Below, in pieces: positions 1-64,000 of a stretch of DNA of 64,000 nt. The notes beneath the pieces were generated by a model, which made no database searches, was not told the origin of the DNA, and worked only from the letters and a program-made list of their open reading frames with translations. The position numbers were made by a program, and so were the translations under genes. Origin of the DNA: Callorhinchus milii (lineage: Eukaryota). The first letter of the stretch is position 1. Every line of letters begins with the position of its first letter. Where the stretch lies: the NCBI RefSeq assembly GCF_018977255.1, contig NW_024704764.1:9052001-9116000 (forward strand), read 5' to 3'.

Positions 1-1764
1 CAGCGCTGTTCAACAGCATAACGTCACCAGAACACTCAACAGATGTGACATTGTGCAGTTGCTTCGACGCAAGCTGTGGCTCCGTGTGAAGCCGCTTCGG
101 TCTGTTTGCCCTGCGTGGGGGGGGGTGCAAGTTGTTTTATGGGGGTCAACAAGTGGTCGCCGCCCTTCGTATTTTTGAGCTGGAGGGGGCGAGGGTAGTG
201 GGGTGGAGAGACCTTCACTGTGATCGGGAACAGTCCGGTGCTAGTCCCTGCGCGTTTGCATCCTCAGATCAGGGAGGGTGTCTCGAGGCAGGGAATGCTG
301 TAAAGTGTAGTGACTGTGTGTGTGTGCGTGAAGCGGCAGCCAATTAGCGCCAGGCAGCAGAGATGCTGTTCCTTCCCGGCTTCCCACCCCGACCGAAATC
401 AGTCGTTCACTCCGTGGCCCTTTGGGGACGGTGGTGAGAGCACCGCGTCCGTCTTCTCTTTTCTCTCCTCTTTCCCCCTGCGTTCAAAAAAAGAATCACA
501 AGCGGTAGTTTTAAGTAAAGTCTCCAGTTCCTCTCTTCAGCGGTTCGGAAGCTCAGAAACTTCTCTGGGTTACGGAAACCGCGTAATCTCCGTATCTGGT
601 CCGTGATAACAGCAACAACCACTCACATTTACATTAGTTCGCCCACAAAATACACTGTCGATTCACTTCCCGTGAAGCGCTCTGGGACGGCTCGAAGAGT
701 TGATAAGGATTATTATTATTATTATTATGATTATTGTTGTATATAACGGCCCTTAAGATCCCGGAGGCTTGGGAGTTTGCGGCTGTTTTTTGTCTTGTTT
801 TGCTGTTGTCAGCAGTGGAATAACTTCCATACTGTGAAAAGGGAGCTATCTCTTCCGGACCTTATTGCTACCGGAGGGGAAACGTCTTAGCGTTGGAGAC
901 ATGTTTAGACATGGATGGCGGCAGCTGTATTAGACAACCACGTGAGGAAAACTCCCCTTTACACACACTGAACCTCAGCAAAATTCTACTTGTTGCCCAA
1001 CCATCCGCGGGAACTCGCACACAAACACTGGTGTGGGCTGAACTGATTGATTCAGCGCTCACAGCCCAATGGCTCGAATTAATTCACAACTAATGAGTGT
1101 AGGTCATGATACCGGAGATGTATTTGCCGCGTAAGTTAGAATAGCCCTGAATCCCAATGAGAGGTAAGCTTTCCGCCCTCCTGCCCCACTCCCTGAATCC
1201 CTGTGTGTCAACCCGGATGAGTGGTAGCACTCTCTCGCTCTCTCTGGCCTCTGAGTCAGAAGGTTGTGGGTTCGAGCCCCACCTTAGGACTTGGTACCGC
1301 ATAGTCTAAGACGACGCTCCGTTGCAGTCACTCCACCTTACAGTGCATCCCTTGAAGCCCTTTGAGACGTCTCGAAGATGGATTAAAGCCAAGGATTTAG
1401 GCACTATCCCACTACCTACGCTCCCAAAAGTGTTTTGTTGGCTTTACGCTGCGTTTCAAAGAGCTGTCAGCCCTCAACGAGATGAACCGAAGTTCCCAGG
1501 AACAAATAGTTAAAGTCGGTCAGAGGAATGCTTGAATTTCCAGCGCGTAACACATTCCAGGCTTTGGCTTACTTCCATATTTAGCTAATTGAGTTGAACT
1601 GCTGTTCTGACGAAAGAACATGGAATTGCCAGGCTGGTCCCGTTATCACGGGTCCCTGAAGTTCACAGTGGGGGCTTTATTGAACTGAATAATATCACTA
1701 CCTCTTCCGTGCCACTGAGACAGGAGAATTAAAATAAAAACTAACCCGACTAACCGTAGCCGGT

Positions 1765-2272
1765 GTTAGCAAACGGTTAAAAGTCTCGGCTGTGTCTGGA
1801 GTGGCTCTGTGAGCCGAGCAAAGCAAAGACTCAAGGCTCTTGACCGAAGAGGAAGGGGTTTGTTGGAAACAGAGTGCTCTGAGAAGTTGTGTTCCTTGGG
1901 TCCCATAAAACCAGTGACTGAGGGGGTGAGTGGGTGAGTGGACGGGTTCAGGACACTAAGACGTAAAGTTTCAAATGCTCCAGTTGCTGTGTGAGCCATG
2001 AACGTGAAGTTACCGTGGTCGCCCTCAATTGGATCCTGGTGATGGGTTTGAGCAAAGACCCAACTCTGCCCGGTGGCCATCCCACACAGATTTGATTGAG
2101 CAGCAAAGGGACTACCCTACCCTGGCCCTTTGGTTTCTCGACCATCAGGAGAGCAAGCCTCCGAGATGACCTGGCGCACGGAGCCAAGATCGAGGGGAAC
2201 ATTTTGGGGGAATGTCCACACTCACTTTTTTTTTTACACTTCAAGGTTGATTTGGACCTAAACGGTAGGTTT
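1765..2272 (+). pseudogene. Internally deleted, frameshifted duplicate of the AOC promoter and exon 1
   Basis: 1768-1900 aligns with 3408-3538. gtgagccatgaacgtgaag (about 1990) matches the AOC start; gattgagcagcaaagggactaccctaccctggc, gagcaagcctccgag and aagatcgaggggaacattttggg...ttcaaggttgatttggac...ggtaggt match the start, middle and end (with donor) of exon 1. About 1.3 kb is missing. Confidence 0.85.
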
Positions 2273-2404
2273 GCATGATGGATTAATTCACAACTAATGA
2301 GTCACGTCAACAAATTGTGGCTGTATTTGCCGTGTAACCTTGCGTCGTGTCAAATCCCAAATGAGAGCCAATCTTCCAGCCATTTTGCCCCACTCCCCGA
2401 ATCA

Positions 2405-2780
2405 TTCTGAGTCAGAAGGTTGTGGGTTCAAGCTCCACCTCGGGACTTGGTGTCACGTAGTCTAGGCTGATGCTCCAATGCAATGCTTGGCGTGGCGGAG
2501 TGGGGTGGGGGGTGTTCTAGTGTCCCAGGTGCTGTTCTTTGGATGAGACGTTAAACCATCTGCCTGTTCAGGTGGCCCTAATCGAAAAGAAAACGGAGCT
2601 TCTCCTTCCCGGAGTCCTGGCCAACAATCCCCCAAATACGTTTGGTTCATTGCCCCACGACTGTTTGCGGTGACGCTGCTGTGCACAAACTGGCTGTCGC
2701 GTTTCGCCCACAAAATACACAGTCGCTCCACTTGTCGCGCTCTGAGACATCTCGACGACGTGATAAGGCCCTGCATCCAA
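2405..2780 (+). mobile_element. Deu-domain SINE (SacSINE1/AmnSINE-like)
   Basis: tRNA-like ctgagtcagaaggttgtgggttcaagctccac; Deu-like core ggatgagacgttaaacc...tcaggtgg...gtcctggccaa; then the shared 3' part. A paralogous head is at 1218-1310. The family name is from recall. Confidence 0.65.
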
Positions 2781-3726
2781 CACGAGCATTAAAGCCTACG
2801 ATTTATGCGCTGTCCCTCTGCGTTTAAAACAGCTGTCAGCCCTCAACGAGAGATGAGGAGATTAATTATTGGCTTGCAATATTCTTAATACAAACAAGTG
2901 AAGTCGCCTGAACATTTCGGCGTTCTCGCTTGCCGTTGGCTTAGAGGTTTTACTCGGGTTGTTGGCTCGTGGAATGAGCTCCAGGTCACGCCTCCATCAC
3001 TAGCCTCCATTATATGTTAAGTTGAACCTCCCCAACCCTCTACCCGCTGCCTCCGCCCGACTGACTCCGTCCTGCTGCATGTCCCTCGCACCCTCCACTC
3101 CACCATCGGTGGCTGCGCTTTCGGCCACTACCCCCCGAAACTCTAGAACCCTCTCCGCCTTGCTCCCTTCCCTCCCCATCTTTAAGTCGGGTCTGGAGAC
3201 CTTCCTCATTGACCGTGCCCTACAGTCACCTCTCACCTCCGTCTCAGAGGAATCGTGGCTTAACTGTGCTTGAAGCGGGGGCGAGAGAGTCATTAAACGA
3301 GATCCCCGAAGATCACAGGGAGGTAGAAGATCCGTTATCCAACTGAATTACGTCACGACTCTCCTCTGTGCCTCTAAGGGAGGATTTTAAGAAACTCCAT
3401 AGATGGTGTTAACAAACAGTTAAAGTCTCAGCTGTGTCTGAAGGATCTCTGGGGACCTGAGCAAAGCAAAGCCTCAATGCTCTGACCAAAGGGGAGTGGT
3501 TCATTAGAAACAAAGTCTGCGTGAAGTTGCGTTCCTTTTNNNNNNNNNNNNNNNNNNNNNNNNNNNNNNNNNNNNNNNNNNNNNNNNNNNNNNNNNNNNN
3601 NNNNNNNNNNNNNNNNNNNNNNNNNNNNNNNNNNNNNNNNNNNNNNNNNNNNNNNNNNNNNNNNNNNNNNNNNNNNNNNNNNNNNNNNNNNNNNAGGTCT
3701 CAAATGCTGCAGTTGTTGTGTGAGCC

Positions 3727-6700
3727 ATGAATGTGAAGGTCTTATTGACGTTCCTGGCACTGGCTGTCGTTGCCATCATCGCCCTGAATTGGATCCTGGC
3801 GGTGGGTTTGGCCAGGTCCCCTACCTGCCCGGTGGTGGTGCTAAACGACAAGATTCATCAGGAAATTGAGCAGCAAAGGAATACCCTACCCTGGCTCTTT
3901 GGGGACCTCAGCCCAGAGGAGATGACCAGCGTGCTGGAATACCTCAAGTCTCACCTTGAGGTGAAACTGGTGAGCTGTAACAAGGCACTGCCCAGCGATA
4001 ATTTCATTTACCTCATCGAACTGCAAGTGCCCCCCAAAGGGGAGGTGTTGAGGTTTCTCAACGGTCAAGGGAGCAAGCCTCCGAGGAAGGCTCGAGCTGT
4101 GGTTGTGTTTGGAGGCCAGGCTGAACCCAATGTAACAGAATACATTGTAGGGAACCTTTTAAAACCTACCTACCACAAAGACGTGACCTCCCAGAAATAC
4201 CAGGGGGTGAACTTTAATTCCAGACCGCTCCCAACTTCTGAATATGTGGAGATATTCTTCAAGATGGGTTTGGGCAAAGTAGCTCAGGTCCTGAAGGAGA
4301 GCTTCGGTGTTGATGCGAAGGGCTTGTTGCCATTGGATTCTGCCCCTCGGGGCTTCAAGTCTGGGGACAGAGAAACCTGGTTCCCGTTCCTCAGGAACAT
4401 CGGTGGGTTGTTTATGCATCCGGTGCCCTTTGAGGTGTTGATGGACCACAGCAGCAAGAACAGCTCTGATTGGAAAGTCAAGAAGGTCTATTACAACGGC
4501 CAGTACTTCGATAGCCTGGAGCATTTGGCCGATGATTACAGCAACGGGCGTGTGAAGAAGATAATGCTGCACAGAAAGCAGGATGAGCCCAATTATGCTT
4601 CCCTTAAACCTCGAGGAGAAACTAGAAAAGTCCTGCCCCCAATGCAATATGAGCCCGAGGGTATCAGGTATCATTATGAGGAGAATTGGGTCAACTATTT
4701 GGGTTGGAATTTTGCCTTCAGGCAGAACGTGGAGTCTGGTTTGCAGTTATTCAATATCGAGTTCCAAGGGAAAAGGATAGTCTATGAGCTGAGTATCCAA
4801 GATCTCACCAGCGTGTATGGAGGTATCACACCATCCATCATGAGGACAAAGTTCCTCGACACTGCCTATGGAATTGGGAGATTGACGAACGAACTGGTTA
4901 TGGGAGTGGACTGTCCCTATGTTGCCACCTACATAGACACCCACCATTTTCTAGACTCTGAGGAACCCCAAACTGTAAGGAATTCCATTTGTGTCTTTGA
5001 GCAAAACTTCGGGAAGCCTCTCAGACGCCACACTTCCAGCTGGTTTCCTCCCCTCTCGTACGGAGGGCTAAGCAACAGCGCCCTGGTCCTCAGATCGATA
5101 TCAACCATTGGCAATTATGACTACGTGTTTGATTTCATATTCTACCAGAACGGGGTGTTGGAGACCAAGGTGCAAGCCACAGGATACGCACAGACCACGT
5201 TCTACTCCAAAGACGGGCTGAAGTACGGAACCAGGATCGAGGAGAACATTTTAGGGAATATCCACACTCACTTTTTACATTTCAAGGTTGATCTGGACGT
5301 GGAGGGTAGGTGGCTGTCGGGCCGGTGAATGTTGAAAGTTTAATAATAATCTTTGCACTCGATACAACGCCTTATTATATCATTGAGACAGTCATGGATT
5401 GAGTAACAAATTTTATTTTTGGTGGTTGCGGGTTGTGGGGGGCGGTGGGGTCGGGGGTGGGGTAGAGCGATCTCCTAATCGATTAACAACCAGGTTCCGA
5501 CTTACCGCTAGATAAACAGAGGTGTGTGTTGCGTGTGTGTGTCTGTGTAAGGAAACTTGCCTAAACAATAAGAAAAATTGGTCATTTTCAATCCACCACT
5601 GTTTGTGGGACATTGCTGTGCGCAATTGGCTGCCGCGTTCGCCCACAAATATACAGTCCATTCACTTTACAGATTGTGAGTCAGCATTCTGTGAAGCGCT
5701 TTGGGACGTCCTCCCGACGTGAAAAGCGCTATATCAAATGCGAGGATTATTATTATTATTATTAAAGGTCCTCCCTGCCCGGGATTCGAACCCGGGTCCT
5801 CTAACCACTACGCTACGGCGCTGTTGAAGCTCACCGCGGACTCCCAAACCTAAATAGAGAAAAGCCACAGAGCCAAAAAGCTTTGGAGGAATTCAGTCCT
5901 GACTCACAATCTGCCAACAATTATAGTCAAATGGCTTCTTGTATCCCCGCAGTCCTATCGCGGGAGCATTGAAAGTCCAGAAGGAACACAGTCTTGATTT
6001 GCAAAGCAGATTGAGACCCTCTGGGACGGAACGGAACGGGGTTGGGGGGGTGGGGGGGGGGAGGGATGAAAGACTTGTTTGTGAATCGAACCGCAGTCTG
6101 CGAAGCCTCCGCCCCCTCCCTCTCCCCCCTTTCCCCCCCTTTGCCTCTGCGTGTTCGCTCACTTTATATATACTTCGGGTCGTGCCCTGCGGTCCCTAAT
6201 GATGAACAGTCAGTTCTGAGAAAGAGCAAATAACATGACCTTCGCAGCTGCAAGAGGAGAATTAGTTGGAATGAAGAGACTGAATCTTGTTGATTCCTCA
6301 CCTCACTCCCCCCCCCCGCGCCCCCCCCCCACCCCGCCCGCCCGCCCCCCCCCCACACTCCGTCCCAACCCGCTCTTACCCTTTCTGCTCGCGCGCAGTC
6401 AACGAAAATAATACTAATATTAAGAATAATCATCATAAGAATCCTCGCGATTGATACGGCACCTCGTCACGTCGTCGAGACGTCTCAAAGCGCTTCACAG
6501 GATATATTGTGAAGTGCAGTGACTGTGTACGGGGTGGGGGGGCGGGCGGGCGGGCGGGCGGGGGGGGCAAAAGAATGGGCAGCCGATTGGCTGCCGCGAT
6601 TGCCTACGCAACGCACAGCCACTTTCGCAGTAAAAAAAAATAAATCGCGTGAAGCGCTTTGAAATGTGCTCGTGCCGCAGTGCGGCTCTGTGGGATATTT

Positions 6701-8790
6701 ATTAATATTATTATTATTATTATTAGGAGCGCTTAATCATTTTGTGTTGGGGGGGAGACACGCTGCTGTGCGCAATCGGCCGCCGCGTTTCGCCCACAAA
6801 ATACACAAGTCGGTTCGCTTGACGCTACGTCCCGTGAGGCGCTTTGAGGCGTCTCGAAGAACGCGAAGAGGCGCCGTGCGCTACCCGAGGGTTATCATTT
6901 TGGCAATGCTTCCCCACGGTTCTCTCGGCGGACGCCAGTTTAGGGGTCTCTAATCGCTGTCGTTCCTTCCCTAAAGGGACCCAGAACTGTTTCGAGACCA
7001 AAGACGTGGTGTACGAGAAGCAGAAGAACCCTCTCAATCCCGACGTGGAGGAGTTTATGCCCACCATCAACCGGCAGGTCCTGGAGACCGAGGACCAGGC
7101 GGCTTTCAAGGTGGGGCAGAAGACACCCAAATACCTCAGCTTCATCAACCTGAACAGCAACAATGAGTGGGGTCACCCGCGAGGCTACAGGATCCGGGTT
7201 GTCAGCTACACCCCCGATAATTTGCCCCCGGAGGATCCGCAGGAGAAAGGAATTTCCTGGCACAGGTACGTTGGGGTTGGGGCGGTGGCAGCGGGGGAGT
7301 AGGGGTGGGGATGGGGGCGGGGGGGGGGGGCTGGTGGAGTGGGGGGGCTGCATTTCTGTGAGCGAGTAGTAATCGTGGACGGAAAGTGTCGATTCTTTCA
7401 AGAGCAAATGAGATCGATTTCTGCTGGAAAGTAATATCTGGGGCGACGGCGTACAGTCTGGGGACAAGACATGTGCGAGCGACTGCCAGGGATGGTGGAA
7501 GGCGAACCAGATGGACCTCGGTCTTCTTCCGCCAGCAAGTTCTTACCTTCTTATGTCCGAGTCCAGAGGCAGGGGCGTGGGGGTGGAGGTTGGTGGGTGG
7601 GTGGGGAAGGGGAACGGAGGGGGAGGTATGGAGGGCAACAGGAAGTGAGGCCTGGGACCTAAAGAAAGTTTCAAGACCCTCCTCATCGACCGCACCTGCG
7701 GTTTCGCCCCCTACCCTTCCCCCCCCCCCCCACCCCCTCCCTCCCTGTCCTCCAACCCTTCCTGATCCCAGCCCCCGGCTCGGGTCCAAATCCCCGACTG
7801 TCCAGCGCCTCCTGACGTGAAGGGCGCCGTGTAAACGTCATGTGTTGTCGTTGTCGTCGTGTCTGGTGATCAGGTACCAGTTGGCTGTGACCCAGCACAA
7901 GGAGGGGGAGAGGACGAGCAGTAGCATGTTCAACCAGAACGACCCCTGGAATCCCGCCGTTTACTTTGCCGGCTTCATCAACAACGAAACCATCAAAAAC
8001 CAGGTAACAGTATCGTATAATATACAATGCGGAGCCAAACTCCCGATTCCAACTCCCGCTTACGTCTCAAATGGGTGGTGTCCTGCCGGCCTAATTCCGA
8101 AAATTATTAGCCGCAGGTTGGGCGAGAGCCAAGGCTTGGGGGGGGGAGGTGGGGGGTGGTGGTGGGATCCCAGAGTCTACCCGGCTAAACCCACACGTAG
8201 CTTGGCCATTGATAGCGCTGTCTGGCCAAGCTCTCCCGCTGCTTGTCCAGCTCGGACCATCCAACCCTTTAGGGCTTTGGCTGCTGGGTTAACAGGAGCC
8301 GAGTGAGAGGATTCCCTGCCCCCAGTGACTGGTCGGACCCTTCCAAGGGCAACCGAGGCCGTCACAGGTAGAGGGCTCAATTCCCACATTCCGTTGCCAA
8401 ACATGTCACCTTGGGGCCAGCTCTCCTCCAAGGTGACGCGTTTTTTTTTTCAGCATCTCTCCCTCCCACACCCGACGTAACATCGAGGCCGATTTGTTCC
8501 CTGTTCAAAAGGACCTGGTGGCGTGGGTGACGGCCGGCTTTCTGCACATCCCGCATTCCGAGGACGTTCCCAACACAGCCACCGTCGGCAGCGAGGTGGG
8601 CTTCCTCCTCCAGCCCGTCAACTACTTCAAACAGGATCCCTCCATCTTCTCCATGGACTCCGTGTACATCGAATCGGCCAGCAAAGAGCAAGAAGACCAC
8701 TGCAAGACCAATCCCATGGCCTGCCTGCCTAAAATGGCCAGCTGCGTCCAGCCTTTCCCGCTTTTCACCTACGGACAGACGGAGGATTAA
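3727..8790 (+). CDS. AOC3: Membrane copper/TPQ primary amine oxidase (AOC3/VAP-1 or AOC2-like), 4 coding exons, about 758 aa
   Basis: Exons 3727-5305, 6977-7265, 7874-8003, 8512-8790; all GT-AG, phases 1/2/0, 2277 nt with open frame. N-terminal signal anchor [27 protein letters not shown]; catalytic Asp in [10 protein letters not shown]; TPQ motif STIGNYDY; Cu-binding HTH and GFLHIPH; C-terminal NPMACLP. The 4-exon layout is that of AOC2/AOC3. Exact AOC2 versus AOC3 orthology is unresolved. Confidence 0.93.
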
Positions 8791-9489
8791 CCGTGAGAGT
8801 TGTGTGTGTACGTCTGTGTGGGTGGTGGAGGGGGCGGTGTGGGGGGGGGGGGGGGGGGGGTAAGGGGGGAGGTCTATGTCATGTTGAGGAAAAAAACCCA
8901 AACCTTTCCATTGCCAAGTGACCAGCACGTTCCCGGAGAGTACATCAGGGTGTAGAATCGTCGAATCAGAGAGTCTTACAGCACAGAAGGAGGCCATTTG
9001 GCCCATCGAGCCCGTGCTGACTCTTTGAAAGAGCCACCAACTAGTCCCATTCCCCCTCCCAGCCCCCCCCCCACCCCCCACCGCCCGCTCTAACCCCATA
9101 GCCCTGCACACTTACGTCGGGGGGTGGGGTGGGTGGTGGTGGTGGGGGGGGGGGGTGGCAGTAGTTACGAATTGTGGCCAACTTCACCCTCTGACTCTCT
9201 CTGGTTTTGTAGATACAGTCGCTCAGTGGATGGACAAAAAACAGCGACACCACATCACCAAACATCGCCAGAATCCGACCAAATGTACATACACAGTGTT
9301 TCCCACACAGGGGGGGCATCGCGAAGCGCTTCCCATCGCTGCCCGGGCTCCCGAGCCGGGTGAGTGGGGGCGTGGGAGAGGGCGGGTGGGGGGAGTGGGG
9401 TGGTCGTGGGGTGGGGGGGGGGGATGGGGGTGGGAGAGGGAGCCTCACTATTGCAGCTCAGTGGATGGTTACTGCACTGCACCACTCAT

Positions 9490-9795
9490 TTATTCACTCA
9501 CTCACTCACTCACTCACACACTCACATACTCACTCACACACTCACTCACACACTCACATACTCACNNNNNNNNNNNNNNNNNNNNNNNNNNNNNNNNNNN
9601 NNNNNNNNNNNNNNNNNNNNNNNNNNNNNNNNNNNNNNNNNNNNNNNNNNNNNNNNNNNNNNNNNNNNNNNNNNNNNNNNNNNNNNNNNNNNNNNNNNCA
9701 CTGACACACTCACTCACTTACTCACTCACTGACTGACACACTCACTCACTCACTCATTCACTCACACACTCACTCACTCACTCACTCACTCACTC
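9490..9795. repeat. (CTCA)n microsatellite with gap
   Basis: Seen directly. Confidence 0.9.
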
Positions 9796-11892
9796 AGGTA
9801 ACCACATGGAGAAACATGTCTGACAAACTGTGTTTCCCAACCACTATGTTTAAAGCCAATCTTAGTCTTGTGAAAGAGTTTCAGTTTCAGATATTTTATT
9901 ATTAATAATAATAATAATAATAATCTTTGCTTTTGATATAACGCCTCATCACGTCCTCGAGACATTTCAAAGGGCTTCACAGGATACACGGTTTACTTTG
10001 GGGGCGAAACGCAGCAGCCAATTTGCACGCGTCCCGCAAACAGTCGTGGATTGAGTGACCGAGCGCAAACTCACGCACAAACACACACACACACACACGC
10101 ACACACACGCACACACACACACACACGCTCACAAACACGAGCACACAAACACACACCCACACTCACAAACACGAGCACACACACACTCACAAACACGAGC
10201 ACACACACACCCGCACTCACAAACACGAGCACACACACCCGGACACACATCACACGCGCACACAACCACCCGCACCCACACGCACACATCCACACCCATA
10301 CAAACACACACACCCCCCCCCCCCCCCGCACACACACACACCACACACGCTCCTAGTTAACTGGTGGTCAGATAAGTTGTGACGGATGACTGAGCACTGA
10401 ATTGTCTTGAATGAGGGATCGTTGCTAAGAGTAATCAGTGAGATATTGTCTATACTCCAAACGTCTCACGAGAATGTATCATAGTCACTGTGTTTGATAA
10501 TGATCACCTTCGGCCGTAATTAAAAAAAAACAACAGCGACAACATCTTGTGTTTACAATCAATATACTGTCGTTATTATTGTTGTATCATTATATTATAA
10601 TATTATATTATTATACAATAATGATCCTGGCATTCGGTACGGCGCCTCGCCAGGCTGTCGAGCCGTCTCAAAGCGCTTCCCAGAGCATACGGTAAAGTGA
10701 AGGGACTTCTGTGTATTCTGTGTGAGCGAAAGGCGGCAGCTAATTGCGCACAGCGGCGTCCCCCCCACCCCCCAACACCCCCCCCCCCGGCCACCACACA
10801 CACACACGCGCGCACGCACACACACACACACACAGTTGTGGGTTGAGTGACCGCATTTACACAGCGCTGTGAGGGACAACAGGGAAATTCCGTGGGTGCG
10901 GAGCCTTTCCCGTTGAGAGGACGTCCCAGGCTGTAGCAGCGGGAGGTAACGGCGAGTCATGCCAACTGCTGTCTCCGTCCCTGGTTTGGGTGCGTCTCCG
11001 AGTGATTCAGAGCTGTGTTTTTTTCTCTCTCGCGAACAGCTATCGAACGCCAGGCTATTTCTCCAGCCGGTGTATTATACCACCCTCTCTCTGCAGGTCA
11101 GTCCAACTACAGCCTCACAGCCCTCTCCTCACCTGCCATTTTGCGACGCTGTTTTAAAAAGCATAGAATTCATCATTACGATCGTTAATAACCACAACGG
11201 TGCTCACTCCGCCGCCGGATCCGCTCTCAGGCGGAGCGGACCGGCCGCGCGTTCCTTCATTTCAAGCCAAAGAACCACACTCTCAGGCCGGTCCGGCTCC
11301 TCGGTCCGGCTATCGCTTCGACGAGATGGGTTTAATGTCTATTGGGATTCGTAAGGGAATGAGTTGTGGGGCTGGTGTGTGTGTGGGGGGTGGGGGGGTG
11401 CGGGGGGGGTGGGTTCAGGGGGAAGCAATGGCCAAAAAGCGGGGTCGAAGGGAGAGATGTGCTCGATCAAATGTAATGGAGTCAGCCAGAGTCACTGGGT
11501 AAATGGGTAGAAATATAAGATTGTCACCAAATTACCGAAGGAGGTGCGTTCGGGTAGTTTTAATAACAGTCCTTCCATTTGATTCAGCGGCTTTCCCTTC
11601 TGGAGGGCCACCCAAAGGGCTTCACGGAATGGACTGCGTTGGTGGTAAAGTGCACTGACCGTGCGTTTTATTATAATAATAATAATTCTAATAGTAACGA
11701 TAATAATCGTTCCTTGCATTTTATGAGCGAAGGAGGCAGACAGCAAGTTGCGCGCAGCAAAGCACTGCGGTGAGGAGGAGGCGTGGGACGTGGGACATTA
11801 AAATTAATCAAAAATAAAGTACGGTTAAACCCGGTAAGAGCGCAAGATGGAAACGCAGTGAGACAGGAGTCCGAGGAGTAACTTCACAGCTA

Positions 11893-11898
11893 TTTATT
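11893..11898 (-). terminator. Putative G6PC1 polyadenylation signal (AATAAA)
   Basis: tttatt on + strand, about 970 nt past the G6PC1 stop. Confidence 0.5.
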
Positions 11899-12510
11899 TA
11901 CGACAAGAACTCTTCAAACATAACAACAAATTTACAATTGCAATTGGTTAAAGCTGATCGATCTTCTCGATGGAGCAACAATGTAAAATAAATACCCTCC
12001 GGCCCCAAGTTCCCAGAGCGGGTGCGTTGTCTGTGTGTGTTTGTGGGGCGAGGGGAGGGGAGGGGTGGGGTGGGAGGGTGGGAGGGTGGGTGGGTGTTGT
12101 GTGGGGGGGTGGGGGGGGGGGGCGGGTGTCGATGGGGATTCGAACCGTGCCCTGTACCTGGCAGGTGTGTGGGTGTCACATTGTCACACATTGGGTGTCA
12201 CTCTGGGTGTCCGCACTCTGACTACTGGACAATCTGCGCAGAAGGCTCCTCGGTCAACCTCCTCCTCTGGACATCTCGCTGGAGGGAAGACTTGGGTGAT
12301 TGGCAACGTCGACAGACACGGTCCTCGACGCTCACACCGGCTCCGAGCGCCTCCCAGGTCCATCGCTGACGGACTGAGTGTAGTGACTGTGCAATTGTCG
12401 GGAAGGAGACAATAATGGCCACCCGGCAAAGGGAGGGGAGCCCAGGCGGCTGTTATCCGGATGATGTTGACTCGGATTCTCAGGAAGATCAGGAGCGAGC
12501 GCGAGTGCGA

Positions 12511-12541
<31 letters not shown>

Positions 12542-12860
12542 GAACCTGGAACACGATCAGAATTACGATGGACGGACGGATGGACGGACGCCCGCCATTT
12601 ACACAGGTCAGCGAGCAGGTCACGTGGCGCACAGACAACTACAACAACGACGACAACAAATTGTCCCAGGACGACAGAACAGGAGGTCACCAGGCAGAGC
12701 AGGAGATCCCACCACAGTTTGGGAATGTCGTCTCTATTCAGTTGGATTCTGGTTGCCGGCACATGAAAGGCAGATCGATTGCTGGAAGGAAGGATTCCCG
12801 TCCCCTGTCCCCTGCCGGTGCTTTACCCTCCCCTCCCCCAGGAGCCTGGCGTTTTCTCGC

Positions 12861-15800
12861 TTACAGGCCCTTGGCGTTGTGCGGAGAGGACACGAGGTGG
12901 GAGAGGCAGTAGGGGATGATGGCGGCCGAGGCCAGAGGCACAGCCGCGCTCTTGCAGAAGGAGAGGAGGTAGAAGGGCAGCTCGGCATGGGTGGGCGGCT
13001 TGACCGAGTCGAACAGGTGGAGGAGGAGGAGGGAGGCCCCGATGCAGCCCAGCCTGAAGGCCGGCTGACGCCCCCTCTTGCCCCCGCAGCTCTCTGCGTA
13101 CATGGGCGAGTTGAGGGCCAGACCGAGGCCGAAGAAGGCTCCCAGGTTCCTGACCAGCCCGGCGAAGGGCGTCGTGTCCATGTGGACCCACTCGTCCCTG
13201 GCGCACCAGCGCTTGGCCTTCTCCACTGACCACAGCAAGTCCACACCCAGCACCAGGAGCAGCAGGTAGAAGCCCAGAGCGAAGAAGAAGAGAAACAGGG
13301 TGACCTTCAGGTATCTGGCCAGCGTGGCGTTGTAGATCCCGTTGATGCGACCGAAAGCCTCGGCCACCACCATCCCTGAGCACAAAGGCAACAACAGCAA
13401 TGAGTCAATACATTATTAATAATAATAGTAATAATAATAATTAATAATCCCTGTATTTGATACAGCGCCGGCCTCATCGCGTCTTCGATAACGTCTAAAA
13501 AGCGCCCGACAGAGACCCGATTATCATTATTATTTTTTTTAATAAAGAGAGATCATTTGCCCCGGAATCGCGATCCGCCAGTCGACTGACGACCGACCGG
13601 TGAACGGAGGCACTCGGAGCGAGGAAACGTGCCCAACGTTCGGGAATCGAACCCGGGATCCTCTCGTTTGGGCTCCAAACAACTACAAGCCCCCCCCCCT
13701 CACCCCCACCCCCCACCACCCCTCGGGTTTGACGCAACACACGGCGTCTTTCATGTCGGCTCTTGTGAGTTTTGTGGGTGAACGGGGTAATGGAGCGAGC
13801 CCTGGGTGGGGGGTGCAGGGGGCGGGGAGGGAGGGAGAGAGAGAGGGAGGGGGGGGGGGGTTTGGGCTTAGGCACTGACCTGAGATGACCCCCATGAAGA
13901 CCTGATGGGGAAAGTGAGTGGCCACAAAGACCCTGGAGGCACAGACGCTGATCTGCATGATCCAAAAGGCTCCCCACAGCCCCGCTCGCAGGAACCTGTC
14001 ACACACAGAGCAGCACAAGGTTACCCCCACCACTTCCATGTCGCTCACCCCTAAAGCTCGAGGCCTGACAATCCGCCCCGAATAGGGACTCCGCCCGTTA
14101 CACCCAGTTTACATCCGGACCAAACCCGGAGCCGAAAGCTCCTCTCCCGGAGGAGAGATTGTAGGCACAGGAGGATGCCGTTCAGCCCCTGAAGCCTGTT
14201 CCACCGGTTTATTGGACCCCGGCAAATCCTTCCATCCCCGTTTACTGTCTTTTCTGTAAATCCCTTATAATCCATAATCTCCAAATAGGTGTGTATCTTT
14301 TCATCCCTTTATTCTTCCCTCCCTCCCTCTCTCTCTCCCTCCCCCTCTCCCTCCCCCTCTCCCTCCCCTCAACAACAGCAACAAGATTTCATTTATAAAG
14401 CGCCTTTCACGTCGGGAGGACGTCCCAAGGCGCTGTACAGTTGGGTCGGGACCCGAGCATTGGGGGGGAAATGGTCAGGGTGAGGGGAGGGAGGGAGCGA
14501 GGAAGGGGTAGAGAGTCGAGAGGGGAGCTGAAGGCACCGTCAAAGAGAAAGGTCTTGAGACCGGCCTTGAAGGAGGAAAGGGAGGAGGCGGCGAAGGCAC
14601 TGAGGGATGGAGTTCCAGAGCCTCGGGGCTGAGAGGCTGAAGGCCACCGATGGTAGGGCGGTTGGGGCGGGGGATGTGGAGCAGACCGGAGCCAGAGGAA
14701 CGGAGGGTACAGGCAGGTAGGTAGGGGGATGGTAGGTTAGAGAGGTAGGAGGGAGCGAGGCCGTGAATGGCCTTGTAGGTGAGGATGAGGATCTTGAATT
14801 TGATCCTCTGGGGGATGGGGAGCCAGTGGAGGGGNGTGAGGGCGAGGGTGGGAGTGATGTGGTCGCGGTGTCTGGTGCGGGACAGCACACGAGCTGCAGA
14901 GTTCTGAATGACCTGCAGTGTGGAGGGAGGGCCGGGAAGGCCGGCGAGGAGAGAGTTCCCATAGTCCGGCCTTGAGGTGACAAAGGCGTGGACCAGAGTT
15001 TCAGCCGCGTGAGGGGTGAGGTAGTGCCGTAGTCTGGCGATATTCCGGAGGTGATGGAAGGCGGTGCCGGTTGTGGTGCGGATATGAGGGAGAAAGGACA
15101 GCTCAGGGTCGGACAGAACCCCGAGGTTCCTGATGGCTTTGAGAGGTGGAGAGTGCGGCCTTGGATGCTGACGCTGTCAGCGCCTGAGGTGCGGAGGCGC
15201 TGACGCGAGCCAATCAGGAGGGCCCTCCCTCCCTCCATCCATCCCTCCGACCATTCATCCCTCCGTTCTCCTGAACGGTTGGTGCTCTCACGCGGCGAAG
15301 TGACCGTTCACAGGGAGCAGGACACTGACCAGCTCTGGATGCGATGCTCCTTGTTGCGGAGGGCAAAGGTCAGGACCGCTGTCACCATCACGTACCAGAT
15401 GCCCGCTGACCCCATAGCGTGACCCGAGGGGCTTCCTGTAACACGGGCGCGGCGTCAGGTCAACAACAACAACAACAACGACACCAACAACAACGACGTA
15501 CATGTTTTTGCACGGCTTTACACAGCGCCTTCCCAGTCGGAAGGACGTCCCAAGGCACTGGACAGCGAGGGACTCGGACCCGACCAGGGCAATATAATAG
15601 TTGTAATGATCCTTGCGTTTAATAGCGCGCCTTCTCACGTCTTCGCAGGACACACTGCCGTAAAGTGAACCGACGCGGGCGCAGTTTGTGGGCGAAACCC
15701 GGCAGCCAATCGTCCCCCGCAAACCGCCGCAGATTCAGCGACCAAATTATTACTATATTAATCAAAGGATTATTACCTCCGCCACCCCCCCCCCCCGAAC

Positions 15801-16205
15801 CGTGATCAGGAAGGAAGAGGGTGGGGGAGGCAGGGAGGGTGGGGGTGGGGGGGGGGTGGGGTAGGAGAGTAGGGTCTTGAGGTACGCCAACAACAACAAT
15901 ACAGTGCCTTTCACACAGGGCAGCGTCTCGGAGCGCTTAAACCACGAGAGCCAAACCCAACCCAGATTTCCTGCCGGTCACGACCCTCCTGGTCTCCGAG
16001 CTCAGGTACCTACCTGGTCCTGTCTCGCAGGTGATGGGAAATTGCTCCAGGTCAGGTACGGGGGAGCCCGCGTAGTAAGAGGTTTCGTGCACCCACCAGT
16101 AGGGTCTCTGTCCGAACAGAATCCTGCACAGAACAACCCCAAAGGGCAGGTCATTGTCACAGCATTGATCGCTCTGTGTGTGGGTACGCGTGTGCGTGTG
16201 TGTGT

Positions 16206-16244
<39 letters not shown>

Positions 16245-17618
16245 TGTCAGTGTGTTTAGGATCATCTAATACTAATGATGATATAATATTCCTGCCTATT
16301 AATGCCAGGTATGTGACTGAGAGACAGCATCAGAGCTCTTGTTGAATAATAATAATAATCCTTGCATTTGATATAGCATGTTATCTATATATGTGTGTGT
16401 GTGTATTACATATAATATTATTATTATATACGCCATTGAGGTGAGATAAGGCGCTATGCCAAATGCAAGGATTATTATTAATTATTATTAAAATCCTTTA
16501 AAGAGCTTTCAGATGTCCTAAACATTATAGGCAGGATTATTATTATTATTATTATCATTATTATTATTATTATTATATTGCTATAAATCGCTGATGATAA
16601 ACCTTGTGAAAGGAGGTAAAAGTTGTGGACGGTGTTTTAACCTATTGTGCTAATCCTGCACTGAACTNNNNNNNNNNNNNNNNNNNNNNNNNNNNNNNNN
16701 NNNNNNNNNNNNNNNNNNNNNNNNNNNNNNNNNNNNNNNNNNNNNNNNNNNNNNNNNNNNNNNNNNNNNNNNNNNNNNNNNNNNNNNNNNNNNNNNNNNN
16801 NNNNNNNNNNNNNNNNNNNNNNNNNNNNNNNNNNNNNNNNNNNNNNNNNNNNNNNNNNNNNNNCAAATGGACCCATCAGTCAACGACATTGTGGCTGTTA
16901 ACTCGGAAACGACGCTGGATCCATTGGGTCAGAAGCCAATGGTCTCCAGCACAGGGCTCCTCACGACTGCGGCATATCAGGGGTTAAAGAAAGCACTAGT
17001 GTGAGGGGAGGGGGGGAGCGGGGGAGGGGGGGGGTTGGGGGAGGGTGGGGTGGGATCGGGGGGGAGGGGTGCAGAGAGTCAGTGAGATGTGTCCGAGGGA
17101 TTGACGACACCGCATGTGTGAAACGCACACGTTTGGTCAAAAATAACTCAACTCGCACCCAACCTTTCGAAGCGCTTCACGGGATACACTGTCGAGTGTA
17201 GTGACCGCGCGTTTGGTGGGCGAAACCCGGCAGCCGATGGCGCCCGGCGGCGTCCCGGTGGATGGAGTCGTCGCCGTGCGCGCCTTGGCTGTTTTGCGTG
17301 GACCTGTCCCCCATCCCACGTCTCCCCCCCCCCCTCCATCGCAGACTGTCAACCATTAGACAGATCGGACACCGGTTGGGAAACTCACCATTTGAAGATG
17401 AGGTTGAGCCAGTCCCCGATCACGGCCACCCAGATCAGCTTGACCCCCACGGCCTCGCACACGTGGAACCAGATGGGGAAGAAAACGAAGAAGGTGTTCC
17501 TCAGGTCAGCCACGAACGAGATGAAGGTGAACCAGCCCTGAGAATCCTTGTAGTTCACCTGTAGATACTGCACCAAGTCCACCCCAGAGCTGTGTAGCAG
17601 GTCCATTCCAGCGTCCAT
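12861..17618 (-). CDS. G6PC1: Glucose-6-phosphatase catalytic subunit 1, 5 exons, 358 aa
   Basis: Exons 17618-17389 (230 nt), 16123-16014 (110), 15435-15330 (106), 13995-13880 (116), 13375-12861 (515). PAP2 motifs KWILFGQRP, PSGH and [12 protein letters not shown] are intact. Exon sizes match vertebrate G6PC1 and the position is syntenic with AOC and AARSD1. Confidence 0.95.
14370..15240 (-). mobile_element. L2-clade LINE 3' fragment
   Basis: [37 protein letters not shown] and APRLWNSIP; tail cagcgccttgggacgtcctcccgacgtgaaaggcgct followed by (GTT)n. Confidence 0.9.
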
Positions 17619-17639
17619 CTACACCGAGGTAGGTCTCCC

Positions 17640-17950
17640 CCTCTCTCTGTGTGTGTGTGTGTGTGTGTGTCTCTCTCTCTGTCTCTGTCTCGCTGTGATG
17701 TTCTCCTCTGTCTGTCTGTCTCTCTCTGTCTCCCTGTGTCTGTCTCTGTCTCTCCTTCTCCGCGTCTGTCTCCGTCTGTCTCTATCCGCCTCTCGCTCTG
17801 TCTCTGTCTCTCTCCGCGCGTCTGTCTCCGTCTGTCTCTATCCGCCTCTCGCTCTGTCTCTGTCTCTCTCTCCGCGTCTGTCTCCGTCTGTCTCTATCTG
17901 TCACTCGCTCTGCCTCTGTCCCTCTCGTCTCCTCTCCTCTCCTCGCTGTG
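17640..17950. repeat. GT/CT-rich simple repeat between the G6PC1 TATA box and ATG
   Basis: Seen directly. Confidence 0.9.
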
Positions 17951-17985
17951 TGTTTCCTACTCTTGCCTCGAGCTCTCCGGGTCCG

Positions 17986-18180
17986 TTATATACCCTCACA
18001 GGCAACAGACACCTGCGCAAACCGTGATCTTTGGACTGAGCAAACTTGACTGAGAAAAAAAAAAAAAAAACACGTGCAAAGCACATTACGCCAACTGACG
18101 CAGCTTTGATGGAATCCTCCTACGACTGACAAGAAAACAAACGGAATCACTCCATCTATTGATCGGGTTAATAAAAACAG
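17986..18180 (-). promoter_or_regulatory. G6PC1 proximal promoter: TATA, HNF4-type, ONECUT/HNF6-type and HNF1-like sites
   Basis: Minus strand: TATATAA at 17992-17986, CAGTCCAAAGATCA at 18038-18025, GATCAATA at 18164-18157. HNF1-like GTTAATAAAAAC at about 18167-18178 (+). Confidence 0.7.
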
Positions 18181-21100
18181 CCGTAACATCGTCAGACAAA
18201 GTTCCTGACTACACCGGGTTACAAAATCTGCTTCTGTGCGTTTTTGTTTTTCCGCTTTTCTCAGCGCCTGCGAGTGTGTGTGTGTTTGCAATGCGGTTTC
18301 TTTTGTTGTTGTTGCTGTTGTTTAAACGCCCCCCACCCTCCCCGCCCTCTAACGAGGTTATTTCGGCGAAAGGTTAAATTGCTTTTCGTCTTTAATCAGA
18401 GCACCACTTTGTCTCGGGGGCTGTGATGAGAGAAGACGATCGGTCGGCGATTCCCGGCCGGAGATGTTTTAGTTTTGCTGCCTCTTTCGGCTTTGTTTAT
18501 TCATCATTTTTGTTATCGGTGTTTTCGAGTGAGTGTTAATTAAGAGCTTGTGAAACTCTGTAACTCAGTTACTCGGGACAGGAAAATCAACAGCTCAAAC
18601 TTGTAAACACTCTGTTGTTGCCTTATGTTACCCCCAGAGTTGTTGACGGGGTGTGGGGGTGTGGGGGTGGGGGGGGGGGTGGGGGAGCTTTGCTGCAGCA
18701 AAGTAATAAAGTAAAAGTCATAACCCCTTAAAAAATATTATGATGATAGCAATAACAGTAATTCGGGCACTCAATCCACGAGCGTTCGTGGGGGGGACTC
18801 CGCTGTGCGCCGTCGGCTGCCGCGCTTCGCCCACGAAATGCGCAGTCACCGCGCTTTACGGTGTATCCCGTGAAGCGCTTCGAGGCGTTTCGACCACGAC
18901 GTGATGAGGAGCTGTGTCAAACGCCATTCGGTTCTCCCCCACTCGCCCCCCCACCCCCCACCCCCCACCCCACCCCGACGTTGGGCGCTGTGAGAAAACA
19001 TCGTCACCGTTACAGGAAAACTTAAACTGCAGACGGTTTCTAACGTTGAAGCCGAGGAGAGGCTAAAGTCCAGGGAAAGGCTGCACGTGCTGCATTCATG
19101 GGCCCGAGTGACTGAGCGCCTGGTTTTTAATCGCTTTAATAATTATGACGGCCTTTTTTACAGCCACGGGATTCCCTTCATCGACCCACGTGCCCGACAG
19201 CGAGACACAGCCCGGACTAACGGACACATCTCTCTCTCTCTCCCTCTCTCTCTCTCTCTCTGCAGCCTTTAACAGATCATGACAACATGCCGCCTCGGCG
19301 CGCCCTTCGAGACGTCTCAAAGCACTTCACGGGGTACAACGTAAAGCGTAGTGACTGTGTGTGTTTGTGGGTGAAACGGGGCAGTTTCACTTGCGCGCGG
19401 CCGGTTGAATAGCCGCCGCTGTTAATCGCTCCGGGAACCCTCGTCCCCTTCCCGCGTGAAGTTGTGGTGGTGGTGTTGGAGCAGCGAATAACGCGCGGGG
19501 TTAAAACTAAGGGTCCGTCACCGAGCGATGACCGGAGGAGAGGAGAGGCGAAGGCGGGGACACAGGAGGGTACCTGGGGTGGGGGGGGGGTCGGGGTCGA
19601 ATGGTCTGGAGCCTCAAACCCAGTTAACGTTTAATAAACCTCCTTTGCGGAGAGACTTCTAATGGATAACCAGAGAGAGAAAAACAGACACCGACTCGGG
19701 GCGGTGGGGGGAGGCGGTGGGGGGGGGTGGGGGGAGGGGAGGTGGGTGGGGGGGTGTGGGGGGGAATGCGGAGGGGAGGAAAGTGACTCGGGGCGTTTTA
19801 GCGACGATGCAGCAGAAAATGATTTAGCCGTTCAGTTTATCTGTCAGACGCTGAGCTCTCTCTTTCTCTCTCTCTCTCTCTCGGCCAACGATTCACCTTC
19901 TAAAATCAGTCGTCCGCTTCGAGGCTGGGGGTGGGGTCGTGGGGACGTGGCTGGGAGCGAATTGGCTGCCGGGTTTCGCCCACAAAATACACAGTCACTA
20001 CGCTTCGCAGAAGCGCTTTGAGACGCCCTCCCAACCGGAAAGGCACCCGCATCAAATGTAAGGGGATCGCTCTCATCATCATTATTATTATTATTATTAT
20101 ATTCTTTATGATAAAAAGAAAATTATCCCTTCAAAATAATAATAATAATAATAATAATTTGGTCGCTCGAACCACGACTGTTTCGCTGCTCCGCGCGATT
20201 GGCTGCCGCGCTTCGACCCACAAAATACACAGTCAATTCCCTTCACCGTGTATTCCGTGAAGCGTTCGAAGACGCGATGAGGAGCTGTATCGAAAGCAAG
20301 GACTTATTATTATTATTATTATTATTAAATCAGAGAGCGCGAGAGCGAGAGAGAGAGCGAGAGCTGCGGGGCCCGAGGGAGGGGGGAGAGCAATTATTGC
20401 CGCTTACCGGGTGTACGTTGGGAATAACAGTGAGTGGATTCCGCCCCAGGTTACAGCAGAATAATTGCCCCCGCGCGCCCCGACTGGAGCGGGACATCTC
20501 CGGCTCCCTGTCCCCGGGGCTGTGCGGGACACAGACGCGGCCCTGTGCCGGCCACGGCATTGACCTGGTTTTTCTCGCTGGGTTTTGAGACGAGGCTCGA
20601 GCTGATAACGGAAACAGTGAGAAGCTCTCGTCCGCGGAATAAACCCTGAGTTGGCCGGGGAGAGGGTTGGTGGGGGGAGGGGGAGGTTTGGGGTGGGGGG
20701 GGGGGGGAAATAAACAAACAAACAAACAAACAAACAAATAAATAACGTAATCATTAAGTAATATTTGTGGTCACTCAGTCCGCGACAGTTTGTGGGGACG
20801 CTGCCGGGTTTCGCCCGCCCACAAAGACACGCAGCCGCTCCCCGTCGCAGCGTATCCCGTGAGGCGCTTTGAGACGTCTCGGAGACGTGATGAGGCGCTG
20901 CATCGAAGGCCGGGATTGCTATTGTTATTATTATTATTATCATTATATAACCACAGCAAAAAATGACATTTGTACAGCGCGATTCAAGGCTCTGGACTCA
21001 GACGTCTCAAAGTGCCTTCGCAGAATATACCGTAAAGTGGAGTGACTGTGCATTTCGTGGCAGCCAATTGCGCACGGCAGCGTCCCTCGAACCCCCGTGG

Positions 21101-23334
21101 ATTGAGTGACCCGTTATTTTTTTTCTTTCTCGGGAGGGATTATTTCCCAGGGCGAGCGATCTCTCCAATCGTCTGACACACAGGGCAGTGACGTGACTGG
21201 GGGGGCCAGCGGGAGCCAGTTAGGGAACATGGCTGCGTCTTGTCACAAACCCCGGCCTTGTGGGGTCAGGACGTGCGTTAGGATTTCGCTCTCGGTCCGT
21301 CCCAGTGACGTGGTTTGACGGAGGAGGGCGATGACTCCGTTCGGACCCCGGGGTTTGCTCAGAGATTACCGATCGTTGGTTGCAAACAGCCCAGATAACG
21401 CCAGGCAGCAAAACAGCCGTGGCCTCACACACACTAACCCCTGAGCTCCCGAGACAGCCATCGCCAACTGCTCACAGGACACCGACCGCAGAGAGGCCGA
21501 GAGACACGGTGAAGTGCGGAGAGCGAGCACCGGGCCGGACCCCGGCTTCTACAGGGGGATTTACAAGGCCCACCCCCCCCCCACCCAGGGATGGTTCACC
21601 ATCATCTCCCATCAACCTCCGACTTCCCTCTTTCCGCTCTGTGCAGCAACAGCACTAATTATAATAACAAATCCTCGCATTGGACACGTCTTCGAGACGT
21701 CTCAAAGCGCTTCACAGGATACACTGTAAAGTGGAGTGACTGTGTTACGTGCGGAGGGGGGGGTGGGGTGGGGAGATCAACAACAAATGACATTTACAAA
21801 GCGCCGGGACAGTCAAGGGTTGGGACCAAAGCTCGGGGTTGGGATCAGGAGGGGCGGAGGGCAAGTGGGAGTGGGAGGACGACCAAAGTCGCGACCAAAG
21901 TGAAAGGTCTTGAGATGGGCCTTAAACCCAGACCTGATACACGTTCTGGCCCCCAACCCACCATAGGTGACCGAGCCTTGTCTCATGTCGCCACCCCCAC
22001 CCCCCACCTCCTTCACCCCTCCCTCCCATCTTGCAATTGTTCTTGTTATTTTGGTGAAATTCACAGATTACGGGCGGGAGGTTAATGTGTGACAAACTAA
22101 TCATGTTTACGTCTGTGGCCATGTGTATTCCCAAGGTGTGTGGGGGGAGGGGGTGGGGTGGGTGGGGGGTGGGGGAGACAGAGACTGCGGGAGAGGGGAG
22201 AGGGGAGATTTAATATGGGACCGTAGGAATTTACAGCACAGAAGGAGGCCGTTCGGCCCATCGGGTCTTGTGTCGCTCCCTCGAGAGCAATGCTTTCCCC
22301 GAACTCCGAATTTCTCTCCCACTGGATCCTGAGTGTCCACCTTTAACAACGGGAGAGGGAACTGGAGGGAGGACAGGGGTGGTGGGGGGTGGGGGGTGGG
22401 GAAGGGAGGTTCCAGAGGCGGAACGGGCTTGAGGGGCTGAATGGCCTCCTCCAGTTCCTATATATATATGTGTGTGTGTGTGGCAGGGGGTGAGTGGGTG
22501 TGCGGAGCTTGAGACGGGAGGTTTTAGCCACAATCAGACAATGTGGCTGATCATTAACTGAAGTGGGGGGGAAGAGAGGTCAACATCAGGAGGGGGAATG
22601 GGGGGGTAAGACGCGATGTCAGGAGACGTGATAAGAAGGGGTATTTAATTTAGTTTGGCGCTGTGGTCACACACTCACTGATAGGCTGTTCCAGAGTAGG
22701 GGTGTTTACGGTGCGGAGGGTGGGATGGGGGGTGGGGGGGGGGGTGGGTGGGGGTGGGGGCACAGGTCGTAGGTCAATTCCTGTGTAAGGTACAAATGTT
22801 ATTTATTAACCCTGGTGTTTGCTGTCTCCTCTCCCCGTCCACCCCTCTCCCTCGTTTGCATTTGACAGAAGGTCACGTTATTGACCCAAACTCTTAGGCG
22901 TTGGGGGCAACGTCTAAGAACCCCCCCACCCTCCCCCCCCACCAGCGTTGAGCGTCAGCCCGGATTGTGAGCCCGTAAGCCCTCCCCGACGAATCGGTTG
23001 ACCCCCCGACGAGAGAGGGAGAGGGAGCGAGAGCGAGCGCGGGTGGAACCCAAGCGGTCAGTTCAGTTCAATGAGTTTGAGGTCTGGACACTGAGACACT
23101 CGCTGCAGAGTCCGTGACTGGTGCCATCTTCTGGCCATCAGAGTGACTGCTACCACTTGCTCAACTGTTGGCGGAACACGAAACCGAGCTCAGGGGGTGG
23201 GGTGGGGGGGGGGGGGGGGGGGGGGAGAGGGGAGTCGGTTCGCGGCCGGAGAGTAAGGTCTTCACGTCCGATCCGATGGCTGGTAAAGAGGGGCGAGGAG
23301 GGTAAGTATCGCCCGGTTTAACCAGCTTTTTGAC

Positions 23335-23760
23335 AGCGAGAATAATCCTTACATTTGGGCACAGCGCCTCATCACGTCCCGGAGATGCAACGGATGCGCT
23401 GTAAAGCGCAGCGACCGCGTATTTTGTGGGCGAAACACGGCAGCCAATTGCGCCCGGCGGTGTTGTCCACCACAAGCGGCCGTGGATTGAGTGACCGATT
23501 TTTTTTTTAAGGGGAAGGGATTATTACCCCCAGAAAGCGATACTCGAAATCCACTAACAACCGGGGTTCCTACTTACTACCGGGTAAACAGAGGCGCGCG
23601 CGTGAGTGCGTGCGTGTGTGTGTGTGTGCGTGTGCACGTGTGTGCGCGTGTGTGGAGGAAGGAAGGAAACTTGCCGAAGGTTTTCGCCCAACACCCGGGG
23701 ATCGAACCCGGGTCCTCCCGCCTGCGAGGCGAGGGCTCGAACCACCGTGTTCAAACCCCG
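23335..23760 (-). mobile_element. tRNA-derived SINE, same family
   Basis: B box gggttcgatccc with the same body and tail. Further copies at about 5590-5765, 6435-6610, 9900-10060, 10615-10760, 26285-26640, 32190-32400, 38700-38890, 54870-55140, 60820-61010, 62680-62815 and 63123-63280. Confidence 0.85.
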
Positions 23761-24317
23761 GTGCTGAAAAGGGCACGTGGGACCCGTGGGGGGTGGGTGG
23801 GGGGGGTGGGGGGGGGGGGGAAAGGAACACAGAGAGCCCCTCACTCAGGAGAAAAGTCAAACCGAACTTTAATTTCACAACAATTTTAACCAGATCTGAC
23901 GACACAGTAAACACGCGTCGGAAAGTACGACGGCGGCTAAAAATAACAGCGTTAAAAGTAGAGAAAATAATAAATATCCTGTCAACGTGTAAAAGCCTGA
24001 CGTTGACCACACTGTGAAGGGAGCAGAGCATTAAACGACGATAACAACAGCGGCAGCAATAAACAGAAGAGGTCGTACAAGCGGGTTGATACGCGCACGG
24101 GGTTGGGCTAAAATGCGGGTTGGGCTAACCGTGGGTAAATCAGGCGCGGCTGGCCCTCAAGTCAGTATTGAAGCGTGAGCAGTTTCAGTGGAATCACCCG
24201 TCATGTCTTTAACGCTCACTAGGGGAGGCTGCATGGGTTAGGACGTGGGCTATTTAGCCCAGATTGCACGTTAACCTGTTTTACAGTGTGTGTCTGTCTG
24301 TCTGTCTGTTCCGGACT

Positions 24318-27300
24318 CTATTCCTCCTTCGTGTCCGGGGTCTCCAGGTGTTTCCGCAGCAAAGCCTCCACCTCGGGTCGTTTGCCCATCTTGTTGGCTT
24401 TGCCCTGGTATCGGCCATTCTTCCCGGCGCCTTTACCGTCCAGTAACAGCAGCGCTCTGTGGCCGAACACCGCAACAGAGGGTCACCCGGGGGCCGGGAG
24501 CCTGCTGACCGCAATCACGCACTCACACGCACACGCCAACGCACCCCCAGAGAAGCGCCCACCAACAGGCGCCCAACACACACCCACCGACACGCACCAC
24601 CCACCAACGCGCACCCGCCCACCAACACGCACCCACCCATCAACGCGCACCCACACCTCACAGCACTCCCTTTCTTGAGGACATGTTTCCGTTCGTGCTT
24701 TGACCCCCCCATCGTGTTCCCTGTGGCGTGGTTTGGCGGGGAGGAGGGGGTGTTAAAGAGAAGGGGGTGCCCACCATGATGAACAATGCTTATAAGATCA
24801 CGTTGCAGATATTCAGGGGGTTTTGTGTGGGTTTTACTCCCTCTCCATCCCCTTCACACCCGGCCACCAGCCTGGTTCAGGTGATGGCTTGGATGACCCC
24901 CTTCCCCCCACCACCCCCTCTCCCACCGACTGAGTGAACGTGTCCTTACTTCGGTCCGAGAGTTTCCACCGCCTCCGGCCGACCGGCCAACAGGAAGAGC
25001 CCCGATCCCTTCTCCTCGCCCACCGTCAGGAACAGCAGCTCCACCTGCGGGGGGGGGAGGGGGGGGGAAGAGAGCGAGAGAGAGAGAGAGCGGGGTCAGT
25101 GGTCAGAGAGCCAGGACCCCAACCGGCAATCGCAGTCACTACCTTCACACTGTCAGGTGCCCAGAATCCCTCCGGTCCACCATCAGCAGCCGCACTTTCA
25201 GCCAATACGCCCCGAAACTCTTCCTCTATCCCTCCGACTTGCACCCCCCGCCCTCCCCTCCCCGGCTCTGGGACGCTGCCAGGGGTGAGGGGTGTGGGGG
25301 GTGTGGCGGGGGGGGGGCCCTGCGTAAAAGGCAAGTTGTTGTGTTCGTGACATGGTCCTCACCTCAGCCACGAGTTCGTTCGCGAGAATGTTCATAAATT
25401 CACTGTCGCCCTCCTTCCTAAAATCACAGAGAAACATCAGAGCAACGACACCGAGATCTCCCGATCCCAACCCCGCAACTGTGGGGGGGGGGGGAGAGCG
25501 GGGGCGGGGGGTTGGGATCAGATGAGGGGGATGGAGGGTGGGGAGTTGGGGCGGTGGGAGGGTGACCGAAGGCGAAGTCGAAGAGGAGGTTCTTGAGACG
25601 GGTCTTGGTGCGGGAAAGGACACAAGTTGCAGCTTACGGAGGGAGTGAGGGAGGAAGGGAGGGAGTGATCGAGGGAGGGAGGGAGGGAGTGATCGAGGGA
25701 GGGAGGGAGGGGAGGGAAGTGTTGGGAAGTGAGCAGTGACATTACTGACCTGTGTAATACAAAGATCTTGCCCTTGTTCGGGTCACTCTTGACGGTGTTG
25801 GCCGTCATGATGGCCAGGTCCCTGAGCATGCTCACGCTGTTCTGCAGCGGCCGAAGGAATGAGAGTAAAGGGGTCAGCGAGGAATAAACAGCAGCCCCCT
25901 CCCCCCCCCCCCCCCCACCCACCACCCTCACCCCGAGCGTGGTGGGTGGGGGCGGGCGGGAGAGGACGGTGGTGGCAGGAGAAGCGGGGGGGGGGTGGCG
26001 GCAGCGAGTGAGGAGAGGAGGGAGGAGGTCACGGAGGTACGAAGGGGTGTGGAGGTGAGGGGGGGGCTGTTCCAGATCTCGCATTGATCCTCGCCCTTCG
26101 CGTCGGGAGGATCTCGCCGCGAAGTGTAGTGACTGTGTGCCTGCAGGCAAGGCCGACACCAACGCCAAAGGTTTAATCAACGCCCAGATCCCATCGACAC
26201 CGCCTCACCTTGTGCAGGAGCTTGACTGATTTCTGCAGCTTGTCCACCCCTTGCACGTGCTCATTCGGGCCGTTCCTGTCCGATAATAACAATAATAATC
26301 GCTGCCTTTGCACCAGCGCCTCACCGCGTCGTCGCGACGTCTCAAAGCGCCTCACGGGATACATTGGGAAGTGAAGCGGCTGCGTAGTATTTTTGCCCAT
26401 TGCGCACAGCGGCGTCCGTCCACCCCCCCCCCCCCCCGACCCCCGCGGCTTGAGCGACCAAATGATTATTTTTCTGGGAAGGGATTACCACCCCCGGAAA
26501 AGCGATCCGCCGATCGACTGCGAGGCACACAGAGGCGCCCGTGTGCGCGGAGTAAGGAAACTCGCCCAAAGTTTCGCCCTGCCCTGCCCCGCCCTGCCCG
26601 GGAATCAAACTCAGGTCCTCCCACTTGCGAGGACTCCACATCGACAGGGGTGCCGGGTGGGGGGGGGGGCCGATGGGATGGGGTGGGGGGGGGGGAGAGA
26701 CGGAGGGGGTGGTAGAGGGTCACTCACTTGAGGAGCGAAGTTAGCGCTCTCTCGGTTGCTAAGCATTTGTCCATGTAGCTCAGGACTCGGTTGCCGACCA
26801 GGAAAATCAGGTTGGTTTTGTTCTTTTTCCCTTTGTCCGTCCCCAGCAACTTAATGACCTGAGGGTCAGGCAGAGGCGCCGAGTGGGCGGTGAGGAGGAA
26901 TAACTAGGAGCGGGCCGAGGCCATCCAGCCCGCGAGCCTGTTCCTGCGAGTCTGTTATGTCGGGGCAGATGGTCCCGGTTTCTCTGCCGTTTCTTCCCGA
27001 CGCCATTTAATTCCCAAATCCCTCGCTCCTGCGATGGAGCCACAATCGCTCGCCCCTTCCTTTCCAACTCCTGCACCCACCTCCCCCAACCCACCCACCA
27101 CCCCACACAGACACACGCGCACACGCCCACCCCACNNNNNNNNNNNNNNNNNNNNNNNNNNNNNNNNNNNNNNNNNNNNNNNNNNNNNNNNNNNNNNNNN
27201 NNNNNNNNNNNNNNNNNNNNNNNNNNNNNNNNNNNNNNNNNNNNNNNNNNNNNNNNNNNNNNNNNNNNNNNNNNCCACCCACTGTGTATTTACAGAGTAA

Positions 27301-30300
27301 GCGGACACACTCCGGATTGCTTCCCACACGCGTGTCGGGGATCCCGCGCTCACCTGCAGGTGGCTCAAGTTGGACACGTGTGTCCCACAGCACATGTTCT
27401 GATCCACTCCCGGGATCTCGATGACCCGGATGGGCCCCGCCCGGTCTCCCGGTAATCCTGAGCTCCCGAACTGGGAACAGGACAAGACGAAGAGGGCTCC
27501 GGTTAGCAACAGACACCTGACCGGTAACGCACAGCTTCACACCCACACCATCGACAATCATTTACTTTATTTATGTTATTCCCTCCACCTCAACCCCCTC
27601 CCTCTCTCCCACTCTTTCTCTCTCCCTCTCTGTGGCAGAGTGACAGAGACAGAGAGACACAGACAGTGACAGAGATATAGACACAGAGAGAGAGACACAC
27701 ACAGAGAAAGACACGGAGAGAGAGAGAGACGGAGAGAGACACGGAGAGCGAGACGGAGATAGAGACACAGACAGTGACACACAGAGAGAGACACCCACAG
27801 AGAGAGACATGGAGAGAGACACGGAGTGAGAGACACAGACAGTGACAGAGATAGAGACACAGACAGTGATACACGGAGAGAGATACGGAGAGAGACACGG
27901 AGAGAGAGACACAGACAGTGATAGAGTGAGATAGACACGGCGAGAGATGCGGCGAGAGACGCAGAGAGGGACGCAGAGAGGGACGCAGACGGCGACGGGT
28001 ACAGCTGATCAGACGCTGTGTGACTGGCGCGAGTGAGTACCTTCTCGGCCTGGGGATGGTCGGCCGAGACCAGCTGCACGGTGACGGGGAGGTGAGCCCT
28101 GATGTGCTCGTTCACAGTGGCCTCCAGCGCCTGCACCTGCTCAGCTGTCACCGCCTTGGTGTCCAGCTCGATCACACTCCGCTGGCGGCCCAACTCCCTG
28201 GGGCGGAGGGGGGGGTGGGGGCAACAACAGGGGCTCAGAACCCGGGGCAACGGCAGGACAGAGGGCAACAGCAACAACAACACCACCAGCCCTGCCCTCG
28301 TTCCCTACCTCGCCTCCTTCGAGGCCGCATCTCAAGACCCTCCTCTTCGACTGTGCCTTCGGCCACCCCCACCCCCCCACTAACCCCCCCACCCCCCCAC
28401 ACCCTCCATTCCCCCACCTCCTCCTGATCCCAACCCCCAAATCTCTGACCGTCCAGTCCACCCAGCGCACTGGGACATCCTCCCGATGTGAAAGGGCAGG
28501 CGTCTTGTAAGTGTAATGTGTGGTTGTTGAAACCCCGCACCCCCCCTCCCCCACCCCCCACTCCCCCCGTTCCCTCGCCCCCACCCCGATGGCCCCCTTT
28601 AACCTCAGCCTCACGGAACCTCCCCACTCCAGCGACGCGCGAGATGGAAACTCGCAGACAGAACAACAGAATCTCCCGGACTTACCACGAAGTCGTTACG
28701 AAACCGAACATGGATTCCGCCACAGCTGAGATTAAGTGTTGCCCTGGGGTGGGGGGATGGGGTTGGGGGGATGGGGTGGGGGGATGGGGTGGGGGGGATG
28801 GGGTGGGGGTGGGGGTGGGATGGTGAGAGAGAAAACAAACGACAACAAATGACATTGGTGTAGCGCCCTTTCACGCCAGGGGCGTAAGGAAACTCTGCCA
28901 ACTGCGCACGGCAGCGAAGGTCCCACAAACAAACAGCCGTGGATTGAGTGACCAAATTTTTTTTTTTCTTTTGGAAGGGGTTATTACCCCCCCCACCCCA
29001 CCCCCCACCCCCCGGAAAAGCGATCCGCCAATCGACTGACGACCGGGTTCCCGCTGACTGCTGGTAAACGGTAAAGGCGAGGGGTACAGAGGGCGTGAGG
29101 CGCCGCGTTTACCGGAGTGTTGCTGCATGTGATCGAACCTCCGATCCCAGTCGATCTTGATGTGAACCTCATGGGACGGCTCCAGGGGCGACTGGACGAA
29201 GTGGACGGCGTCGCCTCCCTCCCTCGTCACCCTCAACACCGGGATCTCCTCGATGTACCCGCGATCATCGGGCTGGGAAAACGGAACATCACGTCGCTCC
29301 CGTAAACTTCCCACACCCCCTTCCCCCCCCCCCCAACCTCTCTCTTTCTCTCGCGCTCTTCCCCCACTCACTCCGTCCCTCCGCTCTGCAAATTCCCCCC
29401 CCCCTCCACCACCCCACCCCATTTACCTGTCCCCCTCCCTCGGGGAATAAGATGGTGTCCTTGAGGATCACATTGTAGCCGTCAAACTCCTCCTTCTTCC
29501 CGTTCACCTCGGTCTTCAGTTTTGCCGGAGTGCAGGACACCACTGAGCTGGTGAACTGGGAGCAAAGGGCAACAACAACAACAACAACAGATTACATTTC
29601 ACGTCGGGAGGATGCCCTAAGGCGACTGGACGATCAGGGATCGGCACCCGAGCTGGTGGTTGGCATCAGGAGGGAGTGGAGGGCGGGTAAGGGGGCAGGA
29701 GGGTGACCGAAGGCACGGTCGGTCGAAGAGGAGGGCCTTGAAGGAGGCGAGGGAGCGAGGCGGAGGGACTGCGGGATGGCGTTCCAGAGGGTGGGGCGGT
29801 TACTCTGCGACATCTCCCTCCTCTGCCTCCACCCTCCGGCCGCCAAGGCCCTCATCCAGGCTTGGCCAAGCTAACTCCCTGCTCGCCGGACTTCCCAACT
29901 CTTCCCTCCACAAGCGCTGCAGATGGTTCAGAACTCTCCAGCTCGCGTCCTCTCCCCCCCCCCACCCCCCAACCCTCGCCAGGCTCCACTGGCTCCTCAT
30001 CCCCCCCCCCCCCCAGAGGATCGAGTTCAAGATCCTCCTTCTCACTTTCGAAGCCCTCCACGGTCTTGCTCCTCTCTACCCCGTGCCACCTGCTGAAACG
30101 TTACCAGCCCCTGTGCCCCGTCTCTGCTCGGGGGGCACTTCAGCCCTCGCTGCCCTCGCCCTCCGGAACCCCTCCCTCGCCTCCTTCCGAGGCCAGTCTC
30201 AAGGGCTTCCTGTTGGACCGTCACCCTCCTACCCCCAACCTGCCTGCCCTCCGCCCCCTCTTTATTCCACCACCCCACCTCCCACCACCACCACCACCAC

Positions 30301-31159
30301 CACCCAGCTCTGGTGCAAAACCCTTCACCGCCCAGCGCCTTGGGACGCCCTCCCGGCATGAAAGGCGCTGTGTGTAAATGCAGTTGGTTGTTGTTGGGAT
30401 CCAAAACACTGACCGGCTGTGCCAGCTTTTCAACAGAGACAAACAGACAGACACCCACACACACCACACACTGGGTGTGGGGGTGTGTGTGGGGTGTGTG
30501 TGAGAGAGAGTGTGTGTGTGTGGGGGTGTGTGTGAATGTGTGTGGGGGGTGTATGTGTGGGGTGTGTGTGGGGGGTTGGTNNNNNNNNNNNNNNNNNNNN
30601 NNNNNNNNNNNNNNNNNNNNNNNNNNNNNNNNNNNNNNNNNNNNNNNNNNNNNNNNNNNNNNNNNNNNNNNNNNNNNNNNNNNNNNNNNNNNNNNNNNNN
30701 NNNNNNNNNNNNNNNNNNNNNNNNNNNNNNNNNNNNNNNNNNNNNNNNNNNNNNNNNNNNNNNNNNNNNNNNNNNNNNNNNNNNNNNNNNNNNNNNNNNN
30801 NNNNNNNNNNNNNNNNNNNNNNNNNNNNNNNNNNNNNNNNNNNNNNNNNNNNNNNNNNNNNNNNNNNNNNNNNNNNNNNNNNNNNNNNNNNNNNNNNNNN
30901 NNNNNNNNNNNNNNNNNNNNNNNNNNNNNNNNNNNNNNNNNNNNNNNNNNNNNNNNNNNNNNNNNNNNNNNNNNNNNNNNNNNNNNNNNNNNNNNNNNNN
31001 NNNNNNNNNNNNNNNNNNNNNNNNNNNNNNNNNNNNNNNNNNNNNNNNNNNNNNNNNNNNNNNNNNNNNNNNNNNNNNNNNNNNNNNNNNNNNNNNNNNN
31101 NNNNNNNNNNNNNCTCTCACCTCTCTGCTGTAGCTCTCTCTCTGACACGCGAACGCCAT
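24318..31159 (-). CDS. AARSD1: Alanyl-tRNA editing protein Aarsd1 (AlaXp), 12 exons, 412 aa
   Basis: Exons 31159-31121, 29555-29427, 29272-29113, 28743-28686, 28197-28041, 27470-27354, 26858-26728, 26275-26209, 25841-25750, 25417-25363, 25044-24950, 24456-24318; 1239 nt, open frame. Begins MAFACQRESYSRE; has FPEGGGQPDDRG and the Zn-binding HMQQHSGQH and MCCGTH motifs. Confidence 0.95.
27630..27990. repeat. GA-rich degenerate tandem repeat in AARSD1 intron 5
   Basis: Repeated gagagacacagacagtgacagagata units. Confidence 0.85.
29815..30395 (+). mobile_element. L2-clade LINE 3' fragment
   Basis: NSLLAGLP and LARLHWL...QRIEFKILLLTFEALHGLAPLY; same stem-loop tail with GTT repeats. Confidence 0.85.
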
Positions 31160-31260
31160 GTTGCCGCTCTCACACACACACACACATTTGTAGCCACTTT
31201 CGGTTTTGTGAATGAGGTCAGAGTGGGCGGGGCTGCGGGCCTGGCCGCGCGTGCGCAGTG
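31150..31260 (-). promoter_or_regulatory. Housekeeping-type AARSD1 promoter (GC box, NRF1-like, YY1-like)
   Basis: gggcggggc at about 31225-31233, gcgcgtgcgca at 31247-31257, AACATGGCG overlapping the ATG. Confidence 0.5.
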
Positions 31261-31599
31261 GAGGGGAGACACTCAGGAGCGACGGGTGGGACACATTGTA
31301 TCGCCGTCGCCTGTCAATCAACACGGCCCCGCCCCCCCTTTGTCCTGACCCCCCCCTTTGCCCTGACCCCTCCCCCCTTTGCCCTGACCCCCCCCCCACA
31401 AATACCCTACAGCAAAAACTCCCCCTTTTTGGGCAGTAAATGACATTAAACATCACGGGGGCGGGGGGGGGGGCGAAAGAATTTGCCGGACGAAATAAGA
31501 CCATCCAGTCCATCGCCCCCACCACCACCCCCCCACACCCCCCGGCGTTTCGCCCCCAACCCCCGCCTTCTCCCCCCCACCCCACCCACCACCAAAAAA

Positions 31600-31860
31600 A
31601 ATTACACAGTCCCGAGGACGTCCCAAAGCGCTGGACAAGTGTACGGCGTTTCGGACCCGAGCTGGGGTCGGGGTATGGGGGGGGGGGAAGAAAGGAGGGG
31701 GGGTGGCCGATGGCATAGTCGAAGAGGAGGGTCTTGAGGCGGGATTTGAAGGAGGCTAAGGAGGGGGCGAGGCGGAGTGACGGAGGGATGGAATTCCAGA
31801 GGTTGGGGGCAGAGTGGCTGAAGGCTCTCCCGACAGGGGTGGGGCGGATGGGGCGGGGGA
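31600..31860 (-). mobile_element. L2 3' fragment
   Basis: GRAFSHSAPNLWNSIPPSLRLAPSLASFKSRLKTLLF. Confidence 0.8.
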
Positions 31861-31885
31861 CGTGGATAAGGCGCTGCATCAAATG

Positions 31886-31922
<37 letters not shown>

Positions 31923-34359
31923 AATACCACCTTCCACCATTCTGGCAGTTGCACCTCAGTGGCCGCTCGTCCTGTAGAGAGCCCGTTCCCCGCAATGCTT
32001 TGTGTCTGGACACAGATCGCGGAGGGTGTTTTGTAGTTCGTTGTGTGTTTTGTTGGGGGGGGGTCGCGTACAAATTATTTTAATGATTTATAAATCGATA
32101 TAAGTATATTTTCAAGCAACAAAATCCTGGCGGTTGCTTGCACCATGTCATGTCCGAAATTACTCCCTGGTCTTCTTCCACCCCGCGAATGGGGAGTCCA
32201 GCAGCGTAATGGTTAGAGCGAGAGGACCTGGGTTCGATTCCCGGGCGGGTCAGGGCGAAACCGTAGGCAAGTTTCCTTACTCTGCACACGTGCCTCTGTT
32301 TTGGTAGCAGTAAGTCAGGAACCTAGTTGTCAATCGCTTGGCGGATTGCTTTTTCAGGGGCAATCATCTCTTAAAAAAATAATAATTGGGTCACTCAATC
32401 CCGCTCCTGATAACTAGTCACTGAGCCCTCTTCTTTCGGAGCCACAAGTTATCAGGAGTTCACCGTATGATAAATGGTCTTTTATAATAACAGCAACACC
32501 CACATAAACGGCTCTTTGTGTAATAAAAGTCCAAAGCGTGGGTGTAAAATGATTTTATGTGGCCGTGCGTTTGCCAAGTGCCAGATAAACTTCCAACAGT
32601 GTTTACTGCCGGGTGAAGGGGGAGAGGGGGATTATCACCCCTAAAAGCGATCCGCCAAGCAATCAGGTTCCAACTTACTACTCGGTAAACAGAGGCTTGT
32701 GTGTGGAGTATGGAAACTTGCCTGAGGCTTCGCCCCCTCCCGGGTCTGAATGCTGTTACGTACCATTAGGGTACTCCAGGTCTCTGGGAAGAAGGTGTGC
32801 CCATCCTTATTTGCTTAAGGAATCAATGGCGGGTTCAATAACAGGAATAACAGGGTGTGGTTTGCCAGGAAGTGGAACTCACTCACTCCTGCTCACTCAT
32901 TGGATCCCTCTGGCTCTTCCTCTAACATTTCATCAGCAGATGGTCAAAGGTCCTCCCAAAGGCTTGGGTTGATTGTTCAAGCCAAGGTACACTAAATCAC
33001 ATCCACTAAATCAGAGCCTTGTGTGAGATGGTGTGACCCGTCTACTAGTCTACCAGTAGACTACACATCATCTACCGCTGCGTCTGCCGAGAGCTACGTT
33101 GTCGGGTCCGCATTTGAGGCAGCAATAAAAAAAAATGTGGCCACTCAACCCACGACTGTTTATGGGGACGCTGCTGTGAGTCACCGGCTGCCGCGTTTCG
33201 CCCACAAAATATACAGTTGGGGATCTCTTAAGCGTGCGATTTGTCTAATCCTCTCGGTCTCTCCCCCCTTCCCTTCCCCTCGCGCCATCTTCTCTTTTCG
33301 ATTCATTTCCATCCATCTGCCTGTTGATGTTGCTTCCGCCCCCGGATGAATAAATAAGCAGAAGTTGATACAAACCTCTTTATTACACTGGTATAAATGA
33401 ACGCAACAAACACACAGGGTTTCTGCACTCCACAGCACACCTTAAATACATCGCAATACATCCCAATTTCCCCTGAAAGCATTTGGTGTCTTTTCCCTCC
33501 TAATCGAGACGGTTCCACAGATGTTCTCTGGTATCTCTCCGCATCCCGAACTCTCTCCCGAGTGCTCCTTATTGCCTTTGGGCCTTTCCAGCGCCTCGGG
33601 AGATCTTGTGAGGCGCTGCACAAATGTAATTTGTTGCTGTTATTGTTAACGGTGAACGCAATCATAGCCAAGTGATCGTGTCCTGATCAGAGATGGAGAT
33701 AGTTCCAAACTGGGACCCAGGCTGATTTTTACCCCCTGATACCAACTGTGCACCCTTCGCTCCTGCCCCTGGTGGGATCTGCTCGCTAACTCTGCACAGA
33801 TCAGGGTTACGAGCCCCTGTGTGGGGCTCAACTCACCTCTCGGCCTTCGGAAAAGCTTCCCTCACTCAACTAAACATGCACGCACGCACACACACGCCTG
33901 ACTTTTCTCTACAAACCACACTCTTCGTACGGGAAACGTATTGGGAGGTTTAATAGATTCTTCAAAGCAACACGGAAAATGTCTTCATGGCCATTCGTAT
34001 TCCCCATTGGTCTCTCCCTTGCTTCTGACCCTTTCCTCCTCTGGCTTCCGGCCCGGCCCTGTCGATGAGAAGACATTCCATCAGAAATCACCGAACCCAC
34101 CTTCCCGTCAAGCTTTCAAATCAAACACTTGAACCGTGCGAGGGCTGAATAGATACAAATCATTTCTCGCCTCTGACAGCACTATTCACCCTGGGTGACG
34201 TTTTGAGTTAATGATAATTAATAATAATATTAAGAGTAATAATAATAATAACGTCTTGAAGCTCTTCACATGATTTCGCTGTAAAGCGCTGTGACTGTGT
34301 GTTGTGTGGGCGTTAGCCTTTAGCCCTTAGAAACTTACCTCGGTTCTCGGTCTCCGCAG

Positions 34360-37300
34360 TCAGTCGTCCTAAGGGGGGAATTAGAAAGGGGTCGAGTGTT
34401 AAAAAACAAATTGTTGTAACGTGGAGAAGATCACGCCCACAAATGACAATTGTTCATCGAAACCACTCCTGTGATCTCGTCAAGCAAACAGGATGTTTGA
34501 AAGGAGGTTGGATTAATCAGGGTATAATAATAATAATAATATTAATAATATAATCCTTGCATTTGATACAGCGCCTTATCGCGTCATCGAGACGTCTCAA
34601 AGCGCTTCACGTGACACACTGTAAAATGGAGTGACCGTGTATTTTTGTGGCCGATATTCAGGGCTATGGAGGAAAGATGGAGAGATGGGATCAAAAGAGC
34701 TAAGAAACTGACGAAGCAGGCTCGGTGGGCTGAATGGCCTCCTCCTGCTCCGTATGCCCTAGAGCTTTCCCTGCTGGCGTTACCCGTCTGTGTGGCTCAG
34801 GGCTGGGAGCTGGAGGTGTCCTGGGGAAGGGAGCGCAGAGCTGGGGAGGGCAGCCTTGGGTTGGGAGGGTGGGGGGTGGTGGTGGGGGGGGAACCCACTG
34901 AGAGCTGAGATACTGAGCTGTCACCACTCCCAGCGACTGACACACTTACATCCAGGTCGTCCATCGAAGGCGGAGGGCCATTGTCCTTCATGTCTTTCAT
35001 CATCTGGGAACAGAAACGGCCAAGTTTACACCGAGTGGGGCTCAGCCCCTTAGGGGGAAGCGTGTGGGGTAAGGAAACTTGCCAGAGGTTTCGCGCTGAC
35101 CCGCCCAGGAATCGAACCAGGGAGGGGGGGGGGTCATTGCGCTTGAGAGGCGAGCGGGTTAACCACTAACCATTAACCACGGGGACTCCACAATGAAGCT
35201 CGAAGAGAAGACAGACAAGATTGAGCTGGAAGTTGTGAGGCACGCGGAGCGGGGTGGGGTGGGGGGGAGGGGAACGGGCTGCGAGGTCGTTTCCTGGGCG
35301 CTGCCCCGCGTGAAGGGCGCCGCGGAAGTGCAAGTTGTTGTTGTTGTGAGGACGCCGCATGGCGAGAGCTGGCCTCACCTCCGCGTACTGTTGGATGTCC
35401 AGGAGTTGGTCATCGTCGGTGCTCCAGTCTCTCCAGTTGTCAAAGTTCACCATCAGCCAGACNNNNNNNNNNNNNNNNNNNNNNNNNNNNNNNNNNNNNN
35501 NNNNNNNNNNNNNNNNNNNNNNNNNNNNNNNNNNNNNNNNNNNNNNNNNNNNNNNNNNNNNNNNNNNNNNNNNNNNNNNNNNNNNNNNNNNGCCTGTGTC
35601 GGGGCTAACTGTGTGAGGAGTTACAGCCCATTCATTGATACATCCCTTCCTTCCTTCCTTCCTTCCTTCATTTTTGTTTGGGGTGGGAGGGGGGGTTGGG
35701 GGGGAGGGTTTGGGGTGGGGGGGGGGGTGGGGGGTGGGGGTCAGCCGGGTGCATTTACGTCACTTTTGTGAATATCTGTGTCGCATACTTTTTTATTCTG
35801 CTCAGCAAACCCGTCACCATCCTTAAGAGTCTCCAAACCCAACTGAGAATTCCATGTATCTCACCTACACATGGAAATCCCAGAGATAGGGGTTGGCAGG
35901 AGCCAAGGTTTTGGGGTGGTGGTGTGGGGGGTAGGAGGGGTATATTTATTGGGTTTTATATGACTAGCGGCTATTGAAATAATATTAATACAATAATATT
36001 CTTCGGGTTTGATATGGCGCCTTATCGCGTCCTCGAGACGTCTCAAAGCGCTTCACGGGATATTCTTCAAGGAGAAGCCAAACAGCTACGTTAAGCAACG
36101 CACTCACCAACAGGGAGGGACTGGGAATTTTGCTGAACCCTAACTGTACCGGGTTACTCAGGACATCGCCGCAAATTCTCCGGCAGCGCAGTAAAAACAA
36201 GAGGGCGGGGGTGGGGGGGGGGGTGGTGGGGGCGTCCGACAAGCCGTGGAGCCACGCATGTCCAACCCAAGGCAAACGTACCTTGACCTTCTCTTTGGTC
36301 AGTCGCGGCCAGGCTCGTTTACCTTCCACCTTCCTCATGAAGAGCGTCACCGAACGATCCGAGCGCTTTTCTCTCGAATCCTGGTCCGTCCACGGGGGGG
36401 GGGGAGACATAACAGAGGCGTTTTAGGGACGAGCAAAGGGCAGGACGTCCCACCGAGGCTTTCGCGACTAAGATTCCCAACCCAAACTTCGCGCTTCTGG
36501 CACCCCAGCCTGCTGACACCCTGCGCCCCCCCCCCAAACCCTTTGGCACTCCATCCCACAATCCCCCCGCCTCCCCCTTCCCCTCCCTTCCATCCCTCGC
36601 CTCCTTGAAGGCAGGTCTCAAGGCCCTCCTCTTCAACCTCGCCTTCGGTCACCCTCCTCCGCCACCTACTGATCCCAACCCCCAGCTCGGGTCCACAAAA
36701 CCCTGACTGTCCAGCGCCTTGGGATGTCCTCCCGACTTGAGGAGCTCTGTTGTTGTTGTTGTTGTCGTTGCTGTACTAGTTACCGGTGAAGAATAGCGAT
36801 GGCTGTCGGCTCAATGCTGGTGAGCACTACTTACACTGGGCTGCACTCTTGTATACAGCTCAATGTTATTGTACAGCTCCACATTATCCTCTGTTTTGCA
36901 ACTGTTGAGGAAGGAGAACGAGTGTCACTGGGGTTCAGAGCGACTTGCGAACAAATCCCTCCTCAAGTCGGTCCCTCAATCCACGACTGTGCGCGGCCGG
37001 CTGCCGCCTTTCGCCCCCACAGAACATACGGTCACTACACTTTAACAGCAATGATAACCCTCGCGTGTGACACAGCGTCCTATCAGGTCTTCGAGGCGAC
37101 TCAAAGCGCTTTGCGGCATATACTGGAAGACGTAGTGGCAGCCAATGGCGCACAGCAGCGTCCCCTCAAACACTCGCGGACGGAGCGACCAAATTTTATT
37201 TATTTTTGGAATGGATCATGTTGAAACTTCTGAGACGTCTCGAAGACGTGACAAGGCTCTGCGTCAAACGCAAGGATTATTATTATTATTATTCATACCC

Positions 37301-38228
37301 ACTGACGCAGACCGTTACCAGCTGCGACCGGTGCAGTTTGTACCTGAATATCAGCCGATCTTTTTTAATCTTCACGTCGACCTCTTTGCTGTCTTCCACC
37401 AGAAACTCGACAAACACGTAGTTTTTGCGGTCGTACCACTGGGTTTTCGCCGGCTGCCTGTGGTCGTACGCCGCCGAGGGTTTCCTGCAAATAAAAATAA
37501 AGAGAGAGAAGAAAGGGGACGTTTAAAATAAGGCAAACCTCAGGCGATCCTTGTTTTAGGCTTCGAAGCAAACTTCAAACCGATGCTTTTATATATATAC
37601 GTATACATATATAAAAAAAAACTTCCAGAACTTCTCACAACTGTAAGAGCTTTGGCCTCGTCGTCAGTGAAAGCCGTTGCCTTGAAATTTTAAACCTAAA
37701 ATGACTAAAATAATCCGAATAATCCTCATCGTCGTCGTCATAATAATCCGTGAGTTCGCCGCAGCGCTTTTCACCTCTCCGGAGGACGTTCCCGAAGCGC
37801 GCCACGGGATTCGCCGTGAAGCGTAGTGACTGTGAAAGTTGTAGCTGAACGATTGAGATAAGTGAACGAGACATTTTATTTCGTCTTAAACCTGCCGTAA
37901 AAAGGGGGGGGAGGAATTCTCTCAACAATCCCATTGGAATTAAAATCTCCTGAGCAACCCCCACCACCCCCCCCCCCAACCCCACCCACTGTCAGTCAAA
38001 GCCCAGGATGGGGGTGAGAAGGGCTCACATAAGCTTTAAACTACACCCCCATTTGCGAGGGGCCACTTTTATTTAAACCAACATCAGTCACTCAAGCCTC
38101 AATGGTGTCTGTTTCTATTGCATCAACCTCCCATTAAATTAGAACACAGCCCTCCCAGTAACATCTATATATATAATATATATATATGTATAAAAATACC
38201 TGCAAGCTCCTTCTTCCCCATTGGGCAT
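34360..38228 (-). CDS. PTGES3L: p23-like CS-domain Hsp90 co-chaperone PTGES3L, 7 coding exons
   Basis: Exons 38228-38200, 37484-37344, 36901-36835, 36380-36282, (5' end in N-gap) 35462-35379, 35003-34950, 34368-34360 (stop). Has QPAKTQWYDR, WPRLTKEK, WLMVNFDNWRDW and PPPSMDDLDDD*. Lies directly upstream of AARSD1 as in mammals. The first exon is less certain. Confidence 0.9.
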
Positions 38229-38379
38229 GGTTGAGTCCCAGAGCGAGAGAGAGAGAGAGAGGAGAGAGAGAAAGAAAGAAAAAAAGAGAGGAAAAAAAGA
38301 AGAAAACTGGAAGGGAAAAGAAAGTTTTCAGCCGAAGGTTTCAACCAAGTTTACAAACGTTTAGGAAACAGTCGCGCAT

Positions 38380-38525
38380 AAGGCAGTTGCTGCCTTGTAA
38401 AAGCAGGTCCCTGGTGTCTATATTTAGTTTGCCCATTTTTGGAAGGGTTTCTGGTCATCCACTTCATCACATGTTCTGCCCTTTGCCAACGTACAATGGT
38501 TCCCCTCCGTTAGCACAGCTGTCTC
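38380..38525 (-). promoter_or_regulatory. Muscle-type promoter module of PTGES3L (MEF2, CArG, E-boxes)
   Basis: CTATATTTAG 38418-38427, CCATTTTTGG 38433-38442, CAGTTG 38384-38389, CAGCTG 38516-38521; all 150-300 nt upstream of the ATG. Confidence 0.6.
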
Positions 38526-39739
38526 ACACCACAGGCTATTGGCCACGGAGGCCGTCTCTCACACCAACTTACCCCCCCCCCCCCCCCCCCACACACAGAA
38601 GTTTCTGCCAAACTTTTTTTTTGGAGAGAAGAGTTCCAGACGTTTCCAGAAATGTCACCGAGCCTCTGAGACGTGGAGCCGAACGACGCTTCCGAAAGTG
38701 GATAATAATAATAATAATAATCCTGGCATTTGACACAGCGCCTAATCACGTCTTCGAGGCGTCTCAAAGCGCTTCGCAGAACGCGCGCTGCGAAAGGGTG
38801 GTGACTGTATATTTCGTGGGTGGAACCCGGCAGCCAATCGCGCGCAGCAGCGTCCCCCGCAAACACTCGCGGATCGAGCGATCAAATTGCTATTATTTCA
38901 CATCTTCGCGACGTCTCGAAGCGCTTCACAGAATATACTGTAAAGTTAATCGACTGTGTACTACGTGGGTGAAAGCTTTGAAATGTAGTGACTGTTGTGG
39001 TGAGCAACCCTGTAGTTAACGTGTGAAAAACAAGCCACAGAGCAGAACAGCCAATTAATATCCATTTCTTTTTGGGGGGGGGTGGGGGGTGACTTTGTGG
39101 AGTTTGGCCAGGAACTCACGATAATTCCCTCTCTTCCATGTGTTACCCTGGGAACGTTGCCAGGAAGTTCAGGGTTTCACGTCTCACTCCGTGATCCATT
39201 GGGCGTCGGGTTGGAATCTGGTTGTGTGCGCAAATCGAACCGATTCCCAGCGACTGAGCCACGGGAGAGATTGCGAGCGTGTTGGTGTTTAGAAATAATA
39301 GTGACTGGAGCTCTCTGCTCTAATCCCATTCCCTGCTCTCTCTCCCCGTCGCGGCTGTGCTGGTGCTCGCTTCCCCCCACCACTGGAGCTCTCTGCTCTA
39401 ATCCCATCCCCCTCCTCTCTCCCCATCGGACCCGGGTAAGAATTTCCCCGTACTGCAAACTTTGCGAGACGAGCAGCGAGCGAAGAGGTGGGGAAAAAAA
39501 AACAAATGACATTTACACATCGCCTTTCACGTCGGGAGGACGTCCCAAGGCGCTGGACAGTCAGGGGTTAGGATCAGGAGGGGGGGGGGGTTGGATGGCA
39601 GGGAGTGGGGGTAGGAGGGTGACCGAAGGCGCAGTCGAAGAAGAGGAGGGTCTCGAGACGAGAAAAGTTAAAAAAAAAAGCAGGAGGAGGTAAGGTGTTG
39701 TTCTTAGAGAGAGAGAAAAAAAATCGAAACAGGTAAAGT

Positions 39740-39745
39740 TTTATT
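39740..39745 (-). terminator. Putative polyadenylation signal of the CERS-like gene (AATAAA)
   Basis: tttatt on + strand about 390 nt past the stop, after a U-rich 3'UTR. Confidence 0.5.
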
Positions 39746-40131
39746 TGCAGAAGTCAAAAGGAAGAAAAAGGTTTCCAGCAAAGCAGGTCCAAAAAAAAAA
39801 ATCCTTAATTGTTCTTTGGGAGAGTTTTAATTACAGTGTAATATTCCGCCCTAGAAAAAAAAAATCTTATTTTAATTTGTTTTGATCAGGTATATAAACA
39901 GTCCAATGTACATTTCCTTTTTTTGTCCAAACGAACACGTTACAAAATAAACATCCTAATGAGCAAATGCGATCTTGACCGTCTCTCTCTCTCTCTCTCG
40001 CTCTCTCTCTCTCGCGCTTTTTTTTTGTAAAAAAAAAAGCCTCTTGTTTTCTTTTTGTTTAAGACACACTTGAATCCTGAGAAGTACTTGGTTCCATCGA
40101 GTCACTGCGCTAAAAAAAAAAACAAGGACCG

Positions 40132-43100
40132 TCACTGTGTTTTCCGTGCGTCCGGTTGATCTTCTTCCTCTGAGCTGCTGTCTACATCACTTCGGTCATC
40201 TTTGGACACCTGAGAGAGAGAGAAAGAGAGAGAGAGAGAGGGAGAGAGAGCGTCACCTTCTCGTATTTGCATGAGAAATATTTGCAACCGTTCGGGCTTG
40301 GCCCCAGCGCAGCGATTACGCTCAACGAACTGGGCCGACGGGTGTGGTTAACAAAACGTCTCGTTAATGAACGGTAACCGTAACAATCCTGGCGTTTGAT
40401 ACGGCGCCTGGTCACGTCGTCGAGACGTCTCAGAGCGCGTGACGGGATGCGCGGGGAAGTGCAGTGACCGTGCATTGCTGAGGGCGAAGTGCTGCACTGG
40501 AGAGTCACCTTAGACCACGTGGTTAGTAAAAATAAACTAATAATAATACTAATACTAATAATAATCTGCAGGTTTGGGTGAGGCGGGAGGAAATCTGGAG
40601 GTGCTTGGAAGGATTTTGCCGCGAGGTGTAGTGACCGCGTGAGTTTTGGCGGGCGTGTGACCCAGAGAGAGAGAGCGAGAGAGAGAGAGAGCGAGAGGTG
40701 TGGAGAGCGCGGGCTGCACCTTTCCCTTGTGAAACGCTTTGAAGACCATTCGGATGATGAGGTAGGACCAGTAGATGTGCATGACCTGGAGGGTGAGCAG
40801 CAGCAAGTTGATGAAGCCCCAGATCCTGAAGGGCCCGATGATCTCCCAGCTCTCGTAGAACACCGACCTGACACTCCTGGAACGTAGAGAGAGAGAGAGC
40901 GTGTCACGGAGACAGACGTGTGTGGGGGGGGGGGGGGGGGGGGGAAGGTGCGGCGATGGGGGTGGGGGGCAGATTCAAAATGCCGCTTCAAACGCTTGCA
41001 ATCACTCGCTTCAAAGCTCTGCTCAAGACCCTCCTCTTCGATCGTACCTTTGGGCACCCTCCTAACCCCCCCCACCCCCACCCTCCCTGCCCCTCCACCC
41101 CTCCTGATCCTAACCACCAGATCAGGAGCAATGTCCAGCGCCTCGGGATGTCCTCCCAACGTGAAAGGCGCTCTATCAATGGAATCTTGTTGTTGTTGTT
41201 GCTTTGCCAACAGGCCTCGTGGATCCCTCTGACTGTAACCTGTTGGGTGGGGTGGGGGGGTGGGGGGGGGTTGGGAGAGCCTGGCTTTTTTTTGACCCGA
41301 CAGCTAGAATTGTCACACGCGCTGCCTCAAAGTGGGGGGGGGGGGTTAGGGGGGGAAGGTCCTCTTGCCCTCGCTGCGCGACCACACGAGGACGGACTCA
41401 CTTGATGGGATAGATTATCAGCCGGGTCACGATGAACACCACGGCGAACAGCAGGAAGAACGTATTACACAGCCTCTGCCACTTGGCGTAGTTTGCCATT
41501 TTAGCGAGCTGCAGAGATAAGGAGGAGAGGGGTTAGCGGGGTGGGGGGGGGGGGGGTGGGGGAGAAGGAGTGGGGGGGAGGGTTTGGAGAGAAGGAGGAG
41601 GTGGGGGTGGGGGCAGTCTATTTTTTCCGACTCGTGGTTACACCTCGATGTTTCTCTCAAAGACGTGATGAGGCGCTATGTCAAGTGCAAGGATAATTAT
41701 TAGTAGTAGTAGTATTATTATCGAAGCGACCGTGTATTTTTGTGGCCAGTTGACGAGCGGATTGACAGTCGACAAGCCCCCCCCACCCCAATACCCCCCC
41801 TCTCCCCCCCCCCCCCCCCTCTCTCCTCCAACACACACCCCCGCCCCACTTAGGCTCCGCGCTCACCTCTAAGAAGATGTCAGCCGCGTCGTGCAGGAGA
41901 AGGACAATGGCCCCGGCTCGAATCATATTGGCCACGTACGCGATGGTGAGCAGCAGGATGGTCACGTGGTGGTGGATGCACATCACCACAAAGTCCTGAA
42001 GAAGACGCCGCCGCCGTCAAAAAATAACCGTTATATTGGGGTCCTCCCCCACCCCGCACCATCCCTCCACCCTGAAACGCCCTCCCCCGCCCTGACCGCC
42101 CCCACCCTCCCATTTTACCAAACGTTTGGGATGGACGTTGAAGATCCCGCAATTTTTACCGGGGAAAGAATAAGATACGGGAGGAGGGAGGAGGGGAGAG
42201 GTTCAGGGGACGACGATAAAATGTCGGTAACCTGGGGGGCAATACAAAACAGCCTCAACCCCCCCACTCCCCCCCCCCCCCCACACCACCACCCCGACGT
42301 CACAAACGTCTCCTGTCGGGACTGGCCCGGTCCGCGCGGGAGGGAGGCCAACGGCGGCAGCGGGAGCCGGTCTTACCTTCCTTTTCACGTCGAAAAACTG
42401 GGAGAAGATCAGAGACCCGTAGAAGCCGAACTCCGTCATGTAATGGATGTAGATTTCAAGTGAGAGTTCCTGCAAAGGGAGGGCAGGGTTCACCCAGACC
42501 GCCCCCTTCCTTCTTCTCTTTAACTGCGCCTTTGGCCAGGTAGCCCTATTTGCTCCCCTTCCCTCCCCCCCCTCCACCCCCCAGCCCCAACGCCCCCACC
42601 CAGCTCAGCCACTCCCTCCATCCCAGGAAAGTACTTTGAAAACCAGCCCCGTGTAGTGCCAACTGATCCCACATCCTCCCCGGAAGCGAACGCGCTACTA
42701 CCCGTTAAAGCTGATCTTTCCGATGATTCTTCCAACGCGCAGTAAAACCCACGGCCACCACACTCGACAGTTAAAACCCTCCGACGCCGCTGACGCGAAA
42801 GCCGCCGCAGCGGACGCAAAGGGTCATTATCGTCCATTGACAATAACGGGAACAACAAATGATTAGTAAAAACACTTTCCGACCGACCGCGAGGATTTTT
42901 TTTAGAAAAAAAAAATCGCATAACTTTCTGGTGTTTTTTTTTCAAAATAAAGTCGAGGTAGTGAAAGAATTCTTACGTGAAAGGGGTACTTGTTCCAACA
43001 TTCCCTGGAATCCCAAAGCCAGGGACTCTGCGAGAGGAGAGGAAATACACACGGAATTAATATTTCCAAACGGATTTAACTTTTTTTTTAATATAGTTAC

Positions 43101-46100
43101 CATCCCAGTCCAACCCCCAAACCAGCAGATTTCTATCCAGCTATTTTTTTTTTGGGGGGGTGCGGTGGGGCGGGCGGGGGATTTAATATTTTCTTTAAAA
43201 AACTTTCTGTCATTTAAATGGAGGAACTGTAGCGCAGCAGTTAGAAGCACTCGCCTCGCGAGCGAGCGAGGGTGGCACCTCGGGGAGAGGTCATCAAACT
43301 GGGAAAATGTTACCGGTGGAGTTCCACAAGGACCTGTTTTGGGACCACTTCTGTTTAATGTTTTTCAGGAAGGACCGGGGACCAGGACGGTGGCTAAGTT
43401 GGCGGATGACTCCGAGCCCACGAGGGTGGGAGGTTGCGGAGCTGGCCGGGGTAGGTGGCAGGAGGACTGGAGCGCGCTTGGGAATTGGGCGGATCAGTGG
43501 CGGACGAAATTCAGCGTGGAGAAATGTTAAGATACTTCACACGGGGACAAAAAAAAAAAATCCTGGAAGGGACTATTTATTTGAATGGAAGGGAAATAAC
43601 GTGTGTGGGAAATGAAAAGCACCTGCGGGGTCCTGATTGACAATAAACTGAAGCTCTCCCAACAATGCTCTGTGTCGGTGAGTAAAGCAAACCAGACGTT
43701 GGGATGCACCAACAGGTCAATAGCAGCCGAAATAGTGGGGTCGTCCTGCCACTGTACACATCATTGGCGAGACCGTACTTAAGAGTCCTTGCGTGCAGTT
43801 CTGGTCGCCGCAGGACAGAAGGCGTATCGGAGAAATCGAGAAGATACAGAGGAGGGCAACCAAAACGACTGAGGGAATGGAGGGGACTGGACTACGAGGA
43901 GCAAACTAAGTAAATTGTGTCTGTTCGCGCTGGAAAAGAGCAGATTGAGAGGCGACATGATTCTAAAGGGACAAAGTAATAGAGATCGGGACCGGCTGTT
44001 CCAACTTGTCCAGAACGGCAGAGCCGGAGGGCACGGCCCGCGATTGAATGCAGAACGAATCTACGCAAACGCTACGTCAGTGGGCGAACAGCGGACCTGT
44101 GGAACAGGCTCCCGAGGGAGACGTCGATTCTTTCCAACGCAGGTTAGATTTCTTTTAGGAAGTAACATTATGGGATGTAGCACGTGGGGAGTTTGGGGCA
44201 CGTGTACTTGCGACCGCCAGGAAGGCGAACGAGATGGTCCTTGGGTCCAGCATTTCTTTTGCTCTTATGGCCATCGATTCCCGGGCGGGGTGAAACCTTA
44301 GGCAAATTTCCTTACTCCACACAAACTTGCCCAACATTTCGCCCGGCCAGGATTAGAACTCTCTCACGTGTGAGGCGAGCGCTCCAACCACTGAGCTACA
44401 AATGCAAGGATTCTTTGAAATAATCAGAACAATAAGAACAATTATTATTTAGCGTTAGCTTTCCTTTCGGGGAATCGTGTGGAGTTTAGGGGCAATTCGC
44501 GCAGGTTTGGGATGATTTCCTGTTGTTCTTCCTCACCCGCTCAACCCCCCCCCCCCCCACTCCCGCCCGCCCCCACCCCCACCGCGTGTGCGCAGGTGCC
44601 ACGAGGTGATAATTGTAATAGTTGTGCAACCTGAATTCAGTGGAATTGTTTGCTAACCTTTGACAGGTAATAAAAGCCAAACACAAAGGCCCAGAGGTAG
44701 AACGCAAACTTCCACCTGAAAAGAGAGGAGATCAGAGCTTTGGTACACACGGCAACGAGCCTGTAGACAGCTCGGGTTACATACCAAAACTACCCCACCA
44801 CCGCCGCCGCCACCAACAACAACAACGTGAATTTACAAAGCAGCGTCCCAGAGTGCTTGGTAGTGACGGAGCTCGACACTGGGGAGGGTGGGGAGAGGTC
44901 GAAGAGGAAGGTCTTCAGGCGCAACCTGAAGATGGGGAAGGAAGGAAGGAAGGAAGGAAGGAAGCCAGGAAGCAAGGAAGCAAGCAAGGAAGGGTCAAGG
45001 CAGAGGGATAGTGGGAGGGTGTTTCAGTAACATTACAGGAAGAGGCCATTCAGCCCCTCAAGCCTCCGGTTCAATCTCCTCCATTGTTTTCTGCTCCAAT
45101 CTCAATTCCCTGCTCTTTCCCCACTCCCCGCCATTTGCACCCTTCCTCTTCCCTGGCAAGAGCCAACTCCCCAATCCACCTACAAACGCACAGTCACTGC
45201 ACTTCACAGCAAGCCCCGCGAAGCTCTTGAAGGCATCCTCCCGACGTGAGAGGCACTGTGTCAAACGGGGTCGCGGAGAGCTGAACAATGGGATAGTTTG
45301 AGGCCGAGCCAGAAAGAGAGAGAGAGAAAGATATATATGTAGAGAGAGAGAGAGAGAGAGGTAGGTGTGGGGTGGGGGAGGGAGGGAGGGAGGTGGCTTT
45401 ATCCCCTGTATCTACCAAATGTGGCAGGTGTGTGTGAGAAGTGACACAGGCCAGCAAACAAATTCCACATACAGCTCCTTATTGCAAAGCCTCTCGCAAG
45501 TCTCAGTGAGTCTCAATGGCAGTGGAGCGCCCGACAGTCACCCCCACCCCGCCGACCACTCCCTCCCGCCCCGCTGACCCCCCACACCCCTCCGACCACT
45601 ATGTCAGTGTCAAATTCCTCTTGTCCACGCTGCTTCTCCTATTATTATCCTCCCAACGCCGCCCGCTCTCAGCCACTGACATTGGAGCAGAATTTTTCGT
45701 TAGGTCAGGGTATCAGGGGATGTGGGGCAACGGGGGGGGGGGGGTGGTAATTGGAGTTGAGCTGCAGATCAGCCGTGATCTTACAGAATGGAGGAACAGG
45801 CTTGAGGGGCTAAATGGCCTCCTGTTCCTGTGTTCCTAGAGGAGTGGGCTAAGGCCCATACAGATGGCCCAAGCCAGTCCAGCGGAGGGGGGGGTGAGTG
45901 GGGGGGAGCAAGTCAGAGAGATTGCGAGGTGCTGGGGCATCAAGTGATTTTAGGTGAGCGTGAGGGTCTTGAAATCAATACATCCTGCCACAACAACAAC
46001 AACAACAACAGCAACAAATTACACTTGTATGGCGCCCTTCACGTCAGAGAAACATCCCAGGAAGCCAGTGGCGAAGGCTGGGGTGTTGGGGAGGGTGAGG

Positions 46101-47189
46101 AGTTGGGTGCGGAGTTTGGTGCTGGTGGGGCAGTTTTGAATGAGTTGGAGTTTGTGAATAGCGGATCTGGGAGATGAGTGAGGAGAGGAGGGCATTGGGG
46201 GCTTTATGGAGCTGGAGGAAGACTCAAAAGCGCGTCTCGAAGAAGAGGAGAGGAGAAAGGGAGAGAGGAAGGGAGGGAGGGACAGAGAGAGGAAGGTAGA
46301 GAAGGAGGGTAAGAAGATCTCTTGTTGCTAGTGTGAATTACATGCTCTCGCAGAACTTGGTCAGGAGGCTGGGCCGGTCCTGGTATCTCCGGAGCTTGAA
46401 CCACTGCATCACCTGCCTGGGCTCCCAGTCCAGCTGCTTTGCCAAGTGGCTCAGGTGCTTCTTGCCGGGCTCCTGCAGGGGAAGGAACGAGCACAGACCT
46501 CAGACATCAAGCGTCTCGCTGCAACATCTCTCGCCTGCGCTCAGACCAGGGTTACAAGCCAAACCAGGTAACCCTCGGGGAATCCTGCCAGACGCTGATA
46601 GCTCAGGAGCGCCAGCCCGCCCGCCCGCCCGCCCCACCCCCGCCTTTTACTGATAATAATGATAATAATCCTCGCGTTTCATACAGCGCCTTATCACGTC
46701 TTCGAGGGATGGCCCAAAGCGCTTCACGTGGCGCCCTGTAAAACTGAATCAATTGACTGTGTACTTTGTGAGCGGAACAGTTATGGCAGAAGTCAGTTAT
46801 AAAGAGGTTCATTGTAATGCGTGTTTGCTTGTGGCTTATAGATGGGGGGGGTGGGGGTGGGGAGTGGGGGGGGGTGGGGGGGGGGTGGGGGGGGGGAGAG
46901 AAACTGTGATCCAAGCAAAAAAGTACCCTTTACCCAAAGGTAAAGAAATCTTCTTGGTGGCCGGGGGTGGGGGGGTGCCTACTCCATCCTATCTCCCTCC
47001 CCCCCCCACCCCCCACCCCACCCCCACCCACCGCCCTCTCTGACTCACCGTGGTAATGTCTTTGAAGACTTTCTCCAGTACAATGTTCTGCTGTGCCTTC
47101 TGGATGGGGTTGCAGTTCACTCCCAGTGCCCTGGCAACCGGTGTTGCCACAAACCTGAAGGGGGTGGAGGTGGGGGGGGGGGGTGGGAG

Positions 47190-47221
<32 letters not shown>

Positions 47222-50200
47222 CGACAGTCAACATGGCGGGAGATTGCAAATGGCGCTCACTGTCAAGCGTCCTACGGATTCCGCGGAGAACATCTGTCAA
47301 TTTATTTCTGGTCCCTGCTCTGCCCTCTGTCTCGTGCCCCCAGTCTCCCCCGTTTTGCCACGCAGTTGCCCTACCATACCTCTACCCCCTCCCTCCCCCC
47401 CACTCCCCCCACCTCTCGCTCCATTTTCATCCACCTTCACGTCCCGTCTTAATACAATAACAGCAACAACTTATCGCGTTCACAATATCTTTTCGACAGC
47501 GCCTATGGTCACCTCACCCCCTCCTCACCCCACTCCCCCCCCCAACAACACACAAACTCTGCCCCGCTGATCCCCCCCCACCTCCTCCTCTCCCTCCCAC
47601 CTCCTCCCCCTCCCTCCCCGGCAATGCTAAAGCACTCCGAGACGTTTTCTAGGTAAACGCGGGCTGTGCAGGCACGGGTTGTGTTGATAGCTCGCCAATT
47701 AAGAGATTTTTTTTTTGACGCCCGGAGGTACAGTGANNNNNNNNNNNNNNNNNNNNNNNNNNNNNNNNNNNNNNNNNNNNNNNNNNNNNNNNNNNNNNNN
47801 NNNNNNNNNNNNNNNNNNNNNNNNNNNNNNNNNNNNNNNNNNNNNNNNNNNNNNNNNNNNNNNNNNNNNNNNNNNNNNNNNNNNNNNNNNNNNNNNNNNN
47901 NNNNNNNNNNNNNNNNNNNNNNNNNNNNNNNNNNNNNNNNNNNNNNNNNNNNNNNNNNNNNNNNNNNNNNNATCTCTGGAATGAAGCATAACAGGTAGCT
48001 TTCGCCATAGGGTAGGGCATTTGAATTCTAAATAAGACTCTCTTAATAAGGACTCTCCCCCCTTCTAACCCCCCCCCCCCCCACCCCCACCCCCCCACCC
48101 TCCCCACCCTCCCCACCGAAATTGCCAGCTGAGCACCCGTTAGGGACAGGTAGATCGATCCTTATTAATAATAATACTAATAATAATAATACTCCCGCTA
48201 TTTGATGCAGCGCCTGATCGCGTCTCAGAGCGCTTCGCCGAATGTGCCGTAAAGTGGAGTGACTGTGTGCTTTGCGGCCGAAAGGCGGCAGCCAATTGCC
48301 CCCGGCGACGTCCCGCAAACAGCGGCGGGTCGAGCGACCGAATTATTACTACTGCGAAGGACATTTTTCGAAGGGAAGGGATTGACGCCCCTTCGCTCCT
48401 GACCACACTATAAAGCCCCCCCCCCCCCTCCCACCACCGCCCCCCCAAAAAAACTCTCGCGCGCCCCCCCCCCCCCCCCGACCCTTCTCATAAGACAATA
48501 CCAAGGGAAAACGTTTAAAGCTTTCCCCACAAAGCCGCCCCCAACCCCCTCCCCCCCCTCCCCAAGTCTAAAAATAAATGTGGGCTTTGATTTTTAACCC
48601 TTTCCTCGCGACGTCTGCTGGAAACACATTGCAAATGATTTTTTTTTTGGGGTTGAGTTTTGTTTTAAAATGTGGTGGCGGTGGGTGGGGGGGGGGTGGT
48701 GGGGGTGGTGGGATGGTGGGGGGGGGGGGGGGGGGAGGGAGGAAGAGAGATCAAACACACCCAGACACACAAATCCCAAAGAAATCTGTGTGGGGGCAAG
48801 TGGAATTTGACAGATTATTTAGCTCCCCCTCCTCCCCAGTTAAACCCCCCCCCACCCCCCACCCACCCAATTAAATTGGAGATGACCTGACTGGATATCA
48901 ACAGGGATTAAAGCTTCAAGATATGGTGAGAAATTGGCCATGAGAGAGAGAGAGAGAGAGAGAGAGGTGGTTGGGGGGGGGGGGGGGGTAGGGGTTGACT
49001 CTTTTTTTTTGGGGGGGGGTTCTTCTCTGAGGGTGGGGTTTGGGGGTTGAGGAGGGGTGAATTTCTTCTGTTAAAAGAAATAAGGGGCGTCCTGCTGAAC
49101 TAGGCGTAGCCAATAAAGTTTGCAGTGCAGTGTAGGCGAAAAAAAAGGGAATTTAGCTTTTCTTAAGAATTTGCAATGCTCTGTCTCAGTGTGTGTGTGA
49201 GTGTGTGTGTGTGACACTCTCTGTCTGTGTGTGTGTGTCTTTCTCTGTCTGTCTGTCTGGGAAACTGAAGCTCATCTGTCTGGCTCAGTGTCTTGTGTAT
49301 CTATCTGTACATATGTGTGTGTGACTCACTCTGTCTGTGTGTGTTTGTGTCTTCCTCTCTTAAGTCTACCTCCCAGTCNNNNNNNNNNNNNNNNNNNNNN
49401 NNNNNNNNNNNNNNNNNNNNNNNNNNNNNNNNNNNNNNNNNNNNNNNNNNNNNNNNNNNNNNNNNNNNNNNNNNNNNNNNNNNNNNNNNNNNNNNNNNNN
49501 NNNNNNNNNNNNGTCTGTCTCTCTCTATGTGTGTGTGTGTGTCTCTCTCCCTCTATCAGTCTGTCTCTCTCTATGTGTGTGTGTCTCTCCCTCTCTATCA
49601 GTCTGTCTCTCTCTATGTATGTGTGTGTGTCTCTCCCTCTCTATCTGTCTGTCTCTCTATGTGTGTGTGTCTCTCCCTNNNNNNNNNNNNNNNNNNNNNN
49701 NNNNNNNNNNNNNNNNNNNNNNNNNNNNNNNNNNNNNNNNNNNNNNNNNNNNNNNNNNNNNNNNNNNNNNNNNNNNNNNNNNNNNNNNNNNNNNNNNNNN
49801 NNNNNNNNNNNNNNNNNNNNNNNNNNNNNNNNNNNNNNNNNNNNNNNNNNNNNNNNNNNNNNNNCAGTCTGTCTCTCTATGTGTGTGTGTGTCTCTCCCT
49901 CTCTATCAGTCTGTCTCTCTCTATGTGTGTGTGTGTGTCTCTCCNNNNNNNNNNNNNNNNNNNNNNNNNNNNNNNNNNNNNNNNNNNNNNNNNNNNNNNN
50001 NNNNNNNNNNNNNNNNNNNNNNNNNNNNNNNNNNNNNNNNNNNNNNNNNNNNNNNNNNNNNNNNNNNNNNNNNNNNNNNNNNNNNNNNNNGTCTGTCTCT
50101 CTCTCTATGTGTGTGTGTGTGTCTCTCCCTCTCTATCAGTCTGTCTCTCTCTATGTGTGTGTGTGTGTCTCTCCCTCTCTATCAGTCTGTGTCTCTCTAT

Positions 50201-50979
50201 GTGTGTGTGTGTGTCTCTCCCTCTCTATCAGTCTGTCTCTCTCTCTATGTGTGTGTGTGTGTCTCTCCCTCTCTATCAGTCTGTCTCTCTCTATGTGTGT
50301 GTGTGTGTCTCTCCCTCTCTATCAGTCTGTGTCTCTCTATGTGTGTGTGTGTGTCTCTCCCTCTCTATCAGTCTGTCTCTCTCTCTATGTGTGTGTGTGT
50401 GTCTCTCCCTCTCTATCAGTCTGTCTCTCTCTATGTGTGTGTGTGTGTCTCTCCCTCTCTATCAGTCTGTGTCTCTCTCTCTCTGTGTGTGTGTCTCTCC
50501 CTCTCTATCAGTCTGTGTCTCTCTCTCTCTATGTGTGTGTCTCTCCNNNNNNNNNNNNNNNNNNNNNNNNNNNNNNNNNNNNNNNNNNNNNNNNNNNNNN
50601 NNNNNNNNNNNNNNNNNNNNNNNNNNNNNNNNNNNNNNNNNNNNNNNNNNNNNNNNNNNNNNNNNNNNNNNNNNNNNNNNNNNNNNNNNNNNNNNNNNNN
50701 NNNNNNNNNNNNNNNNNNNNNNNNNNNNNNNNNNNNNNNNNNNNNNNNNNNNNNNNNNNNNNNNNNNNCACGTCTCCCGTTTTACCTTTCGAAAAGCAGC
50801 CGCAACATGTAGATCGCCCAAGTCCACGGCACCAGAAAGTACAGGTCCTTGAGTCGGGGGTAGATCGGGTTCTGGGAGTTCTCCAACTGAGCTCTGGTTA
50901 CGTTGTGTGGCAGCCAGAAGCCCTCGTCCCACACCGAGATAGAGACCCACATCGGGAGCCAACCTCGACCCCCCTCCAT
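40132..50979 (-). CDS. Ceramide synthase, CERS5/CERS6-like (Hox-like plus TLC/Lag1p domain), 10 exons, about 367 aa
   Basis: Exons 50979-50786, 47154-47049, 46472-46342, 44715-44658, 43027-42977, 42469-42377, 41995-41867, 41508-41402, 40876-40720, 40209-40132; 1104 nt, all GT-AG, open frame. Has [33 protein letters not shown], the Lag1p motif [13 protein letters not shown]...[27 protein letters not shown] and VSKDDRSD. An alternative start ATG is at 50952. Confidence 0.93.
43280..44270 (+). mobile_element. CR1-clade LINE, 5'-truncated and decayed (RT C-terminus and 3' end)
   Basis: Translates [16 protein letters not shown]...AKLADD...[29 protein letters not shown] and [14 protein letters not shown], with frameshifts. 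Confidence 0.9.
45700..45838 (+). mobile_element. CR1-type 3' tail
   Basis: cagatcagccgtgatctt...gaatggaggaacaggcttgaggggctaaatggcctcct. Similar tails at about 22415-22460 (+), 14165-14210 (-), 8978-9030 (-) and 45035-45090 (-). Confidence 0.7.
49513..50546. repeat. About 40-bp compound microsatellite array (CTCTCCCTCTCTATCAGTCTGTCTCTCTCTATGTGTGTGTGTGT)n in CERS intron 1, broken by gaps
   Basis: Tandem units read directly between N-runs. Confidence 0.92.
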
Positions 50980-51164
50980 CCTGCAACTGCCAACGTTACA
51001 CACAGTGTCTCACAACTCCGTCTGTCTGTCTGTCTGTGTGTCTCTTACTCACTCTCACTCACTCTCACTCACTCCACTCAATTGCTCACTGCCTGAGGTT
51101 TAACGTGACCTCCCAGTTCTCTGCCCCCCTCCCCATCTCGATTGGTCGAACATATTCGAAAATA

Positions 51165-51199
<35 letters not shown>

Positions 51200-52227
51200 T
51201 CTCTCTCTCTCTCTCCCCCTCGGAGTTCCACGGGAACAATCAATGCATTTTTTGGATCGAAACAGAACNNNNNNNNNNNNNNNNNNNNNNNNNNNNNNNN
51301 NNNNNNNNNNNNNNNNNNNNNNNNNNNNNNNNNNNNNNNNNNNNNNNNNNNNNNNNNNNNNNNNNNNNNNNNNNNNNNNNNNNNNNNNNNNNNNNNNNNN
51401 NNNNCTCCCTCTCTCTATCTCTCTCTTGTCTCTCTCTCTCTCTGTCTCCCTGTCTCTATCTCCCTCTCTCTCTCTCTCTTGTCTCTCTCTCTCTCTGTCT
51501 CCCTGTCTCTATCTCCCTCNNNNNNNNNNNNNNNNNNNNNNNNNNNNNNNNNNNNNNNNNNNNNNNNNNNNNNNNNNNNNNNNNNNNNNNNNNNNNNNNN
51601 NNNNNNNNNNNNNNNNNNNNNNNNNNNNNNNNNNNNNNNNNNNNNNNNNNNNNNNNNNNNAATGATTTAAGAACCCAAACCCTTTTGCACAGGGACACAG
51701 TCAACACTGTAGGGAACACCCCCTCTCCCTCTCTCTGGGCACATGGGGCTGTTATCTGAACCAAACCCTGATGNNNNNNNNNNNNNNNNNNNNNNNNNNN
51801 NNNNNNNNNNNNNNNNNNNNNNNNNNNNNNNNNNNNNNNNNNNNNNNNNNNNNNNNNNNNNNNNNNNNNNNNNNNNNNNNNNNNNNNNNNNNNNNNNNNN
51901 NNNNNNNNNNNNNNNNNNNNGACTGTACCAGAGACACAGCTCAACACACTTCCTCGTCTGCCTGTTCAATTATGAAATAGTCTCCCTCTCCTCCCCATCT
52001 CTCTTCTCAAATTGGTTTCGTTTTCTCCCCCCCCCCCCTCCCCTCTTCTTTCCATCCCACGCACCAACCCCCCCCCCCCCCCCCCCCACCTCTGAAACTG
52101 CATGTGTGGCCAAAGCATGAATCAAGTAAAAAGTCACACAATTTCTTTAAAACTTTTTTGGAGGGACAAAAGAGCAATAAATGTGCCTCGTCAGTAGAAT
52201 TTCCATATACACATCCATATGCAGATT

Positions 52228-52360
52228 AGTTACACGACTAGTTACTACACACACATACATACAGTTACCCAACTAGTTACTACACACATACATACAGTTA
52301 CCCAACCAGTTACTACACACACATACATACAGTTACCCAACTAGTTACTACACAGATACA
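52228..52360. repeat. About 36-bp tandem repeat (ACTAGTTACTACACACACATACATACAGTTACCCA), 3-4 copies
   Basis: Direct repeats seen. Confidence 0.85.
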
Positions 52361-52679
52361 TTTACACAAACAGTCACTACGCATACACACACATATAATT
52401 ACACAAGGATTATTATATTGTATTATTATTATGCAAATCGTCACTACACATACACAGGTACAATTAGGGGCGGTCTGGATATACCGGAAATTTCCCGACT
52501 TCCCTGTGAATGGTTCCACTCCTCTCCCCTCGTTTTGTCCTGACAATCCCGTATGTGACCTATCCACCAGAAGCAGCTCCCTCCTCCATTCCAGCAGCCT
52601 CTGACGGGCTAAAGTCCACCCGAACAGACATGGCCGGTGACCTCGGTTTAATTCTCATCCCATTGCTGTATTGGGGGCG

Positions 52680-53800
52680 GGCGGGGGGGCATTGGTGTGT
52701 TGGGGGGCATTGGTGTGTTGGGAGGGGTGATGGTGTGTTGGGAGGTAATGTGTGTTGGGGGGTGGGCATTGGTGTGTTGGGGGGATGATGTGTGTTGGGG
52801 GGATGATGGCGTGTTGGGGGGATGATGGCGTGTTGGGGGGATGATGGCGTGTTGGGGGAATGATGTGTTTTGGGGGGTGGGCATTGGTGTGTTGGGGGGG
52901 GTGATGGTGTGTTGGGGGGTGTGGGCATTGGTGTGTTGGGGGGATGATGGTGTGTTTTGGGGGGTGGGCATTGGTGTGTTGGAGGGGTGATGGTGTGTTG
53001 GGGGGATGGGCATTGGTGTGCTGGGGGGCATTGGTGTGTTGTGGGGGGTGATGGTGGGTTGGGGGGAGGGTGATGGTGTGTTGGGGGGCATTGGTGTGTT
53101 GGGGGGGGAGGGGTGATGGGGTGTTGGGGGGAGGGGTGATGGTGGGTTGGGGGGGAGGGGTGATGGTGGGTTGGGGGGAGGGGTGATGGTGGGTTGGGGG
53201 GAGGGGTGATGGGGTGTTGGGGGGGCATTGGTGTGTTGGGGGGGGAGGGGTGATGGTGGGTTGGGGGGGGAGGGGTGATGGTGTGTTGGGGGGAGGGGTG
53301 ATGGGGTGTTGGGGGGAGGGGTGATGGTGGGTTGGGGGGAGGGGTGATGGTGTGTTGGGGGGAGGGGTGATGGTGTGTTGGGGGGGCATTGGTGTGTTGG
53401 GGGGGGAGGGGTGATGGTGGGTTGGGGGGGAGGGGTGATGGTGGGTTGGGGGGGAGGGGTGATGGGTGTTGGGGGGAGGGGTGATGGTGGGTTGGGGGGG
53501 AGGGGTGATGGGGTGTTGGGGGGAGGGGTGATGGTGGGTTGGGGGGGAGGGGTGATGGGGTGTTGGGGGGAGGGGTGATGGTGGTTGGGGGGGGAGGGGT
53601 GATGGGGTGTTGGGGGGAGGGGTGATGGTGGGTTGGGGAGGGGTGATGGGTGTTGGGGGGGGGAGGGGTGATGGGGTGTTGGGGGGAGGGGTGATGGTGG
53701 GTTGGGGGGGGAGGGGTGATGGGGTGTTGGGGGGAGGGGTGATAGGGTGTTGGGGGGGGAGGGGTGATGGGGTGTTGGGGGGAGGGGTGATGGTGGGTTG
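52680..53800. repeat. G-rich minisatellite, about 18-25 bp units (GGGGTGATGGTGGGTTGGGGGGA and GGGCATTGGTGTGTTGGG)
   Basis: Tandem array read directly; it produces the Pro/His-rich spurious ORFs. Confidence 0.95.
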
Positions 53801-54196
53801 ATAATAATCATCGTAACGCTTGCATTTGACGGAGTATCCTTTGAGGCGCCTCAAAGCGCTTCACGGGATACAACGTTGCACTTGGAAAGGACTGAGTGAG
53901 TGAGTGAGTGAGAGCGAGTGAGTGACGTGAGAGGGGGAGGAGACGCGGTAGTGGGCGGGGCTGCGTGGCCAGCGCGCGCGCGCTGACGTCACGGCGGCGC
54001 GGCGCGGGCGGGGCGCTGACGTGGCGCTCGCGCCGGGCGTGGGCGCGGGCGCGGCGACGTCCGTCGGCGTCAACCGCCGAGCGCCGGAGCGCGAACGGCG
54101 GCCGCTGTCGTCGAGCGAGCGTCGGCCGCGCTGACAAACCCCTCACCCCCTCACACACACACACCCTCACACACACCCACACACACAGAGAGAGAC

Positions 54197-64000
<9,804 letters not shown>

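Follow-up and report, generated by a model that had tools for sequence, protein, structure and literature searches.

Vertebrate ceramide synthases (CerS) are treated as six families in the available text of PMC6315813, where the words "shark" and "lamprey" do not occur. The closest described system to the additional CERS gene of Callorhinchus milii presented here is human CerS6 (PDB 8QZ6 and 8QZ7; available portion of PMC11919693), to which its product aligns without gaps over residues 16-343 (E 5e-120). The two are alike in fold, catalytic His/Asp set, Asn-linked glycan site, Hox-like domain and exon lengths, and CERS6 likewise sits upstream of a G6PC gene. They differ, however, in that identity is about 51-53%, that the chimaera gene belongs to a separate clade on another Hox chromosome, and that its product departs from human CerS6 at His323 (Asn315 in CerS6), His221, Gly198 and the loop end FRI and has a shorter C-terminal tail. 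Vertebrate CERS5 shares with it an ESWEIIGP loop, a His at the position equivalent to 323, the exon layout and a p23 paralog on the same chromosome, but identity is 52% and the chimaera's own CERS5 lies separately on contig C27. The loop between TM6 and TM7 is described as the determinant of chain length in the available portions of PMC11919693 and PMC10122649. We assign a probability of roughly 80% to the reading that this locus holds an intact third CERS5/6-type ceramide synthase, likely a copy from early vertebrate whole-genome duplication (WGD), predicted to perform C16 N-acylation in the ER.

Gene structure and neighborhood

The window analyzed is a stretch of 64,000 nucleotides from contig NW_024704764.1. 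Its ceramide synthase gene is intact, with ten minus-strand exons running from an ATG at 50979 to a TGA ending at 40132. The joined exons give a 1104-nt frame of 367 amino acids plus stop, and nine of nine introns have GT-AG splice sites, confirming the complete, roughly 367-residue, ten-exon CerS with canonical splice sites described in the initial annotation. The four motifs quoted there were located at 50916, 41505, 40854 and 40209. The Hox-like domain, catalytic His pair and Lag1p aspartates it listed were recovered as a homeodomain match (E 7e-7), His219/His220 and Asp247/Asp250, and the Pfam TLC domain PF03798 matches at full length (E 3e-47). The CERS5/6 exon layout likewise holds: exons 2 and 3 measure 106 and 131 nt in this gene and in the genome's own CERS5 and CERS6, versus 118 and 119 in its CERS2 and CERS4. 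The model agrees letter for letter with database protein P0137 (NCBI XP_042199314, "ceramide synthase 6-like [Callorhinchus milii]"), whose label comes from automatic annotation. A Logan contig of 1592 bases carries a relative with 94% identity in an uninterrupted 358-aa frame, implying that a related species transcribes and splices such a gene. For C. milii itself, a search of sequencing runs listed 14 runs in 4 studies, no RNA set being among those listed.

12864..17618, minus strand: G6PC1, further downstream; exons match, in order, the G6PC paralog downstream of CERS6 on C6
37343..37483, minus strand: exon of PTGES3L (p23/PTGES3 paralog), downstream neighbor of the CERS gene; the closer p23 match is on C27
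39740..39745, minus strand: candidate poly(A) signal AATAAA; two ATTAAA at 39876 and 39831
40132..40209, minus strand: CERS exon 10, coding part; DDRSDVD dimer-motif variant, serine/acidic tail, TGA
40720..40876, minus strand: CERS exon 9; chain-length loop (residues 298-308), His323, Trp326
41402..41508, minus strand: CERS exon 8; end of Lag1p motif, Arg283
41867..41995, minus strand: CERS exon 7; catalytic His219/His220, extra His221, His246, Asp247, Asp250
42377..42469, minus strand: CERS exon 6; Tyr197 (active-site pocket), clade-typical His189 and Gly198
42977..43027, minus strand: CERS exon 5, from the gene model
44658..44715, minus strand: CERS exon 4, from the gene model
46342..46472, minus strand: CERS exon 3, 131 nt; Hox-like domain, basic residues Arg133 and Lys139
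47049..47154, minus strand: CERS exon 2, 106 nt, a CERS5/6-type length
50786..50979, minus strand: CERS exon 1; ATG, WLPHNVT luminal segment with predicted N-glycosylation site Asn26, TM1
54197..64000, plus strand: presumed RUNDC1, head-to-head with the CERS gene, continuing beyond the window end; RUN domain

The position originally claimed, between PTGES3L and RUNDC1 and near G6PC1, is borne out by the p23 exon, the RUN domain and G6PC1. The head-to-head RUN-domain gene, which we take to be RUNDC1, has its probable ATG about 3.2 kb from that of the CERS gene, and its RUN domain begins at window position 63961 (E 5e-30). A genome search with the Pfam CS domain missed both p23 genes, and an exon query recovered both. 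The G6PC1 side of the locus carries BECN1-like, amine oxidase and G6PC1 genes and the other side RUN, RPL27, IFI35-like and VAT1-like genes, an order from BECN1-like to VAT1-like that presumably follows human 17q21.

Hox-bearing chromosomes and phylogeny

Matches to Hox9 occur on exactly four contigs of the genome: C2, C6, C23 and C27. C23 has Hox9, 10 and 13, without 11/12, in 100 kb, and C27 has Hox 9-13 in 80 kb. SWIB/SMARCD-type matches occur on C27, C2 and C23. The additional CERS is carried by the HoxB-type chromosome, where it precedes G6PC1 just as CERS6 precedes G6PC2; in both cases the G6PC gene lies downstream on the same strand, about 22 kb from the additional CERS and about 31 kb from CERS6. 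The comparison of open reading frames between the two CERS/G6PC blocks was filtered, since an unfiltered version was swamped by repeats.

The genome's own CERS6 lies on C6, flanked on one side by STK39-like and on the other by NOSTRIN-like, SPC25, G6PC2 and ABC-transporter genes, and is 93.5% identical to shark CERS6. Its own CERS5 (P0027) is on the HoxC-type chromosome, on C27, the contig with the closest p23 match. The database label of P0027 is "CERS6 isoform X2", yet it groups with CERS5 at 99/91. True CERS5 and CERS6 each occupy a separate locus, on Hox chromosomes other than that of the additional gene. The divergence from both that had been suspected is also evident, identity being 52.2% with the genome's CERS5 and 53.4% with its CERS6, versus 76.3% between those two. 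A search of the genome's contigs found no CerS gene on the fourth Hox contig, C2, and no CERS3. The genome apparently has six CerS genes, CERS3 not among them, so the proposal of a seventh vertebrate CerS stands for a seventh paralog group and not for a seventh gene in this genome.

The additional clade was placed outside CERS5 plus CERS6. A 52-row LG+C20 tree supports CERS5 at 99/91, CERS6 at 99/98, the two plus lamprey at 94/93, and the chondrichthyan and amphibian members of the additional clade at 98/96. In a 26-row tree the additional clade has 91/92, and a vertebrate clade excluding hemichordates 99/97. When Ciona is included the base becomes an open fork, and the 11-row additional clade has only 79/81; the trees carried no amphioxus row, and the additional clade has long branches. 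AU tests rejected its union with shark CERS5 or shark CERS6 (p <=0.003, both models) and with CERS2/4 (p 0.003/0.002), figures to be read knowing that the IQ-TREE runs took site frequencies from the free tree and that five of nine constrained trees came from fast search only, both of which favor rejection. Under the mixture model, neither sister-to-CERS6 (p 0.15) nor sister-to-CERS5 (p 0.24) was rejected. A pre-gnathostome age of the duplication is supported, with a lower bound of 99/97 without Ciona, an open fork with Ciona, and AU results that depend on the model.

Three assignments were considered and rejected. A CERS6 ortholog should nest in the CERS6 clade and lie between STK39 and NOSTRIN; the C6 gene does both and the additional gene neither. 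The CERS5 clade on the HoxC-type chromosome is represented by the C27 gene and not by this one. Membership of the CERS2/3/4 subfamily conflicts with the CERS2/4 test above and with exon 2/3 lengths other than 118/119.

Distribution and predicted activity

Orthologs of the additional CERS were named in 16 shark and ray species at about 80-86% identity (79.9-86.1% between the chimaera and elasmobranch proteins), full-length and joining all exons in many species. The lineage is pan-chondrichthyan, conserved across sharks, rays and chimaera. Divergent proteins from sturgeons, paddlefish, two frogs and one caecilian join the clade less firmly, and a sturgeon protein grouped with gar CERS5 was not rejected (mixture-model AU p 0.07). 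We infer from these sequences that the sturgeon and amphibian proteins are orthologous to the chondrichthyan one and that the lineage probably survives in acipenseriforms and amphibians. Members appear as "ceramide synthase 6-like" records in sharks, rays, Acipenser, Polyodon, Ascaphus, Mixophyes and Rhinatrema, automatic labels that do not recognize a separate paralog and that true shark CERS5 also bears. Of 357 alignable proteins, 25 carry the triple H189+Y325+M333, and every one of these belongs to the additional clade. His189 alone is not diagnostic, occurring in 52 of the 357, among them teleost cers5-like copies, whose orthology to the clade the AU test rejects (p 0.003/0.005). No amniote or teleost member was present among the matches listed, in searches that were incomplete: a profile search added only Mixophyes, with known members P0003 and P0220 not among the best 120; the shark clade itself was not among the matches listed from a 50% library; and the ESM Atlas returned generic CerS clusters only. 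Later losses in other lineages, as originally proposed for mammals, are a candidate explanation.

Residues His219/His220 and Asp247/Asp250 align to CerS6 His211/212 and Asp239/242, all active-site residues described for CerS6 are either conserved or replaced by tolerated equivalents, and Asn26 aligns to the glycosylated Asn18 of human CerS6. An AlphaFold model (pLDDT 86.7) has human CerS6 as its best fold match (E 5e-25). The protein has the features of the CERS5/6 subfamily: Hox-like domain, exons 2/3 of 106/131 and an ESWEI.GP loop. By the 11-residue definition in the available portions of PMC10122649 and PMC11919693, the loop matches own CERS5 at 8 of 11 positions, CERS6 at 7, CERS4 at 3 and CERS2 at 2; its start, ESWEIIGP, is that of CERS5, and its last three residues are FRI versus YPS. 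Sharks and sturgeons have CERS5-like loops and the amphibian members a wholly different one. The C-terminal DxRSDxE motif is present as DDRSDVD, ending in D, with E in several orthologs.

Intact catalytic residues together with the CERS5/6-like loop lead us to predict a C16-type (C14-C16) acyl-CoA preference. By analogy with human CerS6, the acyl chain would pass from acyl-CoA to His219, aided by His220, as an acyl-imidazole; a sphingoid base held at Tyr150, Tyr197, Asp247, Asp250 and Arg283 would accept it; and the TM6-TM7 loop would cap the tunnel at about 16 carbons. The predicted outcome is N-acylation of sphingoid bases, mainly with C16 acyl-CoA, in the ER membrane.

Origin and significance

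The suggestion that this is a retained WGD paralog on the HOXB paralogon is supported by the HoxB-type chromosome, the CERS6-G6PC2-like block and the separate CERS5 and CERS6: paralogs on different Hox-bearing chromosomes with paralogous neighbors. An ancient duplicate of another kind, a pre-vertebrate paralog or early segmental copy on the HoxB chromosome by chance, is unlikely. FastTree does place the clade outside hemichordates, a position LG+F+G4 does not reject (AU p 0.08), Ciona shares an open fork with it, and no CerS was found on C2. Yet the mixture model rejects that position (p 0.027) and gives a vertebrate clade at 99/97, and a single copy on each of three Hox chromosomes, two of which repeat the CERS-then-G6PC arrangement in order and strand, is the pattern of WGD. 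Still less probable is a translocated ortholog, or a rapidly evolving copy confined to chondrichthyans, of CERS5, CERS6 or the missing CERS3, as NCBI labels ("CERS6-like" or "CERS5-like") and the failure to find CERS3 might suggest. The AU tests (p <0.002 for a copy specific to chondrichthyans) and tree argue against nesting within CERS5 or CERS6, both canonical genes are present, and CERS3 is contradicted by CERS5/6-type exon 2/3 lengths and loop and by 37% identity to bird CERS3. An assembly misjoin or pseudogene is hardly credible. Runs of N do fall within the first CERS intron and in the interval separating exon 1 from RUNDC1, but sequence from 35591 to 47737 is free of them and covers exons 2-10 plus the p23-like exon, runs of at least 50 N are absent from 70 kb of flanks, and the expected gene order continues on both sides, which argues against a misjoin; the open frame, canonical splice sites and full-length orthologs also count against this reading.

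The WGD copy is probably the first-round sister of the CERS5 plus CERS6 pair, an origin that fits the grouping of Hox chromosomes as A/B versus C/D in the available portion of PMC10972751; one sentence in the available portion of the hagfish preprint (PMC10153176) groups Hox A,D against B,C. With the same WGD origin, function could nonetheless have diverged, toward another chain length or toward a heterodimer partner tuning other CerS, an option that is possible but somewhat doubtful. It would account for a divergence of about 47% from CERS5/6 with strong conservation thereafter (80-86%) across chondrichthyans, for fixed changes beside the active site at His221 (Leu213 in CerS6) and Gly198 (Trp190) and at the loop end, all of which differ from CERS5/6 and could shift specificity, for the rewritten amphibian loops and, for a heterodimer, for the retained DDRSDVD motif. 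Against it, the first eight residues of the loop reported to set chain length (PMC11919693, PMC10122649, in the portions available) equal CERS5, and all catalytic residues are kept. A combined proposal, of a first-round sister lineage kept in chondrichthyans, sturgeons/paddlefish and some amphibians, lost repeatedly elsewhere, and using an acyl chain unlike that of CERS5/6, most of all in the amphibian members with their rewritten capping loop, is equally tentative.

The paralog is real and apparently undescribed; databases already carry its protein, automatically labelled "CERS6-like". A literature search conducted mostly outside subscription papers turned up no account of a further CERS5/6 paralog, and four supplementary files of PMC8789539 gave 0 matches for shark, Callorhinchus, Acipenser and Rhinatrema.

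Retention in cartilaginous fishes of ohnologs that mammals have lost is a well-known pattern, so the surprise is moderate. A seventh CerS lineage changes the ancestral jawed-vertebrate set, puts the CERS5/6 expansion on the Hox paralogon, and sets right the misleading name "CERS6-like" in the annotations of sharks, sturgeons and amphibians. Divergent acyl-chain use in the clade, if true, would be a natural experiment on how CerS measure chain length. With an intact core and a loop that is either CERS5-like or rewritten, the clade supplies natural variants on which the loop model of acyl-chain choice can be tested, a matter relevant to attempts at inhibiting CerS6 selectively.

An intact gene in a HoxB-type neighborhood

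The initial annotation described a complete ten-exon ceramide synthase (CERS) of about 367 aa with canonical splice sites and the exon layout of CERS5/6, and this description holds. Ten minus-strand exons, from 50979 to 40132 of the window (G000:C23:9052001-9116000, C23 being the contig of the C. milii genome that carries it), form a frame of 1104 nt encoding 367 aa, with GT-AG boundaries at 9/9 introns; exons 2 and 3 have lengths of 106 and 131, as in CERS5/6, versus 118 and 119 in CERS2/4. Pfam matches a TLC domain and a homeodomain in the product, which is identical to P0137, the NCBI record "ceramide synthase 6-like [Callorhinchus milii]". The proposed divergence from both relatives is also evident: identity is 53.4% to the species' own CERS6 and 52.2% to its own CERS5, and those two share 76.3%. 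The gene is real, intact and distinct. Tandem arrays flank exon 1 (window 49379-50546 and 52560-53850), a long simple (AG)/(AC)-rich array in intron 1 and a GGGGGT-rich one in the head-to-head spacer toward RUNDC1.

The genes around it run BECN1-like, copper amine oxidase, G6PC1, AARSD1-like, PTGES3L, CERS, RUNDC1, RPL27, IFI35-like and VAT1-like, where names beyond the Pfam and PDB labels are provisional, and human 17q21 has the matching order. The amine oxidase opens the window:

3724-8787, + strand, gene for an AOC3-type copper amine oxidase (Pfam E 8e-75)

Beyond the window, between the IFI35-like and VAT1-like genes, lies an open frame of 1131 aa that weakly matches DTX3L (KH-like) (C23:9140336-9143728, + strand; L067:4336-7728 in the stretch examined there).

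Hox9 matches occur on four contigs, C2, C6, C23 and C27. Upstream of Hox9, by group labels that we take to be correct, C23 carries homeodomains of groups 10 and 13 only, the HoxB pattern, and C27 those of groups 10, 11, 12 and 13; the proposed setting beside G6PC1 and PTGES3L on a HoxB-type chromosome is supported. C6 carries, in this order, STK39-like, CERS6, NOSTRIN-like, SPC25, a G6PC paralog and an ABC transporter. C23 and C6 each have a G6PC gene downstream of their CerS gene and on its strand, at a distance of about 22 kb on C23 and about 31 kb on C6, and the exons of the two G6PC genes match in order. A fourth G6PC-like match (G000:C1:67647848-67648171) has two in-frame stops and is possibly a pseudogene. 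CERS5 lies 0.5 Mb from Hox9 on C27, which also holds the closer p23 match. Human CERS5 maps to 12q13 and CERS6 to 2q31, within a Hox paralogon of 2q/7/12q/17q (PMC2211742). An assembly misjoin is unlikely, because the window contains no N from 35591 to 47737 and both flanks continue one block.

The CerS complement of C. milii

A TLC-family search of the genome gave 17 matches, and a CERS exon-3 search found five loci, on C23, C6, C27, C26 and C21. Gene models and the tree place CERS6 on C6, CERS5 on C27, CERS2 on C26 and CERS4 at C21:5.32 Mb; canonical CERS5 and CERS6 are therefore both present in addition to the window gene. The gene at C21:7.50 Mb, which is more distant, is probably CERS1. 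CERS3 was not found by the TLC-family, exon-3 or bird CERS3 searches, homeodomain-type CerS matches being confined to the five loci, where all 20 matches to the bird query fell; in this chimaera it may have been lost, be missing from the assembly or have diverged too far.

The C27 protein, P0027 (G000:C27:1184968-1228398), is labeled "ceramide synthase 6 isoform X2" yet groups with CERS5 (99/91) and lies on a HoxC-type contig, and several shark "CERS6-like" records likewise are CERS5. Exon 2 of the species' CERS6 (G000:C6:29517626-29517521) ends at a GC donor site, and a small exon used alternatively in CERS6 records (AGKWNPLH) lies at about C6:29489812.

Distribution and origin of the extra clade

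Elasmobranch orthologs, 79.9-86.1% identical, come from at least 16 species named among the entries listed (a cluster of 27 members, 15 of them shown, plus Mustelus). One Logan contig of 1592 bases codes without interruption for a protein with 94% identity to the window protein, implying that a close relative makes a spliced transcript. Among the best 150 of 4808 matches in a 50%-cluster search, four divergent proteins, from Ascaphus, Rhinatrema, Acipenser and Polyodon, group with the shark clade, and a profile search added one from Mixophyes to this set of relatives of the window protein; these five share 43-50% identity with it, which does not exceed the values for CERS5/6. The triple H189, Y325 and M333 occurs in 25 of 357 alignable proteins, all 25 in the extra clade. 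The 120 matches listed of 625, and the 120 listed of 319, included no member from amniotes, teleosts, gar, bichir, coelacanth or lungfish, in searches that missed known members. The WLPxNxT segment near the N-terminus is absent from both frog members (Ascaphus, Mixophyes).

In a 52-row LG+C20 tree, the CERS5 (99/91, two branch supports) and CERS6 (99/98) clades form a 94/93 group with two lamprey proteins, outside which the chondrichthyan and amphibian extra proteins make a 98/96 clade; the acipenseriform pair joins it at 79/81, and Ciona shares an open fork with it. With Ciona left out, a 26-row tree supports the extra clade at 91/92 and separates the vertebrate group from hemichordates at 99/97.

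Alternative placements were compared by AU tests (p for mixture/LG+F+G4). Nesting as a lineage copy is rejected with shark CERS5 (0.0005/0.0002) as with shark CERS6 (0.0004/0.001), and so is grouping with CERS2/4 (0.003/0.002). Values were 0.015/0.007 with CERS5+6 excluding lamprey, 0.027/0.084 outside hemichordates, 0.15/0.013 as sister to all CERS6 and 0.24/0.041 as sister to all CERS5. A placement of the frog members as fast copies of either CERS5 or CERS6 of amphibians is rejected (p ≤ 0.002); the sturgeon protein gave 0.041/0.010 with gar CERS6 and 0.069/0.010 with gar CERS5. Teleost "CERS5-like" copies are rejected as extra-clade members (0.003/0.005); a fast-evolving teleost CERS5 duplicate (P0074, P0169, others) has residues convergent with the clade, His189 and a loop ending YRAW.

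All topologies still standing indicate a duplication that would predate the jawed-vertebrate radiation. The best tree is the one expected if Hox A/B parted from C/D in the first round (PMC10972751). One preprint sentence groups Hox A,D against B,C (PMC10153176), under which the window CERS would be the sister of CERS5, a placement that the mixture model likewise does not reject and that would equally make it an ohnolog. As the initial annotation suggested, the window CERS is most likely (probability about 0.8 for the whole reading, predicted activity included) a retained whole-genome-duplication paralog of CERS5/6 on the HoxB paralogon, given the tree, the Hox contigs and the CERS-G6PC order on two chromosomes.

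Predicted activity and family membership

CerS6 works by a ping-pong reaction via acyl-His211, with a pocket of Tyr142, Tyr189, His212, Asp239, Asp242 and Arg275 and a tunnel that the TM6-TM7 loop seals, which sets the preference for C16 (PMC11919693). The window protein aligns with human CerS6 gap-free at an offset of 8 and keeps all the active-site positions (His219, His220, Tyr150, Tyr197, Asp247, Asp250, Arg283, Trp326), with His323 standing in, as a tolerated equivalent, for Asn315; positions 133 and 139 likewise keep their basic residues. Its predicted structure (pLDDT 86.7, pTM 0.83) best matches CerS6 (E 5e-25, TM 0.75-0.85). In the 11-residue loop, E299-S309 in CerS5 (PMC10122649), it is identical to the species' own CERS5 at 8 positions, CERS6 at 7, CERS4 at 3 and CERS2 at 2.

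The kept CerS6 positions and CERS5-like loop predict an ER ceramide synthase, and for specificity alone a C16-centred preference is the somewhat favored expectation. A shifted acyl-chain specificity, to which the fixed extra-clade changes (His221, Gly198, the loop end) and the rewritten loop of amphibian members would point, is the less likely alternative. P0171, P0220 and P0322 (Ascaphus, Rhinatrema, Mixophyes) keep the catalytic residues with the chain-length loop rewritten. Sauropsid CERS6 proteins P0323 (finch, ELYEALGNFPAL) and P0024 (skink cluster) also have rewritten loops, unlike CERS6 of mammal, frog and fish, which hints that canonical CERS6 may have changed specificity in birds and lizards.

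Our literature search found no description of an extra CERS5/6 paralog; supplements of large chondrichthyan genome papers may list the gene as an ohnolog. A phylogeny paper on CerS6 works with six families and mentions neither sharks nor lampreys (PMC6315813). The window CERS is a new member of a known family, already carried in databases, where its automatic name is misleading.
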